Shown: in pieces, positions 1 to 64,000 of the stretch
Position numbering within the stretch: position 1 is the stretch's first letter
How the letters are laid out: each line of letters opens with the position of its first letter
The notes under the pieces: generated by a model
The model's input: the letters and a program-made list of their open reading frames with translations, nothing else
Database searches by the model: none
Told to the model about the DNA's origin: nothing
Source of the DNA: a phage
Reading direction: 5' to 3' (one strand)
NCBI GenBank assembly: GCA_014685065.1
Contig: GCA_014685065.1_4092.1
DNA length: 64,000 bases
Program-made: the position numbers and the translations under genes

Positions 1-753
1 ACAATTGACCAACATGACGTTCCACAAGAAGGTCAAGAAGGTGGTTCTAGTGAACAACAAAAACGCGATTATATGGATGATTTCAAAACAGCAATGATGA
101 ATGCTGCACGTGCAGGTGGTACACCAGCAGAAATCGCTCGTATGATTAACAACTTCAAAGAACCAAAGATTGACTGGCGTTCAAAACTTCAACGTACTCT
201 TCGTAGTTGGTTGAAGTCTGATGCAACTTATCAAAATCCAAATCGCCGTTCATGGGGTGCTGGTTTTGGTTCTAATGGTTCATTCTATGGTAATCCAATT
301 TACCCAGGGATGAAACCAGATGATGATATTGATATTGCGATTGCACTAGATGCTTCTGGGTCTATTTCTGAAGATATGCTTCGTGATTTCATTAGTGAAG
401 TTCTTGGCATCACTAAACAATTCAAACAGTTTAAGATTCGTATCATGACTTTTGATACTGAAGTTTATACTGTAAAGGATTACAAAACTGGCGAAGAACG
501 TAAGATTCTGGAATATCCAGTAAAAGGTGGTGGTGGTACTGACTTTGAAGCAGTATGGGTTCATATGAAGAACGACAACTACAAGCCTAAACAGCTTGTA
601 ATGTTTACTGATGGTGAACCGTGGCAGTCATGGGGTGATCCAAACTACTGTAAAACATTGTTCGTGATTCACAGTAACCCAAATAAAGTTGCACCATTTG
701 GTGAGACTGTACACTACGAATATGAAGCTGATAAAAAGCGTCAACGTAGTTAA
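1..753 (+). CDS. von Willebrand factor A (VWA) domain protein, 5' partial
   Basis: Reading frame is open to the window start (no in-frame stop upstream of the ATG at 73); MIDAS-like DxSxS motif (IALDASGSISEDM); intrinsic terminator follows. Confidence 0.6.
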   Translation, partial: TIDQHDVPQEGQEGGSSEQQKRDYMDDFKTAMMNAARAGGTPAEIARMINNFKEPKIDWRSKLQRTLRSWLKSDATYQNPNRRSWGAGFGSNGSFYGNPIYPGMKPDDDIDIAIALDASGSISEDMLRDFISEVLGITKQFKQFKIRIMTFDTEVYTVKDYKTGEERKILEYPVKGGGGTDFEAVWVHMKNDNYKPKQLVMFTDGEPWQSWGDPNYCKTLFVIHSNPNKVAPFGETVHYEYEADKKRQRS

Positions 754-765
754 GTACTAAATAAT

Positions 766-796
766 GAGAACGGAATTTTCCGTTCTCTTCTTTTAT
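766..796 (+). terminator. intrinsic terminator
   Basis: Perfect 8-bp stem GAGAACGG/CCGTTCTC with 6-nt loop followed by TTCTTTTAT. Confidence 0.6.
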
Positions 797-800
797 AAGT

Positions 801-828
801 GGGACAACTTATAAAAATATGATATAAT
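801..828 (+). promoter_or_regulatory. sigma70-type early promoter (GGGACA, 16 nt, TGaTATAAT)
   Basis: -35-like GGGACA 801-806, 16-nt spacer, extended -10 TGATATAAT ending at 828; same architecture recurs at 23342, 46315, 52039. Confidence 0.55.
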
Positions 829-862
829 AGTTAATGTACCAATATACATGGAGAGTATTAAA

Positions 863-1108
863 ATGGAACAAGAAAATAATCAAATTCAACTAACCCTTCT
901 AGACCTAATCAATGCTGCAAAAATCATGGAAGCTGCTGTTGCACGAAACACCTTTAAAGTTGAAGAACTCGTTGAGGTTGCTCCAGTTGTATCTAAATTT
1001 GTTTCTTTTGCAAATGTAGCTCTTGAAGATATTAAAGCACAAGAAGATGCAGCTAAAGAAGAAGCTGAATCACAAGATAGTGAAACTCAAGAAGATAAAG
1101 GAGAATAA
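863..1108 (+). CDS. hypothetical small acidic protein
   Basis: ORF-track frame 848-1108; the ATG at 863 is preferred because GGAGAG sits 7 nt upstream of it, while the ATG at 848 lies inside that RBS. Confidence 0.5.
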   Translation: MEQENNQIQLTLLDLINAAKIMEAAVARNTFKVEELVEVAPVVSKFVSFANVALEDIKAQEDAAKEEAESQDSETQEDKGE

Positions 1109-1110
1109 TT

Positions 1111-1767
1111 ATGGCAGCTATTCGTCATGTTGGTGTAATGCGTAATACAGGTTCTCGTGTTTTTGTTGTTTGGCGTTCACTACCAGATGATCCTGAACAC
1201 TGCCTTATTGTTTATCGTGATTCACTACCAGAAGCATATGTTCACGCAGTAACTGATATTGTTATGGGTCATGGTCAATCTAATATTGATTTGTGGGAAG
1301 TAATGCATAAAATTGGTTATCTCGATGGACGCAAAATGCTAGATGTTCTACACAATATGCAGCATCTACGTCGCGTTCGTACTTGTGACATTGATATGCA
1401 CACTGGTGGTAATAATAAAATTTCTCTTGATGTTCTAAACAAAGCATTAGATGAAAATCAAGCAAAAGTACAAGAAGATGGTAAAGTAAAAGACTTTAAC
1501 CCATTCAATCCACAAGAAGCGGACACTAAAGTAGAAGAAGCTACTATTGTAGAACAACTTCTCACTGATGCACAAAAATATGAAAAACTGGCTAAAGAAC
1601 ATTATGAACGTGCATATAATTTAGAGCCAAGTTTGCGTCCACAAACACAAGTTGTTGAACAACCGAAAGATAGTAAAACAATTTATCTAGAAATTCCAGA
1701 AGGTATTTCACAGACTAAAGCTATTGAGAAAGTAAAACAACTATTTGCAGAACGTAAAGCAAAATAA
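1111..1767 (+). CDS. hypothetical protein
   Basis: 218-aa ORF with AGGAG RBS upstream (aaaggagaataatt ATG); no family recognised. Confidence 0.5.
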   Translation: MAAIRHVGVMRNTGSRVFVVWRSLPDDPEHCLIVYRDSLPEAYVHAVTDIVMGHGQSNIDLWEVMHKIGYLDGRKMLDVLHNMQHLRRVRTCDIDMHTGGNNKISLDVLNKALDENQAKVQEDGKVKDFNPFNPQEADTKVEEATIVEQLLTDAQKYEKLAKEHYERAYNLEPSLRPQTQVVEQPKDSKTIYLEIPEGISQTKAIEKVKQLFAERKAK

Positions 1768-1770
1768 AAT

Positions 1771-2364
1771 ATGAAAAAGAATGAATTAGATGAAGCAATA
1801 AAAGGTTTATCTAATGTATGTTTTAGTGGCGGGGCAGCAGGTGCTGACCGCCTTTTTTCTATCTATGCAAAAAATAATGGATTTGAAGTTATTAATTTTT
1901 CATTCAAAGGTCATGAGCATAGTGTAGATGAAAGTACTATATTAGAAATACCATCCAATATTCTATCTGATATTTCTATATTAAATCAACTAAACATTGC
2001 ATGTTACTCGTTACAGCGAAAAGTACCGAAGCCTGGTTCTTATGTTTACAACTTACTTGCAAGGAATAGTTATCAGATACTTAATACAGAAAGAATATAT
2101 TGTATTGCAAATATCACATCACCAACTAAGGTAAGTGGTGGTACTGCATGGGCAGTACAGATGTATATGGATTCAGTTGAAAATCCTGAAATTTATTGTT
2201 ATGATATGAATTCACGTTCAGTATTTTATTTCGATACAGTACTGAAAGAGTTCACACAAACATTCGTCGTTCCAGCACCACATGGTAACTGGACTGGTAT
2301 TGGTTCACGCAATGCCACCGAAAAACATATGGAACATTTTATTACATTTTTCAAGGAAGAATAA
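1771..2364 (+). CDS. hypothetical protein with glycine-rich Rossmann-like motif (possible SLOG/DprA/LOG-like nucleotide-binding fold)
   Basis: FSGGAAGADRLF glycine-rich motif near the N-terminus and a second SGGTAWAVQ motif; immediately upstream of thymidylate synthase, overlapping its start by 1 nt. Confidence 0.4.
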   Translation: MKKNELDEAIKGLSNVCFSGGAAGADRLFSIYAKNNGFEVINFSFKGHEHSVDESTILEIPSNILSDISILNQLNIACYSLQRKVPKPGSYVYNLLARNSYQILNTERIYCIANITSPTKVSGGTAWAVQMYMDSVENPEIYCYDMNSRSVFYFDTVLKEFTQTFVVPAPHGNWTGIGSRNATEKHMEHFITFFKEE

Positions 2365-3293
2365 TGAAACAACTACAAGAACTATATCAAAAAATTCTAG
2401 ATGAAGGCGTAGAAAGCGTTGACCGTACTGGTGTTGGGACAATCAAACTTATCGGTCAACAAATGCGTTTCGACCTTAACGATGGTTTCCCAGCAGTGAC
2501 GACAAAACGTCTAGCTTGGAAAGCAATGACTTCAGAATTACTATGGTTTATTGAAGGTTCCCATGATGAGCGTCGCCTTTGTGAAATTTTGCATGGAACT
2601 CGTGATACCGAAAAGAAAACAATTTGGACAGATAATTACCTAAATCAAGGCGTTGCTCTTGGTTATACTGGTGGTGAATTGGGTCCAGTGTATGGTAAGC
2701 AATGGCGTGAATGGGAAGATTATAAATTTAGTTCCAGTACTGAAGAAATTCAAGAATTAAAAGATAAAGGATACAAAGTTATCGATTATACTGGTTCACA
2801 TGGTGTTGTTATGAAACGTACAACTGACCAATTACAAGAACTAATCAAAGGTATAAAGTCCGATCCATATGGTCGTCGCCACATTCTAAGTGCATGGAAC
2901 GTTGGTGAGCTTGATGATATGACGTTGCCACCTTGTCATAGCTTTGTGCAATTTTGTGTAGTACAAGGGAAACTAAGCTGCATTCTACATCAAAGATCCG
3001 CTGATCTATTTTTGGGAGTTCCATTTAATATCAGTAGTTATTCACTACTAACTCATATGATTGCACAAATTACTGGTTTAGATGTTGGTGAATTTATTTG
3101 GAATGGTGGTGATTGTCACATTTATAAAAACCACGTTGAACAAGTAAAAGAACAACTACAGCGAAAACCTCGTGAATTACCTGAATTGTGGCTTGATCCT
3201 ACAATTACTAATATTGAAGATTTCACAATGGATTCTTTCAAATTAGTGAATTACAACCCAATGCCTACAATTAAAGCACCGATGGCTGTATAA
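2364..3293 (+). CDS. thyA: thymidylate synthase (ThyA type)
   Basis: Full-length match to ThyA hallmarks: RTGVGT, WFIEGS, active-site PPCHSFVQF, HQRSADLFLGVPFNISSYSLLTHMIAQ. Confidence 0.9.
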   Translation: MKQLQELYQKILDEGVESVDRTGVGTIKLIGQQMRFDLNDGFPAVTTKRLAWKAMTSELLWFIEGSHDERRLCEILHGTRDTEKKTIWTDNYLNQGVALGYTGGELGPVYGKQWREWEDYKFSSSTEEIQELKDKGYKVIDYTGSHGVVMKRTTDQLQELIKGIKSDPYGRRHILSAWNVGELDDMTLPPCHSFVQFCVVQGKLSCILHQRSADLFLGVPFNISSYSLLTHMIAQITGLDVGEFIWNGGDCHIYKNHVEQVKEQLQRKPRELPELWLDPTITNIEDFTMDSFKLVNYNPMPTIKAPMAV

Positions 3294-3300
3294 ACGAAAA

Positions 3301-3327
3301 GGGAGAACTAATGTTCTCCCTTTTTTT
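3301..3327. terminator. bidirectional intrinsic terminator
   Basis: GGGAGAAC-TAAT-GTTCTCCC hairpin followed by TTTTTTT; sits between convergent genes. Confidence 0.7.
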
Positions 3328-3328
3328 A

Positions 3329-5293
3329 TTATCTAATTGTTACCAATGTTCTTCCGTCGAAACGTACATCAGGAGTTGAAGGTATACTAAACACTACGTT
3401 AGTGCCGTTAAACGTAACGCTATCGACCTCAACACGAGTATAGACACCAGGACTAACCTGTTCCTGTATCTCTGCTGTGACGATGTTTGAGGCTGTTACA
3501 GTAAGGGTGTAGTAGTTACCACTTAATACCCAAGATGAAATGGTAAAAGCATCGGTTCTCACTGAACCTGAACCAATCGGAACCCATTGACCTTGAACTT
3601 TTTGCATTGAAGTACGCTCGGTATTTGAGTATGCAATCATACCATCAACGCCAACAGAGTTATCAATAGTTGCTAGTACTGGTAATTGGATACCATATCT
3701 ATTAAAACGTGTTCTTATAGTTCCATTATCATAGATACTTACATCAGCATAATTACCCATTGATAGTTTTAAATCAGAACTAACTAATTGGATTGTACTT
3801 TGATTAGTAGTACTTTCTAATGTAATTATACCATTAGCTAATAGATTTATATTTTTAAATTTATTAGTTGTTCCATTGAAATTAGTGTTTGCTGTAAACG
3901 TACTAACTCCATTAACTGTAATTGTATCTGATGCAGCATCGCCTAATATGGTATTACCTTGAATGTTCAAATTACCACTAGCAGTGATATTACTAGCTGA
4001 TGTATCACCAGTCAATGTGCTTGTACCATCAACCACAATATTACCATGAAACGCACTTTCACCATTTTTAAATTCAACTTGTACTTTATTCATTGAACTA
4101 AATGAAATAATATTACTACTAGCACTTAGTCCAACATTAGTATTGGTTGCATTATCAAATCTTAGTACTGGGGTTGATGCTGGGGTTGAAGTTGTTTGGT
4201 ATAATGTTAATGTTGAATTATTAATTCTAATACGTTCAGTTCCCGCAGTACTGAAACCAATTGCATCATCTGCTGGATGAAACATACCAGTATTAGCGTC
4301 TGACCATTTTGCAGGATCATTACCTGGGTTATTGGTTGGATCAAATGGATTGTTATTAAATGTCAATGCTGGTGCTGCTGCACTACCATACACCACACCA
4401 AAACGCCCTGAGCCGCTTGTTCCATCATTATACATGGAATCACCAGTTCTACGTAAACATTCAATCACAACGTTATCTATGGATGTTTGTACGGTTCCTG
4501 CGTTCGTTCTAAATTGACGATGGTTTGCAATCATTACTGTATTGTCATATAATACAGAAGCAGCAGAAATGCTTGTTCTTGACTGGCGTAGACGTATGTT
4601 TTTATCTTCAGTTATAATGATCCAATCACCATCTGATAGTGCGGTTTGGTTCATTGGAACGCCTGAAGCAAATGGTTTGGTTAAGTCAGCATCTGTTGCT
4701 AAATTTTTAAGACCATCATGACCAGTACTAGGAATAGATGCAGTAATAATTCTTGCAAAAGCGTATGTTACAAGTTTAGCACCAGATATATTTGGATTGG
4801 AGTCAACATAATATAAAATTTCAATCCAATTACCTTGACCAGTTGGGTTCGTAGGTGTAAATGTAACCGGACTTGTTTGTGGGTTATTTGCTTCAAAGTG
4901 TGCTTGTGCTGCATCCATAATACCACGAACAACATAATAATCACCATTTAGTGATGCTGCTGGTGCTGGTAGTGGCGTTTGTGCTAAAGGTGGGTCAATA
5001 TCATCTGGAATAGGATTATATGTACCAACAAACTGCAAACCACTAGTTACTGAATCTGGTAATTGGGAAGTAAGAAGTTTACCATTTGCATCTAAGTTTG
5101 CAAAGCGGCGATATGCCATAGTACCATCTTCAAAATCCAGAACACCTTCAAATGATTTCCATTCCTTATTGTATCTAATCATCCCTGATCTTATTACATC
5201 AGCGGTTTCTTTTGATGGTGCTTTCGGTAACTCTAAAAAAGATTTACTATCAATAATTACACCACCATCACCTCTAATTCGATTTATACTCAT
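3329..5293 (-). CDS. tail fibre protein
   Basis: 654 aa, T/S/G/N-rich beta-rich composition typical of phage fibres; lies in a cluster of fibre genes. Confidence 0.55.
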   Translation of the reverse strand: MSINRIRGDGGVIIDSKSFLELPKAPSKETADVIRSGMIRYNKEWKSFEGVLDFEDGTMAYRRFANLDANGKLLTSQLPDSVTSGLQFVGTYNPIPDDIDPPLAQTPLPAPAASLNGDYYVVRGIMDAAQAHFEANNPQTSPVTFTPTNPTGQGNWIEILYYVDSNPNISGAKLVTYAFARIITASIPSTGHDGLKNLATDADLTKPFASGVPMNQTALSDGDWIIITEDKNIRLRQSRTSISAASVLYDNTVMIANHRQFRTNAGTVQTSIDNVVIECLRRTGDSMYNDGTSGSGRFGVVYGSAAAPALTFNNNPFDPTNNPGNDPAKWSDANTGMFHPADDAIGFSTAGTERIRINNSTLTLYQTTSTPASTPVLRFDNATNTNVGLSASSNIISFSSMNKVQVEFKNGESAFHGNIVVDGTSTLTGDTSASNITASGNLNIQGNTILGDAASDTITVNGVSTFTANTNFNGTTNKFKNINLLANGIITLESTTNQSTIQLVSSDLKLSMGNYADVSIYDNGTIRTRFNRYGIQLPVLATIDNSVGVDGMIAYSNTERTSMQKVQGQWVPIGSGSVRTDAFTISSWVLSGNYYTLTVTASNIVTAEIQEQVSPGVYTRVEVDSVTFNGTNVVFSIPSTPDVRFDGRTLVTIR

Positions 5294-5340
5294 TTAAATA
5301 TTTCCTCAGAATAGATTTATATGATGTATTTATTTTAGTT

Positions 5341-5371
5341 AAAAGAAAAGGCCAAGCATAGACTTGACCTT
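5341..5371 (-). terminator. intrinsic terminator (minus strand)
   Basis: 9-bp stem with one G-U pair (AAGGCCAAG/CTTGACCTT on plus) with T-run on the minus strand; near-identical copy at 6888-6920. Confidence 0.45.
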
Positions 5372-5380
5372 AATATGTTA

Positions 5381-6871
5381 TTAAACTACAGAAACCCCAC
5401 TCATTGAAGGTGGAACGATTTGCTCAGCAATTAATAATAAATTAGTGACTGTAAACTTGCCACCATGTGACATTAACGTAATAGGTGTTCCATTAGTTAC
5501 TAGGTTACCATTTTCATCAACACTTAAAAATGTATTAAATGAAATAGTATCAACTGTGATTGTTGGTGTTCTAACTTGGTTAATATTATTAAATTGAGTA
5601 TTTGTAAAATTAATAGCAAAACTCATATTAGATGAACTAGTAGTCCATGTACCGTATATATTTAATTTGAAATTTAGAGATGAATTGAAATTATAAACAT
5701 TTAGCTTATTACTTGTTGTATTGAAGAAACTATCTAGTGTTCCACTAGTGGGGGTCAATGATTTAAGTATTTGAATTAAATTCTGTTCAATACCATCTGT
5801 GAATTGTATATTTAAGTTTGAATAATATAATTCTCTTTTTCTACGAACTAGGTTAGTAGTATTATTACCATTAACAAATAATCCAGAACTATCTGATGTT
5901 AATATATTACCAGAGGTATTACTTATTTTAGACGAAATAACATTACTGTCAATAGTTATACCATTTCCAGCAGTATATGAGGATGGTCCAGTCGGTACAT
6001 ATAACCCATTTACGTCAGTTGTTAAAGTATTTCCTGGTGTTGTGCTTATTTTGGTTGAAATTGTTTCTGAACTAATTGATATACCAGTACCACCAACGTA
6101 ATTTATTCTTGTATTAGGCACAAACAATCCAGTACTGTCAGTAGATAGTATATTACCAGAAGTAGAACTAATTTTAGCACTTATTATATCAGAATTAATT
6201 GAAATTCCGTTACCAGCATTATAAGTTACAGTATTGTTAGGAACAAATAAACCATTGCTAGTAGAAGATAATATATTTTCTGGCGTAGGGTCAACCTCAA
6301 CACTAATCACTTCATCACTAATTACAATCCCATTACCCGCATTGTACGTTATCGAATTATCAGGTACGAATAGACCCGTACTATCAGTTGTAAGGATATT
6401 TCCTAAAGATGTGCTTACTTTTGATGATATAATATTATTATCTATTTTAATACTGTCACTACCTGTATATGTTACTGTATTATCAGGTACATATAAACCA
6501 TCTTCGGCAATAGTAAGGATGTTATTAGGTGATGTACTTATTTTAGTTGAGATAGTATTATCACTTATTGTCACACCAGTGCCACCAGAATACACAATTG
6601 ATGTATTAGGAACATATAAACCATTAGAATCATTACTAAGAATATTTCCTTGTGTTGAACTGATTTTTGTTGATATTAAATTAGAGGTTATTGATATACC
6701 AGTACCACCTTGATAGTTAATAGTGTTATCTGGAACATATAAACCATCACTTTCATGAATTAAAATATTTTTATTTTTAGAACTAATATCAGGTACTGGA
6801 ATCTTACCTATTAGAACACCGTCATAACTGATATCACCATTTACAATAATATCTGTTCTTATATTATACAT
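5381..6871 (-). CDS. tail fibre protein with tandem ~30-aa repeats
   Basis: At least 9 tandem repeats of the pattern NILSxDSxGL(F/Y)VPxNxxxYxxGxGIxIxxxxISxKIS. Confidence 0.6.
   Translation of the reverse strand: MYNIRTDIIVNGDISYDGVLIGKIPVPDISSKNKNILIHESDGLYVPDNTINYQGGTGISITSNLISTKISSTQGNILSNDSNGLYVPNTSIVYSGGTGVTISDNTISTKISTSPNNILTIAEDGLYVPDNTVTYTGSDSIKIDNNIISSKVSTSLGNILTTDSTGLFVPDNSITYNAGNGIVISDEVISVEVDPTPENILSSTSNGLFVPNNTVTYNAGNGISINSDIISAKISSTSGNILSTDSTGLFVPNTRINYVGGTGISISSETISTKISTTPGNTLTTDVNGLYVPTGPSSYTAGNGITIDSNVISSKISNTSGNILTSDSSGLFVNGNNTTNLVRRKRELYYSNLNIQFTDGIEQNLIQILKSLTPTSGTLDSFFNTTSNKLNVYNFNSSLNFKLNIYGTWTTSSSNMSFAINFTNTQFNNINQVRTPTITVDTISFNTFLSVDENGNLVTNGTPITLMSHGGKFTVTNLLLIAEQIVPPSMSGVSVV
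5560..6780 (-). repeat. in-frame tandem repeat array (~90 bp unit) inside the fibre gene
   Basis: Periodic protein repeats map to this DNA span; the boundaries are approximate. Confidence 0.5.
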
Positions 6872-6887
6872 ATATTTTCCTTATATT

Positions 6888-6920
6888 GAAACAAATAAAG
6901 GCCAACCATAGTTGACCTTT
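6888..6920 (-). terminator. intrinsic terminator (minus strand), paralogous to 5341-5371
   Basis: AAAGGCCAAC-CATA-GTTGACCTTT hairpin with T-rich tract on the minus strand. Confidence 0.45.
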
Positions 6921-6928
6921 ATTATTAA

Positions 6929-7708
6929 TTAACGTATACGTTCAGGAATATCAATACCTTCATATACCCAAGTTGCAGCTTGTTGTGCTTTATAAATTGC
7001 ATCAGGATCTAAATCATTAACTGCATCAATTGCAGCACACTGACGATCACATTCAGCAAACAACTGTTCTACCATCGCAAATGCTTCAGTATATAGTTGT
7101 GTCATTTCAGCAGCAGATAGTTTAACTATTGCATCATCGAGAAATATAGAGACAGTTTCAGCACCAGAAGTTACTTGAGTATAATAATTAAGTAACATTT
7201 GACGACCAGCTAGATCAGTACTATAACGTTGTCCTTTAAACAAATAACCACGATTAATACGTTCACCACGTTCTGCTACAGTTCTGGATTTTAAATCATA
7301 TTTCACATCAGTGATATTCATATCAACGTAATGGTATGTTTTCAGTACTGTTAATGCTTTATACTCTGATGTAGCTTCTTCAATAAATTCAACAACTGGT
7401 TGATTATCATCTTTTAACTTAATAAACTCCAATGGTTGTTCAATAGCATTAACATTGCCAATATTTTTATACACTAACCACCAAAAACCTTCTTCTTTTC
7501 TAACAGCATCATTAGGTTCCACTGGAGAACCATCTTTACTTGAAATACCATAAAGAGTTCTAATATCACTATAAAGATAACGATAGGTTTGTGGATCTTC
7601 TGGTGTAGCACCTGGACGTTCTTTCAATCCTTTTACACCAATTGGGTTAGAAATAATGCTACCCAATTCATAATTTTCTTTTGAATTTCCTTTCACATAT
7701 GTGAACAT
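6929..7708 (-). CDS. hypothetical protein, possibly a tail fibre assembly/chaperone protein
   Basis: 259-aa non-repetitive protein wedged between fibre genes; the role is inferred from position only. Confidence 0.3.
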   Translation of the reverse strand: MFTYVKGNSKENYELGSIISNPIGVKGLKERPGATPEDPQTYRYLYSDIRTLYGISSKDGSPVEPNDAVRKEEGFWWLVYKNIGNVNAIEQPLEFIKLKDDNQPVVEFIEEATSEYKALTVLKTYHYVDMNITDVKYDLKSRTVAERGERINRGYLFKGQRYSTDLAGRQMLLNYYTQVTSGAETVSIFLDDAIVKLSAAEMTQLYTEAFAMVEQLFAECDRQCAAIDAVNDLDPDAIYKAQQAATWVYEGIDIPERIR

Positions 7709-7771
7709 ATAACTACCTCACTTGTTATGATGGTGTCACCCAAAAGAGTGACACCTTTATTATTATAATTA

Positions 7772-10700
7772 TTAAGCTGTACGTTGTGCAATAAACATAT
7801 CTACAACTGGACTTACACCATCATAAATGACTTGGTAAATGGTCACAGAGTTTGCAGTTTTGTTTAGAGTGCCATCAACAACCGCATAAGTACCATCAGT
7901 AGTAAAGTTTCTGTTACCAGTTGCATCTTGTTTCACATAAATGTATACTGAAGATGCTTTACCACCACCGATTAGACCAGTGATTGGTGCTAGAGTTGTA
8001 TCTTGATCAAGGGTGATAAAGTATACGTTGCTAGTACCATCAGGAGTCCAAGTACCAGTTGGTGCAATAACAGAAGAAGTTACTTGATTAGGAATAACAT
8101 CATATTTTTTAGTAGTTACAGTAGTAGTAGTTAAATCAGCATTAGTTGTTGTTAGTTGACCAGTAACTGTTACATTTTTGTCAAACACAGCATTTTCTTT
8201 GAAAGAAGATGTTGCATTAACAGTTAATGTATCAGCAGCAGCGTCACCTAGAACAACACTACCATTTGCAGTCATTAAACCAGTAACAGTTAAAGTACCA
8301 CCTACGGTTGCTGCACCAGTTACAGATGCACTAGCAAGAGTAGCTGCACCAGAAGTAGTAATTGTAGTTACAGAAGTAGCACCAAGGGTAGCAGTACCAG
8401 TTGCAGAAATATCACCACCGACAGTTAGGTTACCAGAAGTAATACCAACAGTTCCTGTGATATTCGCACCACTTGACATAGTAACTGCACCACCGAATGA
8501 ACCAGTAGTAGTTACTTCAAGAGTGTTACCTTTTAGTAAACCAGTTGCAGTAATGCTTGTTCCTGCGGTAATACTAGTACCAGCAGCAACACTGTTAGTT
8601 GCAGTTAAAGATTTAACAGCCACATCAGAGTTAGCTTGGTTTAGCGTTGCGTTTAGAACACCCGTTACTGTAAAGTTACCATTGTTAACTACGTTACCAT
8701 TGATGGTTAAGTTGTTGTTTTGTGAACCAACATCACCAATAGTTGCAGATTTAGAAATCAATTCTGCACCAGATGTGATATTACCTGCTGCACTAATAGT
8801 ATCAGCAGCAACAACAGCATATGGTTCGATAGTTTGACCACTAACATCGATATCAGCGTTGATACCACCGTCTACACGCAAGGAACCTGCGATGTAAGTG
8901 TTAGGGAAAATCTGAACTGTTTCTGGTTGATCACCAATTTTTGTACCAATTACAACGTTCGCACCAGTTTTAACTGCACCAGATGTTGTTAGTGAACCTA
9001 AAGTTGCTTCACCAACTACACCTAATGTACCACCTACGGTTGCGTTATTAGTAACTGCCAAAGCTGTTCCTTCACCGTTAAGGGTGATAGATGGAGCAGT
9101 CGCTGCACCAGTTACGCCCAATGTACCACCTACGGTTGCGTTGCCATCAGAATGTAGTGTAGTAGCTACAGAAAGACTGTTTGCAACTACATCAGTACTT
9201 GCAAGATCCAATGCACCTGGTGTTAATGTACCAGTAATGTTAACATTATTACCAAAGGTTGCTGCACCAGTAACATCTAGAGTTGTACTAAATGTACCAG
9301 AAGTTGCAGAAACAGCACCAGAATCTAGTGAACCGACAGTTGCTTTTCCAGTTACACCTAGTGTACCACCTACAGTTGCGTCGGTTGTTACACCTAATGT
9401 ACCAGTACTAACTTCTTGAGCGGTTGCTTTACCAGATGCAGTAATAGTTGAAGTAGATACTCCCCCAGTTAATGTGCTTGCACCAGTTACTGCTAAAGTT
9501 GTTGCTGCTGTTACGCTGTTCACGTTAAGGTCAGCACCAGCTAGGTTCAAACCACCTTCAGGAATAAATTCACCCTTCACTGTTAGTTTTTGTACTGTAC
9601 TATCACCAGTGACTGCTAGTGTAGATGCAGTTAAACCACCATTCATACTAGCTGCACCAGTTACACCGAGTGTAGTGGTTACAACAGCACTATTAAGAGT
9701 AGCAGTGTCGGAAATATTAGCACTTGGTGCAGCAATAGTCCCAGCATCAACTTGAATACCACCAGTAACAACTTGGATACCACCAGCATTAACAGTGAGT
9801 TTACCAGCAGTGTTTAAGGTATTTGATACAGTTGTAGCACCAGATAGTGTACTTGTACCAGTAACACTTAGATTACCAGAAATTATTGGGCTACCAGTTA
9901 CATTACCAGTTGTTAGAATTAAATCAGTACCTACAGTTGTAGAACCAGTACTTTCTAATGTTACACCAACAATGTTAGAAGAACTTAGGTTAATTGAACC
10001 TGTTACAGTCAAGTCACCATTAACAGTTGCGTTACCTAGTGAATTTAATGATTTCACTGAAACATCAGTAGTGCTAAGGTCAATTACACCCGCAGTTAAT
10101 GTACCAGATACAGCCAAATCACCAGTGATTGCAGTGTTTTTAGTAATAGAAACACTTTCAGCAGCAGAAGTTAGAGAACCAACAGTCAAAGCACCGCCGA
10201 CAGTGGCGTTATTAGTAACGTTAAGTGCAGTACCAACACCAGATAGTGTTGCAGACGCACCATTAACAGCACCAGAGATATTTGCATTTGCAGCAGATAC
10301 ATCACCTGAAACAGCCGCAGTTGTTGCATTTACTGTAGTTGCGGTAATATCAGTACTTTGTACTTTTGGTAGTAGGTTAACACCTTCAGCACTACTAACA
10401 GTGATGATTCCAGCACTTGTTAGAGATTTTACTGATACATCAGCAGCAGATAGGTCTACAGTACCAGAAACAACAAGGTCACCACCAATATTTGCACCAG
10501 CAGTTGTTGTGATTGATTTAGCATTAACATCAGTTGTTGTTAAATCAATAGCACCTGGTGTTACTGTACCAGAAACTGTTAGGTCACCAGTAATAGATGT
10601 ATTATTAGCAATAGATACACCCGCAGTATTACCAATGGTTGGAACTTCAATAGAAACTGCTGTAACTTTACCAGAAGATGTTACATCAGCAACAGAAGTT

Positions 10701-13297
10701 GCACCAGTTACATTCAAATTAGTAATATTCGCAGTAGTAGAACCTAGAGTTGCAATTGTCGCATCAGTACTTTGTAGTTTAGGTAGAACACTACTAATAG
10801 TTGATTCATTACTAACGATTGCACCAGTACTGGTTAGAGATTTAACTGTTACATCAGCAGCAGTTAGGTCTACTGTACCGTTAACGGTTAAGTTTCCACC
10901 AATTGTTGCACCAGCAGTTGTTGTGATTGATTTAGCGTTAACATCAGTTGATGCTAGGTCGATAGATCCAGGAATCACAGCACCACTAACAGTTAAGTCA
11001 CCAGTGATAGAAGTATTATTACCAATTGTAACACCAGTTACATTGGAAATAGATGGAGTAACTAGAGATGCAGTTGTTGTTTCACCACTTACATTTAAAG
11101 TTGTTCCGACTACAACATCAGCACTTGTACGAACAGATGCTAGATTAGATGGACCTGTTACCGCAAGTTCAGTTGCATTAACAGTATTAATTGTTGCAGT
11201 AGTACTATTAAGTACTGGTAAAACGTTGGCGTTAACCAAATCATTACTTTTAACAATACCAGAAGTTGTTACAGATTTAACGTTAAGGTCAGCGGCTGAT
11301 AAATCAAATGACCCTTGAACAACTAAATCACCACCAATTGTTGCACCAGCAGTTGTTGTAATAGAGTTTGCATTAATATCAGTAGTGCTTAGATCTAAAG
11401 AACCTACAGTTAAACTACCAGTAATATCAACGTTTTCAGTAAAGTTAGTATTTCCAGTAATAGTTGGAGCAGAAAGACTTGTAGCACTAATAGTTGTACC
11501 ATTAATAGTTCCACCACTTAGTATACCACTTGCAGTAATAGTTGGAGCACTTACTTCAGTGGATGCAGTAATAGATGGTGCAGATACAGATGTTGTACCA
11601 GTAATAACACCAGCATTAATAGAACCAGCAGATAATGCACCAGATAGATTTGCAGTAGTACCTGCAATATCACCTGTAACGGTTAGTTTAGCACCTACAG
11701 TAGTATTTCCAGTACTTTCAAGAGTTGCACCTTTCACGTTTGCAGCAGCTACAACAGAGTTAGGAGTTAAGTTTTGACCACTAACATCAACAGTTAGGCC
11801 AGTAACAGTACCAGTGAAATCAACATCATTAAGAATAGTTTTACCACCAACTTGTAGGAATGGTGTACCTGGGGCTTGTGTTTCATTACCAGTGATAGTT
11901 AGGTAATCTAGTTTGTTAAGACCGTTACCAGTAATACCATAGGTAGATAGTGAAGCATTACCAAAAGTTGCGGTTTTTAGAACATTCAATGTTGCAGGTG
12001 AAACAACTTCTGATTGAACTTCGTTAGGTAAAATAACAGTTGGGCGTTGGCCTGGTGCTGTATATCCAAATCCTAATTTAACTGCTGCATCTTGACTGTT
12101 TTGACCCAAGCTAATGGATTTGAAAGAAGCAGTACTATTAAAGCCAGTGATATTTGAACCTAAAGTTACTGCACCAGTTAGTGAAGATGTACCAGTAACA
12201 TTCAATGAAACTGCATTAATATCGTCAAGTTGGAATGTACCACCTAGTAGACCAGAAACGTTAATGTTATTAAAGTTTGCGGTTCCTGTACTTTCAATAT
12301 TTGGAATAGTTGCTGTACCAGTAACTTCAAAGTCAGCAACTTTGGTTTTACCCTTTTGAACTTCCAATAGTGGGGTGTCTGGTGATTGAGTATTGTTACC
12401 AGATACAGTTAGGTAATCTAGTTTGTTAAGACCGTTACCAGTAATACCATAAGAAGAAAGAGAAGCGTTACCAAATGTTGCAGATGTCAAAACTGTTAAA
12501 TTTGCAGGTGACATTAATTCAGATTGAATTTCGTTTTGAAGAACTACAGTAGGACGTTTACCCGGAGCACTGTAAGGGAAGCTTAGTCTGAAGGTTTGAG
12601 ATTCAGAGTTGGAACCAATACGAATGTCTTTAAAAGTAGCAGTACTGTTAATACCAGTTACGTTAGCACCGAAAGTCACTGCACCTTGTTGGTTAGATGC
12701 ACCAGAAACGTTCAATGTTACTGCATTTAAGTCAGAAAGATTAAACTGACCACCTAATGTACCACTAATGGTTACATCTTTAAAAGTAGCAGTTCCAGTA
12801 CTACTAATATCGGTTGTACTTACATTAGTAATTTCTGCGGTATTAGCAGTAATTTTATCAAATGCAGCAGTAGTACCAACATCAGCAGTAATATTACCTT
12901 TAAATGCTGTTGTTTCAGCAACTTCTAAGTTTTTAACTTTAGTTGCTTGTAGAGTGGTTGTACCAGCAGTTTGTGTAAAATCAGAACCAACTGATACAGT
13001 ACCGTTAAAGGTAGCGTTTGAATTAATTGTTGCTGTATCAGACCCGACAACTGCACTACCGATTGTAGTATTACCCTCAACACCAAGACCACCAGAAAGT
13101 GTTGCTTTGCCACCAACATCTAAAGTAGATGTAATGTTGGCAGTTGATGATTCAATGGCAGTAAAAGTTGCATTTGCAAAAGTTACAGTACCATTTACAG
13201 TTAGGTTATTATTGAAAACAGCATTTCCTTTGACTAAAAGATCCTTACCAACCGTACCAGCACCAGTAATATCTAAGTCAGTTTTTATTGAGTACAT
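7772..13297 (-). CDS. giant tail fibre protein (1841 aa) with internal duplications
   Basis: Extremely T/G/S/A/V-rich; repeated ~45-aa modules (AIDLxxTDVNAKSITTTAGAxIGGxL) and a duplicated ~170-aa N-terminal segment; GGAGGG RBS before the ATG. Confidence 0.65.
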   Translation of the reverse strand: MYSIKTDLDITGAGTVGKDLLVKGNAVFNNNLTVNGTVTFANATFTAIESSTANITSTLDVGGKATLSGGLGVEGNTTIGSAVVGSDTATINSNATFNGTVSVGSDFTQTAGTTTLQATKVKNLEVAETTAFKGNITADVGTTAAFDKITANTAEITNVSTTDISSTGTATFKDVTISGTLGGQFNLSDLNAVTLNVSGASNQQGAVTFGANVTGINSTATFKDIRIGSNSESQTFRLSFPYSAPGKRPTVVLQNEIQSELMSPANLTVLTSATFGNASLSSYGITGNGLNKLDYLTVSGNNTQSPDTPLLEVQKGKTKVADFEVTGTATIPNIESTGTANFNNINVSGLLGGTFQLDDINAVSLNVTGTSSLTGAVTLGSNITGFNSTASFKSISLGQNSQDAAVKLGFGYTAPGQRPTVILPNEVQSEVVSPATLNVLKTATFGNASLSTYGITGNGLNKLDYLTITGNETQAPGTPFLQVGGKTILNDVDFTGTVTGLTVDVSGQNLTPNSVVAAANVKGATLESTGNTTVGAKLTVTGDIAGTTANLSGALSAGSINAGVITGTTSVSAPSITASTEVSAPTITASGILSGGTINGTTISATSLSAPTITGNTNFTENVDITGSLTVGSLDLSTTDINANSITTTAGATIGGDLVVQGSFDLSAADLNVKSVTTSGIVKSNDLVNANVLPVLNSTTATINTVNATELAVTGPSNLASVRTSADVVVGTTLNVSGETTTASLVTPSISNVTGVTIGNNTSITGDLTVSGAVIPGSIDLASTDVNAKSITTTAGATIGGNLTVNGTVDLTAADVTVKSLTSTGAIVSNESTISSVLPKLQSTDATIATLGSTTANITNLNVTGATSVADVTSSGKVTAVSIEVPTIGNTAGVSIANNTSITGDLTVSGTVTPGAIDLTTTDVNAKSITTTAGANIGGDLVVSGTVDLSAADVSVKSLTSAGIITVSSAEGVNLLPKVQSTDITATTVNATTAAVSGDVSAANANISGAVNGASATLSGVGTALNVTNNATVGGALTVGSLTSAAESVSITKNTAITGDLAVSGTLTAGVIDLSTTDVSVKSLNSLGNATVNGDLTVTGSINLSSSNIVGVTLESTGSTTVGTDLILTTGNVTGSPIISGNLSVTGTSTLSGATTVSNTLNTAGKLTVNAGGIQVVTGGIQVDAGTIAAPSANISDTATLNSAVVTTTLGVTGAASMNGGLTASTLAVTGDSTVQKLTVKGEFIPEGGLNLAGADLNVNSVTAATTLAVTGASTLTGGVSTSTITASGKATAQEVSTGTLGVTTDATVGGTLGVTGKATVGSLDSGAVSATSGTFSTTLDVTGAATFGNNVNITGTLTPGALDLASTDVVANSLSVATTLHSDGNATVGGTLGVTGAATAPSITLNGEGTALAVTNNATVGGTLGVVGEATLGSLTTSGAVKTGANVVIGTKIGDQPETVQIFPNTYIAGSLRVDGGINADIDVSGQTIEPYAVVAADTISAAGNITSGAELISKSATIGDVGSQNNNLTINGNVVNNGNFTVTGVLNATLNQANSDVAVKSLTATNSVAAGTSITAGTSITATGLLKGNTLEVTTTGSFGGAVTMSSGANITGTVGITSGNLTVGGDISATGTATLGATSVTTITTSGAATLASASVTGAATVGGTLTVTGLMTANGSVVLGDAAADTLTVNATSSFKENAVFDKNVTVTGQLTTTNADLTTTTVTTKKYDVIPNQVTSSVIAPTGTWTPDGTSNVYFITLDQDTTLAPITGLIGGGKASSVYIYVKQDATGNRNFTTDGTYAVVDGTLNKTANSVTIYQVIYDGVSPVVDMFIAQRTA
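11800..12800 (-). repeat. tandem ~0.5 kb duplication within the giant fibre gene
   Basis: DNA string GTTAGGTAATCTAGTTTGTTAAGACCGTTACCAGTAATACCATA occurs at ~11898 and ~12408; matching duplicated protein segments (GNASLSxYGITGNGLNKLDYLT). Confidence 0.6.
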
Positions 13298-13394
13298 TTA
13301 TACCCTCCATTATAACCTTGTTAATATGTATATATTTAGTTTTATTATGCTGTTATCCAACAATTAATACATTATTTGACAAAAGCAAATATAA

Positions 13395-13436
13395 TAAAAA
13401 ACCAGACTTATTTAGAACAAGTCTGGTTAATTTTTT
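13395..13436. terminator. bidirectional intrinsic terminator
   Basis: CCAGACTT-9 nt-AAGTCTGG hairpin flanked by A-run upstream and T-run downstream. Confidence 0.55.
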
Positions 13437-14331
13437 ACTTACCGGAGATGACAATCTTACCACTGAAAGAAATATCAGAAGTGAAGATTACATCACCAGT
13501 ACTACTAATTTGTGTATCAGTCACTACCAACTCGAATGGAGATGACGCAACACTTCCAGGTGTTTTATTTGCATAAATTGAAATATACAAATTATCTGGG
13601 GTTTGATTGTGTTCGGATGCTGGAATAGTGATTGTGAAATCACCAGCACTAGAAACCCAATCTGCTTGGTTTACTAATTTACTATAAGGTACTGTCATTG
13701 TGGTTGCTCCTATAATGTTTACTTTAACACTTGCATAATCTGTGATTTGACCAATCACATCAATTGTTATATCCCCAATACCACTAACTGTTACTGTGGT
13801 TTGGAATACTGATTCCAATGCAACATTACCTGGGTCACCTTGTAGTTGAATCATAATATCAGAACCTCTACCATGAACTGATTCTGGTAGTGTGTAAGTA
13901 TAATGATCAGTAGTATCTGGTACTAATGTAAATGCAGAAACAGGAACTATTTCAGTAGTTACATATGAGCTATCAGTTCCAGGTGAGCTACCTTTAAATG
14001 GTTTCCAAATACCAAGATCTTTAATATAAATTTGAAGAACATTAGTACTATCAACCAAAAAGTAAACGTCACCATCTAGACCAATAGAATCGGATGGTGC
14101 TGTTGTTCCACGTAAGATACCAGAACTACCACCACCACTGTGTGCGTTTAAATATCCCAATGTAACCAAGTGTGTGTTTGCAGTTGGTTCACCTGCTGAA
14201 ATTGGAAGAAGTTGTGTTCCTGAGTAGTTTTGAATTTGCACAACACTACCATTTGTGGTAATCTGTGCACCATTCTTCCCAAGAATGAAGGACTTCTTCA
14301 TGGTTCCTTCTAAATTAGAAAAAACTGCCAT
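13435..14331 (-). CDS. tail spike/fibre protein sharing an N-terminal module with the next gene
   Basis: N-terminus MAVFSNLEGTMKKSFILGKNGA is near-identical to that of the 14348-16489 product; GGAG RBS. Confidence 0.55.
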   Translation of the reverse strand: MAVFSNLEGTMKKSFILGKNGAQITTNGSVVQIQNYSGTQLLPISAGEPTANTHLVTLGYLNAHSGGGSSGILRGTTAPSDSIGLDGDVYFLVDSTNVLQIYIKDLGIWKPFKGSSPGTDSSYVTTEIVPVSAFTLVPDTTDHYTYTLPESVHGRGSDIMIQLQGDPGNVALESVFQTTVTVSGIGDITIDVIGQITDYASVKVNIIGATTMTVPYSKLVNQADWVSSAGDFTITIPASEHNQTPDNLYISIYANKTPGSVASSPFELVVTDTQISSTGDVIFTSDISFSGKIVISGK

Positions 14332-14347
14332 TTTAATATAATCTCCT

Positions 14348-16489
14348 TTATGGTAGGGTTATGTAAGTTACGGGTTGGGCGGCTTTTAATGCTGCACCAG
14401 CGGCAGTTGCTGTTATGATAGGATCTGCAATATCAATTCTATATACGTTGTTTACAACATACACTGCACGAGTTATATACGTTCTCAAATCACCACCATT
14501 TTCACCAGCACCAGATATAATAATCTCAGTACCAGCAGCTTTTGCATATTGGTTTTCACCCCATGACACACCCAATGCTTCTATATATGTTTGTCCTACT
14601 ACGGTTTGTCTAATAGTGTCGTATTTTCCGAAAAAAGAACCACCAACGGTCACAATATATTTTCCACCAGATTGCTTATGTATAATAGTACCTTCTGGGA
14701 AATAACGACCACCCGGAAAAGTGTCGTAGGGAATATAATATTGTTCAACTACTGGTATCAGTACTGGGCCACGGTGACCTGTACCATCGATTGCAGTTGT
14801 AACTTTAAAGTTATTAGATGATTGGTCTATTCTGTCTACATACATTTTAGAAAAACTATATTTTGAAACATTACAATCATCTTGAACAACACAGTTAGTC
14901 CAATTAGTATAAGTATATTTAGAGCGAGTATAGATACCACCACCTTCGCCTTCTGTAGAGAGATGTTGACCAATTACGTCTAATTCTTTAGTTCTAATAT
15001 CACTAAATTTAGATGATGATGGTAAACCACGCCAAAGAATTTTAGAACAGGTGATATTGCTCAATTCTGTATTATTTAACCAATTGTCAGAACCGGAAGT
15101 ATAAACAAGTATAGAAGACTCTGGAATATAGAGATTAGAAATTTTAAAGTTTCTAGGTGGTCCAGCAAAACGACCAGAAGTTACACCCCAGTTTATTGAA
15201 ACCATTCTATTTGTGATAGAAGGATCATTAAGCAAATGACCAGTCAACCCATCAATAATGAATTCTTTAGAACCATAAGTTATAACACCAGCAGTGGTTA
15301 ATCCAGTACCGACAGAAACTAAAGATGATGGATAAACTTCATTATTAAGTATTTTAAAGTCCATGCCTAATTCAACGTGGATACATTGTCTAACATTATA
15401 TAGTCTGTTATTTTTAATAACAAAGTTTCTGACATATTGTGTATCTGGTGCATCTAAACCATAAGGACCAGAACCAGCAACACCAATACCAATACCCCAG
15501 TTTGAAAGTGGGATTGGAGCGTTAGAACCATCAACGTTTTCAATTATGTTCCCTTCAATAACAAAACCATCAGGATAGTGTGAGTTAATTACGTTTAGTT
15601 CAATTGCATCACCATATATATCATGTATGTGGTTATATGAATATCTACCAACCTTCATTTTCTCACCAGTACCTTGTTGAAGAACACCATACTTACATTG
15701 GGTCATTTCATTAAAGCAAAAATCTATTGTACCTGGTTGTGTCATGCCTTGCATTAAAAATGCAGCAGTACTTGTGATGTTTATAAATTTATTAAAATAA
15801 AACTTACCATCGCCACCGAAGAATTTTAAATAACATCCAGTAAGTGTTGCAAATTGTATTTGGGAATTAATAACGGATACCATAGTACCACCGTTACCAG
15901 TAATAGTTCCCCCAAACCAAGTTACATCTTCCAGATATATTGCCGTTTTGATACGGTAATTACCACCAGCCTGAATTTGTATTTTATTTTCTTTAGCATA
16001 CGCAGCACATAAATTTACAGCAGCAGTGTCATCAGTTTCGCCATCACCTTTAGCACCAAATTCTTCTGGTGTTATATAAAACTGTGCCTGTTGAACTGTA
16101 CCTCCAGTAATAAGTCCGATGAAATCTCCACCATTTTTACTGGATAGAACTTTTTTATTAATGTATAATGATTTTACCCATGTACCATTGCTTTTTGCAA
16201 AAATATCAACAATACCATCTTCATCAATTTGAAAATACGTATTATTGTTCTTTCCTATATCATCGGTAGGTGGTACAACACCAAATAATGCATTAGGGTT
16301 ATCTTCAAGATATTTTACGTTAACTGCTGAATTAGGATCAGATGAAGTTCCTACCTTCAGTGGTAGGAACTGTTCTCCTAGATAATCTTTTATAGAAACT
16401 GAATCATTGATAAAATTTATTGAAGCACCTTTTTTCCCCAATATGAATTTGGGCTGCATAGTTCCTTCAAAATTAGAAAATACTGCCAT
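14348..16489 (-). CDS. tail spike protein, probable beta-helix glycanase/depolymerase-like
   Basis: 713 aa; shared N-terminal module MAVFSNFEGTMQPKFILGKKGA; G/N/T-rich central region consistent with a parallel beta-helix (inference); GGGAGG RBS. Confidence 0.5.
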   Translation of the reverse strand: MAVFSNFEGTMQPKFILGKKGASINFINDSVSIKDYLGEQFLPLKVGTSSDPNSAVNVKYLEDNPNALFGVVPPTDDIGKNNNTYFQIDEDGIVDIFAKSNGTWVKSLYINKKVLSSKNGGDFIGLITGGTVQQAQFYITPEEFGAKGDGETDDTAAVNLCAAYAKENKIQIQAGGNYRIKTAIYLEDVTWFGGTITGNGGTMVSVINSQIQFATLTGCYLKFFGGDGKFYFNKFINITSTAAFLMQGMTQPGTIDFCFNEMTQCKYGVLQQGTGEKMKVGRYSYNHIHDIYGDAIELNVINSHYPDGFVIEGNIIENVDGSNAPIPLSNWGIGIGVAGSGPYGLDAPDTQYVRNFVIKNNRLYNVRQCIHVELGMDFKILNNEVYPSSLVSVGTGLTTAGVITYGSKEFIIDGLTGHLLNDPSITNRMVSINWGVTSGRFAGPPRNFKISNLYIPESSILVYTSGSDNWLNNTELSNITCSKILWRGLPSSSKFSDIRTKELDVIGQHLSTEGEGGGIYTRSKYTYTNWTNCVVQDDCNVSKYSFSKMYVDRIDQSSNNFKVTTAIDGTGHRGPVLIPVVEQYYIPYDTFPGGRYFPEGTIIHKQSGGKYIVTVGGSFFGKYDTIRQTVVGQTYIEALGVSWGENQYAKAAGTEIIISGAGENGGDLRTYITRAVYVVNNVYRIDIADPIITATAAGAALKAAQPVTYITLP

Positions 16490-16503
16490 TATGACATCCT
16501 CCC

Positions 16504-17619
16504 TTAAATATTATCTTGAATCGGTTGGATAGGAGCTTGCCATGAAAGAGTACAAATAATTTCCATTTTTCCATAAGGACTGTTGTTAACAGAATCGTTG
16601 AATACACATGAAATAATTTCATCAACATCGGATGCTGCATGATTAGTTTCATTAACAATAAAACGCATCTGACGATTGATATCAAAGTAGGAAGTTGGTG
16701 CAATTACAGTCCCACCAATATCTTCTTGTGCTTCACCACCAAAACGTACAAACATATCAGTTACAGGAAGAGAATAAGGTTGTATAACGTTTACATCAAT
16801 ATTAGAAACTACATATCCAGCAGGACACGTACCAATAACTAATAGTGCGTTAGTCCATGAGCTATCTATTGTATTTCTAATAGAAATTGTATCTTTACCT
16901 GGTGCACCTGGTTCGCCTTGTATACCTTGAATACCTTGCTGACCTTCTTTACCACGGAATAGAATACCATCACTCCACTCTTTTGAAGGAGGGGTAGTTG
17001 TAGTTACTTCATCAACATAATATAGTTTTCCATCAGTGTTGTTATAAAAACAATAATCAACTGGAAGATTTTCAATACTTGGAAATTGATCACCACTGCT
17101 ATCAATATGGAAACGACCACGCGGACCTTGTTCACCACGGAAAGGGATACCATCACTCCAAGTGGCAGTTACACTTTGATAGAAATAAAGCTTACCATCT
17201 TGAGTATTATAAAATGTATAGTTATTAAAAAGACCAGTTGTTGGGAAAGAAGTCCCAGCACTATCAATGTGGAACGGCTTACCCGCTTCACCAGTATCAC
17301 CTTTACCAAACTCAACACTAATCCATGTACTTGTCGGATCTTGTGCATCGTTTGATTTAAAGTATAGAGTACTGGTATTGTTAGCCAAGCTTAAGTAGCA
17401 CCACCCAAGTGGTTCACCAACTTTAAATTGTTCGGAAGGAATTTCAAAACCAATCTCATTAGGATAAAAGTTTTTACCATTCTCGCCATTCTGTCCTACA
17501 ACAAGACCTAAATCTTGAATTGTGTTATCTGCATAGGTTACAATTAAATGCCCAGCACCATTAATAACTAGACTTTTGATGCCGGAGTTATTACATGAAC
17601 CATTAAATGAAATTGTCAT
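16504..17619 (-). CDS. tail fibre-like protein with a short collagen-like Gly-X-Y tract
   Basis: GKEGQQGIQGIQGEPGAPGKD tract and repeated DGKLY(F/Y) modules; start set at the internal ATG (AAGGGA RBS), ORF-track start is 17655. Confidence 0.45.
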   Translation of the reverse strand: MTISFNGSCNNSGIKSLVINGAGHLIVTYADNTIQDLGLVVGQNGENGKNFYPNEIGFEIPSEQFKVGEPLGWCYLSLANNTSTLYFKSNDAQDPTSTWISVEFGKGDTGEAGKPFHIDSAGTSFPTTGLFNNYTFYNTQDGKLYFYQSVTATWSDGIPFRGEQGPRGRFHIDSSGDQFPSIENLPVDYCFYNNTDGKLYYVDEVTTTTPPSKEWSDGILFRGKEGQQGIQGIQGEPGAPGKDTISIRNTIDSSWTNALLVIGTCPAGYVVSNIDVNVIQPYSLPVTDMFVRFGGEAQEDIGGTVIAPTSYFDINRQMRFIVNETNHAASDVDEIISCVFNDSVNNSPYGKMEIICTLSWQAPIQPIQDNI

Positions 17620-17729
17620 AATATTTCCCTTGTATGAGTTAATGTCATATACCAATATTTATCAGTACAAAATACATTTCGTTATCATTAATAAATAAAT
17701 GAAAGTTCACTACTAAAAGGGCTTAAACA

Positions 17730-18227
17730 ATGGCATTAAGATCAAAAGACTTTCTCTTCAGAAGAAAAACAAAAGATGGTTCATGGCAAGATTTTCCTGA
17801 ATCTGATAGCTGGTATCCAGCTAACTTGGATTATCACTGGAATGAACAAACGTTACCACTAGCAAGTGGTGGCTACTATGGCTGTACTACAGGTTTACAT
17901 ACGATTTCATTTACACTACGTAATTTTATTGGTAGAATTTATGTGTTAGCTACATTAGCTAGTAATCCTACTGATGATGATTGGTTTCCAATTAAATTCA
18001 CTGAAAGTTGTAATTATTATCTTGAATTTACTGATATGGTTATTTTAAATCCAAATGGTGGGGATTTAATTAGACAACAAGGAACAACCGGAACATTTGC
18101 TGAAACAGTAACTGGTAATTTTACTTACCTTAAAGTTGGTATAGACCGTGATTATATTAGTAAGTATCCATCAGATGTCCAAAAAAGTTTAGCTGGGAAG
18201 TTAGAACAAATTTTAATTAACTACTAA
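17730..18227 (+). CDS. hypothetical protein
   Basis: 165-aa ORF, first of three plus-strand genes inserted between minus-strand structural blocks. Confidence 0.4.
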   Translation: MALRSKDFLFRRKTKDGSWQDFPESDSWYPANLDYHWNEQTLPLASGGYYGCTTGLHTISFTLRNFIGRIYVLATLASNPTDDDWFPIKFTESCNYYLEFTDMVILNPNGGDLIRQQGTTGTFAETVTGNFTYLKVGIDRDYISKYPSDVQKSLAGKLEQILINY

Positions 18228-18236
18228 GGATTAGAA

Positions 18237-18845
18237 ATGAAATTAGAAACAGAACAACCAAAACTATTTGTTAAAGGTCATGTCCTAATTACTGACGTTA
18301 CTGATCCATCAAATCAAAAAATCGTTTTAGATAAATCTAACGCTATTCACCCTGAAAATATGAGTACTGCCATTGCTAATGCGTTAGCATATAATCAAGA
18401 CAGTACTGGTATTCCTATTGGTTCTATTAGCGAGATGCGTTTTGGTAATGGTGGTACAGTAGTTTTAAGTACTGGGCGTGTTACTTATAAAAAACCACGT
18501 GTTACATCATTTGGTGGTTTGTATTCACAAACATATTTGAAAAAAATCAACCCAAGAATTACGGCTGGTATCGATTCACAATATAATAATATTACGACTG
18601 TTCATATTCCAGGACAATCCTATACTGACATCGTGTGTATTTGTACTTTAGGCTTAGGTGAACCATCAGATCAAGGTGTGAGTTCAGGGACAAGCATGGA
18701 CGGAACATATGTGTTTGATGAATTGGGATTATACACCGATGGTGATAGTGGTATTCCTTTAACACATATTATTTTCCACCCAGTTGAAAAAAGTGCAAAC
18801 CGTGTTTTGCAAATTAAATACACTGTGCGTGTACAACTACAATAA
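18237..18845 (+). CDS. hypothetical protein
   Basis: 202-aa ORF with AAGGA RBS. Confidence 0.4.
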   Translation: MKLETEQPKLFVKGHVLITDVTDPSNQKIVLDKSNAIHPENMSTAIANALAYNQDSTGIPIGSISEMRFGNGGTVVLSTGRVTYKKPRVTSFGGLYSQTYLKKINPRITAGIDSQYNNITTVHIPGQSYTDIVCICTLGLGEPSDQGVSSGTSMDGTYVFDELGLYTDGDSGIPLTHIIFHPVEKSANRVLQIKYTVRVQLQ

Positions 18846-18857
18846 TGGGGTCATATA

Positions 18858-19958
18858 ATGAGTGTTAACTATACAATTTATCGAAGTAATGGTAGTGTTT
18901 ATGCTACCATTCCAAATAACGTTATTTTAGGTCCAAATCAGCCAGGTAGTAACCCAGTTCCATTAAATTTAGTTGGTAGAAACAAAGTAAGTTATGGTCA
19001 AGCATGGAATGAAAACTTTTTACATTTAGTTGAAAACTTCAGTTCAGCTTCAGCACCACGTGGTAACGTAAATGGTCAACTTTGGTATCGAAATACTGGA
19101 AGTACTGGTGAGTTATTAATATCATTAGTGGATAATGCTAGACAACCAGCAGATATGGTAAGTGAAGCGGAATGGGCTTCTATTCCAATGATAACTGTAT
19201 TCAACACTGTACCAGATGGTGAAAACAGTGTTATGGGTCGTATGGTATTAACCAGCAATGGTGATTCACTTCGTGTTTTGATGAAAAACAAAGAATGGCG
19301 TGAAATTCAAACATCTCGACCAGAAAACAAAGAATATACATCATTATTAGATATTAACTATGATAATGGAAAAAAATACATAGAGTTTACACAAAGTAAC
19401 AGTACTAAACCAATTGCGTATTTTAACTTAGGTGGTACTTCACAAGTAGATACAAATAACTGGACAACATTAACTAATGGTACTGGTGTCTTTGAATTTG
19501 GTAGCAACTATTTCTATGAATTAAAAATTATGATTAGAGAAGTAAATGATTCTTCTGGTGAGATAGTTTCTCTTCCCTATAATTCAAAAACCTTTTTTAT
19601 AAAAGGGCAATTCTATGTAGATAATCAAGGAACTTTTGTTCCTGGTTCGGTTGGGGCAAGTCAAATGCCAGACCCACGTAGGATTACACAATTAGAATCC
19701 ATAAAAGATGTTATTACCAGTAGTCGCCCAAACTGGGACGTAAATATTGTTATTAATGGTGTAGATCCATCTATCCCAAATCCTAATGGAACATCTAAAG
19801 CTGATTATGAAAATTGGGTTATCAATTCTCTAAACTCAAATAAAAATTTAGGTTTTCGAGTTGATGGTAGCATTAGTAATCTAACTGCTGGTGAATCCGT
19901 TAAACTACAAGCATCCGTGTTGTTAAATATCACAGGTATTCCGATTATTGGAGTATAA
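18858..19958 (+). CDS. hypothetical protein
   Basis: 366-aa ORF directly following the previous gene. Confidence 0.4.
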   Translation: MSVNYTIYRSNGSVYATIPNNVILGPNQPGSNPVPLNLVGRNKVSYGQAWNENFLHLVENFSSASAPRGNVNGQLWYRNTGSTGELLISLVDNARQPADMVSEAEWASIPMITVFNTVPDGENSVMGRMVLTSNGDSLRVLMKNKEWREIQTSRPENKEYTSLLDINYDNGKKYIEFTQSNSTKPIAYFNLGGTSQVDTNNWTTLTNGTGVFEFGSNYFYELKIMIREVNDSSGEIVSLPYNSKTFFIKGQFYVDNQGTFVPGSVGASQMPDPRRITQLESIKDVITSSRPNWDVNIVINGVDPSIPNPNGTSKADYENWVINSLNSNKNLGFRVDGSISNLTAGESVKLQASVLLNITGIPIIGV

Positions 19959-19962
19959 AAAA

Positions 19963-19988
19963 AGGAGCCACACGGCTCCTTTTTGTTT
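19963..19988. terminator. bidirectional intrinsic terminator
   Basis: AGGAGCC-ACAC-GGCTCCT hairpin with A-run before and T-run after; between convergent genes. Confidence 0.7.
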
Positions 19989-20452
19989 TAATATCTATAT
20001 GGTAAACTGTTGACAAACTGTGTACCTTCACGTATACTTTCCCATAGTGAGTAAAAATCTTTCATTAAGTTTGTGTTAAGTAAAGTATTTTTAGCACCAG
20101 GGTGTAATGGTTTAGGCCAAGAACCAATTCTAACCCAAGCATAACCAGAGCTTTCATGATTTAAAGTTGGTACAAATTCATTCTCAACTACAATAACAAA
20201 TGAATAATATTTAAATTTACCATTTTTTGTACAAAATACATCAAACGGTATAATATCAATAATGTTAGGTATTGAGTTGCCCAACTCTTCTTTAATTTCT
20301 CTCATCAGACCTTGTAATGGTGTTTCGTTATGTTCAAGCTTTCCACCAACAAATGCCCAGTTGTTAGAATAGGTACTTCTTTCAGAACGCAAGTTTAACA
20401 TCATATGTCCAGTACTTTTTGATAAAAATATAGCACCAACCGCTTCATTCAT
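19988..20452 (-). CDS. Nudix hydrolase
   Basis: Canonical Nudix box GGKLEHNETPLQGLMREIKEELG (Gx5Ex7REUxEExGU). Confidence 0.75.
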   Translation of the reverse strand: MNEAVGAIFLSKSTGHMMLNLRSERSTYSNNWAFVGGKLEHNETPLQGLMREIKEELGNSIPNIIDIIPFDVFCTKNGKFKYYSFVIVVENEFVPTLNHESSGYAWVRIGSWPKPLHPGAKNTLLNTNLMKDFYSLWESIREGTQFVNSLPYRY

Positions 20453-20465
20453 AACAACACCTCCT

Positions 20466-21809
20466 TTATTTGTCAGTGAAAGTTATTTTCCAATATCCCT
20501 GACGATACACAGGCATGATACTTTTATGCCATTTAAATTTGTCATTATATCTATAATAACCATTGTCTTCTTTATTATAAATGTAATTTCGTACAGTAGA
20601 TGGTTCAATTAATTGTGCACCATCATTTGTAATTTTAAACAAATAATTTGATGGGATTTCGGTTTCTTTATAAATGATGTTATGTATACTGTTATTTACA
20701 TAATATTGTTCAGGTAATGCATTTGAAAGTACTGAATCTTTCTGCACAAACCCATGTATAGTGTAATCAACAGTATAATTTGTATTATCAAGCTGTACTA
20801 TAATTTTGTTGGCATCTTCATTTTCACCATACGACGCTATATGACCTTTTAGTGGGTTGTCTTCTTCAATAGATTGTTGAAATTTAATCCCTACTTTTTT
20901 ATCATCAAAATTTGGTTCTAGATATTTAAGATATTTTTCCCATGAATATATTCCACCGTTGGGAGAAACCGCAGATAGCGATTGGCTAACCAAGGTAAGT
21001 TGGTATGTATCAGGTAAATTATACTTGGAATTAGTAATTTCTTCAACTTTAATACATAAGTTCTTTGGTGTAAAAACATCTGTTATTATATCTGAATAAT
21101 TTCCCATTTCAAAATCAAATTCGTCACGAGCACCTTTAATATTTGTAGTAATCTGTTGAATTAATTTTGGTTTTTCAACAATAGCTGGTAAAGAAAACCA
21201 TATTGTCGTTTCAAATGTTAAAACCATTATATCCAAATCTGGGTCAGTTCCTTGTGGAAAACCACGAGTAGAAAACTGACAATCTATTAGTTCAACATCA
21301 CTAAGCGATGTCCAATCTAACGGGTTATCAGATAATTGAAGTTGTATACTAGGTGCAAACAAAGTTGAGATTTGTTCGAATAATTCCATTTTAGTTTGAG
21401 TTTGAGTTACCCAAATATTCAAATCAAACGTAAAAGTCCAAGGTACTGGGTTATGTCTTACAATTTTGTATTGTGTGTCAAGATCTTTTGTGTACTCATT
21501 AATAGCAGGGGACTTGTTAGACCCCATTACTATAGTTTCGTTGGCATTAGAACGAATATTTTTACGATCCAACTTTAGTTGATTAACACTTATGGTCATT
21601 ATAGGTGCTGATGGGAGAACATTTTCACTATTCCCATTTATAATTGCTGCTGCCATTCTTGAAATATCGGCATAGCGACATGGAACCTTTTTGTATTTTG
21701 GGTTTCCATTAGCATCAACACCATTTTGTACTTGAAATTCACCAAAAACTCTGATAAGATGTTTCAGTACTCTGCGAAATTGACCGTCATAATAATAATC
21801 TATTTTCAT
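20466..21809 (-). CDS. hypothetical protein (possibly virion structural)
   Basis: 447-aa ORF, start/stop overlap (ATGA) with the upstream gene suggests translational coupling. Confidence 0.4.
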   Translation of the reverse strand: MKIDYYYDGQFRRVLKHLIRVFGEFQVQNGVDANGNPKYKKVPCRYADISRMAAAIINGNSENVLPSAPIMTISVNQLKLDRKNIRSNANETIVMGSNKSPAINEYTKDLDTQYKIVRHNPVPWTFTFDLNIWVTQTQTKMELFEQISTLFAPSIQLQLSDNPLDWTSLSDVELIDCQFSTRGFPQGTDPDLDIMVLTFETTIWFSLPAIVEKPKLIQQITTNIKGARDEFDFEMGNYSDIITDVFTPKNLCIKVEEITNSKYNLPDTYQLTLVSQSLSAVSPNGGIYSWEKYLKYLEPNFDDKKVGIKFQQSIEEDNPLKGHIASYGENEDANKIIVQLDNTNYTVDYTIHGFVQKDSVLSNALPEQYYVNNSIHNIIYKETEIPSNYLFKITNDGAQLIEPSTVRNYIYNKEDNGYYRYNDKFKWHKSIMPVYRQGYWKITFTDK

Positions 21810-23311
21810 TCTGTGTCCTTATGTATGCGATAAACAGTATTAGGTTTAACTGCGTCATGTAATGGAACTTTGTTATCACTATTTACAAACTGTGTAAGTG
21901 CTAAGTCTGCACCTTCCCACGGTTTTCTTCCACCATAATCAAAAATAACCCATGAATTCTTAGTTGCATTGAATTCCCATAACGTAACTGGAGTATAATC
22001 GGTGCGATAGAAATAGTCACCATCTACTGCATCAGTTGGGAACATATTTCCTTCAGGGACTGTACCTCGTGCTGGTGGAATTTTAGGACGATAATCTTGT
22101 TGCGAATCAATATTACCATATACACAATTGGACGTGAATGGTTCATTGACATAAGTTACCTTTGGTTCCCCCCACTTGTCATCATTATACTGATAAATGT
22201 GTGGTTCTTTATAAAAAATACAAAAATCTTCCACATCTTCTGGTGGAACATCACTGGTAGTATATTCTACATCACAATTTAACCATTTTTTAGCACTTTT
22301 ATCATATTGATACAACGTATAACCTGTCACATCTGCGTCATTTTCTTTAAAGAAGAAGTCACCATCCATTGGTTTTCTGGGAAAGATGGTTCCACGCTTG
22401 ACTTCCACAGAAATCCATGTATCATTAACAAACTCTTTGAGTACTGGGTATGTTTTTTTCAAAAAATACATTCCATCGGCAGGTTCTTCTGGAAAATCAT
22501 AACCGTTAAGCATATATTTTGATAAATCTACTGTATCAGGTCGATCATCATACAAATGTTCATTTGTATAATGAATATAGGGTACTTCATCATCAGCTTG
22601 CATGATGATACGGTTCATGATATCCATTTCATTGCCATAGTTACTGTTTTCCGACGAACCATCATCGGTATTTCCATTACCATTATTAGGGTCATCTGGA
22701 TTATCAGGATAATTATTGTTACCGAGTAAATCGGAGTACTCAGGTGAGTCGGTTAGCGGTTTAACTCTAAGTTTATAAATGTGATGTTGCCACGTAACCG
22801 AGTATCCCTCAGATGTACGAAATGCATCTTGGACGACATAGAAGCGGTTTAGACCTGTATCTTTACCCAATACATCAAAATCACGTAAATTTGGTAGTTC
22901 TATCACATCCCCTGGCATGATTTTTCTACCTAAACGCTGCATCATTGTATTATAATGGATTGTGATGTCCATAGTGTTGAAATTAAAGAACAATCCTGGG
23001 ATTTTCAAGTCTGGAGTTGCTTCTTGAACTTGATAGACACAACTAAGTGTGATAGCTTCAAGGTTGTAGTTTCTGTTTGGTGTGTCACCAAAAATTAAAT
23101 CGCCAATACTTGACACAACTGATCCTGAAGATGTATAATCACCTCCATAGGATAAGTCAGTGTTGTCAGCAACTTGTTTTGGACCGACATATGCATAAAG
23201 CCACATGTCAACTCCACCAATGTTGTATTGTTCAGCAATGGCAGAATCAATGAACTTGTAATCATTGGTTCTCCCTTTTTTCCACATTCTATATGTCATG
23301 TTTGTCTCCAA
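21806..23311 (-). CDS. hypothetical protein (possibly virion structural)
   Basis: 501-aa ORF; N/D/P-rich low-complexity linker (NNYPDNPDDPNNGNGNTDDGSSENSNYGN). Confidence 0.4.
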   Translation of the reverse strand: METNMTYRMWKKGRTNDYKFIDSAIAEQYNIGGVDMWLYAYVGPKQVADNTDLSYGGDYTSSGSVVSSIGDLIFGDTPNRNYNLEAITLSCVYQVQEATPDLKIPGLFFNFNTMDITIHYNTMMQRLGRKIMPGDVIELPNLRDFDVLGKDTGLNRFYVVQDAFRTSEGYSVTWQHHIYKLRVKPLTDSPEYSDLLGNNNYPDNPDDPNNGNGNTDDGSSENSNYGNEMDIMNRIIMQADDEVPYIHYTNEHLYDDRPDTVDLSKYMLNGYDFPEEPADGMYFLKKTYPVLKEFVNDTWISVEVKRGTIFPRKPMDGDFFFKENDADVTGYTLYQYDKSAKKWLNCDVEYTTSDVPPEDVEDFCIFYKEPHIYQYNDDKWGEPKVTYVNEPFTSNCVYGNIDSQQDYRPKIPPARGTVPEGNMFPTDAVDGDYFYRTDYTPVTLWEFNATKNSWVIFDYGGRKPWEGADLALTQFVNSDNKVPLHDAVKPNTVYRIHKDTE

Positions 23312-23341
23312 AATAAATCGGGTATATCTTTATTTACCTTG

Positions 23342-23369
23342 TAGACAAACCGTAAGAATGTGATATAAT
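23342..23369 (+). promoter_or_regulatory. sigma70-type early promoter (TAGACA, 16 nt, TGaTATAAT)
   Basis: Same architecture as 801-828; lies 40 nt upstream of the ClpA-like start codon. Confidence 0.55.
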
Positions 23370-23409
23370 GTTTATTAATTAGAGTGACGTGAATCACATA
23401 GGAGAATAC

Positions 23410-25698
23410 ATGAATCTTACTCAATTGTTCAAAAAAAGCGACGAACTGGCAACATCTCTAGGTCATACATTCTTGACTATTGACCACGTAAGTGCCACAG
23501 TACTGACTATTGATAGCATCAAGAACGTATTTGAAGATATGAACATTGATGCAGACAAACTGCACAACCGCCTGATGAACTATCTTAAAAATACAACAGT
23601 TCCACATGCACCAAAAAGTGTTAAAGATGAAGACGCGAATCGCACTTCACTTCTAGTGAATCGCGTTGTACATGAGCTTTCTAAAAAATCAGTTATTGAA
23701 CAACTAAAAAGTGATGATTTTTCGATTGATGCATATTTTGTTCTATTCGAATGTCTGTCTTTCCCTAACACAGCACTAGAAGCTGCGTTGAAAGAAGAAG
23801 GTGTTAGCTGTACTGAAGCTGCACGTGCATTGCAAAAACACGTTGAGTCACTTGATAAGGGTATCAACTTACAAAGTATTAATGACGAACCGATTGGAGA
23901 TAAAAAAGTGGCCCAACAGCAGCAATCATCTAAACAAAAAGGTTTGGAAGACTATACAACGAATCTAACTGCTCTTGCAAAAGAAGGCAAACTAGATCCT
24001 ATGATTGGTCGCCAGAAAGAATTGTCTGCATTGATTGAGACTCTTGCTCGCAAAACCAAAAAGAATGCTATTCTTACTGGTGAAGCTGGTGTAGGTAAAA
24101 CACAAATCATCGACGGTCTTGCACAAGCTATTGCTGACGGCAACGTACCTGAACACCTGAAAGACGTTGAAATTCTTTCACTAAATGTTGGTGCATTGAC
24201 TGCTGGTACTAAGTATCGTGGTGAGTTTGAAGAACGCATCGACAATTTGCTAAAAGAACTAAAGAAACGTGAAAATACTATTGTTTTCATTGATGAAATT
24301 CATATTATGGTTGGGGCTGGTTCCGCAAGTAATGGTTCTATGGACATGAGCAATATGCTTAAGCCAGCACTTTCACGTGGTGAGATTCGTGTAATTGGTG
24401 CAACAACATATGATGAATATCGTAAAAATATCGAGAAAGATAGTGCATTAACTCGTCGTTTTATGAAAATTGATGTAGTTGAGCCGTCAATTGATGAAAC
24501 TCGTGCAATTGTTAATGGTTTGAAACCAACTTATGAAAAATTCCATAATGTTGAGTTCACAACTGATGCAATGGATGCTGTAATTTCTCTCAGTGATAAA
24601 TTCCTGAAGAATAAGCACTTCCCAGATAAAGCAATTGATCTAATGGACGCTGCTGCTGCAAAAGTTCGTTCACGTGACAACAATAGTAAGCTTATTACTG
24701 CCAATTTGATTCAAGAAGTTGTTGCTGGTATTGCCAATTTGGATATCAACGTGGTTGCATGTACTGAAAGTGATCGTATGCGTAATCTACCAGATGCACT
24801 ACGCTCACGTGTATACGGTCAAGAGGAAGCTATTCAAAAATTAGTTGATAACGTGATGGTAGCTCGTGCAGGACTGCGTGACAAATCTAGTGTTCAGGGT
24901 GCATTTATGTTTGTTGGACCATCTGGTACTGGTAAAACAGAAATTACCAAAGCATTAGCAGATGCAACTGGTGCGGAACTGATTCGCTTTGATATGTCAG
25001 AATTTTCTCAAGAACATACTGTTTCTAAACTAATTGGTTCACCTCCAGGTTATGTTGGTCATGATTCTGGTAACGGTTTACTGTTGGATAAAATTGAGCA
25101 GTTCCCTAATGCAGTACTGTTACTTGATGAAATTGAAAAAGCAGATCGTAAAGTACTACTAACCTTCCTACAGGTTTTGGATGAAGGTCGCCTGACTGGT
25201 TCACAAGGTAAAACTGTATATTTTAATAACGTAACTGTTATTATGACTACAAACCTTGGTGCGGCAGATTCAACGAAGCGTAGCATTGGTATGAGCGGTA
25301 GTGATACTGCACAAGACAAGGCAATTAAAGCATTCTTGCCACCAGAGTTTATTAACCGTATTGATAGTATCGTTACGTTTAAAGACCTAAGCAGTGAAGC
25401 TATTGACAGCATCATTGATAAGTTCATGGGCAGTTTGAATGAACAAGTCAAAGACCGCAATGTTAAAGTTACATTGACAAAAGCTGCACGTGAATGGCTT
25501 GCGAAAAATGGGGTAAAAGTTGGCATGGGTGCACGTCCAATGAAACGTACCATTGAACAAAACATTCGTGTACCACTAGCTAAAGAAATGTTGTGTGGTT
25601 CACTTGTGAATGGTGGTAACATTACATTTGATGTTATTGATGGTAAAATCGGTATTAAACCGAAACGTACCAAAGCTGTAGATAAAGCACTGGCATAA
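23410..25698 (+). CDS. clpA: ClpA-like AAA+ unfoldase (two ATPase domains)
   Basis: Collinear with ClpA: D1 Walker A GEAGVGKT (24079-24102), Walker B FIDEIH; D2 Walker A GPSGTGKT (24916-24939), Walker [13 protein letters not shown]-track start is GTG 23389; ATG 23410 with AGGAG RBS preferred. Confidence 0.85.
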
Positions 25699-25706
25699 AA
25701 AAAGAA

Positions 25707-25735
25707 AAGGAGAGCAATATGCTCTCCTTTTTTAT
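25707..25735. terminator. bidirectional intrinsic terminator
   Basis: AAGGAGAGC-AATAT-GCTCTCCTT hairpin followed by TTTTTTATT; between convergent clpA-like and giant gene. Confidence 0.7.
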
Positions 25736-28700
25736 TACTTAACTAATAATATATTTTTAATATCATTACCACTAACTTGTAGACTATCAGTGTATACTGA
25801 AAGATCTATAGTGTAACTATTTTGTGTGTAACGTTTTAACATATCATAATTACCTAAATTAATTCCATTGAATGAATATGTAGTATTAAGTTTAAAATCA
25901 TGTTCTGCACTATACATTACTCCACGGAGTAAATTATTTGCATTTCTAACTTCAACTTTTTCATATCCAATCGATATAATATCATTCATGTTCGCGGCAG
26001 AACCGGATAAAACATTATTTCTAATACTATAAGGACTTATTGATTTAGGTTGAGAAACATAGGTTGTATTTTCTTCACTAATGGTTGTGATGTTAGTAAC
26101 CGTGCCACCAACAACACCGATGTACATACCGTCAACCATTGGATATCCATAAACCCATATACCTTCATTATTTCTAAACGGTTGAATAACACTTGAATCA
26201 TATTCAATAACGTTGATTTCTAAACTATCAGTCATTTTAGTTCTTGCTAATTCACTAAGAACTCCCGCACCAGTAATTGGTAGGTTATAACCGTTGTCGA
26301 TAGTAATTCCATCAACATCAAATATTTCGTTAGAGATTATCCAAACGTCAACGTCATCTGGTGTTATTCCGTCATTGTACTTACCACCATTTAAAGTAGT
26401 ATCGTAGAAAACATCATAATTAATTACATCAATTGTGTAATTTCTATTTTGTTCGTACAATTTGATACCATTCTTCACAAATTCTGGGTCAGCAAATGTT
26501 CTAACACGAACAATGTTCAATGCAAGAGGCTGTACTGGCTCATTTTGTTGTGCAAGAGTGATATTATCATAACGGAGAACTGCACCAGTACTCTCATCAA
26601 TCAATTCAATCGTTTCTTTACCTGTATTTCTTACAGTGAATAGGATCGGAGTTGTATTGTTTTTGATGTTAGATACACGCAAGATTGTTTCCCATGTGTG
26701 ATTTTGATATCTCACGAAATCTTCACCATCAGGAGTGAAAATCATCACCTTATCACCATCAGATAGGTCATTGTCAACTATTTCTGCTTCAGTTAAGCTA
26801 TTAATAGATCTCACACGATAGAAATATTTTTCATCAAACTTCGATGTTGTTTTATTAATATCATTTTCAATCTTAGCATATGAAGGAATACTAACAATTG
26901 CTTCTGTATGTTTATATGGATTGATAATTGCCATACCTTCAGTTTGATATCTGCTGTTATCACGTAATTGTACAAGAGATACATTGTCAAACCCATATCC
27001 ATCAACTGTAAATCTAATTTGACCAACATCACGCCCAGAAGGGTTTATGTCAGATATATCCACAATATAAGGATCAACCTCATCATCTTTAACTTCCCAT
27101 TTTATTGAAGAAGTTTGAGATTCTAATGCTAGGTTATCAAATGCATTCATATCATTGAAGTACTTAGCTTCAGTAATACTATCAAGTATATATTGATAAT
27201 CTGAATACATTGGGTTATTTTGATCTAGTGGTAAATCATCTAGATTTATTTCAGCTAGTTCAATCATTTCACCATTTGTGATAAAATAATCTTCCATGAA
27301 ATCATCAATACTTTGTTCATCAGGTATACTTTGATATACACCGTTAACATTTAAGTAAACATATTTTCGTGGAATCATTGTAATTGCATAGATATCAATT
27401 GGGGTTTTACTAAGAATCTCTTCAGCTTTTTCGTACTTATCAGTAGCGTCTTTGTCGAATAACCCTCTCATACCTGCTAATACGTGAATAGCATCAGTAT
27501 AGAAACGGGTATCACCACCGACTTCATCATAACGATAAACATATACACCATACTCAACTTCAAGTTTAACTTTTACTTCATAGTCTGATGCGTCAGGATT
27601 TTTATCTTTAATTAATGAAATATATTTTTGATACAGTTCACTGCTTATTTCAAAATATCCATAGTTATAATCATTACTAGAAGAAAAGCCTAATGGAAGT
27701 CTAGTACTAGGATTGTCATTATAAGTAAGTCCACTAAATCCACAACCAACTTCATCGTGAATTTTCTCATCACTTATATCTTTATAAAGTTTCAAACGGT
27801 TTGCCAATGTGTTATACTGAACATATTGTCTAAGGTCAGTAAACATATCGTTCTGCGTTGATTCTTTATAAACACGCTCCAATGTAGCAGTAAATTCATC
27901 TGTTGCTTCTAAATCTTCCGCATGGTCTTTATACCACTGGTTAACACCATATGCTGTTCCTAATGTTACATCCAATTCTGGATAGTAGATTTGCATTTGA
28001 TAAGCAATAAGAAGATCGAAAGTTTCTTCACTATATTCTGGGAAAGAATATATATAACGTTGTAATTCATAGTTACTAACAGCATCCTTTTCATTGGATT
28101 GATATTTGTTATTAACACTTACTAATTCATTTATGCTTGCCAAATCTGCATTTGGTTTACATTGAATGTTATCGTAATGCATAATAATATCAATTTCTTG
28201 GAATCTTCTATTTGGTGTAATGAAATCACTTGGTAGTGAACCTACCTGTTCCCATTTTTGGGTAATTTCATTAAATTGAGCGTACTCATAATCCCAAATA
28301 TCTTTTTCAGTTTTGACCCAAGAACCGTCAACGAAAATATATCCATTAGGATCTAAATCATTACACAGACCTTTTATTAAATCATCATCAGATGTCTTTT
28401 GCTCTATTTGTGAACGAATTTTAGTTCTATAAGGTTTAACTTCTTCAAAATATTCAACAATTTGATTAATCAAATTATCGTTTGAATAGTTTTGAACTAA
28501 TGATTGTTCCAAACCAACAATATAGATATATGATGTTTTAAATACCCAATCCACAACACTTTGTTCAACATGTACATATTTGACCATATCAAAAACAATT
28601 TCGCTTTGATGTAAATCGAAAGAATTTTTGAGTAAAGCTAGTGCTTTACGAACGTTGATTTCACGATTGCTTAGTGAACCATTATCATTATGAACACTAT

Positions 28701-31700
28701 AATCTGCGTAAAGCATATCATTGAGTTCAACTGTACTGTTTTCACGACCAATCGCTTTCCAATAAATTGAATCGCGTGATTGTGATTTAATATACAATGT
28801 CCAAATGTTTTCACTATCGGTAACTCTGATAATATCGCCAACTTGGTAGTTTTTAGTATTAGCATCTTCTAAGCTTGACTCTTGAGTATAAGTCGTGTTA
28901 CTATCATACCCAACATCATACCAATCAGCATATGACCAGTACTGAGTCATGTCCAATGAAGTTCCCAGTGATTCAACATAATCAGATTGTTTAATCATTT
29001 TATGTTGACCCTCACCTTTGTTCTCTAACGTTATAGTAACAACACTACCCGCGTTTGCTGGACTATTCATTAACTGAATATATCCATTTTCGTCGAAGTG
29101 AATAAAATAAACAGCACTAGAAGTTAATGGATTTGGTAGATATCCACTAGTACTTAAAATAACAGCGTCATTTTCTTTAAATTTATCACTTTCAACTGCA
29201 ATAACTAATTCATTATTGTAAGACAATACACGGAAAGAAACTTCATTCGGATTAACTTCAGTGGTTTTAACATTAAACACATCTTCCATAACAACACTAT
29301 TAGTGGTTATGTTTTGTGACCTATAATAATTATTAGCACTTTCTACAAAGTTTCTACGAGCTTCTATAACATTTTGGAACCAAGTTTTGTTTGAACCTAA
29401 ACCGTTATCAACATCTGGATATAATAAATTAATCACAGAACCTGATTCAGTTGTTTCTTGACCAATTAGTGAGTTCCACATTGAATCCCAAATTAGTGGG
29501 TTAAAGTTATAGCTGTCACCTTCTTTACATAGTTGATACTGGTCATGTTTAACAACTTCAGTACTATCCATATAATAAGAAACAGTTAAAATACTGGTAT
29601 CATCATTCACTTTAAATTGCATATTACTAAGAATAAACGAGTTTTCATTGATTGGAGCGAACCAAGGAATGTTTAGCTGTGTTGGATCTTTAATAATACG
29701 AGCAATGTCAGTACATGATTTTGTTCTGGTATGTAGTGGTGGTACATAAATTGTATCACGTACCCAGAAATAGTATTTTGTCACATAACTATCAGTTGAA
29801 CTATCATATTCCAAAAATGTACTATAATTATCTTCAAGTGCAGTTCCACTTGGTAGATACATAGTATTATTTTTGTTTTTCTTAGCAACATCTTTACAGT
29901 ATTTGTCCCAGTTATATGGCTCAACTGGTGAACAAACCCACTCTAACACATCAATTGTACTATGTGGTAATAAACGACCCCAGTTGTAACGTTTGTATTC
30001 ATTGGTTGCATCAATGTCAACATTACCGTCTGCGTCATAAATTGCACGAGTATAATCCAAATAAAATGCAGTGCTAGTGTTCCACCATACTTGACCAACT
30101 TTATCAGCACCCCAAGCCTGGATTAACTCTCCATTACTATTATACTGTGCAGGATCAACTGGTGAAGTATATGTTACGTTTTGCATAGCCGCACCTGGAA
30201 TAACACCATTAATTGGGTCATAAACGTTTAGATATAGCTCAGTAATGTTAGTACGTTCATCATATGTCGTTGGACGATCAAATAAAGTACTTTGTGGTGC
30301 TTTAAAACTATATTTCTTGTCAATGTAAGCTTGACGTTCATCAGTACTGGCAAAACGTGATACATAACGATACAAACGTGGACGTGTATCTGGATCAGTA
30401 AATTCAATATCAATAGAAGTATCAAATGGAACTACCATAACTTTAGGATCAGAACCAGCAGTATAATATTGACTTTCTACTGTTAAAGTATCTGGCATAA
30501 AGTTAGTTTCATCAACAAAATAATAATAATCACCATCTTCAAGTGGTACATTATCAGTTAAAGTTACTTTACAAAATTGTTCAGCATACACATCGGTATT
30601 TTCAATAGGTGTTATAGAAACCATTTGCACATTAGTATCAACCAATTCAAAAATGTTCCACAAACCATTACCGTCTTTAAACATCCACACAGATTCAGGA
30701 TTTTCACCTTTACCATTAGTATAAGTTATGCGGTCATTATATGCAGTACTGAAATCTTTTGTTGTGTACGATACTTCATCCAATGTTACTGGACCAATAT
30801 CTGGAAGTTGGATATTTTCACTTCTTCCACTACGCATTGGGAATGAGAACTTACCATTTGGACGTGTAATCCAACGAGGATCTTTACCCTGCTCACCGAA
30901 GTATACAATATGATTACCATTACCATTTGAAGTTGCATTTACATCAAAAGAAACCATTTGAGGTTGTTGTTTAAATTGGTCATTGATTAGTTTAAATTGA
31001 AGGTTTTTCTTACCATCAATATTACCATATGTACCAATTTTAAATGCCCATTCTTGTAATGCTTTATATTCATCAGTGTCATATGATTTAGAAACACGAA
31101 GTACACGTTCTAAAACTTGGTTAGTACCTTTATCGTGAATGAATCCTTTATAGAAATCAACACGACTAACATCACTACTAATCATACGCTGTAGATAATC
31201 ACGAGATTGATAACCAATCAAATGGTTTGACAACTCTTGTAATTGTACATCACTTACTGGAGTTTCACTATCATAATAATGTTGGAAATCCGACACTAAT
31301 TTTTCAAATGATGGTAGTGTTCCAGCTTCCAAGATAATAAATCCAGGAGCTTGTAGGCGACCAGTCCATGAACCAGTAATATATCCATACATTTTAATTA
31401 GTTCTTGAATAGAACCATATGTTGGCTGATAAATGTAATCACCAAAAATAGTTTTATCATCAAAAATAACAGCATGTTCATATGAACACAAACTTAAACG
31501 AATCAATGCAATGCGTTTATTAGATTCTAAAGTTCTAACAGTGAAGATATTTCCAATACGAGAAGTTTCAATTTCATATTGGCGAATACCTTGGTTATTA
31601 TCATCAAGTAATGACCATACACCACCATTATTTTGCGTAATAGATTGTACTGAACCAAAGTCTGCCCCAAATTTAGCGTTTGCAGCACTTGGGGTACAAG

Positions 31701-34700
31701 AAATAAATTCACCAGTTACTAGAGAATTCTGACTCCAGATCACGAAATCTTTAGCAATAGTGTTCCAATCTTGTTGAGCACCACTATCATTTACATCTTC
31801 AAAAATCCAACCATGTTCTTTAAGATATTCACCATATCCACAAATAAAAGTATAAACTTCTTGGTAACTATTGAAAACTTTACCATATTCAATTGAAGCT
31901 TCAGACTTCCATTCATTATAATGAACAACATTACGGTTTTCCAATTTAAGAGTTACTTTTCTACCATTTTTTACGGGAAGTTTATATTTAAATTTAGCAC
32001 CAACTAGATCATATCCATCAATCTGATATGCACTACCATTCCAAGTAATTTTGATCGCACTCATTTGCTCATCACGGATATTATTAGAACGAACAAGACC
32101 AATGGTTTGGTTTTCTTGTGAAATAAGACCGAAAGATTTAGCATTGAATGTTAGCTGATCTGCTTTAGTAAATCCTCCAATTTTATGACCAACATTTATA
32201 TAAGAAGAACGAACTACATCCCCATACTTGGTGGTAATATTTTTATTTTGATACATCAAATGGTCACTTACAAACATTTGATAACCAATTGTTCTTGTGC
32301 TATTTTCACCATGAACTACTGTATTTTTATCAAAATTAATACGCTTACGTGTATCACCATAAAGGAATTGTGAACCATCAGTGAATACTTCTTTTAAGTT
32401 ATCATTGCGGGTATCCCAGAAATAGTTAGCAAATTGTGCTGGTTTAGCTTTATACAAAAGCATCATTTGGTCATATGCAAACAATGTAGTGTTCATGTAT
32501 GTAAATTCCATGTCACCCATATCACCATATGTCCAAGGTTCTGCTCTATGATTTAAAGATCCAGACACTAAACCTAAAATTTCAGGTGCAATATATTCAA
32601 CCACACAAATATCAATACCAGAAGATGTTTTATTTCCAGTTTTTGTAATTTTGAATGGCTGTACACCAAATCTTTTATATTTGTCATATTGACCACGACG
32701 ATCACCAAATAAAATAGTTCCAGTACTGCTATCGCCAATAGTTCCGTCAATATCCCAAAGACCACTAGGAACTAAATCACCTTGCTCATTCATAACAAGT
32801 GCTTCATATACATATACAACATCACTATCACGTTCACCAACTTGAACAGCCGTTGGTTCGTATTCTTGGTTCCACCAAGTTGGACGTTGTGTAAAGCCAA
32901 ACATTTCCCACGGATGGGTAGCTGGGCGATATGTACCATATTGGTCAGTGTAAATGGCACGCCATGAACCACGTGCAGGAATTTCAGTACTTTGACCATT
33001 AACTACATAATAAGTGCCAGTATAGTTCCAAGTTCTCCAATTGTTAGGATCATAATCATGTGTACTATTACTGATACCATTAGTTGCGGTGAAGTTAATG
33101 TATCCACGTAGTAATAATGTTTGTTTCTCTTCAGCACTATATTCAGTTTTAGTGAAATATGGTGTAGGGAAAAGGTCATCACTATTCAATACTGGTACGT
33201 AATCAACATCTTTGAATTTATTATCAATACTATTAAAAATTCTATTTTCTAATTCATATACAACATCATCCATTTTATCAACACCATTGATAACACGGTA
33301 TGCTTTGGAAATAATACCAGTATGACTGATGTTATAACAGCTTGGTTTACTACCAGCAGTGAGGAATGTCGCTTTTTCTGGTACATATGCTTGAAGAATA
33401 CCTAAGAACTGTGGTGTTGGTGGTATAAATGCACGAATGAATCCAGAAGTACTTCCAACATTATCATAATAGAATGGGAATGAACTATCACGTCCCATAT
33501 TAATAGTAGTTAAAATTGCATCAACAATGTTTGCAGCACTATTTTGTAAAAAGTCTGATGGATTTTCATCATACATACGAAGCATTTGTGTATTAAATTT
33601 ATTAATGAATCTAAAATATTCAGATTGCATAAACATAGTTGCTTCAAATAAATCAATATCTTCATTTGCAGTATGTGCCATCAATGGAAGCATAGATGCT
33701 TCATTTTGGATAATTTTAGTACCTACGCCATTATTAACCAATCCTTTAGCCAAACGTTCTTCATAGTCATTGAAATCATCAGAAGAACCACGTGTAATGT
33801 TCTTTTGAATAATATCCTGAAAATGTAAAGTGTAGTCACCTTGGTTAATGTATATAATATTGGAATTGTATGGGTTATTTTGTAAGTTAATTGGAACTTC
33901 ATATGCACCTAATTCTTTATTAGGAGTTACAGTACTGCTATAAGTTCTAATTTGAATAACTGAATCTTCATCCAAATCTACAGTGCTATCTAAGGTGATA
34001 CTTTGAACTTGACCTTTTGATACATTTTTGGTATATTTTGATACATCAACACCATCAACAACAACTTCAATTATGTCAGAATCATTATCTAAAACTTTTT
34101 GTGCTAATTCGAATGTGTGGTCATATTTTACAATCTGAACACCATCACCAGTGATTGGATGCCAGTCTAGATAAGTTTCGCGGTCTGCTTTATAGTACTG
34201 ATAGGTTCTATCAACTTCAATAACATATGCATACATACCATCAACTGGTTCTTTAAAAACTTCCATATCATAAACAGTACTGAATACACGATACATATCA
34301 GTACGTTTGACTTGTGGAGTTTGTTTTACAAATTGTTTAGAGTACTCTTCTGAACGAACCCAATCGGTTTGAAGATTCATTTCATTATTTTCATCAATAA
34401 TGTTATAATAGTATAAACCATCAATTTCAACTTCTTTTCCAAGATGGTCATAGGTATAACGTTGGGATTGTAAAAAGTTTTCATAAATGTAATAATTATA
34501 ATCACCAAGTTCAATGTTATATCCATATACACTATCAGTTGCATAGTTGTAATTTATTTTAAAACCAAACAACTCTGAACCTTTAAAGTTACTTGATGGA
34601 TATGTAGTACTGTTGTCAAGTTTGATACCATTACGATCATAAAGTTGGAATTTAGGGAATACGTTAACACTAGTTTTTGATTGTGCACGAACCCACAAAG

Positions 34701-35706
34701 AACCATTCCAGTACATAGAACTATTACCATACTCATTACCTTTAGTGATTAGAACAACATCACCATCTTGAGGTTCACCACTTGGGCGTGATTCGGTTTC
34801 TTCTTCTGGATCTAGTGCTAAACCATAAACACGAGTACCATCTTGCATTTTTTTCACATATACATTATAAATTCTATTGTTTTCACCATTGTTACCAATA
34901 CTGGTGAATAGAATACGCATTCCATCTTGCGGAATAATACCATCAATACGTATACCACTATTAATATCTTTTTGAACGATATCTTCAGGTTTAATAATAT
35001 CAGAGAACAGATCAACAGTTCCACGGAATTTTGTACCGTAGTTAATTAGCTCAATATTTTTATTATATTCAATAATTGGTGCACGTGCACGAATAAAACG
35101 TGAATCTTGCATTAATTCTTCAGTTAATATTGAGCCATCTTCTAATGTTTCACCTAAAGTATACCAAAAGTTTTGTAGTGACCATGTATTACCATTAAGT
35201 GCTCCACGTTCCATTACAATGTAATCAGGTGAAGTAATATTATAAGAGTTTTTAGTATCCCAAAGATATGAGCTAAAATTGTTCATTTTATTTGGGTTAA
35301 TAGCTGGAGTCCATGCATAAAACTTACCGTTGAACAAACGGCTTTCATTATCGGTTAGTGCTCCATAATGATTCATGTATCCAACTAGATCATCATAAAA
35401 TTGAATTGAACGAATTGTCGAATCATCATTTTTTGAGACGTAAGCAGTGGACAACTGATAAAGTTGACGTGCTACAGTACTTTCATGTAAGAAGATATTA
35501 CCAGCAGCGGCAGGAGAACCCATATCACCAATATAGCCGTCAACTAATTCGTTTTCAGCCGGATTAAACCATTGTTGAATAACATCATCACTGACTTTTT
35601 GAATATCTTCTAAGCCTTGCATCCACTCAGGCAATCTTTTAATAAAAAGCTTCTTCTGTACTGCTTCAGCCATCTGTGTAGGTTGAAACTTAAAATTATT
35701 AGTCAT
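25735..35706 (-). CDS. giant virion protein (~3323 aa), probably baseplate/fibre-associated
   Basis: Uninterrupted ORF on the ORF track (25735-35736); start set at the second ATG because GGAG lies 8 nt upstream; sits downstream of the gp25-like and 1153-aa genes. Confidence 0.55.
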   Translation of the reverse strand: MTNNFKFQPTQMAEAVQKKLFIKRLPEWMQGLEDIQKVSDDVIQQWFNPAENELVDGYIGDMGSPAAAGNIFLHESTVARQLYQLSTAYVSKNDDSTIRSIQFYDDLVGYMNHYGALTDNESRLFNGKFYAWTPAINPNKMNNFSSYLWDTKNSYNITSPDYIVMERGALNGNTWSLQNFWYTLGETLEDGSILTEELMQDSRFIRARAPIIEYNKNIELINYGTKFRGTVDLFSDIIKPEDIVQKDINSGIRIDGIIPQDGMRILFTSIGNNGENNRIYNVYVKKMQDGTRVYGLALDPEEETESRPSGEPQDGDVVLITKGNEYGNSSMYWNGSLWVRAQSKTSVNVFPKFQLYDRNGIKLDNSTTYPSSNFKGSELFGFKINYNYATDSVYGYNIELGDYNYYIYENFLQSQRYTYDHLGKEVEIDGLYYYNIIDENNEMNLQTDWVRSEEYSKQFVKQTPQVKRTDMYRVFSTVYDMEVFKEPVDGMYAYVIEVDRTYQYYKADRETYLDWHPITGDGVQIVKYDHTFELAQKVLDNDSDIIEVVVDGVDVSKYTKNVSKGQVQSITLDSTVDLDEDSVIQIRTYSSTVTPNKELGAYEVPINLQNNPYNSNIIYINQGDYTLHFQDIIQKNITRGSSDDFNDYEERLAKGLVNNGVGTKIIQNEASMLPLMAHTANEDIDLFEATMFMQSEYFRFINKFNTQMLRMYDENPSDFLQNSAANIVDAILTTINMGRDSSFPFYYDNVGSTSGFIRAFIPPTPQFLGILQAYVPEKATFLTAGSKPSCYNISHTGIISKAYRVINGVDKMDDVVYELENRIFNSIDNKFKDVDYVPVLNSDDLFPTPYFTKTEYSAEEKQTLLLRGYINFTATNGISNSTHDYDPNNWRTWNYTGTYYVVNGQSTEIPARGSWRAIYTDQYGTYRPATHPWEMFGFTQRPTWWNQEYEPTAVQVGERDSDVVYVYEALVMNEQGDLVPSGLWDIDGTIGDSSTGTILFGDRRGQYDKYKRFGVQPFKITKTGNKTSSGIDICVVEYIAPEILGLVSGSLNHRAEPWTYGDMGDMEFTYMNTTLFAYDQMMLLYKAKPAQFANYFWDTRNDNLKEVFTDGSQFLYGDTRKRINFDKNTVVHGENSTRTIGYQMFVSDHLMYQNKNITTKYGDVVRSSYINVGHKIGGFTKADQLTFNAKSFGLISQENQTIGLVRSNNIRDEQMSAIKITWNGSAYQIDGYDLVGAKFKYKLPVKNGRKVTLKLENRNVVHYNEWKSEASIEYGKVFNSYQEVYTFICGYGEYLKEHGWIFEDVNDSGAQQDWNTIAKDFVIWSQNSLVTGEFISCTPSAANAKFGADFGSVQSITQNNGGVWSLLDDNNQGIRQYEIETSRIGNIFTVRTLESNKRIALIRLSLCSYEHAVIFDDKTIFGDYIYQPTYGSIQELIKMYGYITGSWTGRLQAPGFIILEAGTLPSFEKLVSDFQHYYDSETPVSDVQLQELSNHLIGYQSRDYLQRMISSDVSRVDFYKGFIHDKGTNQVLERVLRVSKSYDTDEYKALQEWAFKIGTYGNIDGKKNLQFKLINDQFKQQPQMVSFDVNATSNGNGNHIVYFGEQGKDPRWITRPNGKFSFPMRSGRSENIQLPDIGPVTLDEVSYTTKDFSTAYNDRITYTNGKGENPESVWMFKDGNGLWNIFELVDTNVQMVSITPIENTDVYAEQFCKVTLTDNVPLEDGDYYYFVDETNFMPDTLTVESQYYTAGSDPKVMVVPFDTSIDIEFTDPDTRPRLYRYVSRFASTDERQAYIDKKYSFKAPQSTLFDRPTTYDERTNITELYLNVYDPINGVIPGAAMQNVTYTSPVDPAQYNSNGELIQAWGADKVGQVWWNTSTAFYLDYTRAIYDADGNVDIDATNEYKRYNWGRLLPHSTIDVLEWVCSPVEPYNWDKYCKDVAKKNKNNTMYLPSGTALEDNYSTFLEYDSSTDSYVTKYYFWVRDTIYVPPLHTRTKSCTDIARIIKDPTQLNIPWFAPINENSFILSNMQFKVNDDTSILTVSYYMDSTEVVKHDQYQLCKEGDSYNFNPLIWDSMWNSLIGQETTESGSVINLLYPDVDNGLGSNKTWFQNVIEARRNFVESANNYYRSQNITTNSVVMEDVFNVKTTEVNPNEVSFRVLSYNNELVIAVESDKFKENDAVILSTSGYLPNPLTSSAVYFIHFDENGYIQLMNSPANAGSVVTITLENKGEGQHKMIKQSDYVESLGTSLDMTQYWSYADWYDVGYDSNTTYTQESSLEDANTKNYQVGDIIRVTDSENIWTLYIKSQSRDSIYWKAIGRENSTVELNDMLYADYSVHNDNGSLSNREINVRKALALLKNSFDLHQSEIVFDMVKYVHVEQSVVDWVFKTSYIYIVGLEQSLVQNYSNDNLINQIVEYFEEVKPYRTKIRSQIEQKTSDDDLIKGLCNDLDPNGYIFVDGSWVKTEKDIWDYEYAQFNEITQKWEQVGSLPSDFITPNRRFQEIDIIMHYDNIQCKPNADLASINELVSVNNKYQSNEKDAVSNYELQRYIYSFPEYSEETFDLLIAYQMQIYYPELDVTLGTAYGVNQWYKDHAEDLEATDEFTATLERVYKESTQNDMFTDLRQYVQYNTLANRLKLYKDISDEKIHDEVGCGFSGLTYNDNPSTRLPLGFSSSNDYNYGYFEISSELYQKYISLIKDKNPDASDYEVKVKLEVEYGVYVYRYDEVGGDTRFYTDAIHVLAGMRGLFDKDATDKYEKAEEILSKTPIDIYAITMIPRKYVYLNVNGVYQSIPDEQSIDDFMEDYFITNGEMIELAEINLDDLPLDQNNPMYSDYQYILDSITEAKYFNDMNAFDNLALESQTSSIKWEVKDDEVDPYIVDISDINPSGRDVGQIRFTVDGYGFDNVSLVQLRDNSRYQTEGMAIINPYKHTEAIVSIPSYAKIENDINKTTSKFDEKYFYRVRSINSLTEAEIVDNDLSDGDKVMIFTPDGEDFVRYQNHTWETILRVSNIKNNTTPILFTVRNTGKETIELIDESTGAVLRYDNITLAQQNEPVQPLALNIVRVRTFADPEFVKNGIKLYEQNRNYTIDVINYDVFYDTTLNGGKYNDGITPDDVDVWIISNEIFDVDGITIDNGYNLPITGAGVLSELARTKMTDSLEINVIEYDSSVIQPFRNNEGIWVYGYPMVDGMYIGVVGGTVTNITTISEENTTYVSQPKSISPYSIRNNVLSGSAANMNDIISIGYEKVEVRNANNLLRGVMYSAEHDFKLNTTYSFNGINLGNYDMLKRYTQNSYTIDLSVYTDSLQVSGNDIKNILLVK

Positions 35707-35754
35707 TTTTGGACTCCATATAATTCGTTCATTCATTTGATTTATTTATGATAT

Positions 35755-35778
35755 AAAAAAGGCGTTCCGAAGAACGCC
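35755..35778 (-). terminator. intrinsic terminator (minus strand)
   Basis: GGCGTTC-CGAA-GAACGCC hairpin with T-run on the minus strand. Confidence 0.55.
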
Positions 35779-35785
35779 CGTTATA

Positions 35786-38700
35786 TTAAGAACCGATATT
35801 AATATTACTTTTAGCTAGTGAGTTAACAATTTGAACATTTTCAACAGATGCAGTACTCAAGAATATTTGGTCTGAACGTGAAGGGATTTCAAATAGAGAA
35901 CCAAATTTCGAATTTGGATTTTGTGCAACTATAACAATAGTACTAATATGTCTACCTAACTGTGAGTGTATGTAAGTACACAAATCAGTATAATAGAAAC
36001 TTTCACCGAAATCCCAGTTATCAACATTGAAGTATTCATTAGTTAATGCTATGACATTTTGACGAATTTCATCATCACTCATTGTGCTGTTTGGTAATTT
36101 CACTACTTTAAAATCAGCTTTGTAATCTTCAGCAGCACTGTTTCCAAATAAAGGTAAGTACTCAGCACTATGCCAAATGATACTATCACTAATGACTATT
36201 TTTTGTTCAACATCTTTGAACATATCTTTTAATTCAACCGATGTTGGTGGTTTAGGAATACTACCAACAGCATTATTTTTCAACCAAACGTCAACTTCAG
36301 TTTTATATGAATTTGTTAATACATACATATCAATTAAGTTTGTTCTACTAGGATCAATGCGATTGTCGTCAGGTGCATAGTGTTTCCAATGGAAGTCTAT
36401 ACTAGTACGTGCATTAGTTTTAACAGTGTACTGTGAAGTAACATCTTTGTATCCATAATAATCTAGCTTCTGATTCTCGTCAGCATTAGTTCCCATGTTA
36501 TTAATTGCACGATAAAAAGCCAATTCAGGACTAACAGTGCCAGTATCATCGGAATAAGTTAAATTACTAATTAGTTGTCCCAAACGATCATTGTTATTGC
36601 CAACTGTTTGTTCAATAAAATAATATTTACCATCATAGTTAAAACCAACTAAAAATCCAGAACCTTTACTATATAATCCACTCAATGTGGTTGAACGAAT
36701 TGCGTTATTTCTAACAAATTCAGTTCTTTTATATGCATTCGGCTCTGCCAAAGCTTGTTCCATTGTATAAGACCACGATGAATCAAGAAGTGTGAAGGTA
36801 TCATTTGGTAAAGACAGTACTGATATAGTGAAATCACTATTTTCCTGAAATACCAAAATACCACCATATTTTAATGCATCGGTTCCAGTCCAAGTAGGAA
36901 CAATTTCTTTAAATTGGTTTGGTTCCAATGGTATACCATTACTATCTACTTTCCTAGATGTAACAATAACACGAGAACCATCTAGATAGCCATTCTCTTG
37001 TTGAATTGTGTCATAAATTTGAAAATCTATATTACTTGTCAATCCTGAATTACTACTACTAGTAGTGTTAGATGATAAAATTTCAATCTTATCACTTTGA
37101 ACTGTACCAGTACTTATATCAGTAATTTTTTTAGATGATACAAAGTAAAATCTTACTTTTTCTCCACCCACAAAAATATATTCAATACCGTTAGCATCAA
37201 ATTCCCAAGTTTCTGCTGTATATTTTACATTTATTATAATTAAAACTTCATTACCATTATACACAATAGTATCGTCATTAGTACTTGCTTCGATTGGAAC
37301 CCATGAAGTTGTTTCTTTATCATGTACAATTACAAAATCGGTTTTTTTATCCAACATAGCAGAAATAGACTGAACTTCAACTGTGTTAAATCTAGTTCTA
37401 TATGGTAATATGTACTCTATTGCTTGCATTCCACTAGGAACAGATGTGCTTAGTACATAAAAACCATTATCTAACACACTTACAACACTTGCCCATATCG
37501 TAGTACCAGAATTAGAAAATTTAATAAGAGTACCTACCTGATACGAACCATACACTGTTCCAGACGAACCCAAAATTCTGCCATATGTATTGGTTGTGTA
37601 ATTTGAATTGTACACTGGAGTCCATGCTTGTTGTATTTCAATACCAATTGTATTGGATGGATACGCTTGGTAACGTTGTATTACTGCATTTTCCCCAATC
37701 AATGGTTGAATATTGTCAATAACAATACTAGCATTTGTTTTTGTAGTTGGGAGCAATAACGATCTATTAAATTGCGTGTTTTCTTGATATAATGCACCAT
37801 CATCACTAAAAACGTCGGTATTCTGATACTTACCAGTAGGATCATTGATATCAATGAACCTTGATTGACCACTATAAATTCTATTAATAGCTTTAGATTT
37901 AAGTACTGTATTTCCTAAACTAAGTGGTGCTATATTATAATCTTCACCATTGACAAAACGGTTTTGGGTATAGTACATTTGTGGTGCACGTGCTTTAATC
38001 TGCTCAATAGTTTCAGCACTTTGTGCACGGTCGGATTCATATTGTAATGAAAAACGTATATCCAATGTACTAGATTCATAACTTGACTGTGTTTTTGTAC
38101 GATATGTATATTTTACGCTTTTGTTTTGAATTTCAGAAGTTTTAATGTTATATGTTTTACCATTACTAACACGATACCATACACGGAACGTCCCACGGGG
38201 AACAACACCACTTCTTGAGTCTGGGTACTTAATTGTTATTTGGTCTTTATCACGAGTAGTAACAGCAAAAATTGTTTTTAATTGACGATTAACAGTGTTA
38301 TATGCAATACTTTCCATTGATGGAACTTTTGTCCATTTGGTACGAACAATACCATCTTCATTTATTTCTTGAACCCATACATCAGTTTCGTTGATATTAT
38401 CAACGTTAATATCTTGTATACGGTTCTCTTCACGGATAGCATATTGATAATCTTGATATGTTAATGTACCTTGTACGAAATATACAAAAAACCCAGTATT
38501 TGGTGAGCTAAATCCATTACCATCATTTTGATAAACAATATATTTTTGCTCTTGTGGTTCTGGATGTCGTTCTTCAACACCAACAGACGTAATATCAGGA
38601 TTCACTACTTCAAATGTCATAGATTCACCATTGACAGTTGCAATAAATGGAATACTGGGTGCTGTCATTGGGATGGTGTTCATTCGATATAGTTGACGGG

Positions 38701-39247
38701 AGACACCATTAACATCAATACGCTTGACTGGATTACCAAATTGGTTAGTACTGACAAATGAACTGTTCATTACTAGAATAAAGTTTTCATACCAGTTAGC
38801 ATCCATCGGGTCATTCCAACGAATAATTTTATCTTTTAATGATTCATTAAAACTATTACGAACATCTTGGTTTGTTTTAATTTCGGTTAATTTAGCAACT
38901 GCACGACCTGGATATGAGCGGCGTGGTGAGTAAGAAATCATTTTAGCTAGTTTTAGTACTGATGCACGACGAGTTGCAGTATCTAAAAAGTTTTCACGTG
39001 TGTTCAAATCCATACGAAATGCCAAGTTCTGACCTAGCATAGAAATCGTATCTAAAATAAAAATAAACTGGTCGTTTTCGATCCAGTCATTGAATGAGTC
39101 TGGGTAAGTTGCACGTAGATAATCAATCATACTCTGACGGATAGTGTCGAAATCATAAGCTGTTAGATTGATTTTATAAAAACTTTCATATACTTGAGTC
39201 CAATCCTCACCAGCGTATAAATTTGATTGCCTTTTTTGTTGTGACAT
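35786..39247 (-). CDS. large baseplate protein, possibly gp6-like wedge
   Basis: 1153 aa immediately downstream of the gp25-like gene, the conserved position of gp6/J-like wedge proteins in contractile baseplates; assignment is positional. Confidence 0.4.
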   Translation of the reverse strand: MSQQKRQSNLYAGEDWTQVYESFYKINLTAYDFDTIRQSMIDYLRATYPDSFNDWIENDQFIFILDTISMLGQNLAFRMDLNTRENFLDTATRRASVLKLAKMISYSPRRSYPGRAVAKLTEIKTNQDVRNSFNESLKDKIIRWNDPMDANWYENFILVMNSSFVSTNQFGNPVKRIDVNGVSRQLYRMNTIPMTAPSIPFIATVNGESMTFEVVNPDITSVGVEERHPEPQEQKYIVYQNDGNGFSSPNTGFFVYFVQGTLTYQDYQYAIREENRIQDINVDNINETDVWVQEINEDGIVRTKWTKVPSMESIAYNTVNRQLKTIFAVTTRDKDQITIKYPDSRSGVVPRGTFRVWYRVSNGKTYNIKTSEIQNKSVKYTYRTKTQSSYESSTLDIRFSLQYESDRAQSAETIEQIKARAPQMYYTQNRFVNGEDYNIAPLSLGNTVLKSKAINRIYSGQSRFIDINDPTGKYQNTDVFSDDGALYQENTQFNRSLLLPTTKTNASIVIDNIQPLIGENAVIQRYQAYPSNTIGIEIQQAWTPVYNSNYTTNTYGRILGSSGTVYGSYQVGTLIKFSNSGTTIWASVVSVLDNGFYVLSTSVPSGMQAIEYILPYRTRFNTVEVQSISAMLDKKTDFVIVHDKETTSWVPIEASTNDDTIVYNGNEVLIIINVKYTAETWEFDANGIEYIFVGGEKVRFYFVSSKKITDISTGTVQSDKIEILSSNTTSSSNSGLTSNIDFQIYDTIQQENGYLDGSRVIVTSRKVDSNGIPLEPNQFKEIVPTWTGTDALKYGGILVFQENSDFTISVLSLPNDTFTLLDSSWSYTMEQALAEPNAYKRTEFVRNNAIRSTTLSGLYSKGSGFLVGFNYDGKYYFIEQTVGNNNDRLGQLISNLTYSDDTGTVSPELAFYRAINNMGTNADENQKLDYYGYKDVTSQYTVKTNARTSIDFHWKHYAPDDNRIDPSRTNLIDMYVLTNSYKTEVDVWLKNNAVGSIPKPPTSVELKDMFKDVEQKIVISDSIIWHSAEYLPLFGNSAAEDYKADFKVVKLPNSTMSDDEIRQNVIALTNEYFNVDNWDFGESFYYTDLCTYIHSQLGRHISTIVIVAQNPNSKFGSLFEIPSRSDQIFLSTASVENVQIVNSLAKSNINIGS

Positions 39248-39312
39248 AATTTATTCCTTTAAATCAGTAAAGTACTAGTTCAGTACTGGGAATTATATAT
39301 AGAAATATTTAT

Positions 39313-39346
39313 TCAAAAAGAAAAGCACTCCGAAGAGTGCTTTTAT
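39313..39346. terminator. intrinsic terminator
   Basis: AAGCACTC-CGAA-GAGTGCTT hairpin with A/T runs on both sides. Confidence 0.55.
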
Positions 39347-39348
39347 AA

Positions 39349-39744
39349 TTATAAAGACGAAACTGAATATGTTGCCATTCGATTATTACTTCTTGCATCA
39401 AATACTATAGTAAGTTCTTCTAATGTGTCCAATACTACGTACTGTAATACAATATTCATTTGGTATCCATATTCTATTCTTGAAATTTGTAATTTTTTAA
39501 GATTTAAACGTGGGTCTAAGCTAATTATTCTACGGGCATCTGCTTCTAAAAGGTTGATAGTATTATAACCTTCCAATTCAAATAGCAAATCCCATGCAAT
39601 AAACCCATAGTCAGCATCAAATGCTCGTTCACCTTTTTTTGTATTGAAATGATTCATTAAATCTTGGCGAACCAATTCACTATCATACAATGTTTCAGTT
39701 CTACCAACTACAGGGGTAGAAAACCCTTTAAAAACAACTGCCAT
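39349..39744 (-). CDS. baseplate wedge protein, gp25/W-like
   Basis: 131 aa; motif RAFDADYGFIAWDLLFE resembles the gp25 family core (T4 gp25, recalled from memory); position next to hub and lysozyme genes. Confidence 0.6.
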   Translation of the reverse strand: MAVVFKGFSTPVVGRTETLYDSELVRQDLMNHFNTKKGERAFDADYGFIAWDLLFELEGYNTINLLEADARRIISLDPRLNLKKLQISRIEYGYQMNIVLQYVVLDTLEELTIVFDARSNNRMATYSVSSL

Positions 39745-39759
39745 TGTCTATTTCCTTTA

Positions 39760-40248
39760 TTATACGGATTCAACGATACGTGCCATCTTTTCCGCTCGTG
39801 AAGTGGTTTGTTTATACCATGTACTATCACGCAATTCTTTACCAGCAGTTTTGTAATCAGCTTTACCTAATGCGGTCATTGCTTTTTTAAATTTCAAAAC
39901 TTTGGTTTTTCCCATTTGGAATACCATTAACCATAATACACGTTGTACCTGTACTGGTGCGGTCATACCGAATTGTTCATAAATTGATTTTGCATCATTG
40001 TACGCAGTTTGAGCATCTTTGAGAAGAAGTTGGTCAGCTTGAGCTTCGGTCAAACCATTCTTGAAATTTTCACCAGGAAGAACTAGATGACCATAACCAA
40101 TAGTATCAAGACCTAAACTGTCTTTATATACCCAAAACTTATCATTTTTAAAATAACCAAGTTTTTTCTGATAAGCAATAGTTCCTTCAAATTCTTTAAT
40201 TTCCTTAAAAAATTGCTCATCTGTATTTTTAATTTCCCATTTACTCAT
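39760..40248 (-). CDS. phage lysozyme (T4 e-like, GH24-type)
   Basis: 162 aa with DSLGLDTIGYGHL and following helical region typical of T4-type lysozymes; paralogous to the C-terminus of the adjacent hub protein. Confidence 0.7.
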   Translation of the reverse strand: MSKWEIKNTDEQFFKEIKEFEGTIAYQKKLGYFKNDKFWVYKDSLGLDTIGYGHLVLPGENFKNGLTEAQADQLLLKDAQTAYNDAKSIYEQFGMTAPVQVQRVLWLMVFQMGKTKVLKFKKAMTALGKADYKTAGKELRDSTWYKQTTSRAEKMARIVESV

Positions 40249-40284
40249 AAAGATATCCTCGTTTTATTTATAGTGCTAAAATAT

Positions 40285-42948
40285 TTATTGACATGCCTCC
40301 AAACGACGAGCCATTAACTCCGCACGGCGTGTGGTTTGGCGATACCAAGCAGAATTGCGGATTTGTGCCGCTGCTTGTTTATAATTACCTTTTGCCATTT
40401 CTGATAACATAGTTTTAAATTTCAATACACCACCTTTACCCATCTGAAATACCATTTGGCATAGTACTTGTTGAGCAAGATAAGGAGTTTTCATGTTATA
40501 TGAAGCATAAATTGATTTGGCATCATAAATTGCTTTACTACTATCACGAACTAACATATCATTTGCTTGTTGTTCAGTTATTCCATCAGAGAAGTTTTCA
40601 CCGCTAACAATTAAGTGACCGTAACCAATAGTTGGATATCCACGACTATCTAAATAACGCCAGAACTTACCATTACGATAATATCCCTTTGCTTGTTGAT
40701 ATTGTAATGTACCCTCATATTCTTTTAATTCAGAAATAAACTGAGCATCACCTGGAACAACTTTCCAATCTATGGCTGTTTTATCAACATTACCTATATT
40801 ATAAGTTGGTTGCTCAACTGGCGTAGTTGAAACACCACTTCTTTGTGTTCTTCTTCGACGAGGAACATGTCGTGAACCACGTTGTGAATAACCTGTACCA
40901 ATTGTTTTAATTTTTGTAGTAACTACTAATTCATCACTATCAACAGAAGGTTGCACTACTGCTTGAGGTGCAGATTGATTGGTTGCTTTTCCTGCAATTA
41001 ATGTTTTATTGGCTGCGTCAGAACCAGTACCAGTTTGAGATGCATAAAATAGACCCGGATCAACTGAACCGCTAAAACCAAGCACGTTAGCTGATGTAAC
41101 ACGTATTTCAAACTGTATAACACCATTTGCTTTACCAACAACTTGTCCTTTTTGAACAACATCTTTGTTTAATAAATCAGATTGAATATTATAAAATACA
41201 GATTTATATCCTGACTTATGTTGTATTAACAGTGCACCATTAGTAATTACTATTACACCACCATCGGGTGCAACTATGTCACCTTTACATTGTATTTCCC
41301 ATCCAGAACGATCTGACTTCCCACCACTTTGTGTTGGAACACCTTTCCCCCAATAACCATATTGGCGAATAGTACCACTACATGGCATGAACATATGTAA
41401 ACCTTCATATGTAATACTATATCCAGTCATCCCAGGGTCAGATGTCATTAAATCTTGAGATTGCACTTGTTCAGTTTCTGATGTATAGTTTACAAACTGA
41501 ACAGCTTCTGTATCTTGTGCAACTGGTAGTTCTGGCGATACATCGTTTGCTGGCTGTGGTTGAACTGGTGATTCACTTGAGCCACTCCCCCCACCTTGCC
41601 TTGGTGGTTCAACATAACTACCATGATTTTCAGCATTAACCCAAGCGGCAATATCATGAATGTGTTCATTAAGACCAGCAGATGGTGTTCTGAAATTTGG
41701 TGCAGTAAATTCAGCAGTACCGCTATTACCACCACTATTAACTGTTAATGTTTGACCTCCACCACTAACAATTGCTGAAGATGAACCAATTAAGTTTGCA
41801 GATGTAGAAGCAGAAATAGACGCATTTGAACCAGCAGTAATATCAGTACTGCTACCACTTTGCATACGTAATGATGCAGCAGTAACTAAACGAAGGTCTG
41901 CCCCAGAATTAACAACAACTTGTCCACCAACTTTTGCATCAAGAGCACCAATTAGATCTAATTTAGTATTTGCACCAACTCGTGCATTGAAATCTTGTCC
42001 GGTTTCAATATTATATGAACGTCCAGCAGTAATATTAATATCTTGACCAGCACGAATATTAATATTCTTATCACAGTGCATGTCAATATCACCTTCACCA
42101 GTGAATTTTATACGTGCAGTGCCATCACGGTTAATTAAAAGAACATCACCAGTAGCTTCTGATAAAAGAAGTTGTGCACCACTACGTGTTTTTATTACGA
42201 CACCTTCATTTTTACGAGAACCAACACGTGTATCGTTTACTGGGTTATTAAATTGTGTATCTTGATATCCATCTGGGTCTTGATCCCACGTTGGTGCTGT
42301 TAATTCCTCTTCAGTATATCCATCATCAATAATAAAACTATTACCACGTGGCGAAGACATACCATATACAGTACTGGTGGTTTGTCGAGTACTACTACGA
42401 TTCGCCAACCCAGCTTCTTCGTCATATAAAAGGTTTTGCTTTTTAAGACCTGCGATAATTGGAACGTTAGCATATTTGTCTTGCATATCGGTAGTGATAG
42501 TGTTACGATCATAGTCAGTAACAGGAAGTGGCATATCAGTTCCACCATAATTACTTACTTCAGTTGCCATGCCTGGAACCATAGTATTCATACGCTGGTC
42601 ATATACACAACCAATCCAATATGCTTGGAATGTACGGGCTTGTGCAAAAATTACAACAACTGTACACCCTACGTCTGGTGGTACTGCCCAAAAACCGTAT
42701 CCTTTTGGATATTGACCATATGCATCAGCACTTGGAATACCTGGTGTTTTACCAGCAAAAGGAGACATGTAAGATGCTTCTATCCATGATTCTTTTGAGT
42801 TTTTATCACTTTGAGAACCTTGTATCCAAACTTTCAGTTTTCCTGATTTAGTTGGATCTCTGTTATCCATAACAGTTGCTAACTGCGGATAAGATGGGTC
42901 AAAACGACCCAACTGCTGTTGTGCATACTTTTTACTTGTATCTGCCAT
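40285..42948 (-). CDS. baseplate hub/cell-puncturing protein (gp5-like) with C-terminal lysozyme domain
   Basis: 887 aa; N-terminal gp5/gpV-like OB region (GKLKVWIQG...); central degenerate M23-like segment; C-terminal ~160 aa lysozyme domain (GYPTIGYGHL...). Confidence 0.65.
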   Translation of the reverse strand: MADTSKKYAQQQLGRFDPSYPQLATVMDNRDPTKSGKLKVWIQGSQSDKNSKESWIEASYMSPFAGKTPGIPSADAYGQYPKGYGFWAVPPDVGCTVVVIFAQARTFQAYWIGCVYDQRMNTMVPGMATEVSNYGGTDMPLPVTDYDRNTITTDMQDKYANVPIIAGLKKQNLLYDEEAGLANRSSTRQTTSTVYGMSSPRGNSFIIDDGYTEEELTAPTWDQDPDGYQDTQFNNPVNDTRVGSRKNEGVVIKTRSGAQLLLSEATGDVLLINRDGTARIKFTGEGDIDMHCDKNINIRAGQDINITAGRSYNIETGQDFNARVGANTKLDLIGALDAKVGGQVVVNSGADLRLVTAASLRMQSGSSTDITAGSNASISASTSANLIGSSSAIVSGGGQTLTVNSGGNSGTAEFTAPNFRTPSAGLNEHIHDIAAWVNAENHGSYVEPPRQGGGSGSSESPVQPQPANDVSPELPVAQDTEAVQFVNYTSETEQVQSQDLMTSDPGMTGYSITYEGLHMFMPCSGTIRQYGYWGKGVPTQSGGKSDRSGWEIQCKGDIVAPDGGVIVITNGALLIQHKSGYKSVFYNIQSDLLNKDVVQKGQVVGKANGVIQFEIRVTSANVLGFSGSVDPGLFYASQTGTGSDAANKTLIAGKATNQSAPQAVVQPSVDSDELVVTTKIKTIGTGYSQRGSRHVPRRRRTQRSGVSTTPVEQPTYNIGNVDKTAIDWKVVPGDAQFISELKEYEGTLQYQQAKGYYRNGKFWRYLDSRGYPTIGYGHLIVSGENFSDGITEQQANDMLVRDSSKAIYDAKSIYASYNMKTPYLAQQVLCQMVFQMGKGGVLKFKTMLSEMAKGNYKQAAAQIRNSAWYRQTTRRAELMARRLEACQ

Positions 42949-42961
42949 AATATTTTATTCC

Positions 42962-45211
42962 TTAATCAACTATACTATCGTGACGTTTGAGTGCACGAAT
43001 TACAATTGCAGCTTGAATTTGTTGTGTAAAAGAACCACCTGCACCAAAATCATGAACAATTTTATTAACACGATAAATTGTTTGGTTAAATGTGGTTGGT
43101 GTATTAATATCCAAAACACCAGTGTTATCATTTATTGATATTACTGGTTGTAATTTTAGTAATAGATACGCTTCAGATGTTATATAATTTGCTACATGAT
43201 AATCATCTGGGTTAATTTCCATATCTTCACCATTAATTACTTGTTCTAGATATTGTAAGTAAGAGTAATCACTCCACCCTAACCAGTACGGGTCGCCTAC
43301 TACACGCATATCGAGTTTACACAAAAAAGGTCTATTGTAATAGTTGTCACGTATTTTACGTCTATCCATTTCATATGTGCTGCTGTTATCGTTTAACGAA
43401 GCGGATAAAGTTGTTTCATTGTTAGTTGCTTCGGTTGGCATTGTGAACACTTCACCATAACGGTGACCAACACCATCAGTACCGCCATCGTTTTCTTCAT
43501 AAGTGGTTACATAATCTTCAATATATTGAGGTAAAACATTGACTTGATAGTTATTATAACGGTCTTGTTCTTCTGCGTTACCAACCTGCATTTGATTTTT
43601 TGCTAAAGTTTCAACTTCAGTTAACAATTGTTGTTGGGCTTGTGTTAACATCCCTCCTAAATCACGAGTTACACGTAAATCACTTGTTTTTGCCCATGCG
43701 TCTGGTATACTATTGTATTGTACACCTTGAATATTGAGTTCTTGGGATGTATGTGTACCTGCATGGTTCGCTACATCTTGTATCGGACCAGGGTTACGTG
43801 TAGTGGCTACGAAAAATTGCTGATCAAATTTCAAATCCAAATCAAGTATCTCACTATTAAGCCCACTAAATTGATAATTATAAGTTTTCATGTTTATTTT
43901 TGGTTTTTGATCATTAGGATCTACGTATTTTTCTGCGTTCTCAAAAAAGTACTCAAATGTGAAATTTTCAGGTTGTAAATCCGATTCATGAACAATATCA
44001 CCTATTTTAAATCTAACAATATAAAAAATTACTTTATAAACAGAAGTATTACGATAATTATCAAAACCAACGTATTGTTTAACTGGTATAATGTTTACAA
44101 ATTGACGCACACTAGTACTATCATCGGCTTGTACAGTACATGTATCAATAACGTCATCAATAATTCGAGATATAGGAGTACTTGGGTTCCATGAAAAGTT
44201 TTTAGAACCTTGTGCACCACTTTTAGTTGTTCCGGCCTCTGCCATTTGTTTAGAATCATAGTTTATAAACAAATCTTGCAAATCAGGTGCTACTTTAAAT
44301 TCGAAAAATTTACCTTCGGATAATTCACCAAATTTATATCTAAGATAACCATATTGTTGGTCAGCCATCTGATTTAATTTATCTTCTAAATCAAAGCAGA
44401 AGTCACCAAAGTTTTCAGCAGTACAATTGAATGGTTCTTTTAAGGTCCATTCAATGTTATCAACTAAAGCTGCTCTATTATGAACTAAGTTCATAGTATA
44501 CATCATAGTACTACCACTTTGTGAAGCACTTGCAGTAACACTATTAATTTTAACTGACCAGCGTCTTGTTGTTTCTGGGATAATTTCAGGTATTCCATTT
44601 TTATTAAAGCCAATAAACTTTAATTCCAAGATCAATGGCAAGTCCATAAATTTATGATATCTAAGTTTGTTACTTAACGAAATTAATTCATCATATAGAC
44701 TCATACTATTATTTTCAGACATATTAAGTACTGCTGTATTAAAACAATAGTTTGTTGTCATTCCTGGTGTTGAAGGTCCAGCTTGTGTCATTTGTACACT
44801 AGTGATATTATATTTGCCAGTAACACCACTTTCTGATATCACATGTCGTTGCACTTCTGCATCTGGGTAAAGCCAAAAGTTTTTAAAATCATCTTTATCT
44901 AAGGCAAATAAACAAAAGTGCCAAGTTGGGTTATCATATTTCAATAATTTATTGTCATACGGTATTACAAATTGACTTAAATCGAGATCTTCATAAACTT
45001 GATCAACACTAGCACTTTGTTTTGGTAATGATACTACATTACTTACATTTGCTTTGTAATTATTTTTTGTAATAGTTTTTACATCATTTTGTAATGTATT
45101 TGCTGTAGCTTTCAAACTATCAAGTGCATTAGATGTGGTGGTTTTAGCCTTACCAGTAATACTTGTAATATCATTTTGAAAATTATCAACTGTACTTCGT
45201 AAATCTGCCAT
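42962..45211 (-). CDS. hypothetical baseplate protein (possibly hub, gp27-like by position)
   Basis: 749-aa ORF immediately upstream of the gp5-like gene; GGAG RBS; no motif recognised. Confidence 0.35.
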   Translation of the reverse strand: MADLRSTVDNFQNDITSITGKAKTTTSNALDSLKATANTLQNDVKTITKNNYKANVSNVVSLPKQSASVDQVYEDLDLSQFVIPYDNKLLKYDNPTWHFCLFALDKDDFKNFWLYPDAEVQRHVISESGVTGKYNITSVQMTQAGPSTPGMTTNYCFNTAVLNMSENNSMSLYDELISLSNKLRYHKFMDLPLILELKFIGFNKNGIPEIIPETTRRWSVKINSVTASASQSGSTMMYTMNLVHNRAALVDNIEWTLKEPFNCTAENFGDFCFDLEDKLNQMADQQYGYLRYKFGELSEGKFFEFKVAPDLQDLFINYDSKQMAEAGTTKSGAQGSKNFSWNPSTPISRIIDDVIDTCTVQADDSTSVRQFVNIIPVKQYVGFDNYRNTSVYKVIFYIVRFKIGDIVHESDLQPENFTFEYFFENAEKYVDPNDQKPKINMKTYNYQFSGLNSEILDLDLKFDQQFFVATTRNPGPIQDVANHAGTHTSQELNIQGVQYNSIPDAWAKTSDLRVTRDLGGMLTQAQQQLLTEVETLAKNQMQVGNAEEQDRYNNYQVNVLPQYIEDYVTTYEENDGGTDGVGHRYGEVFTMPTEATNNETTLSASLNDNSSTYEMDRRKIRDNYYNRPFLCKLDMRVVGDPYWLGWSDYSYLQYLEQVINGEDMEINPDDYHVANYITSEAYLLLKLQPVISINDNTGVLDINTPTTFNQTIYRVNKIVHDFGAGGSFTQQIQAAIVIRALKRHDSIVD

Positions 45212-45222
45212 ACGTTACTCCA

Positions 45223-45537
45223 TTAGCCTATGTTTCGAGTACCATTAAGATAATTCTGTACTCTTTGATTTGCTGGTATTCTAATTGTTACTCCACTTTT
45301 AAAATTATATATAGGATCTTCTCCTAGTATGTCTGGATTTAACAATGCGAAAATATAATATAAGCGTTCATTACCATACATTTCGTATGCTAAACGCCAA
45401 GGTTGATATTCATATTTCAATGGGATCTCATAAAAATCATCAGTATCAGCCGGAACAATATCACGTGGTAAATTATACCCAAGATACCATGTTTGTTTCA
45501 CCTTAGCGTAAGGTGAGTATTGACTATAGTTGGACAT
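45223..45537 (-). CDS. hypothetical protein
   Basis: 104-aa ORF, start overlaps the upstream stop by 1 nt. Confidence 0.4.
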   Translation of the reverse strand: MSNYSQYSPYAKVKQTWYLGYNLPRDIVPADTDDFYEIPLKYEYQPWRLAYEMYGNERLYYIFALLNPDILGEDPIYNFKSGVTIRIPANQRVQNYLNGTRNIG

Positions 45538-46268
45538 TAAATGAATCCTCCTTTACGTAATAGTTCACCACGTTTGAATGCATTGAGGTTGAACGTTTTA
45601 GTCATATAATCCGATGTTGGTTGTTCTTCAAGTTGTAACATAACTGAGATTTTTTGTGGAACCCAAACTTCATCTTGTGGGTTCATATATCCAGTACTTC
45701 TAAGTTGTTCGAAGAATTTTCTACTATCCATGTCGGATAAATTAAAAGTACTATCGCTACTATTCAACGGAACTTGAATATAAGAAACATCATTTGGGTA
45801 AGTAAAATTATAAGATTTTAAAATAACAGGAATATCATTATATGTATAACGACCATATCCACTTAGAAGTAAGATTGGTGGTGGTGCACCTGCAATTGCG
45901 AGTTCGGGGTTATTAGCCGAAGCAGCTTGTCTACCAAAATCCATCAATGAAACAGAACGTATAAAATGAACACATGCCAACGCATACATAGCTTCTGCTG
46001 CTGTATTTGCATAAAATTCACCCTGAATAGTGAAAACTGTATTAGTAGTGTTCTTATAGTTGTTATAGTTACTGTTGGTATGTATAGGAGACTGTGTTTC
46101 ATACTGAATTGACCTTTGTTCAGTAATTGTTGGTGTTACAGTCCAAACCAACCCATTAGTTGGACGCAGAAACGAAAGTAGTGTTGGTTCGGAGCTATCC
46201 CCGAAATCACCATATACATAGTTAGCACCTGCGGCTTTAGGTCGTAATCGAATTCTACGATCAATCAT
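45537..46268 (-). CDS. hypothetical protein (start shortened)
   Basis: ORF-track start 46358 would overlap the 46315-46342 promoter; internal ATG at 46268 has GGAG 9 nt upstream. Confidence 0.4.
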   Translation of the reverse strand: MIDRRIRLRPKAAGANYVYGDFGDSSEPTLLSFLRPTNGLVWTVTPTITEQRSIQYETQSPIHTNSNYNNYKNTTNTVFTIQGEFYANTAAEAMYALACVHFIRSVSLMDFGRQAASANNPELAIAGAPPPILLLSGYGRYTYNDIPVILKSYNFTYPNDVSYIQVPLNSSDSTFNLSDMDSRKFFEQLRSTGYMNPQDEVWVPQKISVMLQLEEQPTSDYMTKTFNLNAFKRGELLRKGGFI

Positions 46269-46314
46269 CTTTTTGATTCTCCATAATAAGGGAACATTTG
46301 ATGTATTTATACGT

Positions 46315-46342
46315 GGGACAAAATGCTTTTTGGTGCTATAAT
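46315..46342 (+). promoter_or_regulatory. sigma70-type early promoter (GGGACA, 16 nt, TGcTATAAT)
   Basis: Same architecture as 801-828; followed by perfect palindrome GGTACAA-gga-TTGTACC (46352-46368) and the gp55-like gene. Confidence 0.5.
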
Positions 46343-46399
46343 AACATTGATGGTACAAGGATTGTACCTATTGGATTTAAACATGGAGAGTAAAATACA

Positions 46400-47239
46400 A
46401 TGACAAATAGGCCAAAGCGTAAAAAGTATCTCAATAATGCTGATTTACTTCGTGAAATACAAAAAAGTAAGATTTCATACTGCTGGTTATTAGACAAATC
46501 ATATAGTATGTATGATTATATTGTTTTTCATGAGTCAGAAATTACTGCTGAGTTACTTGAAAAAGCCAAAGCAGCACGAATCAAACGACTAAACAATGAA
46601 ATGCTTGATAGTATTCGTGAAAAGGAAAGTATGAGTGCTAAAAAAGCTAAAGAATATGCAGATGAAAATAATTTAGTTATCACTGATGTTCCAATCGATG
46701 AAGTTGTTATTCGTGTTATCACTGATGAACATATTCCACCCGACACTAGAGTTAACTTTGAACCATTCAAGCATTACATTGTAGATAATGAAGGAATTCT
46801 CTATGAAGTATGTCGTTCTCATTGGAAAGGAGATCTTGAAACTGGTGAATTCAGTACTGTTCATGGTAAAATTACAAATGAACTAGGGAAGATGTTCATT
46901 AAACTTGCTGAGGAAATCTCTCATAAATCTAATTACAGAAACTATACATACTTAGATGAAATGATGGGTGATGCAAGAATACAATTAGTTAAAAACGCAC
47001 TTCTCTTTAAAGAGAGCATTCTTTATAAAAAAGATAAACCAGCAGTTCAGCTAAATCCTTTCTCTTACTATACATCATTCGTAAACAATAGTTTTCGTTC
47101 TATATTGAATAGTGAGAAAAATGTTCGAAATATACGTGATGATTTACTTGAAATGCATGGCTTTACGCCATCACATACACGTCAAATTGAGATTGAATTG
47201 AACATGATTGAAAGGAAAAATGAAGATGGCTCTGTTTGA
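46400..47239 (+). CDS. late-transcription sigma factor, gp55-like
   Basis: N-terminal KKYLNNADLLREIQ resembles T4 gp55 (recalled from memory) with further collinear segments; sits next to gp47/gp46 as in T4. Confidence 0.55.
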   Translation: MTNRPKRKKYLNNADLLREIQKSKISYCWLLDKSYSMYDYIVFHESEITAELLEKAKAARIKRLNNEMLDSIREKESMSAKKAKEYADENNLVITDVPIDEVVIRVITDEHIPPDTRVNFEPFKHYIVDNEGILYEVCRSHWKGDLETGEFSTVHGKITNELGKMFIKLAEEISHKSNYRNYTYLDEMMGDARIQLVKNALLFKESILYKKDKPAVQLNPFSYYTSFVNNSFRSILNSEKNVRNIRDDLLEMHGFTPSHTRQIEIELNMIERKNEDGSV

Positions 47240-48257
47240 TAAAGCAATTACATTCACTGATATTCACTTAGGTTTAAAGAATAACAGCAAGCAACACAAT
47301 GAAGATTGTTTAAACTTCATTAAATTCATGATTGATGTAGCTAAAAAAAATAATATCAAAGTTTGTGTTTTTATGGGAGATTATTTTCATAATAGAAGTA
47401 ATATCAATATTCAAACACTAAACTATGGTTTACAAATTCTTCAATTATTAAATGATAATTTTGAAAAAGTATATTTTTTAGTAGGCAACCATGATATGTA
47501 TCATAAAAACAAACGTGATATAACAAGTATCAATATGGCTCAAGTTTATGAAAATATAGAATTCATTAATGAAATTACAACATTTGATGATTGTACTTTC
47601 ATTCCATTTATGATTGAAGATGAATATAAGTTGTTACCTCAACTAAAAAGTAAGTATGTTTTTGGTCACTTAGAGTTACCAGGTTACTTGCTTAACAAAA
47701 TGGTAGAAATGCCTGATCATGGAAAAGAAACAGAAGGTTCTTTTGGTGGTTGTGAGTATGTTTTTAGTGGACATTTTCATAAAAGGCAGTCAAAAACAAC
47801 TTCAAAAGGAACTCGTGTAGTTTATACTGGTAATTGTTTTCCACATAATTTTTCCGATACATGGGATGATGCAAGAGGTGTGATGATTCTTGAACATGGA
47901 AAAGAACCTATTTTCAAGTCATGGGATAATGCACCAAAATATAGAACATTCACACTTTCTGAATTGTTGACTGATCCAAGCTATTATCTACAAGATAACA
48001 CAATATCAAAAGTTCAAGTTGATATATCAATAACAACTGATGAGATTAGTTTTATTCGTGATACATTTACTAAACTTTATAACATTAGGGAGTTTAATGT
48101 TGTAACTAGCAAGCAAAGTATTTCAGAATTAATCGAAGATGGTGTTAGTTTTGAAAGTACTGAATCAGTTGATGAGATAGTTTTACAGCAAATTATGGAA
48201 ATTGATTCACCAATGTTTGATAAAAATCTTCTAATCCAAATTTACAGATCGTTATAA
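47220..48257 (+). CDS. recombination nuclease subunit, SbcD/Mre11-like (T4 gp47-like)
   Basis: Calcineurin-like phosphoesterase motifs: GDYFH, GNHDM, GHLE, GHFH. ORF-track start 47208; ATG 47220 with AAAGGA RBS preferred. Confidence 0.8.
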   Translation: MKMALFDKAITFTDIHLGLKNNSKQHNEDCLNFIKFMIDVAKKNNIKVCVFMGDYFHNRSNINIQTLNYGLQILQLLNDNFEKVYFLVGNHDMYHKNKRDITSINMAQVYENIEFINEITTFDDCTFIPFMIEDEYKLLPQLKSKYVFGHLELPGYLLNKMVEMPDHGKETEGSFGGCEYVFSGHFHKRQSKTTSKGTRVVYTGNCFPHNFSDTWDDARGVMILEHGKEPIFKSWDNAPKYRTFTLSELLTDPSYYLQDNTISKVQVDISITTDEISFIRDTFTKLYNIREFNVVTSKQSISELIEDGVSFESTESVDEIVLQQIMEIDSPMFDKNLLIQIYRSL

Positions 48258-48265
48258 GGGACTAT

Positions 48266-50413
48266 ATGCTAAACATTACACGTATATCTATGAGGAACTT
48301 CTTTTCATTTGGTAATGCACCACAATCAATTGATTTGAATGGTTCCGACATTTCATTAGTACTGGGTCAAAATAATGATGCAGTTATTGAAGGTGGTGAC
48401 AGTACCGGACGTCGAAATGGTGTAGGGAAAAGTGCTATTATTCAAGGATTAGTTTTTGGATTATTTGGTAAAAGTATTGGTAATGATATTAAAATTCCGA
48501 ACCTAGTCAATAAAACTAATGGCAAAAATTGTGAAGTAGTTGTAGAGTTTGAAAAAGATGGTGTACAATATCTGGTTGAACGTGGGAGAAGTCCCACGTA
48601 TTTCAATTTTGTTACTTTAGGGAAAGATAATAAAATTGAAGATGAATCAAGGGGAGAAAAGAAAGACACACAAGAAGATTTGAATGAAATTCTTGGTATA
48701 TCTCAATTATTATTTGAACATATTGTAGTACTGAATGCTAACGTTGAACCTTTCTTAGCTTTATCCACACAAAAACAACGTGATATGATAGAAGAACTTC
48801 TTGGAATAACACAGTTGACGGAAAAAGCTGAAATGCTAAAGGAGATGTATAAGGATACTAAACGTTTAGCCGAACAAGAAAAGTTCAAAAATGAAACTGT
48901 AGCTGCAAGTAATGAACGTATTCAAAAAAGTATTGAGGCACTACAAGAACAGGCAAACCAGTTTGAAATTGATAAAAATAATAGAGTATCTAAGTTAAAT
49001 GAAGAGTTGAATATATATAAAACTTTAGACTTTAATGACCTCTATGAAGCTGCGGACATAAAAGAGAAAGCTCTTATTCATAACGCAAAGCGTGGTGAAA
49101 TCGAACGCCGTGTACAAGAGTTGGCTTTAAAATTTGATGCATATGACCGTGAACTTGAAAGATCTAAAAGAGCATTAAATCTAAGCATTGATAAGCTAAA
49201 AACTATTGATATTAGTGCAGAATTGGAAAATCATAATGAGTTGGAGATATGGAAACAGTTAGAGGGTATTCTAAAAGAGAATAATAACCAAAAACGTTTC
49301 AAAGAACAAAAACTAAACTCACTAAAAATAGCTTTAAAAGGATATGAATGTTCAATTAATGCTGAAATTGACAAATTATCAACAGTTGAAAACAGCAAAT
49401 GTCCACTTTGTATGTCTGAATTGGAACATAACGAACATACTTCTTCAATTAAAGACAAAATCCAAAGTACTATTAATGATCTTCAAGCTAAAATTGATAG
49501 TTCTTCTTCTGAAATTGAAACATTACTTCAAGAAATTGATAGTATTGAGATTTTTGATATGCCACCTAAGCCTGTGACATATTATAATACACTTTCAGAA
49601 GCACAAATGCATGAACATAAGCTTCAAGAATTGGTCAGAAAGAGTGAAGAAGAACAAATAAACATCTATGCAAATGAACTTATGTCATCATATGATGAAC
49701 TTAACTCATATGAACTAATGGAAGTTCCAGATACATTAAACAAATATGAAGTTAAAGAGTTAGAAATGACTGTAAATTCATTATCACAGCAATTAGATCG
49801 TGAATTGAAGACTACTAACACATTTATTAGCCAAATTAATACCCTGAAGACTGATTCTTTAGTACCAATTGATTATAGCGACTATAATAATCTTGATAAA
49901 ATGTCAAATCACCAAGATTTCTTGGTTAAATTACTTTTAAACAAGGATTCTTATGTCCGTAAACGTATTATTGAGCAAAATATATCATATTTGAATACAC
50001 GACTTCAGTACTATATCGATATGTGCGGTTCTGAGCATAATGTTGTGTTTTTGAATGATTTGAGTGTTGAAATTGAGAAGAGTGGACAGTACTTTGACTA
50101 TAAACAGCTTAGTAGAGGTGAGCGTACAAGGGTAAACATCGCATTATCTTGTGCTTTCCGTGATACATATGAGTCATTATACCAAAGTATTAATATTCTT
50201 ATCATTGATGAGATGATTGACCAAGGTCTTGACTCAAGTGGTGTTCTACGTGTGTGGTCTATCTTCCAAGATATGGCTGCTGTACGTGGTAAGAACGTTT
50301 ATGCTATTTCCCACAGAGAAGAGTTACTATCTAAGACTGAAAAAATCCTCAAAGTTGTTAAAGAGGACGGTTTCAGTACTGTTGAATATGCAACCCTTGA
50401 TGATGTTTTCTAA
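48266..50413 (+). CDS. recombination ATPase subunit, SbcC/Rad50-like (T4 gp46-like)
   Basis: N-terminal Walker A NGVGKSAIIQGLVFGLFGKS, long central coiled-coil, C-terminal Walker B ILIIDEMIDQGLD. Confidence 0.8.
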   Translation: MLNITRISMRNFFSFGNAPQSIDLNGSDISLVLGQNNDAVIEGGDSTGRRNGVGKSAIIQGLVFGLFGKSIGNDIKIPNLVNKTNGKNCEVVVEFEKDGVQYLVERGRSPTYFNFVTLGKDNKIEDESRGEKKDTQEDLNEILGISQLLFEHIVVLNANVEPFLALSTQKQRDMIEELLGITQLTEKAEMLKEMYKDTKRLAEQEKFKNETVAASNERIQKSIEALQEQANQFEIDKNNRVSKLNEELNIYKTLDFNDLYEAADIKEKALIHNAKRGEIERRVQELALKFDAYDRELERSKRALNLSIDKLKTIDISAELENHNELEIWKQLEGILKENNNQKRFKEQKLNSLKIALKGYECSINAEIDKLSTVENSKCPLCMSELEHNEHTSSIKDKIQSTINDLQAKIDSSSSEIETLLQEIDSIEIFDMPPKPVTYYNTLSEAQMHEHKLQELVRKSEEEQINIYANELMSSYDELNSYELMEVPDTLNKYEVKELEMTVNSLSQQLDRELKTTNTFISQINTLKTDSLVPIDYSDYNNLDKMSNHQDFLVKLLLNKDSYVRKRIIEQNISYLNTRLQYYIDMCGSEHNVVFLNDLSVEIEKSGQYFDYKQLSRGERTRVNIALSCAFRDTYESLYQSINILIIDEMIDQGLDSSGVLRVWSIFQDMAAVRGKNVYAISHREELLSKTEKILKVVKEDGFSTVEYATLDDVF

Positions 50414-50424
50414 TTAAAGTTAAA

Positions 50425-50447
50425 GGGAGCCTTAGCTCCCTTTTTTT
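50425..50447. terminator. bidirectional intrinsic terminator
   Basis: GGGAGC-CTTA-GCTCCC hairpin followed by TTTTTTT; the stop codon of the minus-strand gene lies in the loop. Confidence 0.65.
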
Positions 50448-50923
50448 ATATCTACCATATTTAATTTACCGTCCTTAATTAGCTTTCTAGCTTGTTTAGT
50501 TCTTTCCTTGACGTTACCTCCAGGAACTACTCCTAAATCGCTTAGAATGGCGTTCTGCTGCGTTGCTGGAAGCCTTTTAAACTTAGCTACGTCAACGGTT
50601 AATGCCGTGTGGTGAATGACCTGCTCATCTTCTGGTATATGATTGTTCCTTTCAAGATAATCTGCCAGATTACGCAATACTTCATGTAATGGCTTATCAG
50701 TTAAATGACTTAGGCATCGTTTATATGAGTTTGCTACTCTCCCTTCCCATCCATTCACTTCGTTTTGAAGAACCTGCCTACAATGTTGATTTCCACCATG
50801 ATAATGGTCCAGTACTGGTTTTGTTATTTCTATACCAATTATAGGGTCAATCCCATTCTGCTTCTTTAATAGTTCATTTCGATAAGATGCTGCTTCTTTA
50901 GGATTTTTTAATCTCTTTTTCAT
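50432..50923 (-). CDS. hypothetical protein, possible HNH/EndoVII-like nuclease
   Basis: 163 aa with LDHYHGGNQHCRQVLQNEVNGWEG (DHxH...N...EG) loosely resembling beta-beta-alpha-Me nucleases; no zinc-binding Cys quartet, so weak. Confidence 0.3.
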   Translation of the reverse strand: MKKRLKNPKEAASYRNELLKKQNGIDPIIGIEITKPVLDHYHGGNQHCRQVLQNEVNGWEGRVANSYKRCLSHLTDKPLHEVLRNLADYLERNNHIPEDEQVIHHTALTVDVAKFKRLPATQQNAILSDLGVVPGGNVKERTKQARKLIKDGKLNMVDIKKGS

Positions 50924-50983
50924 AGCTGTTTGTCCTGTTTTGTTAAATAAAGTATATTAAAAAGTTTTGTGAGGTACAATAGA

Positions 50984-51931
50984 ATGGCTAAAATGACACA
51001 ACAACAATTTATAGATAAATCAATTAATCTACATGGTAGTATTTACACCTACAATAACACCGTGTATGTTAATGCACATCAACCAGTGTCTATTACATGT
51101 AAAATTCATGGTGACTTTACGGTAGTTCCTAATAAACATATTTCCGCAAAGCAAGGTTGTCCGGTTTGTTCTGATATTGCAAAGAAAGAACGTAAATCTA
51201 AAAAGTCACTGGAGTCATTCTTTACTGAAGCAAAAGAAGTACACGGTGATAAGTATGATTACTCTAAAGTGTTTTTCAACATTCGTTCAGAGAAAATTAC
51301 TATCATATGCAAAGAAGAAGGTCATGGTGAATTTAATCAGGTAGTTAGTAATCACCTAGCTGGACAGGGTTGCCCTGAATGCTCCAAAGCACTTATTGGT
51401 TTAAAGAAAAGAACACCAGAAGATGTATTCTTTGAAGATTGTAAGTACATTCATATGGATGCATACGACTACTCCAATACAAAATATAATGGTATGTATG
51501 AAACAATTACACCAGTATGCAAACGTCATGGAGAATTCACAGTACTGGCAACTAAACATTATCATAGAAAGCAAGGTTGTCCGGTTTGTTCTGACATGGA
51601 ACTAAAGTCAAGACCAGTTATTGAAATTCAGAATTTTTTAAAAGAGTATGATATAATATTTGAAATGGAAAAGAAGTTTGATGGTTGTAAAAATATAAAC
51701 CATTTACCATTTGATTTTTATATTCCTTCACTGAATCTTCTAATAGAGTATGATGGTATTCAACACTTCAAACCAATAGAGTACTTTGGTGGTAAACAAG
51801 CTTTAGCTGAACAGCAAAGAAATGATGAAATAAAAAATCAATTCTGTTTTAATAACAACATTACTCTTCTTAGAATAAAGTATTTCGAAGATCATATTAA
51901 AATCATCAAAGACTATATATCAAAACTTTAA
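50984..51931 (+). CDS. free-standing nuclease: three Cys/His repeat units plus C-terminal DUF559/Vsr-like PD-(D/E)XK domain (putative homing endonuclease)
   Basis: Three ~45-aa repeats (YxYS...C..HGxF......H....QGCPxCS) then LPFDFYIPSLNLLIEYDGIQHF...LLRIKYFE. ORF-track start is GTG 50969; ATG 50984 with GAGGT RBS preferred. Confidence 0.55.
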   Translation: MAKMTQQQFIDKSINLHGSIYTYNNTVYVNAHQPVSITCKIHGDFTVVPNKHISAKQGCPVCSDIAKKERKSKKSLESFFTEAKEVHGDKYDYSKVFFNIRSEKITIICKEEGHGEFNQVVSNHLAGQGCPECSKALIGLKKRTPEDVFFEDCKYIHMDAYDYSNTKYNGMYETITPVCKRHGEFTVLATKHYHRKQGCPVCSDMELKSRPVIEIQNFLKEYDIIFEMEKKFDGCKNINHLPFDFYIPSLNLLIEYDGIQHFKPIEYFGGKQALAEQQRNDEIKNQFCFNNNITLLRIKYFEDHIKIIKDYISKL

Positions 51932-51954
51932 AATATGATATAGTTTTTTTAGAA

Positions 51955-51986
51955 CCAAGTAATAAAAATGTTACTTGGGTTTTTTA
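51955..51986 (+). terminator. intrinsic terminator
   Basis: 8-bp stem CCAAGTAA/TTACTTGG with 8-nt loop followed by GTTTTTT. Confidence 0.6.
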
Positions 51987-52038
51987 TATGTGTAAAAGTT
52001 GGAACTAAGTACTTAATGAATATTTTTATAAAAATAGT

Positions 52039-52066
52039 GAGACAACTTTAAAGTTTGTGCTATAAT
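52039..52066 (+). promoter_or_regulatory. sigma70-type early promoter (GAGACA, 16 nt, TGcTATAAT) with no protein gene downstream
   Basis: Same architecture as the promoters at 801, 23342 and 46315. Confidence 0.5.
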
Positions 52067-52072
52067 GTTTGT

Positions 52073-52526
52073 TGTAGTAATGACAATCCTGTTGAATGCA
52101 GAAATGCATATAAATTAGAACCTGATCCTATCGAAAATGTAGATGGCAGATGAGCAGTTCAACAGTGCGATGAGCAAAAGAAACCCGTTAGATGTGGGCA
52201 TAGTTTGAACCCCTCACGGCAATGCGGCTCAATAAAGAACTCCGATAAGCATACAGAGAGTTCCTCGATAGACATATAAGGATCGCACCTTACCAGATTT
52301 GCTAAGGGAGTTTATTAAGTGATTTTAATAAACAGCCTGAAGTTTGATTGTATAGACTTTCAGGTGAGTGTCAGGATGATTAAGACTGACGACCGTTGCA
52401 CATGACTGCGATAGAGAGAAACAGAGCAACCCGCTTTCGTTCTTAATATATTTTTAAGAAATTCGCAATACAATAAATGCTGAAACCATCAGCGTCAAGA
52501 AATAGAGACTTCATTGTCTCTTTTTT
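52073..52526 (+). ncRNA. candidate structured noncoding RNA (~450 nt), identity unknown
   Basis: Bounded by the promoter above and an intrinsic terminator (stem 52504-52521 plus T-run); no ORF of 60 aa or more; GC-rich hairpins. Confidence 0.3.
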
Positions 52527-52740
52527 ATTGTCTTCATTCCCCTGCGGGGGGATGAAAATGTCCTCAACAAATCCCGTCAAGTATTAAATCTTTTAAAGTT
52601 CTTTATAATTAATTTAATTAAATGAATATGAGTTACGTAGTAACGAATATTCTTCAGCTAACGAATGAAATGAGTTAGATGAATCCAATAATATTAAAAT
52701 TAATCCTTTCATAATTCAATTCAAATAATTCTGTAGTTTA

Positions 52741-52771
52741 AAACCAAAAAAAACCAGCAACAATGTGCTGG
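52741..52771 (-). terminator. intrinsic terminator (minus strand)
   Basis: CCAGCA-6 nt-TGCTGG hairpin; minus strand reads hairpin then TTTTTTTTGG. Confidence 0.6.
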
Positions 52772-52782
52772 CTATATGAAAA

Positions 52783-52992
52783 TTAGTGCTTCTCGTTTTG
52801 TTTTTTAATTTTTTTATTAAAAGACTTAACTAATAAGTCTCTATCTATTAATGGCATATTAAGGAGTGTTCCATAGTCAATGTTATCCATATATACAGAA
52901 CATTCCATTAGTGCATTTTTGATTTCTGACTTATTCAGTTCTATCTCCTTCAGTACTTCTTGTATTTCTTCAGGAGATGACTGGAGAAGCAT
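52783..52992 (-). CDS. hypothetical small protein
   Basis: 69-aa ORF, start overlaps the stop of the upstream gene by 1 nt. Confidence 0.4.
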   Translation of the reverse strand: MLLQSSPEEIQEVLKEIELNKSEIKNALMECSVYMDNIDYGTLLNMPLIDRDLLVKSFNKKIKKQNEKH

Positions 52993-53828
52993 TACTCGAA
53001 AAAATGACTAGGATCATATTTTAGTCCATCAATTTCCCATTGATGATTACATCCATCACATTCTACTTCCATACTATGTGATACTCCAATTTCAAGTACT
53101 TCATCCATTTTTTCACGAATTAGTTTAAGTACTCCCTTCGATTGTTGTCCAAGCCATTCATTAATAAATTCTTTTTCAACTACTTCATCACCATCTGGTG
53201 TTATAATTTTTGCAATAACTCCACCGATCATGTCGAAGTTAAGTTGAGCCATGTTTTCAAATACTTCAGAAAATATTTTTACTTTTTCATCTTTATCAAT
53301 ATCAGCAGTTTCAAGAAACTTAGTCTTCTGTTGCTCACTGAACATGCGTTCAGCAAACGATGAATATTCTTTCCATGTCAGTGGTCTAAATTCTAAACGG
53401 AGTCCATTATCTAAATCAATTGATGGGATTTCTTCAAATGCTTGTGCAGTTTCAAGAAGATATGATAGATTACGCTCAAATCGACCTTCTTTTTCACATT
53501 CAGGACATACAACGTTAATATCATATGTTTCTTCTTTAGAAGCAACTTTAATAGCAATAAGAAGCATTTCAACGTCATTTACATACAACTCATCAGCGTC
53601 AATTACATTAGGAACACAGTTTTCAATAACACGGGATACTGCATCTCCGTTTAGTAACATATCGGGGGTATTAAGTGTCATTTCATCACGTGCACTACGT
53701 GCACAAACTCCACATTTGACACCTTTTGGACCTAGGACTCCTTCTTTATAAGGAATAACGCCGTTTGTAACTAACTTAGTACTGATCTCTTCAATTTTAG
53801 TGTACTTAGCAAGTGGATTCATAGCCAT
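52992..53828 (-). CDS. hypothetical Cys-rich protein (possible zinc-binding virion/assembly protein)
   Basis: 278 aa with CGVC, CPEC and CDGC pairs; preceded by GGAG RBS and a TATAAATA late-type motif. Confidence 0.45.
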   Translation of the reverse strand: MAMNPLAKYTKIEEISTKLVTNGVIPYKEGVLGPKGVKCGVCARSARDEMTLNTPDMLLNGDAVSRVIENCVPNVIDADELYVNDVEMLLIAIKVASKEETYDINVVCPECEKEGRFERNLSYLLETAQAFEEIPSIDLDNGLRLEFRPLTWKEYSSFAERMFSEQQKTKFLETADIDKDEKVKIFSEVFENMAQLNFDMIGGVIAKIITPDGDEVVEKEFINEWLGQQSKGVLKLIREKMDEVLEIGVSHSMEVECDGCNHQWEIDGLKYDPSHFFE

Positions 53829-53862
53829 TTTATTAAATCTCCATGTAATAAATGTGTTTTAG

Positions 53863-53870
53863 TATTTATA
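53863..53870 (-). promoter_or_regulatory. T4-like late promoter motif TATAAATA (minus strand)
   Basis: Exact TATAAATA on the minus strand about 35 nt upstream of the 53828 start codon. Confidence 0.45.
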
Positions 53871-53958
53871 AGACCAAAAAAGATTAAATTAAACTAATTT
53901 TTATATTCTCTATAGTTTCATAAATATTTCTATAATACATCTATTAAAAGGGAATGTT

Positions 53959-56163
53959 ATGGCTGGAAATACAAGTGATTACCTACTCCAGCAGTTGGTT
54001 AATCAAACTAAAGATAACAACGATAGTTTGAGTGCTATACGTGAGTTATTGGCTGAAAATATAAAAAATGATAGAAAGAAATCCGGTTCTAAAAGTGGAA
54101 AACGTAATGGAAGTAATTCATCAAGTACTGGAAACCGTGGCTCTCGAACAAATAACAAAGCTGATGATGGTAAAGAATTTGGAAAAATATTTAAATCATT
54201 ATCATCTGAAGTATCGAATGTCGGCAAAACTATGATGAGTACGTCTGCAAACGTTAGCAATGTTGTAAACTCACTAGGAATGAGTGCATCTTCATTTGCT
54301 GGTTCATTAGCAATGATCCCAGGTCCAGTTGGTGCAGCAGCATCTGCCTTCAAATTGGTTGCTGACGCTGGTTTAGCAGTTTATAATGTGTTAAATGCAC
54401 AGCTTGAAGTTTATAATAGAATAAACAGTGCTGGTGTCGCTCTATCTGAAGGTTACGGCTCCATATTAAAAGGTGCTGGTGCATCAATGATGAGTATTGA
54501 TGCATTTGGTGAAGCATTACAAACTCATAGTGCCGTTGTTGCACAATTAGATGGTGCATATGGTGATGGTGTTTCTACATTTGGTAAATTATTGGGTACT
54601 GTGCAACAAGCACAAAATCAATTAGGTTTATATGGTGTTTCTCAAAAAACATTAACTGATTTAACTGCACGTAATATTAAATTCCAAAAGCAATTTGGTG
54701 GAAGAGAAATGTTACGTAGTATGGATCAAGCAAAAAGTACTGAACAGTTTATCATGAGCATGACTAAGTTCAGTAAAAGCATGGGTGAGTCAGTTGATGC
54801 ACTATTAAATAAAACACAAAACTTAGATAAATCATTAGACACACGTTCAATGCAAATCGCATTACAAAACTATTCTGGATTATCTAGTAAAGCAGCAGTT
54901 GCAACATCAAAAGCATTTAACGAAGCGGCTGCCAGTATGGGTGATGCTGGTGCAGATTTTCTACGTTTAATTTCACATCGTTTAACTATTGGTGGAGTAC
55001 CAGATGATTTATTGACTCCAGTACTGAACCAATTTGCTGATTTAGGTGAGAACTTGGTACGTAGTGGTGTTACTGATTCACAAGAAATTCGCCGTCAACA
55101 ATTGGAATTTGTTAAAAAGAACAAAGAACTAATAAAGCAAGATTTATTAAATCAGATACAATTAGGAAACACTACGGCAGCAACCTTCAACCAACAACTA
55201 CTTGATATGGAAGCTGCGATTAATGATCCTAAGAGTCAACCAGCAGATAAACTAACACAATTCACTGATAGATTCAATAGATGGATTAGTAAAGAATTTA
55301 CTGAACCATTTAATAAAATGTATGCAGATACACAAAATTCTATTGCGGATTACCTTACTGATATTGCAGACCGTACTGATGGTGCATGGGAATTTATCGG
55401 AGAGTTAGCACTTGATGGTTTTGGTTTGGTTCCTATTGCGAAAGATGCAGTTGCGTATTTGGATAGGATTGGTGGTGAGTTTGAGCAGTGGTTAGAAGGG
55501 TTAGGTACTGAAATTTTTGGTAGTGGATATAATAAAGTTTCAGAAGCATTTGATAGCTTTATGAATAACCTAATGGATCTTCCTGGTAAACTTTGGGATT
55601 CTGTTAAAGGTTGGTTTGGTGGTTCAGACGACAAAGTAAAAGTAGAAAACAATTCTGTTACCGATGGTGCAGAAAAAGTTAATAATTATTTTGAAGAAAA
55701 AATGAATTCATTTGGTGATTATATTTCTAGTTCATTTGATGGTTTTTTAAAATGGAATTCAAGTAGAAACTTTAAACAACCAAAACCCCTTGATGAATCA
55801 GTTGCTGAAAAACTTATTAGTAGTGGTCTTGAAAATAAGCCAAGAGCTACTGCGAGAATTGAAAAATCTGAACATGTTGCACCATATGTAACGATAACTC
55901 CAAAAACATTTGACAAATCAGCATGGGGACCAAATGATCTACCAATTCAAGCTGAACCGGACGATTATGAGTCCATGAAAGCGATGATAAATAGTGGTAG
56001 TAGTATGGCAAATGCTAATAATAATGCCACAATATCAGAAGACATGAAAGAGTTACTTAAAAAACTTGCTGATGTTAATGAGCAATCTCTATCTGCTGTG
56101 CAACAGACAAATAACTATCTAAGAACTATCTCTGAAAACACTCAAGGTGAGAGAAACAGTTAA
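53959..56163 (+). CDS. hypothetical virion protein
   Basis: 734 aa; basic S/G/N-rich low-complexity N-terminus, hydrophobic Gly/Ala-rich segment; immediately upstream of the portal gene. Confidence 0.45.
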   Translation: MAGNTSDYLLQQLVNQTKDNNDSLSAIRELLAENIKNDRKKSGSKSGKRNGSNSSSTGNRGSRTNNKADDGKEFGKIFKSLSSEVSNVGKTMMSTSANVSNVVNSLGMSASSFAGSLAMIPGPVGAAASAFKLVADAGLAVYNVLNAQLEVYNRINSAGVALSEGYGSILKGAGASMMSIDAFGEALQTHSAVVAQLDGAYGDGVSTFGKLLGTVQQAQNQLGLYGVSQKTLTDLTARNIKFQKQFGGREMLRSMDQAKSTEQFIMSMTKFSKSMGESVDALLNKTQNLDKSLDTRSMQIALQNYSGLSSKAAVATSKAFNEAAASMGDAGADFLRLISHRLTIGGVPDDLLTPVLNQFADLGENLVRSGVTDSQEIRRQQLEFVKKNKELIKQDLLNQIQLGNTTAATFNQQLLDMEAAINDPKSQPADKLTQFTDRFNRWISKEFTEPFNKMYADTQNSIADYLTDIADRTDGAWEFIGELALDGFGLVPIAKDAVAYLDRIGGEFEQWLEGLGTEIFGSGYNKVSEAFDSFMNNLMDLPGKLWDSVKGWFGGSDDKVKVENNSVTDGAEKVNNYFEEKMNSFGDYISSSFDGFLKWNSSRNFKQPKPLDESVAEKLISSGLENKPRATARIEKSEHVAPYVTITPKTFDKSAWGPNDLPIQAEPDDYESMKAMINSGSSMANANNNATISEDMKELLKKLADVNEQSLSAVQQTNNYLRTISENTQGERNS

Positions 56164-56174
56164 GGACGAAAATA

Positions 56175-57914
56175 ATGAGTTGGAAACGACATATGACAGT
56201 GGGAAGGTCTAAACTATCGACCATCCCAAATCAGTCCAGTAATAGCAATAAATCAACAGGAACGAAAACAAATTTCGCTTCCTATCTTCCTGTTGTATAT
56301 AATGGATTGGCAAATCGTACTGAGCGTTATAGTCAGTATGAGCAAATGGACCAAGATCCTGAAATTAGAACTGCATTGAATATAATTGCTGACTTTTGTA
56401 CTCAAAGTACTGAAGATTTTGGTTTACCATATAAAATCAAATATAAAGATGATATTGGTGATACTGAAGTAACGACTATTGAAGATCGTTTAGATGCATG
56501 GACTGAACAAAATGATTTTAAAACACGAATGTATGAAATTGTGCGTGGTCTTCTGAAATATGGTGATCAATTTTTCATTCGAGATCCAGAAACATTCGAT
56601 TGGTATTGGGTAAGTCCCAAAAATGTTGAGCAAGTATTTGTTAACGAAGCCACTGGTAAAACACCAGTAATTTATTATATACGTGACGTATCATTAAATT
56701 TGAAAGATAAAGTTTTTAGTAACCTTCAAGTAGGATTTGATAAAACCGCTTATCCAGGAGCTATTCCAACAACAATGGGTGGTGGTGGTTCAGTAGCTGC
56801 TGGTGGTGCATCTGGTTTTACAAGTCAAGGAAATACGGCTGACCCATTCAGTACTAATGGACAATTAGACGTTATTCCTGTTGGTGCAGAACACGTAATT
56901 CATCTAACACTAAATACAGGACAAGATGGGGTATGGCCTTTTGGTACTAGTATACTTGAGGACGTATTTAAAGTCTATAAGCAAAAAGAACTTCTGGAAG
57001 ATAGTATCATAATTTATCGTGTACAACGTGCACCTGAGCGTCGTGTATTTAAAATTGATGTTGGTGATATGCAAGCACACCAAGCGATGGCTTATGTTGA
57101 AAGATTTAAAAATGAAATCCACCAGCGTAGAATACCTTCAAACAAAGGTGGAAGTACTTCACTAATGGATGCAGCGTATAATCCATTAAGCATTTTAGAA
57201 GACTACTTTTTCCCACAAACTTCTGAAGGTCGTGGTTCAGATGTTCAAACATTACCAGGCGGTGATAACTTAGGACAAATTGATGACTTACGTTATTTCA
57301 ATAATAAATTGATTCGTGGTCTTCAAATACCAGCTTCATATCTACCACAAGGTCCAGATGATGGTGGTGTTTCATTATTTGGTGATGGTGCTACACAAGC
57401 TATGGCAAGTGAATTGCGATTCAATAATCAATGTATGCGTTATCAACGTTTAGTTGCAAAACATTTTGATGCTGAATTCAAAAGATTTATGGTTAAAAAT
57501 GGATATAACATTAGTACTTCATCTTTTGAAGTTATTATGAATCCACCTATTAACTTAGCTTCTTATCGTAAAGCTGAACTAGATGCTAAACTAATTAATA
57601 CATATCTTCCTCTTAATGACTTGCCTTATATGGCGAAACAAACAATTCTTGAAAAAATGGGCTTTTCTAAAGCTGATATTGTTAAGAATGAACAAATGTG
57701 GTTACAAGAGAATCCACAAGATGGTTCCCAACCTTCTGGTGGTGAAGAAGATTCCGCAGGATTGCAGTCTGTTGGTATTGATGCTCCAAATGATCCTGGA
57801 ATGGATCTTGGTATTGATGGAGAAGGTAATTTGGAAAGTGCTGATGCCGAATACCAAGAGCAACAGAGTGGAAGTGGTGGTTTCGACCCTAATAATTTAG
57901 GCAATTCTTTTTAA
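56175..57914 (+). CDS. portal protein (T4 gp20-like)
   Basis: LEDSIIIYRVQRAPERRVFKIDVGDM...TLPGGDNLGQIDDLRYF collinear with the T4 gp20 core (recalled from memory). Confidence 0.8.
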   Translation: MSWKRHMTVGRSKLSTIPNQSSNSNKSTGTKTNFASYLPVVYNGLANRTERYSQYEQMDQDPEIRTALNIIADFCTQSTEDFGLPYKIKYKDDIGDTEVTTIEDRLDAWTEQNDFKTRMYEIVRGLLKYGDQFFIRDPETFDWYWVSPKNVEQVFVNEATGKTPVIYYIRDVSLNLKDKVFSNLQVGFDKTAYPGAIPTTMGGGGSVAAGGASGFTSQGNTADPFSTNGQLDVIPVGAEHVIHLTLNTGQDGVWPFGTSILEDVFKVYKQKELLEDSIIIYRVQRAPERRVFKIDVGDMQAHQAMAYVERFKNEIHQRRIPSNKGGSTSLMDAAYNPLSILEDYFFPQTSEGRGSDVQTLPGGDNLGQIDDLRYFNNKLIRGLQIPASYLPQGPDDGGVSLFGDGATQAMASELRFNNQCMRYQRLVAKHFDAEFKRFMVKNGYNISTSSFEVIMNPPINLASYRKAELDAKLINTYLPLNDLPYMAKQTILEKMGFSKADIVKNEQMWLQENPQDGSQPSGGEEDSAGLQSVGIDAPNDPGMDLGIDGEGNLESADAEYQEQQSGSGGFDPNNLGNSF

Positions 57915-57927
57915 ACATAAATAACAG

Positions 57928-57952
57928 TGTATAAGAATGAGGGTTTATTTTT
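57928..57952 (+). terminator. putative intrinsic terminator
   Basis: TGAGGGT-8 nt-ACCCTCA hairpin followed by TTTATAAT (short T-run). Confidence 0.4.
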
Positions 57953-57987
57953 ACCCTCATTTATAATGCATATTTCAAGGAGATCAA

Positions 57988-58215
57988 ATGTTAAAGGACA
58001 TCTTTGAATCTAGCAGTGATTCAATGTACGACCCTGAAGATGATCAGAACGTATATAAAATTACTGATTCCAGAAAACCGAAACTAACATTACAAGTATT
58101 AAACAACTTAAGAAAGTACCGTGAATTTAAAGCACATGAAGAACAACGCCGCAAAAATGTGGTTGCAGTTGTTTATGCCGCTGCACCAACAGGTGACGGT
58201 TCTGGGTTAATGTAA
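57988..58215 (+). CDS. hypothetical small protein (possibly prohead core component by position)
   Basis: 75-aa ORF with AGGAG RBS, between the portal and head-core genes. Confidence 0.4.
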   Translation: MLKDIFESSSDSMYDPEDDQNVYKITDSRKPKLTLQVLNNLRKYREFKAHEEQRRKNVVAVVYAAAPTGDGSGLM

Positions 58216-58267
58216 ATCGAAAATCGCACTTTTTAAAGCTTTTAAAAAAGGCGATTTTATTCAGTAC

Positions 58268-58283
58268 TAAATAATATCATACT
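58268..58283 (+). promoter_or_regulatory. late-type promoter/leader element, variant of TATAAATA
   Basis: 16-mer TAAATAATATCATACT identical to 61032-61047; also shared downstream ACGAAT and GGAGxATATAATG start context. Confidence 0.4.
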
Positions 58284-58316
58284 TTATACGAATGTAATAT
58301 ATCTATGGAGGATATA

Positions 58317-59165
58317 ATGGCGAATTTAAAACTACTACAAGAAGCAATTGCGGCGTTTGCAAATGGCGAACAAGATATTGCTGATAAAAAAATGCGTAAG
58401 TATTTCGTTGAGCAAGCTCAAGAAATTAACAAACAACTAGAAGAAAGCATGGAAGATGAAGACGACGATGAAGATTGTGAAGTCGAAGTTAAAGTCAAAG
58501 ATGAAGAAAAGCTTGACGAAGATTTTGATGTACAACCAGACGAAGGTCTAAATGCTGAAATCGAATACACCCTTGGTGAAGAAGATGAAAGTGCAGAAGA
58601 AGAAGTTGAATTCTCTGCTGATGCAGATGGTGACGGTGAAGACGATGTTGACGTTGAAGTGAAAGCTGATGCTGATGTTCCTTCCGAAGACCAATGGGAA
58701 TCAATCCAAGATGCTTTCCGTGGCCTACAACAAATGTTTGATGAAATCGGTGACGGTGAAGTTGATCTAGATTCTGAAGAAGAAGTAGAAGATAGCGAAG
58801 AAGAAGTTGGTGTTGACGGTGACGACGAATTTGCTGATGTTGAATTCGGCGATGAAAAATTCGGTGAATCCTTCAAACTAGAAAAAGTTGCTCCAGTTGA
58901 TAAGAAAGAAAAAGCTGGCACTCATTCCAAATCTCCAGTAGCACCAGAAGCTAAATCTCCAGTAGCAGGAGCAGAGCCAGTTAAATTCGCTAAGAAAACT
59001 GACCAAGCACCACTACTAGACCTAGATGATAAATCTGTTCTACCAAAAGATAGCCTAGATCTTGGTAAAAATGCTCGCGGTGAAATGAAAGATGTTAAAG
59101 CACCAAAAACTACTGCATCTAATTCTAAATCACCACTAAGCAAAGCACAACCTAAACTAAAATAA
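58317..59165 (+). CDS. highly acidic protein, probable prohead core/scaffolding-type protein
   Basis: Long D/E-rich tracts (EDEDDDEDCEVEVKVKDEE, DGDGEDDVDVEVKADADV); position between portal and prohead protease. ORF-track start 58305; ATG 58317 with GGAGG RBS preferred. Confidence 0.45.
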   Translation: MANLKLLQEAIAAFANGEQDIADKKMRKYFVEQAQEINKQLEESMEDEDDDEDCEVEVKVKDEEKLDEDFDVQPDEGLNAEIEYTLGEEDESAEEEVEFSADADGDGEDDVDVEVKADADVPSEDQWESIQDAFRGLQQMFDEIGDGEVDLDSEEEVEDSEEEVGVDGDDEFADVEFGDEKFGESFKLEKVAPVDKKEKAGTHSKSPVAPEAKSPVAGAEPVKFAKKTDQAPLLDLDDKSVLPKDSLDLGKNARGEMKDVKAPKTTASNSKSPLSKAQPKLK

Positions 59166-59185
59166 ATATCTGAAAGGAGATCATT

Positions 59186-59809
59186 ATGAGTAGTATGATT
59201 CGTGAATGGTCTTCATTCAATGATTCTAAAGTTGTTTTGGAACATCGTGATAATGGATTTGGTGGGCGTGACTGCTATCTTCGTGGTATTGCTATTCAAG
59301 CCGACCAACGAAATTTGAACGAGAGAATTTACCCTTTATCTGAAATTACAAGGGCAGTAAATAACATGAACCAGCGTTTAGCTAAAGGTGAAAGCATTCT
59401 TGTTGAATGTGACCATCCAGAAACACTAACTATTAACCTAGACCGTGTAGCAGCAATGATTACTAAGGTTTGGATGGAAGGTGCTAATGGTATGGCAGAA
59501 ATCAAACTACTTGATACTGCACATGGTCAGAATATCCGTAAAATGCTAGAGGCTGGTGTAAAACTTGGTGTAAGTTCTCGCGGTTCCGGTAACGTTGATT
59601 ATAATGGAATAGTTTCTGATTTTGAAATTATCACTATTGATATTGTTGCTCAACCTAGTGCTCCAGAAGCATACCCAACAGCGGTATTTGAATCTCTGAT
59701 GAGTAAGTACGGATCACCTTGTAATAGTTCTAAAAAAATCACTGAATCTAAAAAAGTAAATAATTTAGATTCTGAAATATACGATTTTTTCAAGAAATTA
59801 AAAGGTTAA
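59186..59809 (+). CDS. prohead core protease (T4 gp21-like)
   Basis: Collinear with gp21-family pattern N.RIYP...CDHPE...AMITKVWMEG...GVKLGVSSRGSG...DFE...D.V.QPS.PEAY (T4 gp21 recalled from memory). Confidence 0.6.
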   Translation: MSSMIREWSSFNDSKVVLEHRDNGFGGRDCYLRGIAIQADQRNLNERIYPLSEITRAVNNMNQRLAKGESILVECDHPETLTINLDRVAAMITKVWMEGANGMAEIKLLDTAHGQNIRKMLEAGVKLGVSSRGSGNVDYNGIVSDFEIITIDIVAQPSAPEAYPTAVFESLMSKYGSPCNSSKKITESKKVNNLDSEIYDFFKKLKG

Positions 59810-59820
59810 CATTTTAAAAA

Positions 59821-59828
59821 TATAAATA
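59821..59828 (+). promoter_or_regulatory. T4-like late promoter motif TATAAATA
   Basis: Exact TATAAATA 48 nt upstream of the scaffold start; overlaps an 8-bp hairpin (59826-59849). Confidence 0.45.
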
Positions 59829-59875
59829 TCTGTATGTTGAAGTACAGATATTTCAGTACTTAAAGGAGAGAACGA

Positions 59876-60991
59876 ATGTCTAAATTAGAAAAGCTTCTAA
59901 AAGAATCATCTCTTTCTGATGAGGCAAAACAGCTAATTCAGGAAGCATGGAATGAAGAAAAGAATACACTAGCCGCAGAGATGCGTGAAGAAATGAAAGG
60001 CCGTTATCAGCAAGATTTGGCTGAACTAACCGAAGGTTTGAACACTATGGTTACTCAAGTCATTGCTGAAGAAATGGGTGCTGTATATGAAGAGAAAAAA
60101 CGTCTCGTTGAAGATCGTGTAACTCTACGTAAAACACTAAGCAATTTCTCTGCGTTTTCAAACTCTGTTTTGGCTGAAGAAGTTAAACAAATGCGTAAAG
60201 AACGTAAGCATCTTCATGAATGCATGGGTAAATTCGTTAATTTTTCTAACGGTATCCTAGCAGAAGAGCTAAAAGAATTCCACACTGAAAAACGCCAACT
60301 AGTAGAAACTCGCGTTAAACTACTTGCTGAAGGTTCACGTCAAATTGCTGAAGCTCGTAATAACTTCATCAAACGTACATCTGAAAGTGCTGCTAAATAT
60401 ATTGCAGAAACCACTCAGAAGAATCTATATGCGTTGAAACAAGATCTAGTGGAAGCAAAACAAAATATGTTTGGTCGTAAAATCTTTGAAGCATTTGCTC
60501 AAGAGTTTAATGTCAAACAATTTAATGAAAACTCATTGCTACGTTCCCTAACTGAATCAATTAAATCTAAAGAAGATGAAATTGCTCAAGTTAAGCAAGA
60601 ACTACATGAAACTGCTAATGCCGTTAAAGCTGCTAAAACCAAACTACGTATTATGGAAGATGCACAAGCACGTAATGCGATTATGTCTGAACTAGTAAAA
60701 CCACTAACTGCACAGCAAAAACAAATTATGGAATCCCTTCTAGCTACTTCACCTACTGAAAAGCTTAAAGAAGATTTCAGCAAGTACCATAAGTCAGTAC
60801 TTAACGGTACTAAAGTAAATGAATCTGCTACCACTCGTCAAGCAGTTCAGTCTTCCGCTAAGAAAACTCTTGCAGAAGGTAAAGTAATCACTGGCAACCG
60901 TCAGGCTATTGTTGAAAGCGAAGAAATGACCGCTGACGATATGGCATTCCTAAAAGAACTAGATGTTCTTTCAGGTATCAATAAAAAATAA
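59876..60991 (+). CDS. prohead scaffolding protein (gp22-like)
   Basis: 371 aa, A/E/K/Q-rich with heptad-like periodicity (predicted coiled coil); position between protease and capsid genes. Confidence 0.55.
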   Translation: MSKLEKLLKESSLSDEAKQLIQEAWNEEKNTLAAEMREEMKGRYQQDLAELTEGLNTMVTQVIAEEMGAVYEEKKRLVEDRVTLRKTLSNFSAFSNSVLAEEVKQMRKERKHLHECMGKFVNFSNGILAEELKEFHTEKRQLVETRVKLLAEGSRQIAEARNNFIKRTSESAAKYIAETTQKNLYALKQDLVEAKQNMFGRKIFEAFAQEFNVKQFNENSLLRSLTESIKSKEDEIAQVKQELHETANAVKAAKTKLRIMEDAQARNAIMSELVKPLTAQQKQIMESLLATSPTEKLKEDFSKYHKSVLNGTKVNESATTRQAVQSSAKKTLAEGKVITGNRQAIVESEEMTADDMAFLKELDVLSGINKK

Positions 60992-61029
60992 ACATTTTAA
61001 AGCATTTTAATAATCAAATTTTTCAGTTC

Positions 61030-61037
61030 TATAAATA
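61030..61037 (+). promoter_or_regulatory. T4-like late promoter motif TATAAATA
   Basis: Exact TATAAATA 46 nt upstream of the capsid start; extended block TAAATAATATCATACT shared with 58268-58283. Confidence 0.5.
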
Positions 61038-61082
61038 ATATCATACTGAAAAACGAATATAACATCTTTAAGGAGATATATA

Positions 61083-62258
61083 ATGTCACAACTACTAAAT
61101 GAATCCAAATGGGTAGCAGTAAAAGAGAAACTAGTTGAAGGTCTACAGGGTACTCGTAAGTCTGTAATGGAAACTGTTCTTGATAACCATCGTAAAGTTA
61201 TGCTAACTGAATCCGCAACTTCTGGTGCAACTACCGCTGGTAACATCGCTACTCTAAACAAAGTGATTCTACCAATTATGCGTCGTGTAATGCCAACCGT
61301 TATTGCTAACGAAATCATCGGTGTTCAACCTATGACTGGTCCAGTTGGTCAGATCCACACCCTACGTGTACAATATGCTGATAACGCACCTGGTGTAATC
61401 GCTGGTGAAGAAATGCTTTCTCCATACAAAATCGCTAAATCTTACTCTGGTGATCTAAATGCGGATAATAGCAACCCACAAGCTGCTCCTACTAGCCAAC
61501 TAGAAGGTACTATGGGTCGTCGCGTTAACATCCGTATTCTACGTGAAACTGTTGAAGCGAAATCTCGTCGTCTATCTGCACGTTGGACTGTTGAATCTGC
61601 ACAAGATGCTCAATCCCAACATGGTGTTGACGTTGAAGCAGAACTAATGGCTGCAATCGCTCAAGAAGTTACTGTAGAAATCGACCAAGAGCTACTAAGC
61701 CGTCTACGTGCACTACCTGGTGCTGCTGCTGTAACTTATGACCAATCTAAAGTTACTGGTGTTGCAACCTTCGTTGGTGATGAGCACGCTGCTCTAGCTA
61801 CTCTAATTAACCGTCAAGCAAACGAAGTTGCTCGTCGTACTAAGCGTGGTGCTGCAAACTGGGCTGTTGTTTCCCCAACTGCACTAACCATTCTACAATC
61901 TGCTACTACTTCTAGCTTTGCACGTACCACTGAAGGTACTTTTGAAGCACCAACTAACGTTAAGTTTGTAGGTACTCTAAACAGCACTATGCGTATTTTC
62001 GTTGATACCTATGCTAGTGATGCAGAAGATATTCTAATTGGTTATAAAGGAAATGCGGAAACTGATGCTGGTGTATTCTATTGCCCATACATCCCACTAA
62101 TGGCTTCCGGTACTGTAATGGACCCTAACACTGGGGAACTCGTTACAACTTTCTTAACCAGATACGGGTATGTTCAGTTGACCGATAGCACCAGTTCACT
62201 AGGTAACGCTGCGGACTACTACAGCAAAATCGCTATCAAAAACGTTACTTTCATGTAA
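61083..62258 (+). CDS. major capsid protein (gp23-like position)
   Basis: 391 aa directly after the scaffold gene; strongly biased codon usage suggests high expression; strong terminator follows. Confidence 0.6.
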   Translation: MSQLLNESKWVAVKEKLVEGLQGTRKSVMETVLDNHRKVMLTESATSGATTAGNIATLNKVILPIMRRVMPTVIANEIIGVQPMTGPVGQIHTLRVQYADNAPGVIAGEEMLSPYKIAKSYSGDLNADNSNPQAAPTSQLEGTMGRRVNIRILRETVEAKSRRLSARWTVESAQDAQSQHGVDVEAELMAAIAQEVTVEIDQELLSRLRALPGAAAVTYDQSKVTGVATFVGDEHAALATLINRQANEVARRTKRGAANWAVVSPTALTILQSATTSSFARTTEGTFEAPTNVKFVGTLNSTMRIFVDTYASDAEDILIGYKGNAETDAGVFYCPYIPLMASGTVMDPNTGELVTTFLTRYGYVQLTDSTSSLGNAADYYSKIAIKNVTFM

Positions 62259-62302
62259 TTGTAATAGATTTAAAAGATTTAATCAAAAAAAATAAAAACA
62301 AA

Positions 62303-62333
62303 AGGGACTCTTCGGAGTCCCTTTTCTTTTTAT
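62303..62333 (+). terminator. intrinsic terminator
   Basis: AGGGACTC-TTCG-GAGTCCCT hairpin followed by TTTCTTTTTATT. Confidence 0.75.
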
Positions 62334-62404
62334 TAAAAAACCCTTTACACAATGTTCTGGAATGTATATAATACGCACATACACGAAAATAAAGAGACAA
62401 AATT

Positions 62405-63502
62405 ATGCCAAACGTAAGTATCAACAAAGAAGAGTTTATCAGCAAAATGACTGCTAAGTATGGTGAATTTGATTTCAGTACTTTAGTATTCAAAGCAAGT
62501 AAAACAACTGTGAAATGTAACAAGTGTGGAAAAGAAAACATAAAATCTGCACTTCGTCACATTGCATGTACATGTGCATCATGTTATTCAAACATGTCGC
62601 AACGTTCAAACAACGACACATTCATCAGCACGGTAGAAAATAAATTTGGTAAAGATAAATTCAAATTTGATAAACTAAATTACACTAACGCTATAACAAA
62701 AGTAACACTCTTTTGCACTGATGAAGAGCACAACGATTACTTTGAAATAACACCAAACAAATTTCTTTCTGGTAAGGGATGTCCTGTGTGTAATAAAAAT
62801 GAAGCATACAGTACTGAATCATTCACTGCAAAAGTAAAAGAAAACTATGGTGATGCATTGGATTTGACAAATACTGTTTATGTCAATCAGAAAACTAAAG
62901 TAACGGTTCATTGCACAAAAGGACATCACGACTGGACAGTAGATCCAAAAACTTTAATCGTCGGTAAAACTGGCTGTGGTACATGCTCTGGTAAAGGTGG
63001 ACGAAGTACTGAGCGTTTCATTGAACTAGTATCACCAATTCATAACCATAAGTATGATTATAGCTTGGTGGATTATACAACAAGTGAGAAGTATGTGGAT
63101 ATTGTGTGTCCGACGCATGGTGTTTTTTCCCAACAACCAAAAGCACATATGGCGGGTAAAGGATGTCCATCATGTGGTGAATATGGATATCAACCATCAA
63201 AACCTGGATATTTCTATGTTCAAAAACTAACTAACAATGACAAGACGGTGTACAAATATGGAATCACTGGTGATATGAAACGCCGTGTAAACGAACAAAG
63301 TCGTAATTCTGGGTTCGAACATGAAGTACTAGTAGAACGCTACTTTGAAGATGGAAATCAACCATTACTGTTGGAAAAGTTCATAAAGAAATACATTGAA
63401 AGTGGAGTAGTAAGTACTGAAGAGTTGCCGTCAGGATTTACTGAAACGTTTGATGAAAAGTATCTAAAATCTGTACTGGAAATTGTAAATAACTTTAAGT
63501 AA
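62405..63502 (+). CDS. free-standing nuclease: four Cys/His repeat units plus C-terminal GIY-YIG-like domain (putative homing endonuclease)
   Basis: Four repeats ending in GKGCPxC-type motifs, then GYFYVQKL...YKYGITGDMKRRVNEQ (GIY...YIG...R...E) at 63216-63275. Confidence 0.55.
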   Translation: MPNVSINKEEFISKMTAKYGEFDFSTLVFKASKTTVKCNKCGKENIKSALRHIACTCASCYSNMSQRSNNDTFISTVENKFGKDKFKFDKLNYTNAITKVTLFCTDEEHNDYFEITPNKFLSGKGCPVCNKNEAYSTESFTAKVKENYGDALDLTNTVYVNQKTKVTVHCTKGHHDWTVDPKTLIVGKTGCGTCSGKGGRSTERFIELVSPIHNHKYDYSLVDYTTSEKYVDIVCPTHGVFSQQPKAHMAGKGCPSCGEYGYQPSKPGYFYVQKLTNNDKTVYKYGITGDMKRRVNEQSRNSGFEHEVLVERYFEDGNQPLLLEKFIKKYIESGVVSTEELPSGFTETFDEKYLKSVLEIVNNFK

Positions 63503-63525
63503 ACAATCTAAAGGAGTTGACACGG

Positions 63526-63876
63526 ATGTTAACTGTATACAAATTTAATAGAGAAGAGTACTTAAAGAGTCAGTACTCAAACATAGAAATAAATGTTCCT
63601 TATGGGACATTAGTTGGTTATGATGAATCCACCGAAACTTTATATTATAATGATGATAGATTGGATTATAGTTTAGATTCTTTTATAGAAGATATACTAA
63701 ACACACATACTGAAGATATGTTATATGAAGAATACATAGATCATTATAGGGAACGTATGTCACAATTACACTCGGACGCTCCAGTACTAAACATTACACA
63801 AGAACCTTCTGAATTTCAGCCCCATAATCCTTTTCAACGTTTAATAGATATTGGTTTGAAATTCACTATTAGTTGA
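63526..63876 (+). CDS. hypothetical protein
   Basis: ORF-track start is TTG 63517; ATG 63526 with AAGGAG RBS preferred; 116 aa. Confidence 0.45.
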   Translation: MLTVYKFNREEYLKSQYSNIEINVPYGTLVGYDESTETLYYNDDRLDYSLDSFIEDILNTHTEDMLYEEYIDHYRERMSQLHSDAPVLNITQEPSEFQPHNPFQRLIDIGLKFTIS

Positions 63877-63915
63877 TAGATAAATATCTCCATATTAATG
63901 ATGGAGATTGAATCT

Positions 63916-64000
63916 ATGTCACAGATATGTTATGTTATAATAAATTCTGCATGGCCTGAGTATGTTAAAATTGGTTTTACTTCAAAATCAGAAATGACAG
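63916..64000 (+). CDS. 3' partial ORF, N-terminus resembles GIY-YIG/T5orf172-type nuclease fold
   Basis: MSQICYVIINSAWPEYVKIGFTS fits the YVI...KIG(F/I)T start of T5orf172/GIY-YIG-like domains; runs off the window end. Confidence 0.3.
   Translation, partial: MSQICYVIINSAWPEYVKIGFTSKSEMT

Follow-up and report, generated by a model that had tools for sequence, protein, structure and literature searches.

The window analyzed here, a stretch of phage DNA of 64,000 nucleotides, belongs to a 121Q-like E. coli jumbo phage (Asteriusvirus), with 121Q, PBECO4 and their relatives as best matches. The locus under study lies within the gene order late sigma factor, gp47-like, gp46-like, endoVII, HEG, ORF-free stretch, baseplate hub and portal. 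In agreement with the original prediction, two genes are found there on opposite strands, at 50432–50923 (minus) and 50969–51931 (plus). The features of the locus are the following:

50422–50443, both strands: bidirectional intrinsic terminator, common to the convergent gp46-like and endoVII genes
50432–50923, minus strand: endoVII, a core gene of 163 aa for endonuclease VII, a predicted junction resolvase/packaging endonuclease of the T4 gp49 type
50495–50924: foreign, putatively co-converted tract inside endoVII, ~430 bp, with 70–75% identity to 121Q (sliding identity)
50925–52005: insertion with respect to 121Q, 1081 bp in place of 58 bp of 121Q intergenic DNA, containing a spacer, the HEG and the HEG terminator
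50984–51931, plus strand: predicted free-standing homing endonuclease gene (HEG), 315 aa; an alternative GTG start at 50969 gives 320 aa
HEG residues C39/H42/C59/C62, C109/H114/C130/C133 and C179/H182/C199/C202: three zinc ribbons of the CHCC type
51611–51928, plus strand: C-terminal Vsr-like nuclease domain of the HEG (residues ~210–315), with invariant D244, E255, H261 and D281
51955–51978, plus strand: terminator-like hairpin with a T run at the 3′ end of the HEG, within the insertion, found by terminator scan
52006–52066, plus strand: right junction, where 121Q-identical sequence resumes, with the promoter (-35 region, extended -10, TGCTATAAT) of a downstream conserved ncRNA

The 163-aa protein is the T4 gp49-type endonuclease VII of the phage, and is encoded by a core gene that is not mobile. 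It contains the motif LDHYHGGNQHC. The earlier suggestion that it is EndoVII-like was borne out by a profile search, which matched it to PHROG 423 'endonuclease VII' with an E value of 1.2e-30, and by its predicted fold. The AlphaFold model, built from 29 homologues, has a pLDDT of 94, and a Foldseek search matched it along its full length (161 columns) to the structures of T4 endonuclease VII (1e7l, 1en7 and 2qnf). Compared with 1e7l_A, the model gives TM values of 0.64/0.66, an E value of 1.7e-7 and a probability of 1.00, and the two-domain gp49 fold is present. Residues D39, H40, H42, N57 and E60 align with D40, H41, H43, N62 and E65 of T4 gp49, which are the catalytic residues of the His-Me finger; the first four are invariant among the 29 homologues, and E60 is at least 90% conserved. 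Several homologues at 38–70% identity have precomputed matches to Pfam PF02945, a family to which the 163-aa protein itself gave no match at E <= 1. The structural zinc site of T4 gp49, formed by the four cysteines C23, C26, C58 and C61, is absent, as the aligned positions are occupied by D26, I29, Q53 and V56, and residues D26, P27 and I28 are nearly invariant within the clade. The protein resembles T4 gp49 in its full-length fold, in the D-H-x-H ... N ... E residues and in being a core gene beside the gp46/gp47 recombination nuclease genes, but is only ~20–27% identical to it, in addition to the differences in the PF02945 match and the zinc cysteines.

The assignment of endoVII as a core gene follows from its occurrence in every one of the 59 related phage records found, always in the same position, and from a dN/dS value of 0.076 with respect to the 121Q allele, indicative of strong purifying selection. 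The same two observations lend indirect support to the predicted role of the enzyme in branched-DNA cleavage and packaging. The corresponding gene of RaK2-like phages is annotated as a gp49 homologue (PMC5259590). A homing endonuclease with an EndoVII motif at its C-terminus, F-CphI, has been described, with a different architecture and a sporadic distribution (PMC6083498). We considered an F-CphI-type identity for the 163-aa protein and rejected it, since the gene is found in all relatives, the motif is N-terminal and the full gp49 fold is present.

The second gene most likely starts at the ATG at 50984, which is preceded by a GAGG ribosome-binding site and was picked by gene callers in nine other contigs. 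It had been described as a DUF559-repeat nuclease. The nuclease part of that description holds; the repeats are instead three zinc ribbons (Pfam DUF723, E 4e-7; DUF4379, E 4e-6), and the DUF559/DUF2726 (Vsr-like) domain occurs just once, at the C-terminus, where its Pfam scores are weak (E 0.16 and 1.4e-3). The protein was modeled with a pLDDT of 90.5, and a fold search with the predicted model confirmed the Vsr-like nuclease fold of the C-terminal domain. All 12 zinc ligands, as well as D244, E255, H261 and D281, are invariant among 30 homologues. The spacing between D244 and H261 equals that between D196 and H213 of I-Bth0305I (PMC3239194), a comparison made by spacing only. The Hef enzymes of T4-related phages have been reported as members of the EDxHD or Vsr-like family (PMC3239194), and zinc-ribbon repeats of the type found here are described DNA-binding modules of T5orf172 homing endonucleases (PMC10448857). 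Sequence searches of solved structures with endoVII and the HEG as single sequences, and with a 30-sequence HEG profile, gave nothing useful, and the NCBIfam search of the proteins gave no match. The protein belongs to a family with more than 7400 homologues and matches in 1037 phage records. Its reading frame is intact, and a dN/dS value of 0.09 with respect to the copy in ECO103 indicates that the gene is constrained. On the basis of the predicted model, the 315-aa protein is assigned as a free-standing Vsr-like (EDxHD-type) homing endonuclease that would cleave DNA, in which a long DNA site is probably recognized by the three zinc-ribbon modules and probably cut by the Vsr-like domain.

The aligned parts of the window and 121Q share 97.7% identity over the full 64 kb, and three large indels separate the two genomes:

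5374–6896: the window has an extra 1.5 kb
39263–39295: an HNH gene of 121Q is absent from the window
50925–52005: the window has an extra 1081 bp, the HEG insertion

The 5374–6896 insertion was considered as another HEG and rejected, as it contains a repetitive tail-fibre-like gene. Identity to 121Q falls below 90% at only three places in the 64 kb, namely at the endoVII locus, beside a second insertion and in the tail-fibre gene. The boundaries of the HEG insertion were defined by blastn of the window against 121Q, in which the left block ends at 50924 and the right block starts at 52006. To the right, identity to 121Q is 99.96% over 2495 bp from the first base after the insertion. On the left side, the two genomes are ~100% identical as far as 46500, apart from the stretch 50495–50924 in endoVII. 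Four isolated mismatches lie beside this stretch at 50401–50480, and the foreign tract may reach slightly to the left of 50495. The most telling signal of the locus, which was absent from the original prediction, is this foreign endoVII allele, apparently co-converted with the neighboring HEG. Judged by the alignment, most of the endoVII gene in the window is a foreign copy that would have come along with the HEG; the allele appears to have moved, and the resident gene did not.

The same pattern is seen in two other near-isogenic comparisons. Phage ECO103 4-12-1 has flanks 99–100% identical to 121Q, a divergent endoVII tract of ~325 bp and, beyond the right end of the HEG, another ~80 bp of diverged sequence. 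The cassette of ECO103 shares just 74–93% identity with that of the window, and has a hairpin at the end of the HEG too, with a different loop. In another genus, the HEG-carrying phage Munch and the HEG-less phage 7t3 have 100% identical flanks, an endoVII identity of 67–89% and a sharp right junction. The putative co-conversion tract is thus found in three pairs (window/121Q, ECO103/121Q and Munch/7t3) with differing left crossover points; on the right side of the HEG, a conversion tract is nearly absent.

A 6.5-kb query around the endoVII/HEG locus matched 73 phage records. Four of the related phage records carry the HEG at the endoVII site, and most, including 121Q, lack it. All close homologues of the HEG (46–88% aa identity) have endoVII on one side and the baseplate-hub gene on the other; they come from ECO103/EC22.5-2, Munch, fENko-Kae01 and three metagenomic jumbo-phage contigs. 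The site is kept at seven loci from approximately six independent lineages, the Munch and fENko-Kae01 loci being identical. The exact endoVII allele of the window occurs on 17 contigs, and the HEG is present in all nine of those listed. In some contigs with this allele, the HEG shares 93% identity with the window type and with the ECO103 type alike, and looks like a recombinant between the two variants. No donor genome was found that carries this cassette in a divergent background; the best endoVII match outside the genotype is 82.7%.

At its 3′ end, endoVII converges with the gp46-like gene on a hairpin that has a 9-bp stem (AAAGGGAGC-CTTA-GCTCCCTTT) followed by a T run, and that scores as a terminator on both strands in the terminator scan. 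Seven terminator-like sites were found in 50000–53200, compared to 1.0 expected. The stop codon of endoVII (TTA on the plus strand, 50432–50434) is inside the CTTA loop, as had been noted before; the coordinates then given for the hairpin, 50425–50447, are corrected here to 50422–50443. The last four codons of endoVII (KKGS) come from the right stem arm and the T run. This arrangement is kept in 17 of 18 loci from at least five phage groups; the loci span Asteriusvirus, Munch/7t3, RaK2 (Alcyoneusvirus), GAP32 (Mimasvirus), Yen9-04 (Eneladusvirus) and three metagenomic contigs. Its conservation rules out a recent placement of endoVII against an older terminator. The location of the stop in the loop is rather the ancestral, compact layout of two convergent genes with one common terminator, and no insertion scar.

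The 3′ end of endoVII is nevertheless an insertion site in other phages. In TH47, in Klebsiella phages of the RaK2 group and in the metagenomic contig L016, a T5orf172/MUG113 gene of 340–343 aa, unrelated to the HEG of the window, is found at this end, and the gene directly adjoins endoVII in all 11 records with a T5orf172 homologue. The insertion falls within the last endoVII codons, so that the end of the protein becomes KRDxK, and the inserted gene takes the terminator over, with its own stop in the hairpin loop (the TH47 copy ends in KKGA). Phage ph0011 keeps a decayed T5orf172 element, of which ~115 bp of the 3′ end and the hairpin remain and ~905 bp are deleted. In L016 both elements flank endoVII, the C-terminal part of which is of the RaK2 type and the N-terminal part of the HEG-linked type. 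The T5orf172 element is absent from the window, and in Yen9-04 a methyltransferase gene is found in the same interval. The endoVII locus is therefore an insertion hot spot, as originally proposed, with selfish nuclease genes as occupants on both flanks of a fixed core gene. HEGs that bracket essential genes have been described (PMC10448857).

The endoVII alleles differ around the catalytic residues N57 and E60. The sequence is NGWEGRV at all seven loci with the HEG, and NAWEGKV or NAFEGKV in their closest relatives without it. Fixed nucleotide differences separate the two groups at five positions (50833, 50832, 50751, 50739 and 50715; codons 31, 58, 62 and 70); they form two clusters, and five are too few to define a target site. 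By analogy, this split fits homing enzymes that target the coding sequence of active sites (PMC2988022). It is no proof of targeting by the HEG, because the HEG-less phages UE-S1, EJP2, GAP32 and Yen9-04 also carry NGWEGRV; for the same reason, this sequence was rejected as a strict marker of HEG carriage. In UE-S1, the first 13 endoVII codons and the spacer are 121Q-like, as would be expected had the HEG been lost by recombination. A bolder idea, which we regard as possible but rather doubtful, is that the HEG recognizes the N57–E60 stretch (~50710–50760), NAWEGKV being susceptible and NGWEGRV immune, and that endoVII is a one-gene 'HEG island' contested by two unrelated nucleases. If true, the opposition of a Vsr-like HEG at the 5′ end and T5orf172 at the 3′ end would drive the mosaicism of endoVII across jumbo-phage genera. 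Junction resolvases are a class of enzymes used in homing repair itself (PMC2988022).

The reading that we consider probable is that a core endoVII gene lies next to a selfish HEG acquired by intronless homing with co-conversion. In a mixed infection, the HEG enzyme would cut the allele of a relative that has no HEG, and the cut would lie within or close to the 5′ two-thirds of endoVII, or else in the short upstream spacer. The break would be resected and then repaired from the HEG-carrying genome, and the repair would copy the HEG together with the adjoining divergent endoVII sequence. Crossovers would take place in the first well-conserved stretches, which are, to the left, the 3′ end of endoVII with the terminator and, to the right, the promoter of the ncRNA. 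Because these are the nearest conserved blocks, the shape of the tract may reflect the available homology and not the distance from the cut. In agreement with this, published intronless homing involves cleavage at sites away from the gene and co-conversion of markers in its flanks, and active sites are often encoded in the target (PMC2988022).

Ordinary homologous recombination between co-infecting phages could give the same crossover picture, which leads to a reading in which the 315-aa nuclease does not propagate itself and renders some other service, e.g., cutting the DNA of competitor phages, satellites or the host, with the pattern arising from modular recombination and selection. Crossover points at conserved blocks are expected from general recombination, the HEG is under purifying selection, NGWEGRV-type alleles exist without it, and zinc-finger domains associated with HEGs are used in phage–satellite conflict (PMC10448857). 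Against this, the HEG lineage is confined to one intergenic site at seven loci that span 46–88% aa identity, and the one-sided replacement of endoVII recurs in three near-identical pairs. Benefit alone fails as an explanation because it leaves this site fidelity unaccounted for, and we judge a nuclease of this kind unlikely.

The life cycle of homing genes includes loss of function, and the HEG might be a decaying passenger that no longer cuts, so that the pattern records past events only; the mere remnant of T5orf172 in ph0011 is a case of such decay. This is quite improbable for the HEG of the window, given its intact frame, the retention of all zinc ligands and putative catalytic residues and its dN/dS value. 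Moreover, the nearly identical flanks with respect to 121Q imply a recent transfer, and recombinant HEG variants circulate. The original prediction had gone further and taken the endoVII-like gene itself for a recent insertion against a pre-existing terminator, which would make both nuclease genes accessory. The stop codon within the terminator loop, the existence of EndoVII-motif homing endonucleases such as F-CphI (PMC6083498) and the foreign nature of the window allele relative to 121Q are all in line with that view. It can hardly be maintained in the face of a gene that is at the same position in 59 of 59 related records, has the complete two-domain gp49 fold, evolves under strong purifying selection and shares its stop-in-loop arrangement with at least five phage groups.

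If the HEG was acquired by intronless homing, this locus preserves a clean natural trace of the process in RaK2-like jumbo phages, with three apparently independent acquisitions that have sharp boundaries in near-identical genomes. The mobile nucleases of these phages are listed without analysis in the literature searched. The locus also suggests a likely role and a testable target region for a very large uncharacterized family that combines zinc-ribbon repeats with a Vsr-like domain; no experimentally studied protein with this architecture was found in the literature searched. In practical terms, endoVII and nearby markers are poor phylogenetic markers in these RaK2-like phages, and the annotation of the 163-aa gene should read endonuclease VII and that of the 315-aa gene Vsr-like homing endonuclease, not 'HNH'.

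The ORF-free locus next to the HEG is a conserved structured RNA, for which searches with Rfam and ARAGORN gave no match. As a separate observation, it looks more novel than the endoVII/HEG pair.

The locus is probably a clear natural example of a known process, is well explained by existing knowledge and does not represent a new type of system. It resembles the free-standing HEGs of intronless homing (PMC2988022, PMC2790892) in its intergenic position beside a conserved gene, in its presence or absence among relatives and in the apparent co-conversion of the neighboring gene. The HEGs in this comparison are of the GIY-YIG or HNH type, whereas that of the window is Vsr-like, and its host is a jumbo RaK2-like phage. 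The link to I-Bth0305I (PDB 3r3p) is given by the predicted fold only, without a sequence match to 3r3p. I-Bth0305I is intron-encoded and enzymes of its type have a NUMOD/HTH N-terminus, in contrast to the free-standing HEG of the window with its three CHCC zinc ribbons (DUF723/DUF4379). The T5orf172 HEGs with CapR/DUF723/DUF4379 zinc fingers (Barth, Dunham and Seed 2023) contain the same type of repeated module; in the window, such modules are combined with a Vsr-like domain in place of the T5orf172 domain. Finally, the 'HEG islands' described in the same work exceed 10 kb, whereas here a single gene of 0.5 kb is concerned, which in L016 is bracketed by two HEGs.

The ORF-free locus to the right of the putative homing endonuclease gene (HEG) is predicted, from its sequence and conservation, to be the gene for a structured RNA of ~450 nt, with the following elements:

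52037-52066, plus strand: extended -10 promoter of the structured RNA
52067-52530, plus strand: structured RNA, ~450 nt
52504-52521, plus strand: intrinsic terminator of the structured RNA

The locus is kept in 10 jumbo phages that belong to several genera. An RNAalifold analysis yielded 86 predicted pairs, including a long-range closing helix; compensatory double changes are found at 30 of these pairs, and almost none is broken. The MFE z-score of the RNA is -2.78. The locus has no match in Rfam 15, a search for tRNA or tmRNA returned none, and the conserved motif of the RNA is absent from RaK2, Yen9-04 and the metagenomic locus L016. In Munch, an HEG-bearing jumbo phage of another genus, and in the HEG-bearing locus L017, the stop codon of the HEG is immediately next to the -10 box of the RNA or overlaps it, and in L018, also HEG-bearing, it lies ~17 nt upstream of that box.

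Further nuclease genes and length differences are distributed along the window:

5381-6871, minus strand: highly repetitive tail-fibre-like protein, 496 aa
62405-63502, plus strand: 365-aa ORF, directly after the major capsid gene

The 365-aa ORF contains zinc-ribbon repeats of the HEG type, with 30-35% identity across several repeats, and its counterpart in phage 121Q is gp604, annotated as 'endonuclease'. By sequence comparison, it is a putative HEG-like paralogue found in the window phage and 121Q alike. The presence or absence of 121Q gene 584 (769 bp), annotated as 'HNH endonuclease, protein associated with group I intron', is a further mobile-nuclease polymorphism: the gene is not in the window, where the flanking baseplate genes are 33 bp apart (39263-39295). 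The tail-fibre-like gene lies inside a segment (5374-6896) in which the window has 1.5 kb more than 121Q. In the 600 bp beyond it (6900-7500), identity with 121Q is just 78-87%, which makes this region a second insertion with a divergent flank in the window; it is probably a host-range module.

The T5orf172 homing gene, the unrelated element at the 3' end of the endonuclease VII gene (endoVII) in phage TH47, has decayed in phage ph0011:

L005 (TH47), 2929-3951: T5orf172 homing gene
L023 (ph0011), 2380-2490: remnant of this gene

In ph0011, ~115 bp of the 3' end and the terminator hairpin are left and ~905 bp are deleted, and its endoVII product ends in KRDTK, as in carriers of the element. This decayed copy is a record of the loss phase in the life cycle of the element.

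The exact genotype of the window (endoVII allele plus HEG) occurs on contigs (L024-L032), at 99.4-99.8% over 6.5 kb. Some of these, ~350 kb in length, were deposited in E. coli genome assemblies, and the phage therefore accompanies sequenced E. coli isolates; others are assemblies of publicly available read sets.

Four Asteriusvirus records of 310-326 kb, from Salmonella phages, have deletions that lie within endoVII or extend across it: SD-15_S21 (L006), which lacks the equivalent of window 50626-50778, SD-1_S14 (L007), which lacks that of 50585-52047 with a 10 bp overlap at the junction, SD-2_S15 and SD-6_S16. These are either real resolvase-less mutants or assembly errors.

The endonuclease VII of the window's phage group may be a zinc-free variant. 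Whereas T4 gp49 has four zinc-binding cysteines, all four are missing from the group, and D26, I29, Q53 and V56 stand at these positions in the window's protein; the full fold, in the predicted structure, and the catalytic residues are nevertheless retained, as in T4 gp49.

Follow-up and report, generated by a model that had tools for sequence, protein, structure and literature searches.

Two genes in a phage related to Escherichia phage 121Q, probably homing endonuclease genes, share a zinc-finger-like repeat array and differ in their nuclease-like domains

We analyzed 64,000 nucleotides of phage DNA (this whole stretch is the window, below). Two of its genes, which we call ORF-A and ORF-B, are probably free-standing (intergenic) homing endonuclease genes (HEGs) that belong to two known modular classes. 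Both proteins have an N-terminal array of CapR-like repeats, which is followed by a Vsr/EDxHD-like nuclease domain in ORF-A and by a T5orf172/GIY-YIG-like nuclease domain in ORF-B. A preliminary description of this DNA had already proposed that these are modular homing endonucleases, and the proposal is supported by their domain composition, folds and conserved residues, by the cassettes they lie in, by their presence or absence in related phages, and by the divergence of the flanking DNA. The parts of the two genes are as follows.

50984-51931, + strand: coding sequence of ORF-A (315 amino acids; three CapR-like zinc-finger repeats and a Vsr/EDxHD-like nuclease domain)
50996-51181, + strand: ORF-A repeat 1 (amino acids 5-66; putative ligands C39, H42, C59, C62), from HMM domain coordinates and invariant columns
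51206-51391, + strand: ORF-A repeat 2 (amino acids 75-136; putative ligands C109, H114, C130, C133), from the same evidence
51419-51601, + strand: ORF-A repeat 3 (amino acids 146-206; putative ligands C179, H182, C199, C202), from the same evidence
51605-51928, + strand: C-terminal Vsr/EDxHD-like nuclease domain of ORF-A (amino acids 208-315; conserved D244, E255, H261, D281, K284)
62405-63502, + strand: coding sequence of ORF-B (365 amino acids; four CapR-like repeats and a T5orf172/GIY-YIG-like nuclease domain), whose DNA is 100% identical to gene 604 of phage 121Q
62423-63187, + strand: repeat array of ORF-B (amino acids 7-66, 69-133, 136-198 and 201-261), from HMM coordinates and invariant Cys columns
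63200-63499, + strand: T5orf172/GIY-YIG-like domain of ORF-B (G268-Y-F-Y271, Y283-K-Y-G286, R293/R294, E347)

The window is evidently from a close relative of Escherichia phage 121Q, a jumbo myovirus of 348 kb (Asteriusvirus; NC_025447). By blastn, the two are 99.7% identical over 52006-64000 and 97.0% identical over 46415-50924, where almost all of the differences are within one gene. The window is distinct from 121Q because two gene-sized indels separate them. The genes around ORF-A and ORF-B are for sbcCD-like recombination proteins, endonuclease VII, and baseplate, portal, protease, scaffold and major capsid proteins. Both ORFs are intergenic and lie where the preliminary description had placed them. 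We rejected an origin as intron-encoded genes (group I or group II), given this position and the lack of any Rfam match, to an intron or to another family: Rfam gave no intron model with E ≤ 1 in 50400-53000, nor at the gathering score across the whole window.

According to the preliminary description, the product of ORF-A carries three repeats and the product of ORF-B carries four units of the same type, attached to unrelated C-termini. An alignment of all seven units bears out the first point. As to the second, the two arrays match each other by BLASTP (E = 1e-20, 33-36% identity), and the C-termini give no BLASTP match. The size of the unit needs correction: it had been put at about 45 amino acids, but units are 62-66 amino acids long with a period of 65-70 amino acids, and each includes an N-terminal helix (F..HG.KYDYS) that had been left partly outside. 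The consensus of the three copies in ORF-A and the four in ORF-B is TTExFIxxAxxxHGDKYDYSxVxYxxxxxKVxIxCxxHGxFxQxPxxHLxGxGCPxC. F5, C35, C55 and C58 are invariant in the seven-unit alignment, and position 38 is mostly H (or C). Among 53 units from homologues, the three cysteines are again invariant, while conservation is 90% or more at H38, H48, Y19, Y24 and F41. Most units have the ligand pattern C-x2-4-H...C-x2-C; repeat 1 of ORF-B is a degenerate CxxC...CxCxxC variant. For ORF-A, the ligand sets of all three repeats are invariant in 40 homologues.

The preliminary description did not recognize the repeat as a named domain, but it is one. It matches three Pfam families: DUF723 (PF05265), DUF4379 (PF14311, "probable treble clef zinc finger") and the CapR homology domain (PF21817). 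ORF-A passes the gathering scores of DUF723 (30.1 bits; cut-off 20.9) and DUF4379 (27.3 bits; cut-off 24.5). ORF-B passes for DUF4379 (27.4 bits; cut-off 24.5) and is just under for DUF723 (20.3 bits vs. 20.9). The CapR model scores below its cut-off for ORF-B (17.5 vs. 24.2 bits) and gives no match for ORF-A. DUF4379 matches 40 of the 40 aligned proteins in the ORF-A set and 32 of the 42 in the ORF-B set. More broadly, a search at E ≤ 1e-5 places at least 7,461 protein clusters in the repeat family, and tblastn finds it in 1,037 phage records.

The repeats are evident in the proteins only. A recent tandem duplication of the DNA was rejected, as TRF found no tandem repeat array and the best identity between units at the DNA level is 75% over 81 nt; as DNA, the repeats are old. 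We looked for the module in all other ORFs of the window, and none carries it. (We took a match at 38507-38689, with E = 0.02, to be due to chance because it lies within a region that aligns with the baseplate wedge gene of 121Q, and on the opposite strand.)

The preliminary description suggested predicting the structure of a repeat. In the AlphaFold model of ORF-A (pLDDT 91.4; the pTM is low, which is normal for a beads-on-a-string protein), the repeats have a treble-clef layout, and the positions of the ligands agree with the DSSP elements. Two helices, one of them with 12 residues, and a beta-hairpin make up each of repeats 1 and 2; repeat 3 is not as regular. The hairpin of repeat 1 has C39 at the end of its first strand and H42 in its turn, and C59-x2-C62 begins the helix H60-71. 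The predicted site arrangement is that of a treble clef, with a knuckle in the beta-hairpin and CxxC at the N-terminus of a helix. The model of ORF-B shows a like arrangement (pLDDT 86.1). Sequence searches of the PDB with the repeat profile and with both full proteins found no solved structure. We infer that the units are treble-clef-type zinc fingers, which would bind zinc and recognize an extended site on DNA.

For the C-terminus of ORF-A, the preliminary description pointed to a PD-(D/E)XK-type segment similar to DUF559 and Vsr. A Vsr-type fold and catalytic set are present (Vsr itself is the top structural match), and the score for DUF559 is below the cut-off. All of 28 homologues share D244 (in FDFY), E255 (in IEYDG), H261 and D281, which correspond to the EDxHD catalytic set: a metal-binding Asp, a general-base His, a second Asp, and an extra acidic residue. 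The spacing of 17 from D to H is that of D196/H213 in I-Bth0305I. In an hhalign comparison of the nuclease profile to E. coli Vsr, which is weak (E = 0.11), D244 falls on D51 of Vsr and E255 falls on the position of F62; if this weak alignment is right, E255 is the extra acidic residue that was noted for the EDxHD family. The N-terminal Glu that is equivalent to E25 of Vsr is uncertain in the subclade of ORF-A and appears to be shifted by two residues. Pfam scores are below the cut-off for both DUF559 (12.3 bits vs. 20.6) and DUF2726 (18.8 bits vs. 24.7). When the nuclease profile was compared to the PDB, 3hrl was matched at E = 0.11, which is not significant, and 3r3p was not found. Because the sequence matches to DUF559 and Vsr are below threshold, we place ORF-A among the EDxHD/Vsr-like proteins by its fold and motif, as a distant outgroup.

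ORF-A is a new allele, as its best database match is 88% identical; that match is also full length. For the two nucleases, there are strong matches to PHROGs 559, 681 and 9084, which are annotated as endonuclease or homing endonuclease. Neither ORF-A nor ORF-B passes a threshold in NCBIfam, and PADLOC has no match for either. Proteins with these repeats and a Vsr-like domain commonly carry the annotation "HNH endonuclease" or "hypothetical protein" (in PHROG 559, for gp584 of 121Q, and in several GenBank records). We rejected an HNH identity: there is no HNH motif and no match to an HNH family in Pfam, and the fold is Vsr-like. The label thus appears to be a misnomer.

The C-terminus of ORF-B had been described as GIY-YIG-like. 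It has the GIY-YIG fold and the motif residues (two Tyr motifs, Arg and Glu), and the motifs GYFY, YKYG, RR and TETF are conserved. On its own, ORF-B is below the gathering scores of T5orf172 (18.5 bits; cut-off 20) and MUG113 (14.8 bits; cut-off 22.3). Among the 42 aligned proteins of its set, 13 match MUG113 (the best at 2.7e-11) and 7 match T5orf172 (the best at 1e-10). ORF-B also matches PHROG 681 (E = 1e-78), and it is already in GenBank as an "endonuclease." The window ends within another gene (63916-64000), two genes downstream of ORF-B, which is the start of a homologue of gp606 of 121Q. That protein is a stand-alone "GIY-YIG nuclease family / T5orf172 domain" protein of 102 amino acids, without a DNA-binding array.

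Each ORF lies in a cassette that some related phages lack. Presence or absence at the same loci in related phages was a check that the preliminary description had proposed, and its outcome is positive for both genes. The features at the ORF-A locus are as follows.

50432-50923, - strand: endonuclease VII gene (PHROG 423), a divergent allele that is linked to ORF-A (compared to 121Q, about 76% identity of DNA and 83.5% identity of protein)
50925-52005, + strand: ORF-A cassette, defined by blastn against 121Q (1081 bp, in place of 58 bp in 121Q), with a promoter-like site, a Shine-Dalgarno sequence, the coding sequence and a terminator-like hairpin
51955-51988, + strand: terminator-like hairpin (51955-51978) and T-run that end the ORF-A cassette

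The ATG start codon of ORF-A (at 50984) has GAGG 9 nt upstream. Most close relatives lack ORF-A, and the cassette is missing from 121Q, ph0011 and TH47. The cassette is present in phages EC22.5-2 and ECO103 4-12-1, where it is about 85% identical and its flanks are 100% identical. The adjacent endonuclease VII allele is only about 76% identical to that of the HEG-less phages, while the surroundings of the gene are 99-100% identical to 121Q. The nearest endonuclease VII alleles are those of the two HEG-bearing phages, EC22.5-2 and ECO103 4-12-1 (82.7%). Relative to 121Q, codons of the endonuclease VII gene differ synonymously in 60 cases and non-synonymously in 27, which makes it a functional divergent allele. 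The exchanged module of endonuclease VII and ORF-A extends from a bidirectional terminator at 50422-50443 to about 52005; the left edge of the divergent module is this terminator-like hairpin, which lies between the sbcC-like gene and the endonuclease VII gene. Because the whole gene is at 76%, with no graded tract, the divergence of endonuclease VII could also be a swap of the module by ordinary recombination that was not stimulated by a nuclease.

On the other side of the endonuclease VII gene, TH47 has a different gene of the T5orf172 type. Its product has 340 amino acids with degenerate zinc-finger units, and the gene lies between those for the sbcC-like protein and endonuclease VII, on the minus strand (L004 484-1497, which is equivalent to the junction at about 50413-50432 of the window). 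Its presence makes the neighborhood of endonuclease VII a hot spot of HEG insertion. Beyond the right end of the ORF-A cassette, about 780 bp (52006-52782) contain no ORF above 45 amino acids and no Rfam match. The equivalent DNA of 121Q is 100% identical and carries no annotation. Several promoter-like and terminator-like sites are present; in some relatives, the equivalent region is annotated with small hypothetical genes or as a repeat_region.

The features at the ORF-B locus are as follows.

62124-62213, + strand: cluster in which 15 out of 30 codons differ, all synonymously, at the 3' end of the major capsid gene; a candidate for the recognition/immunity region of ORF-B or for a co-conversion tract
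62332-63525, + strand: ORF-B cassette, an insertion when compared to the empty site of Salmonella phage SD-6_S16 (the alignment breaks at 62331 and 63526)
62344-62372, + strand: sigma-70-like promoter of ORF-B (TTTACA-17-TATAAT, 11/12), just past the terminator of the capsid gene (62300-62325)

Besides the empty site in SD-6_S16, this locus has at least two other states. Phages of the slurp01 type have an allele with three repeats and a swapped N-terminal array; what this allele shares with ORF-B is limited to the last repeat and the T5orf172 domain. SHEFM2K has an unrelated T5orf172 gene. The allelic breakpoints of ORF-B are within repeats 3 and 4 (nucleotides 559, 670, 696 and 727 of the coding sequence); the array is replaced and the nuclease is kept. 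The capsid protein is 100% conserved, and its gene differs at 26-33 synonymous codons and no non-synonymous codons. The last 92 codons, beside the cassette, contain 21-26 of these synonymous differences (P about 1e-9 to 3e-11), with 15 in codons 348-377 (62124-62213). Across about 47 genomes, the haplotype of the 3' end of the capsid gene tracks the ORF-B allele. The flank variants are not strictly specific to an HEG, because the haplotype of the empty-site phage is that of SHEFM2K, which has a different HEG.

A third member of the family is present in 121Q and absent from the window, which leaves one more empty site.

39262-39292, no strand assigned: empty site where 121Q has gp584 (flank identity drops to 86-97% within about 300 bp)

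In 121Q, gp584 has 254 amino acids, with two repeats and a Vsr-like domain; it lies between genes for gp6-like wedge and gp25-like baseplate proteins and is annotated as "HNH endonuclease." We also noticed two metagenomic homologues (P0224 and P0226) that combine a DUF723/DUF4379 repeat region with a GNAT acetyltransferase domain. The N-terminal repeat region is about 440 amino acids, the GNAT domain matches PF13508 (29.7 bits; cut-off 27), and there is no recognizable nuclease. P0224 lies between genes for terminase and a T4-type portal protein, which is an HEG-like position, and near it is a second gene with matches to DUF723 and a faint match to Acetyltransf_7 (the regions noted on L009, an 88.6-kb phage contig from ENA, are 6001-7851 and 1-1092).

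Overall, presence or absence of the cassettes and flank divergence among near-identical phages fit what would be expected of recently mobile HEGs with co-converted flanks. We infer that both enzymes cleave DNA, and also where. Each gene would be expressed early, from its cassette's own promoter, and the zinc-finger array (units of about 63 amino acids of the CapR/DUF723/DUF4379 type, as beads on a string) would bind an extended site in the HEG-less allele. The tethered C-terminal nuclease, which would be a Vsr/EDxHD-type variant of PD-(D/E)XK in ORF-A and T5orf172/GIY-YIG in ORF-B, would then cut. During co-infection with a related phage, the cut would fall in the allele without the gene, near the insertion point; the likely location is the 3' end of the major capsid gene for ORF-B and in or beside the endonuclease VII gene for ORF-A. 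Recombinational repair from the HEG-bearing genome would copy the cassette and its flanks (co-conversion), and silent or divergent changes would protect the donor's flank from its own enzyme. The cluster of silent changes in the capsid gene and the divergent allele of endonuclease VII are the footprints that homing would be expected to leave, whether from co-conversion, self-immunity or both.

Three points make other explanations seem less likely: the ORFs and their catalytic residues are intact, phages can do without the genes, and the flank signatures appear in comparisons of genomes whose remaining sequence is 99-100% identical. For example, the two genes might be domesticated derivatives that kept the architecture of HEGs and no longer propagate themselves, and which now exclude or degrade co-infecting relatives or satellites, or bind DNA to regulate nearby late genes. 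These very modules have documented domestications (CapR, the capsid repressor of PLE, and Odn of ICP1), ORF-B is directly after the capsid gene with its own sigma-70-like promoter, and its alleles are kept in many Asteriusvirus genomes. We nevertheless consider domestication unlikely. Unlike CapR, the two proteins still have complete nuclease domains, whose catalytic residues are conserved; the genes are dispensable, since viable relatives have empty sites; the flanks look as homing would leave them; and there was no match in PADLOC.

Alternatively, the genes might have arrived by homing and be decaying relics, with nucleases that are now inactive or non-specific, so that the polymorphism reflects deletion and ordinary recombination. 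Theory of the HEG life cycle predicts degeneration after fixation, repeat 1 of ORF-B is degenerate, and both nuclease domains are sub-threshold in Pfam. Against this, both ORFs are intact with conserved catalytic and ligand residues, the structure models are confident, neither ORF-A nor its 88%-identical relative is truncated, and the sharp flank signatures between genomes of 99-100% identity imply recent events, all of which makes decay quite unlikely. It is highly improbable that ORF-A is instead an immobile enzyme, either a Vsr-type mismatch-repair nickase or a general DNA-processing enzyme that is recruited by zinc fingers, even though Vsr is its top structural match and it adjoins recombination genes (sbcCD-like and endonuclease VII). 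Such an enzyme would not be expected to be missing from most close relatives; the extra acidic residue at the position of Vsr F62 is typical of EDxHD homing enzymes; homologues have been annotated and published as intron-associated or free-standing HEGs; and by eye, the C-terminal domain seems to lack a cluster of Cys/His ligands that would match the zinc site of Vsr.

Returning to the genes as HEGs, a more speculative idea concerns how the array reads DNA. If each unit of about 63 amino acids contacts its own stretch of the target, then swapping units or changing their number would retarget the nuclease. At one locus, ORF-B alleles with four and three repeats differ in just these ways. We think that such modularity is improbable. 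If true, the units would be a natural, compact and reprogrammable zinc-finger scaffold, which would work with at least two nuclease chemistries and, in the metagenomic relatives, a GNAT acetyltransferase.

If the enzymes are active, these phages are a natural experiment in which the same zinc-finger array is joined to two nuclease chemistries in near-identical jumbo-phage genomes. The filled and empty sites, the alleles that differ in repeat number, and the synonymous cluster in the capsid gene, which predicts a target, make the recognition rules of CapR/DUF723/DUF4379 directly testable. This gives a testable target prediction for a very large domain family that has no PDB structure detectable by sequence and almost no biochemistry. 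Our interpretation would also explain local mosaicism in Asteriusvirus genomes, and it corrects the annotations "HNH endonuclease" and "hypothetical protein."

The free-standing HEGs of T4-type phages (SegG, SegF, MobE and Hef), together with I-TevI, are intergenic cassettes with their own expression signals and combine a nuclease with a DNA-binding module. They cut a neighboring conserved gene and co-convert flanking markers. Their DNA-binding modules lie C-terminal to the nuclease and are built from NUMOD or HTH motifs plus one zinc finger. ORF-A and ORF-B, which would otherwise resemble them, differ in that a zinc-finger array of several units is N-terminal to the nuclease.

Within the group of domains to which the repeats belong, the only member with experimental data on DNA binding is CapR of PLE, a repressor of the capsid operon that is encoded by a satellite of Vibrio cholerae phage; four cysteines are needed for DNA binding (EMSA with Cys-to-Ser mutants; PMC8096241). 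Its zinc-finger DNA-binding domain is homologous to the repeats described here. In contrast to ORF-A and ORF-B, it is a single domain that acts as a repressor and has no nuclease. Also, CapR has the pattern CxxC...CxC, whereas most of our units have C-x2-4-H...C-x2-C, and the Pfam model for CapR is below threshold.

[quoted passage not shown] In the HEGs of that study, on phage group II introns, an EDxHD/Vsr-like domain of about 100 amino acids comes after three to five CapR-like domains, each of about 60 amino acids, and the authors note thousands of unannotated relatives. ORF-A likewise has three units of that size, related to CapR, DUF4379 and DUF723, and then a Vsr-like domain of about 100 amino acids. 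It differs in being free-standing and intergenic, with no match to an intron model. The prototype of the EDxHD family, I-Bth0305I (PDB 3R3P; PMC3239194), is intron-encoded and binds DNA with two NUMOD2/HTH motifs; ORF-A has zinc-finger repeats instead and no significant sequence match to it.

For ORF-B, the closest known systems are gp165 and gp174 of phage ICP1 and other HEGs, which have a related zinc-finger array at the N-terminus and T5orf172 at the C-terminus (Barth, Dunham and Seed 2023; PMC10448857). In that study, 87% of 229 phage HEGs with T5orf172 had zinc fingers of the CapR, DUF723 or DUF4379 type, often several of them, and the authors describe recombination of the repeats and "domain shuffling." As in those HEGs, the array of ORF-B consists of repeats that have been reshuffled from allele to allele, and ORF-B lies at a boundary of genetic exchange; the host lineage is different, as ORF-B is from an Asteriusvirus jumbo coliphage. 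Because the repeat is named and both fusions have been published (PMC10448857 and PMC12350094), ORF-A and ORF-B are not a new class of system but a clear example of known ones.

Follow-up and report, generated by a model that had tools for sequence, protein, structure and literature searches.

The 64,000-nt stretch of phage DNA analysed here (the window) comes from an Asteriusvirus, that is, a 121Q-like E. coli jumbo phage, and it contains what, judged from its sequence, is a large non-coding RNA gene that matches no known RNA family and has no description in the literature searched. The conserved element is ~0.6 kb long, and the locus in the window is one copy (copy A) of four dispersed paralogs per 121Q-like genome. 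We consider it probable (roughly 0.6) that the locus specifies a stable, trans-acting, pre-late structured RNA, between about 0.45 and 0.65 kb long and spanning ~52073–52690, with a candidate role as a scaffold or a ribozyme.

The original prediction was of an ORF-free locus encoding a structured RNA between its own promoter and terminator. No ORF of ≥60 aa is present in 51932–52782, where the longest is 45 aa and lies on the minus strand, and the compact ATGCA-GAAA-TGCAT hairpin is where it had been placed (52096–52109). The interior, said to be more GC-balanced by eye, has a GC content of 0.41–0.43 at 52100–52400 vs 0.23–0.29 in the flanks, and folding of 52073–52530 gave an MFE z-score of −2.78 for the plus strand and −1.79 for the minus strand. 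The promoter was likewise found at its predicted place, and its class, claimed to recur before protein genes, has three further sites in the window (−10 elements at 820, 23361 and 46334) with the consensus GTGRGACAA-N15/16-TGnTATAAT. The hairpin and T-run at 52504–52526 exist as described but do not mark the end of the element, since conservation goes on to ~52690. Overall, covariation and the negative Rfam scans lend strong support to the core of the prediction, a structured non-coding RNA of no known family behind its own promoter, whereas the end of the element does not lie at the supposed terminator, and the locus turned out to be one of several, there being 4–5 paralogs per genome. The features of the locus are as follows.

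50969–51931, plus strand: zinc-finger nuclease gene, a neighbour separate from the RNA
52039–52066, plus strand: promoter, with −35-like GAGACA (52039–44), a 16-nt spacer and extended −10 TGcTATAAT (52058–66), from a consensus scan
52089–52165, plus strand: 5′ domain, long-range helix Pa (52089–96 / 52158–65) around Pb and P2
52096–52109, plus strand: variable hairpin Pb, enclosed by Pa
52121–52149, plus strand: hairpin P2, loop GAAAAUGUA; 91% paired, compensatory changes in 7/8 pairs
52149–54, plus strand: invariant GAUGAG
52171–52310, plus strand: central domain (P3, P3a, AUAAAG, P4, GAUAGACAUAUAAGG, P5, CUAAGGGAG)
52171–75 / 52227–31, plus strand: P3, enclosing P3a; 100% paired, 4/5 pairs covary
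52185–88 / 52216–19, plus strand: P3a, inside P3
Between P3 and P4, plus strand: junction AUAAAG
52237–42 / 52258–63, plus strand: hairpin P4; 96% paired, 6/6 pairs covary, up to four pair types per position
Between P4 and P5, central domain, plus strand: GAUAGACAUAUAAGG
52277–81 / 52288–92, plus strand: putative, weakly supported hairpin P5; 46–48% paired in MAFFT columns
52302–10, plus strand: invariant CUAAGGGAG
52336–52474, plus strand: pseudoknotted core (S, PK1, H6, PK2, P7, P8, P9)
52336–41 / 52359–64, plus strand: hairpin S; 62% paired in MAFFT columns
52347–53 (S loop strand) / 52468–74, plus strand: PK1; 99.5% paired, 5/7 pairs covary
52370–90, plus strand: putative, weak hairpin H6; 54% paired, coordinates one base off register
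52395–99 / 52426–30, plus strand: PK2; 100% paired, 3 covarying pairs
52407–11 / 52463–67, plus strand: P7; 100% paired, 4 covarying pairs
52414–18 / 52434–38, plus strand: P8; 100% paired, 3 covarying pairs, G-U invariant
52441–45 / 52455–59, plus strand: P9
52493–97, plus strand: second CGUCA, just 5′ of hairpin T
52504–52526, plus strand: hairpin T with U6, AGAGAC-UUCAUU-GUCUCU; optional, terminator-like, a scan match
52533–52581, plus strand: 3′ core, P11 then CAAAUCCCGUCAAG
52533–56, plus strand: P11, 10-bp hairpin with UGCG loop; 90% paired, changes only G-U to G-C
52568–81, plus strand: conserved CAAAUCCCGUCAAG
52624–52690, plus strand: 3′ module, two hairpins, fold predicted
52624–52, plus strand: hairpin 1 of the 3′ module, GAAUAU-GA-GUUAC-GUA-GUAAC-GA-AUAUUC
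52658–78, plus strand: hairpin 2 of the 3′ module, CUAAC-GAAUGAAAUGA-GUUAG
52752–52773, bidirectional: hairpin closing the convergent minus-strand operon, from a minus-strand terminator scan

BLAST detected 4–5 matching places per genome, with five in most other Rak2-like genera, and 121Q has exactly four copies (about 90.3, 192.8, 247.5 and 326.6 kb), each on the plus, gene-sense strand and each in an ORF-poor gap. Matches were found in 72 phage records from nine host genera (Rak2-like wherever checked), at least 80% of the core being covered in 61 of the 72, and uncultivated phage contigs carry the element too. Nucleotide identity to GAP32 and Munch is 65–70%, about equal to that of the flanking essential genes, and the family homology spans 52076–52687 (nhmmer E 6.5e-142). 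The plasmid collection searched contained no copy. Motif-scan matches in 100,044 species genomes were chance hits in GC-rich coding DNA; loci L083 and L084 have 62–73% GC and gave no nhmmer match, and five loci of the viral and metagenome scans (L030, L041, L058, L069 and L080) were likewise chance matches.

Every full copy extracted (27/27 at that stage) is preceded by a conserved promoter, GRGACA/GAAACG-N16-TGnTATAAT, the −35 variants before the related-phage and metagenome copies being GGGACA, GGAACA or GAAACG, followed by N16 and TGnTATAAT. From the position of the promoter in the window, transcription would be expected to start near 52073. The promoter with its −10 element at 46334 lies 58 nt upstream of a gp55-like sigma factor gene, and the same class has been described for CBB and GAP32 (PMC5259590).

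Hairpin T has a dG of −7.9 kcal/mol vs about −11 for the neighbouring gene terminators; its stem covaries (94% paired, 5/6 pairs), 8 of the 27 copies lack it, the 121Q paralogs C and D among them, and some 170 nt of family-conserved sequence, comprising P11, CAAAUCCCGUCAAG and the 3′ module, lie 3′ of it. An internal hairpin with a U-tract is an odd feature for a stable RNA gene. Equally odd is a hairpin and U-tract similar to T that C-type copies have directly after the promoter. Scanning of 51500–53300 returned 5 terminator-like sites vs 0.4 expected. On the plus strand the stem at 52752–52773 has a dG of −9.0 kcal/mol and is poor in its U-tract, and the position of this hairpin is kept in A-type copies of other genera; it is likely the 3′ limit of any read-through transcript.

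The search for compensatory base changes in related phages, which had been proposed as a check, carries the case for an RNA. An 85-pair model with two pseudoknots was scored on 27 copies against 500 shuffles and against slid partners. The model was 87.7% paired vs 73.6% for the shuffles (0/500 reached it) and 42–45% for slid partners, with a covariation score of 0.400 vs 0.160 and ≤0.106, respectively, again reached by 0/500 shuffles. Both sides had changed in 52 of the 85 modelled pairs. The same outcome was obtained on 36 copies, and RNAalifold gave 66 pairs with compensatory changes in 41. Since whole-length RNAalifold was messy on the MAFFT alignment, we used a helix-by-helix covariation scan instead. 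The fully paired helices contain 47 G-U pairs and 0 A-C pairs; G-U is thus kept and A-C is not, which places the pairing in RNA and on the plus strand. Indel lengths modulo 3 are distributed as 150/480/176, so that the frame is ignored, and a search for coding constraint showed that the longest ORFs (31–108 aa across copies) are unconserved in position. Several GenBank records annotate 2–5 short ‘hypothetical proteins’ over the region.

The most conserved part of the fold is the H-type pseudoknot formed by PK2 and P8 (CGACCGUUGC..GAGAGAAACAGAGCAACCCGCUUUCG), clamped by P7 and PK1, and compensatory changes in PK1, PK2 and P7 are found in the divergent metagenomic copies L051 and L066 as well. 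The 7-bp sequence of PK1 is paralog-specific, and the orthologs that were read retain the one of their type. Pairing of Pa, S, P5 and H6 is poor in the MAFFT columns, as the alignment slips where the sequence is variable; for Pa (67% paired in these columns) and S, complementarity was checked by eye in a few copies, Pa being complementary with differing sequences (CUGUUGAA/UUCAACAG, CUGAAAGG/CCUUUCAG, ACAACGG/CCGUUGU), and P5 and H6 rest on the MAFFT columns. Many unpaired nucleotides are invariant, with the GGGGGGAUG and CAAAU/CCNCGUCA blocks near-invariant in 27/27 aligned copies, and peripheral hairpins vary in presence between copies. The 3′ module is homologous in other genera, where it reads GAAUUGAG, a hairpin with loop AACGAAGUGA, ACGAAAAUUCUUUGA, a 5-bp covarying hairpin and GGCAAAUC. 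RNAalifold proposes a GAUGAG:CGUCA pairing, for which either CGUCA would be a candidate partner; these motifs are without covariation.

As had been anticipated, the element falls outside any known family in covariance-model scans against Rfam 15 (4227 families), in which a control, the SRP RNA in L081, was detected. The gathering-threshold scan of the 64-kb window returned no matches, and at E≤10 the scan of 51900–52850 returned terminator look-alikes plus tmRNA at 5.5 bits (52468–52524, E=8.6) and no match to Intron_gpI. Eleven other copy-bearing loci, eight scanned at relaxed E≤2–5 and three at gathering thresholds only, had no match on the element; the loci scanned include those of GAP32, Rak2, Kaldavass, Munch, L047, L061, L066 and the island copy. 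GOLLD, ROOL, OLE, HEARO, raiA, introns, RNase P, tmRNA, 6S and SRP are among the families without a match, and ARAGORN found 0 tRNA or tmRNA genes in the window. The literature searched contains no description of the RNA family and no RNA-seq study of Rak2-like enterobacterial phages; parts of the RNA may be among the unnamed entries of a survey of 10,006 candidate viral RNAs (PMC10690425).

With regard to the neighbours, the product of the upstream gene (50969–51931) exceeds the Pfam cut-offs for DUF723 and for a treble-clef zinc finger (a DUF2726 match is sub-threshold) and looks like a free-standing homing endonuclease by its sequence. Salmonella phage Munch has a homolog, 46% identical, at the same place, whereas 121Q and GAP32 are without the gene and endoVII directly abuts the RNA locus there. 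Across the four 121Q copies no protein gene is consistently adjacent. A Pfam-confirmed HNH gene (gene 513) lies 0.9 kb upstream of 121Q copy B, but a link between HNH genes and the 121Q copies is suggestive only, the ‘HNH’ annotation of gene 170 being unconfirmed by Pfam. The nucleases near copies are of small HNH or homing-endonuclease types and are present in some genomes only.

One copy is carried, with a promoter of its own of the same architecture, as cargo of an E. coli chromosomal island. The phage-like part of this island is the RNA core only, 80.6% identical to phage BF, and by eye several positions of the P4 stem differ from BF with the pairing kept. A related island is without the RNA, which makes the RNA movable cargo. 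No phage gene is next downstream of the island copy, and the downstream phage DNA is not retained. The 303-aa protein encoded upstream was considered as a partner and rejected, as it is an island core gene also present in the related island that lacks the RNA; it shows no significant similarity to the phage nuclease. When the island proteins were searched against 121Q by tblastn, the sole match was a DUF4326 one, and it lies well away from every RNA copy.

Under the preferred reading, that of a stable RNA acting in trans, the promoter at 52039–52066 would drive a large non-coding RNA with a complex multi-domain fold. The RNA would be made before the late genes, judging from promoter class only, because the same class precedes the late sigma factor gene. 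Some transcripts would end at the weak internal hairpin T, and the remainder would continue past it into the conserved 3′ domains. As a folded RNA it may be a ribozyme, or else serve as a scaffold or binding partner for some conserved component of phage or host, and it would act neither via an encoded peptide nor via its DNA. The paralog-specific PK1 may stop sister RNAs from mispairing or mediate self-assembly. A bolder version, which we hold to be conceivable though doubtful, is that this is a new large functional RNA class, either a ribozyme or an RNA with self-assembly of the ROOL/GOLLD type, with 4–5 mutually orthogonal paralogs that each have a private 7-bp PK1 ‘address’, and that it matters enough in phage–host conflict for a bacterial integrative island to have captured and maintained a copy, perhaps as a decoy.

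An unlikely alternative to a trans-acting RNA is a replication-origin primer RNA: the 350-kb genome would have several origins, with one marked by each copy, and the pre-late transcript would fold, form a persistent RNA–DNA hybrid downstream and prime the leading strand. Such a mechanism would be comparable to ColE1 RNA II, or to the R-loops of T4 oriF and oriG, the origins of T4 being middle promoters. Between the dispersed copies lie about 102, 55, 79 and 112 kb, and by our calculation four random points have so large a smallest gap ~5% of the time; GC skew, however, tracks gene orientation only and has no inflection at the loci. The size (~0.55 kb) and the invariant G6 run (52547–52) resemble RNA II, but a primer would need far less than a pair of pseudoknots plus dozens of unpaired bases that never vary, and there is no conserved antisense promoter, the sole minus-strand promoter-like site (52374–52347) overlapping H6 and the PK1 strand, which is paralog-specific. 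DNA 3′ of copy A is AT-rich (25% GC), yet such a flank is found for copy A only, non-A copies in several genera having a gene right past the 3′ module and thus no AT-rich unwinding region. An island with a phage origin could be amplified upon infection, but the island retains the RNA core without the downstream DNA. DNA-synthesis genes are where promoters of this class concentrate in CBB (PMC5259590), which also favours origins. Quite improbable, in our view, is a cis-acting leader or attenuator that senses a ligand, a protein or the state of RNA polymerase, in a riboswitch-like manner or by put-like antitermination, and in which GAUGAG would swap its CGUCA partners so that transcription stops at hairpin T or reads on. 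The terminator-like hairpin does lie between two CGUCA motifs that can each pair with the invariant GAUGAG; however, GAUGAG and CGUCA never vary, so covariation is silent on such a switch, and the C and D types are without hairpin T. Each copy is directly behind a promoter, and in other genera several copies of types other than A (B and C among them) have a gene starting 15–25 nt past the 3′ module, making a leader role possible there. Copy A in the window, GAP32 and Munch, on the other hand, has a convergent operon and no gene to lead downstream, yet keeps every domain, and no phage gene comes after the island copy.

It is very unlikely that the element belongs to a known class too diverged for its Rfam model, be it a group I/II intron remnant, RNase P-like, tmRNA, HEARO/omega, GOLLD or ROOL. 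Nuclease genes do occur near several copies (homing-endonuclease-like at A, HNH near 121Q copy B), and the order PK2-5′, P7-5′, PK2-3′, hairpin, P7-3′ is in our reading loosely like P3/P7/P8 of group I introns. Against this, the interval between PK2-5′ and P7-5′ is just 7 nt, with no P4–P6 equivalent in it, and the element is intergenic, has its own promoter and, being outside any gene, has no exons. An IscB/TnpB-type gene, as for omega RNA or HEARO, is not consistently adjacent, the neighbours differing at the four 121Q copies, and none of the 4227 Rfam families matches the element in the copies and at the thresholds scanned, although the control RNA was found; nor does ARAGORN find a tRNA or tmRNA. 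Hardly credible at all is the notion that there is no RNA gene and that transcription merely passes over a protein gene in decay or over DNA conserved as such (a protein-binding array, or a packaging or recombination site). The short ‘hypothetical proteins’ of the GenBank records would agree with a former gene, but the indels are not multiples of three and the ORFs are unconserved; the retention of Watson-Crick and G-U but not A-C pairs is specific to one RNA strand, and a DNA site needs no long-range pseudoknot complementarity.

Few RNAs above about 400 nt have a conserved pseudoknotted fold, and those that do have so far been either ribozymes (RNase P, group I/II introns) or lasting puzzles (OLE, GOLLD, ROOL, raiA). 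The element is like GOLLD, ROOL and OLE in its size class (about 0.5–0.8 kb), in its many covarying helices, pseudoknots and invariant unpaired bases, and as a stand-alone gene without an adjacent partner protein, their role having been unknown at their discovery; the phage association is shared with GOLLD and ROOL. It differs from them in having no match to their Rfam models, in residing in virulent Enterobacterales jumbo phages and not in Lactobacillales, rumen or lake (pro)phages, and in its 4–5 diverged paralogs per genome. GOLLD, ROOL and OLE oligomerise, as seen by cryo-EM (bioRxiv 10.1101/2024.12.08.627333). In the Pseudomonas jumbo phage PA5oct, a distant relative of the Rak2-like group, the lncRNAs ncRNA001–004 were defined by RNA-seq (PMC7318152), and these four ORF-free transcribed loci of 0.24–0.62 kb are a likeness, as are the 3′ C-rich/G-rich hairpin and the ACGAA-rich tail of ncRNA004 (619 nt), which resemble P11 and the 3′ module. 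Homology to these lncRNAs is nevertheless unsupported, as nhmmer returned nothing for ncRNA001–003 and 3 bits for ncRNA004, and these RNAs lack the core motifs GACCGU, ACCCGC and CGUCA.

ColE1 RNA II and T4 oriF/oriG share with the element a promoter-driven structured transcript of ~0.5 kb and a conserved G-run, and T4 additionally has several origins per genome, comparable to the dispersed copies here, and a pre-late promoter class. In contrast to these systems, the tertiary architecture of the element is far more elaborate and more conserved, a conserved antisense regulator or AT-rich unwinding region is lacking, and a core-only copy has been captured by a bacterial island. The phi29 pRNA is also a phage-encoded structured RNA, and has a loop-to-strand pairing (PK1 here) in which the sequence varies and complementarity is kept; such covarying loops mediate multimerisation in pRNA, and PK1, drawn as intramolecular, has a sequence that fits pairing within or between molecules. 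The element is, however, three to four times the size of pRNA, to which its sequence is unrelated, and the terminase of Rak2-like phages is of the T4 type, which does without RNA.

The RNA is open to experiment, as phages that carry it, such as 121Q, PBECO4 and phAPEC6, grow on laboratory E. coli and several diverged copies already give rich covariation; with a natural ‘transplant’ in the E. coli chromosome and culturable phages, genetics, probing and cryo-EM are within reach. Were the loci to prove origins after all, they would be the first replication origins for the Rak2-like phage group. The analysis also corrects the annotation, since many GenBank records have spurious ‘hypothetical proteins’ over these loci.

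The gap between a nuclease gene ending at 51931 and a minus-strand operon ending at 52783 lies in an Asteriusvirus, an E. coli jumbo phage that resembles 121Q and PBECO4 and belongs to the Rak2-like group, and was originally predicted to be an ORF-free locus specifying a structured noncoding RNA. The prediction was real and understated the case: the locus belongs to a new family of large RNAs with pseudoknots, which culturable jumbo phages carry in multiple copies. As predicted, the gap is free of long ORFs (maximum 45 aa), and the promoter, the GAAA hairpin and a terminator-like hairpin (hairpin T) were found at the expected coordinates. The main features, including some that the prediction did not name, are:

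50969-51931, zinc-finger nuclease gene (320 aa) adjoining the RNA locus
52039-52044 and 52058-52066, plus strand, promoter (GAGACA, 16-nt spacer, TGcTATAAT)
52089-52096 with 52158-52165, helix Pa
52096-52109, plus strand, GAAA hairpin
52504-52526, plus strand, hairpin T with T-run
52624-52678, 3' module of two hairpins, end of the element
820, 23361 and 46334, -10 elements of three further promoters (GTGRGACAA-N15/16-TGnTATAAT)

The GC content, expected to exceed that of the surroundings, peaked at 0.41-0.43 compared to 0.23-0.29 in the flanks, and the folding z-score was -2.78 for the plus strand and -1.79 for the minus strand. The homologous interval in phage 121Q spans 0.84 kb and carries no annotation. 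The promoter class, which was thought to be shared with protein genes, does recur at the three further sites, and the one with its -10 element at 46334 sits 58 nt ahead of a gp55-like late sigma factor gene. This class has already been remarked on in the CBB and GAP32 genome papers (PMC5259590), and a GGGACA/GGAACA/GAAACG-N16-TGnTATAAT promoter precedes each full RNA copy that we extracted.

BLAST searches with the RNA core matched 72 phage records, which span nine host genera (Escherichia, Salmonella, Klebsiella, Cronobacter, Pectobacterium, Serratia, Yersinia, Erwinia and Xanthomonas), with 67-77% identity across genera and 4-5 matching places per genome. Since the flanking essential genes share 65-70% nucleotide identity with those of phages GAP32 and Munch, the RNA shows roughly the same degree of conservation as core proteins. 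The 121Q genome was searched outside 277-320.6 and 333.4-337 kb, parts that the near-identical window covers, and contained four copies, each in an ORF-poor gap:

~90.3 kb, plus strand, copy D
~192.8 kb, plus strand, copy C
~247.5 kb, plus strand, copy B
~326.6 kb, plus strand, copy A (the window copy)

The family HMM likewise returned exactly four copies, with that of the window at 52076-52687, and no nhmmer match in a ~2 kb stretch of 121Q without an annotated gene (135195-137160; L004 35195-37160). Motif scans of IMG/VR and metagenomes added uncultivated relatives; three divergent members (L047, L051 and L066), on phage-like contigs, keep the core alone. Many GenBank records carry 'hypothetical protein' ORFs on RNA copies (up to 5 per locus in some), for example 121Q gene 516 (L006 47799-47954), and these short ORFs are probably spurious.

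In the RNA model, Pa encloses Pb and hairpin P2 (loop GAAAAUGUA), with GAUGAG after P2, and the central part runs P3/P3a, AUAAAG, P4, GAUAGACAUAUAAGG, P5 (weakly supported) and CUAAGGGAG. Next comes hairpin S, with a strand in its loop that pairs 110 nt downstream to give pseudoknot PK1. A putative hairpin H6 then leads to the core CGACCGUUGC..UGCGAUAGAGAGAAACAGAGCAACCCGCUUUCG, where P7 encloses an H-type pseudoknot made of PK2 and P8. 3' of P9 come a small hairpin ending in CGUCA, the optional hairpin T, P11 (10 bp, UGCG loop), CAAAUCCCGUCAAG and the 3' module, which in the window is homologous to the better-conserved module of other genera. PK1 is paralog-specific; A, B and C have orthologs with closely related strands in other genera, and the D type was found in 121Q alone:

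Paralog A, AUUGUAU/AUACAAU
Paralog B, AUCGAAU/AUUCGAU
Paralog C, UCAUAU/AUAUGA
Paralog D, AUUGCAU/AUGCAAU

RNAalifold on 27 copies gave 66 pairs and showed compensatory changes in 41 of these. The model, built by a helix-by-helix scan followed by pair counting against shuffled and slid controls, has 85 pairs, including those of the two pseudoknots, and both sides have changed in 52 of the 85. Cells were paired in 87.7% of cases compared to 73.6% after shuffling (0/500 shuffles reached the observed value) and 42-45% with partners slid by 1-3, and the covariation score was 0.400 compared to 0.160 (shuffled) and at most 0.106 (slid). Pairing was complete in P3, PK2, P7 and P8, and reached 99.5% in PK1 and 96% in P4. 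In the fully paired helices of 36 copies we counted 47 G-U and no A-C pairs, which indicates pairing within a plus-strand RNA. Indel lengths modulo 3 (150/480/176) ignore the reading frame and no conserved ORF was found across the copies; a non-RNA explanation of the locus is very unlikely.

The predicted terminator stands as a hairpin with a T-run, and its stem covaries; however, it is not an obligatory 3' end, since it is weak (-7.9 kcal/mol), is missing in 8 of 27 copies and is followed by further conserved sequence. Hairpin T may create a short RNA isoform. C-type paralogs have a terminator-like hairpin and U-run directly 3' of the promoter, before the conserved RNA (L005 42771-42810; also at the copies' 5' ends in L020, L024, L025, L034 and L037).

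Rfam 15, in a scan that detected SRP RNA as a control, gave no match on the window copy or eleven other copy-bearing loci, ARAGORN gave none, and the literature searched contained no description of the family; a divergent member of a known RNA class is very improbable. No kinship with the lncRNAs of Pseudomonas phage PA5oct was detectable. The 3' part of PA5oct ncRNA004 (L085 974-1121) has a C-rich/G-rich hairpin, UUUCCUUCCC-AAAC-GGGGAGGAAA, and an ACGAA-rich tail that resemble P11 and the 3' module, a likeness that is not statistically significant.

A complete copy, preceded by a TGTGATATAAT promoter of its own, is present in two E. coli chromosomes, in LR-29-1 (L081 5890-6700; NZ_AP027515.1 ~3478800-3479600) and at NZ_CM130020.1 245243-245781. 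The ~10.7-kb island, between ffs and ybaA, carries a resolvase, an IS3-interrupted integrase and a DUF4326-mSLOG/DUF488/DuOB gene set. Resemblance to phage DNA is confined to the RNA core (80.6% identity to Serratia phage BF) and does not extend into the flanks; by eye the P4 stem differs from that of BF in sequence with pairing kept. The RNA is missing from a related island that shares the integrase and neighbour gene, and so behaves as autonomous cargo. No copy was found in plasmids or in a motif scan of species-representative genomes.

Overall, the RNA fold is transcription-unit-like, strand-specific and heavily constrained; it exists as several paralogs and can be carried by a bacterial island. 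From sequence, we infer that the RNA would be expressed before the late genes and act in trans as a scaffold or ribozyme (probability about 0.6). The dispersed copies, promoter class and G-run would also suit primers at replication origins, but the elaborate fold, the missing unwinding regions and an island copy that consists of the core only make this reading unlikely; slightly less probable is a leader acting in cis, which fails for copy A because no gene lies downstream of it.

Around the trans-acting RNA proposed here, the neighbouring nuclease matches DUF723 and a treble-clef zinc finger in Pfam (DUF2726 sub-threshold). A 46% identical version occupies the same site in Salmonella phage Munch and none exists in 121Q or GAP32; given this patchy presence, it resembles a free-standing homing endonuclease that has settled beside a highly conserved RNA gene. 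The two 'HNH endonuclease' annotations in the ~86% of 121Q fetched are both near RNA copies: gene 513 (L006 46019-46630; HNH by Pfam), 0.9 kb upstream of copy B, and gene 170 (L003 41320-42108; HNH by annotation, without Pfam confirmation), 0.4 kb downstream of copy D. An optional mini-hairpin, ..UUUUAGUACA..GAAGUUGUAUCUAAAAUU.., is similar at two insertion sites in different paralogs, the P9 tip and between CUAAGGGAG and hairpin S (alignment A3 columns ~346-400 and ~534-565; e.g. L006 47760-47800 and 47890-47930), and behaves like a small movable peripheral module. In the island, ~700 bp of unannotated DNA 3' of the RNA (L081 6550-7258) holds ATCGATCGTT repeats, and the equivalent position of the RNA-less island (L087 2197-2893) has a different 0.7-kb non-coding stretch in which GTAC-containing repeats are abundant.

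Follow-up and report, generated by a model that had tools for sequence, protein, structure and literature searches.

A putative special version of the T4-type late promoter before a few head genes in a 121Q-like jumbo phage

The late promoters of bacteriophage T4 are built around an 8-bp box located at -13 to -6 (PMC1524935), and are described as lacking, apart from AT-richness, any conserved sequence beyond this box (PMC2988020). In T4 the co-activator gp33 and the sliding clamp gp45 link late transcription to replication. The open bubble reaches from -12 to +2 (PMC7892883). A review of T4 late transcription notes that consensus and variant late promoters have not been ranked by their strength in vivo (PMC2988020). 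In Aeromonas phage Aeh1 the late consensus is CTAAATA (PMC1524935). At the T4 genes e (lysozyme), soc, 49 and I-TevI the late promoter lies in a hairpin that blocks the translation of early read-through transcripts (PMC3014915). A different arrangement is found in the PeSLs of T4-type phages, in which a terminator stem-loop is combined with an early sigma-70 promoter; these elements are numerous and border the variable genes of hyperplastic regions (PMC2839356, PMC4122927). The phage CBB is reported to encode a gp55-like factor and to carry a predicted late motif, ATAAATA, in front of structural genes; homologs of gp33 and gp45 were not found there; the motif was also predicted for GAP32 (PMC5259590). 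The promoter type considered here is known and has previously been predicted in RaK2-like phages.

In this study, a stretch of phage DNA of 64,000 nucleotides (the window) was analyzed, in which a first-pass annotation had pointed to a late promoter motif with an extended conserved leader before head genes. Positions 56000-63900 share 99.7% identity with Escherichia phage 121Q, an Asteriusvirus and RaK2-like jumbo myovirus of 348.5 kb, and 121Q is again the best match of the region 36000-58000 (98.9% identity over 95% of the query). The window is not collinear with the 121Q record (NC_025447), which contains extra HNH endonuclease genes and has a 2-kb gap at 324501-326561, and thus derives from a very close relative of 121Q. 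At the locus, the genes follow each other as portal, small gene 599, g600, prohead protease, scaffold, major capsid and endonuclease. The product of g600 (58317-59165, plus strand) is an acidic virion head protein, homologous to 121Q gp600 and phAPEC6 gp228c and belonging to phrog_15696 (head and packaging); the gene starts at 58317, as in the 121Q annotation, and not at the upstream in-frame ATG at 58305. The T4 gp23-like major capsid protein is encoded at 61083-62258 (plus strand). A gp55-type late sigma factor, the presumed trans-factor for the late boxes, is encoded at 46400-47239 (plus strand); it matches phrog_12791 (E 2.7e-154) and phrog_234, the late sigma transcription factor family (E 8.4e-18), and the 121Q annotation names it 'sigma factor for late transcription'. 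The protein has 279 amino acids, of which the T4 gp55-family profile (phrog_234) covers residues 125-262 only, and is about 95 residues longer than T4 gp55. A gp44-like clamp loader is annotated in 121Q.

Exact copies of the T4 box TATAAATA are present in the window at 61030-61037 (capsid gene), 59821-59828 (scaffold gene) and, on the minus strand, 53863-53870, all three of which had been listed in the first-pass annotation, and at two further minus-strand sites, 40265-40272 and 46304-46311. The motif is rarer than expected by chance (5 observed versus 10.9 expected), and each of the five copies sits 16-47 nt 5' of a gene start in the correct orientation. The copy at 53863-53870, which precedes the baseplate hub gene (52992-53828, minus strand) by 34 nt, is an ordinary box without extension. 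Across the whole genome of 121Q, where 9.3% of the sequence is intergenic, 29 of the 54 copies of ATAAATA are intergenic and lie at most 150 nt upstream of a start on the same strand, and the early-gene region at 50-200 kb is almost devoid of the motif. When the four possible first bases were compared in the window, intergenic copies near a start made up 12/16 of ATAAATA and 4/8 of CTAAATA, but 1/19 of TTAAATA and 1/9 of GTAAATA. The late-box consensus before structural genes of 121Q is (A/C)TAAATA, and unlike in T4 the first position of the 8-bp box is free. Since CTAAATA copies favour intergenic positions before genes, the g600 box ACTAAATA (58266-58273, plus strand), which matches TATAAATA at 6 of 8 positions, is a legitimate C-type variant, as in the Aeh1 consensus (PMC1524935). 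Both the g600 box and the exact capsid-gene box (61030-61037, plus strand) are predicted to occupy -13 to -6.

The earlier proposal of T4-like late promoters is supported by the gp55-type sigma factor in the window and by the concentration of the boxes in short intergenic regions that face structural genes. The likeness to T4 comprises the box, its position relative to the gene, an AT-rich spacer, the lack of a -35 element, the placement before structural genes and the type of sigma factor. No match to a sigma-70-type promoter was found on the plus strand at either block, and late boxes show no common sequence on their 5' side.

The g600 and capsid promoters share much more than the box. The 16-mer TAAATAATATCATACT described in the first-pass annotation is exact at 58268-58283 and at 61032-61047 (both plus strand), and these are its two occurrences genome-wide; no further copy was found in the window with up to two mismatches allowed. 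Different intergenic segments had a 16-mer in common in 10 of 1000 Markov simulations. Local alignment of the 100-nt upstream regions of the two genes gave a score of 46, the highest among 861 pairs in the window (next 28, 95th percentile 16, median 11). The similarity spans about 90 nt, more than had been described, and includes TTTTAAAGC..TTTTAA and TTCAGT upstream. The two genes carry a pair of related promoter-leader cassettes, and this relationship is real and statistically solid.

By T4 geometry the 16-mer would extend from -11 to +5 in both copies, so that it would be mostly promoter box and start site and not mainly 5' UTR. The predicted starts are A at 58279 for g600 and A at 61043 for the capsid gene, which is consistent both with T4 geometry and with the preference at position 6 after the box, the T4 +1, where 25 of the 38 (A/C)TAAATA boxes in 121Q have A and 0 have C. 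In both copies the box is followed by the AT-rich stretch ATATC. The suggestion of a shared 5' UTR element was therefore half right: it applies to the first five transcribed bases and to the ribosome-binding region, whereas the 16-mer consists of promoter and start site. ACGAAT does follow both copies (58288-58293 and 61053-61058), but it is not retained outside the 121Q clade and does not qualify as a conserved element. The common start context, given as GGAGxATATAATG, is present as GGAGGATATAATG (58307-58319) and GGAGATATATAATG (61072-61085), with x being one nucleotide in the former and two in the latter.

Unlike in T4, a small subset of 121Q late promoters shares an exact block from -12 to +3/+5. 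The 14-mer TAAATAATATCATA has exactly three copies in 348.5 kb, before g600, before the capsid gene and, outside the window, before the virion-protein gene 618. When 351 promoter pairs were compared with the box as anchor, g600/capsid ranked first and capsid/g618 second. The tail sheath gene and gene 580 have a looser form, TAAATAA-NNN-YATAC, in front of them, and the loose class A-NNN-YATA is modestly enriched (4 observed versus 1.15 expected, P = 0.019). Extra recognition determinants, as suggested in the first-pass annotation, are not a property of late promoters in general; the genome-wide motif scan found the extended block at only 3 of about 38 late boxes, and the block is thus largely missing before other late genes. 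A general extended late consensus was rejected, as all that late boxes have in common beyond the box is A at position 6 and, at positions 4-5, a weak preference for pyrimidines. Two further resemblances were set aside: the likeness of TATACGAAT/ACGAATATA to the tail sheath leader occurs at a different distance from the box, and ATACTGAA, which is common to this locus and T4 P23, is probably a coincidence and not deep homology because T4 P23 lies within the coding sequence of gene 22 (GAT ACT GAA).

The list published for CBB (Buttimer et al. 2017, PMC5259590) concerns the same motif family: among the late-promoter rows examined are 14-mers with (A/C)TAAATA that precede structural genes, among them the scaffold gene and, as the proximal promoter, the g618 ortholog. 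Neither the capsid gene (orf257) nor the g600 ortholog (orf254) appears in the rows examined, which also do not mention an extended shared block, a start-site motif or a bracketing repeat (PMC5259590).

Upstream, the g600 promoter is abutted by a probable terminator at 58220-58261 (plus strand), which follows gene 599 and consists of an AT-rich hairpin, AAAATCGC...GCGATTTT, and a T-run. Owing to its AT-rich stem it escaped a simple terminator scan. The stem sequences differ between genera yet stay complementary, and the corresponding hairpin is annotated as a terminator in phage Munch. This layout, with a stem-loop directly followed by a promoter, resembles a PeSL as described by Arbiol, Comeau and Krisch, and both are repeated intergenic regulatory modules and possible recombination points. 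The layout is the only similarity of the g600 copy; membership of the PeSLs was rejected, as the boxes are of the late type, no sigma-70-like promoter is present, and the two or three copies stand before core head genes.

The predicted 5' UTR of g600 (58279-58319, plus strand) contains ATCT at 58302-58305, the Shine-Dalgarno sequence GGAGG at 58307-58311 and the ATG at 58317. That of the capsid gene (61043-61085, plus strand) is A-rich and unstructured, with ATCTTT at 61064-61069, the Shine-Dalgarno sequence AAGGAG at 61070-61075 and the ATG at 61083. The composite ATCT-N1-6-GGAG-N0-2-ATATAATG occurs genome-wide only at these two genes. A structured 5' UTR element at the capsid gene was rejected, as the leader folds weakly (MFE -1.8 kcal/mol, z +0.47) and no consensus structure was found in it across nine genomes. 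The g600 hairpin UAUAUCU/GGAUAUA around the Shine-Dalgarno sequence is no better than in shuffled sequence (z ~0); its bases are invariant among the genomes compared. In the 121Q fold of a larger read-through structure, UUUUAAA pairs with part of the Shine-Dalgarno sequence; masking by such a structure was also rejected, and no conserved read-through structure was found by RNAalifold on 11 genomes. No match to Rfam 15 was found in 57000-62200 at E up to 1, and sub-threshold Rfam matches fell only on the terminator at about 62300. The capsid leader CTTTAAGGAGATATATAATG has a strong Shine-Dalgarno sequence and an AU-rich spacer, a design nearly identical to that of the T7 gene 10 leader and pET ribosome-binding site, TTTAAGAAGGAGATATACATATG. 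The T7 leader, too, stands before a major capsid gene; the phage and its promoter system are unrelated to 121Q, and the likeness is most readily seen as convergent evolution towards efficient initiation of translation.

The orthologous head-gene regions of 11 further genomes (Ecwhy_1, EJP2, Munch, Hallingskeid, Kaldavass, CBB, GAP32, XbC2, XaC1, RaK2 and PA5oct) and 80 IMG/VR loci were compared. Both promoters keep ATAAATAA-NNN-CATAC in every lineage down to XaC1, which is most of those sampled, and in these lineages the 3' end of either leader reads (C/T)ATCTTT..(A)GGAG(G)..AT(A)TA(T)AATG; RaK2 deviates in both promoters. Within one genome, the -12 to +5 cores of the g600 and capsid promoters are identical at 16/17 positions in 121Q, Ecwhy_1, EJP2, Munch and Hallingskeid, at 15/17 in XaC1 and at 13/17 in Mimasvirus-type phages. 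The distal promoter of g618 retains ATAAATAA-NNN-CA(T/C)A in four genera. The majority fraction of the g600 leader (0.79) exceeds that of the g600 codon positions (0.67, 0.67 and 0.56), whereas the conservation of the capsid leader (0.75) is no higher than that of the third codon positions of the capsid gene (0.78). A dedicated capsid promoter is not a family-wide feature: PA5oct and nearly all IMG/VR relatives with capsid identity of at most 72% have a gap of 15-30 nt without a box, the exception among distant relatives being L030, which keeps a CTAAATA box before the capsid gene.

The capsid-gene box is bracketed by a perfect 9-bp inverted repeat, with the 5' arm TTTTTCAGT at 61019-61027 (predicted -24 to -16), the box in the loop and the 3' arm ACTGAAAAA at 61045-61053 (predicted +3 to +11), both on the plus strand. 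Among 27 late boxes of 121Q, it ranks second for the quality of a bracketing repeat (P ~0.03). A bracketing repeat was found in all 12 distinct capsid-promoter sequences with changed pairs: Asteriusvirus-like phages have CAGT/ACTG in the arms, Mimasvirus-like phages CTGT/ACAG and the XaC1 lineage TTGT/ACAA. In a hand-anchored alignment, which was fitted to the structure, had the spacer removed, included L020 padded by one base and represents about two independent events, 90.1% of the cells pair; none of 500 shuffles reached this value and slid registers gave 42-69%. Two pairs change on both sides, and G.U wobbles occur on the sense strand. This conserved inverted repeat bracketing the capsid promoter is new here. 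At the scaffold gene, the box at 59821-59828 overlaps an 11-bp inverted repeat within 59821-59853 (plus strand; AAATATCTGTA at 59824-59834 and TACAGATATTT at 59843-59853), which is kept in other genera and shows U.G wobbles in Munch. At the g600 promoter a bracketing repeat is absent, the best stem having 4 bp. As at T4 e and soc, the loop contains the capsid box and the predicted start is downstream of the 5' arm, so late transcripts would lack the hairpin, which could exist only in read-through RNA or in DNA. In contrast to e and soc, the capsid 3' arm (+3 to +11) is clear of the Shine-Dalgarno sequence (+28 to +33) and of the AUG, so translational masking as in T4 is not applicable. A textbook-like T4 arrangement is found at about 35042 of the 121Q record, where ATAAATA is in the loop and the GGAG of the downstream gene is in the 3' arm.

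Judged from sequence comparison, the extension is a conserved special version, at a few head genes, of the known promoter type, and it most likely unites an optimised start-site region with a strong start of translation. As to its role, we lean somewhat towards the block being the core of a high-output cassette of late promoter, start site and ribosome site for very abundant head proteins. Such a cassette would combine a gp55-type late promoter with the specific start-site region ATAAATA-ATATC-A(+1)TAC and with an unstructured, A-rich leader that ends in a strong Shine-Dalgarno sequence and an AU-rich spacer (ATCTTT..(A)GGAG(G)..ATATAATG). This special version would serve the capsid protein and g600, and its promoter part alone the gp618/617 pair, and the near-identity of the two copies would reflect an old shared design kept by selection. 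We infer the high promoter and translation strength of the cassette and its link to protein abundance. In the phAPEC6 virion proteome, coverage was 74.9% for the capsid protein, 68.0% for the tail sheath, 69.8% for gp210 and 69.9% for gp211, and the values for the capsid protein, gp210 and gp211 are among the highest in the table (PMC7247149). Coverage by mass spectrometry is a poor proxy for copy number. From the order, size and strand of their genes we equate gp210 and gp211 with 121Q gp618 and gp617, two paralogs of a 'head and packaging' family. However, coverage of the phAPEC6 homolog of g600 was only 16.7% and that of gp253 was 65.6% (PMC7247149). As we equate gp253 with the product of the window gene 16504-17619, which has an ordinary box, the correlation with abundance is no more than suggestive. 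In phAPEC6 a decoration protein of the capsid, present in equimolar amounts with the capsid protein, could not be assigned (PMC7247149). The tail sheath product also speaks against a cassette tied to abundance, as it is very abundant and yet its promoter has only the looser form ATAAATAA-NNN-TATAC. A historical accident, in which duplication or gene conversion copied one region and the bases outside the 7-8 bp box serve no separate function, would agree with the mere two or three copies genome-wide, with three spacer bases that the two copies share in the 121Q clade alone and with the similarity that in this clade reaches upstream of the box: in Ecwhy_1, AAATTTTTCAGT stands before each of the two boxes and the upstream paralog score is 18, compared with 6-11 in other genera. 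We nevertheless regard it as unlikely. Both copies keep ATAAATAA-NNN-CATAC and the start context in most lineages, even though the fraction at g600 third positions is just 0.56; a third promoter, distal to g618, shows the same pattern across genera; and a neutral copy should have decayed over such a distance. The block is not a mere local duplication, which the first-pass annotation had considered, since the core and start context of both copies are retained in most lineages sampled. Simple recent gene conversion had little support as the full explanation, as the core is equally similar in genera without upstream similarity, whereas some extra gene conversion or homogenisation upstream of the box may have taken place in the 121Q clade, for which the evidence is weak.

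The inverted repeats bear on two other readings of the extension, which compete with the high-output cassette. The extension may act in RNA, either as a 5'-terminal signal (5'-AUACU...) for a regulator or RNase or, at the capsid gene, as a read-through hairpin for processing or pausing. The occurrence of the bracketing repeat in all 12 sequences, its pairing in the hand-anchored alignment, the two-sided pair changes, the sense-strand wobbles, the comparable arrangement at the scaffold promoter and the T4 precedents at e, soc, 49 and I-TevI (PMC3014915) all argue in this direction, and the repeat explains the capsid-specific conservation of ACTGAAAA and TTTTTCAGT. However, the T4 mechanism fails because the capsid 3' arm leaves the Shine-Dalgarno sequence uncovered, the g600 promoter has no repeat, the P value of ~0.03 among 27 sites comes from 121Q alone, the alignment is fitted to the structure, RNAalifold finds nothing in the unanchored capsid alignment and Rfam gives no match; a role in RNA therefore appears improbable, to much the same degree as the historical accident. 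Mirror-image changes in the arms would be expected equally of a palindromic operator, and a phage protein could bind the extended core, the inverted repeat or both as DNA, such as a dimeric regulator or the N-terminal extension of about 120 residues in the late sigma factor, whose gp55-family match is confined to residues 125-262; either protein could distinguish these promoters from ordinary late ones. The arms TTCAGT/ACTGAA resemble split halves of (C)AGTACT(G), the most over-represented palindrome of the genome. We consider such a DNA site very unlikely, as no candidate binding protein was identified, the half-sites are 26 bp apart from centre to centre, which is an unusual geometry, most late boxes have no extension despite the same sigma factor, and the wobble positions mildly favour RNA.

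A bolder proposal, to which we give little credence, is that ATAAATAA-N3-CATAC, with +1 at the A and bracketed by a palindrome at the capsid gene, constitutes a second tier of late promoters in RaK2/121Q-type jumbo phages that is read differently from ordinary boxes and sets a very high, matched output of the capsid shell. If so, this tier could be read through the N-terminal domain of the sigma factor or through a dedicated DNA- or RNA-binding factor. This phage group offers a natural, conserved special version of a late promoter that is usually described as an 8-bp box alone. The candidate determinants of strength are A at -5, the AT-rich spacer, C-1/A+1, the first transcribed bases and the T7-gene-10-like translation start, and a possible practical use is as a strong late expression cassette.

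A separate observation concerns the palindrome AGTACT, which is the most frequent hexamer in the genome, with 900 sites versus 118 expected from base composition. Even with the protein sequences held fixed, a 3-4 fold excess is seen in each of the three codon phases. The enrichment is common to CBB, GAP32, RaK2, Munch and XaC1, and it is absent in PA5oct, Phosso, T4 and a distant IMG/VR relative. No mention of it was found in published papers on these phages, and the genome-wide enrichment is new here. One AGTACT site, at 58263-58268, overlaps the g600 box (AGTAC-TAAATA), and this overlap may explain why the box is of the C type.

The palindromic hexamer AGTACT is the commonest of all hexamers in the complete 348.5-kb genome of Escherichia phage 121Q, a close relative of the window, with 900 sites versus the 118 expected from composition; CAGTACTG occurs at 196 sites in the same genome. 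The window contains approximately 133 AGTACT sites, such as those at positions 753, 39271, 39282, 58263 and 59855. When the encoded proteins are held fixed, the hexamer is enriched three- to fourfold in each of the three codon phases, and the selection for it thus acts on the DNA itself. The enrichment in 121Q is shared by the related jumbo phages CBB, GAP32, RaK2, Munch and XaC1, and was absent when the more distant relative PA5oct, Phosso, T4 and one distant IMG/VR relative were checked. No description of it was found in the papers searched on these phages. It could be explained if the hexamer served as a target for modification, as a binding site or as a signal for nicking.

Inverted repeats are located at two of the T4-type late promoters of the head genes. 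At the capsid gene, a 9-bp repeat (arms 61019-61027 and 61045-61053) flanks both the late box and the predicted transcription start, and was kept in all 12 of the distinct sequences compared, with two pairs changed on both sides; it may act either as a hairpin in read-through RNA or as a palindrome in the DNA. At the scaffold gene, the 11-bp repeat AAATATCTGTA/TACAGATATTT (59824-59834 and 59843-59853) begins within the late box itself and is retained across other genera. The version in Munch contains two U.G wobbles, which suggests that this repeat acts as an RNA hairpin, one that could be formed in read-through transcripts only. A further resemblance was considered at the capsid promoter, as T4 P23 (614-640 of the T4 locus) reads TATAAATA-CTCCTG-ATACTGAAG and has ATACTGAA in common with the 121Q-type promoter (window 61043-61050) at an almost equal offset. 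The T4 stretch falls within the coding region of gene 22, so this match was rejected as meaningful and is probably a coincidence.

Hairpins also accompany late boxes elsewhere in the 121Q record. Gene 618 is preceded by two late boxes on the minus strand (348365-348490; L017), both of which are conserved in every genus examined (orthologous loci L103-L107). The proximal box is followed, close to the predicted 5' end, by a stem-loop, GCAGG..CCTGC, which takes the compensatory form GTAAG..CTTAC in RaK2 and may be an mRNA-stabilizing 5' hairpin. Another hairpin, AAAAACTCCAAGATT/AATCTTGGAGTTTTT, with a stem of 15 bp, also lies outside the window (record ∼35017-35077; L014). It holds ATAAATA in its loop, and its 3' arm contains the GGAG that belongs to the following gene, gene 49. 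This is the classic layout of the T4 lysozyme type, in which the ribosome site is exposed by late transcripts only.

Within the head module, a strong bidirectional intrinsic terminator (62300-62325) lies 3' of the capsid gene, and a near-consensus sigma-70 promoter, TTTACA-17-TATAAT (62344-62372), lies upstream of the endonuclease gene at 62405; the latter looks like an early-type promoter sited within a late module. An AT-rich hairpin (58220-58261) is located 3' of gene 599, and the sequence of its outer stem varies by genus while complementarity is kept (AATCGC/GCGATT, CCGT/ACGG, TACCAT/ATGGTA and ATGGCAT/ATGCCAT). The hairpin resembles a conserved terminator of a kind overlooked by standard GC-based scans.

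The late sigma factor gene (46400-47239) encodes a product of 279 amino acids, of which only residues 125-262 are covered by the T4 gp55-family profile, leaving approximately 120 N-terminal residues with no counterpart in the profile. Finally, homing-endonuclease content sets the window apart from the 121Q record (at window positions 50432-51931 and ∼1100). Annotation and coordinate offsets suggest that genes 564 and 584 of the record are absent from the window, which carries an endonuclease VII-like gene on the minus strand (50432-50923) as well as an HNH gene (50984-51931), inside which a stretch of 81 nt is repeated (51097-51177 and 51517-51597).
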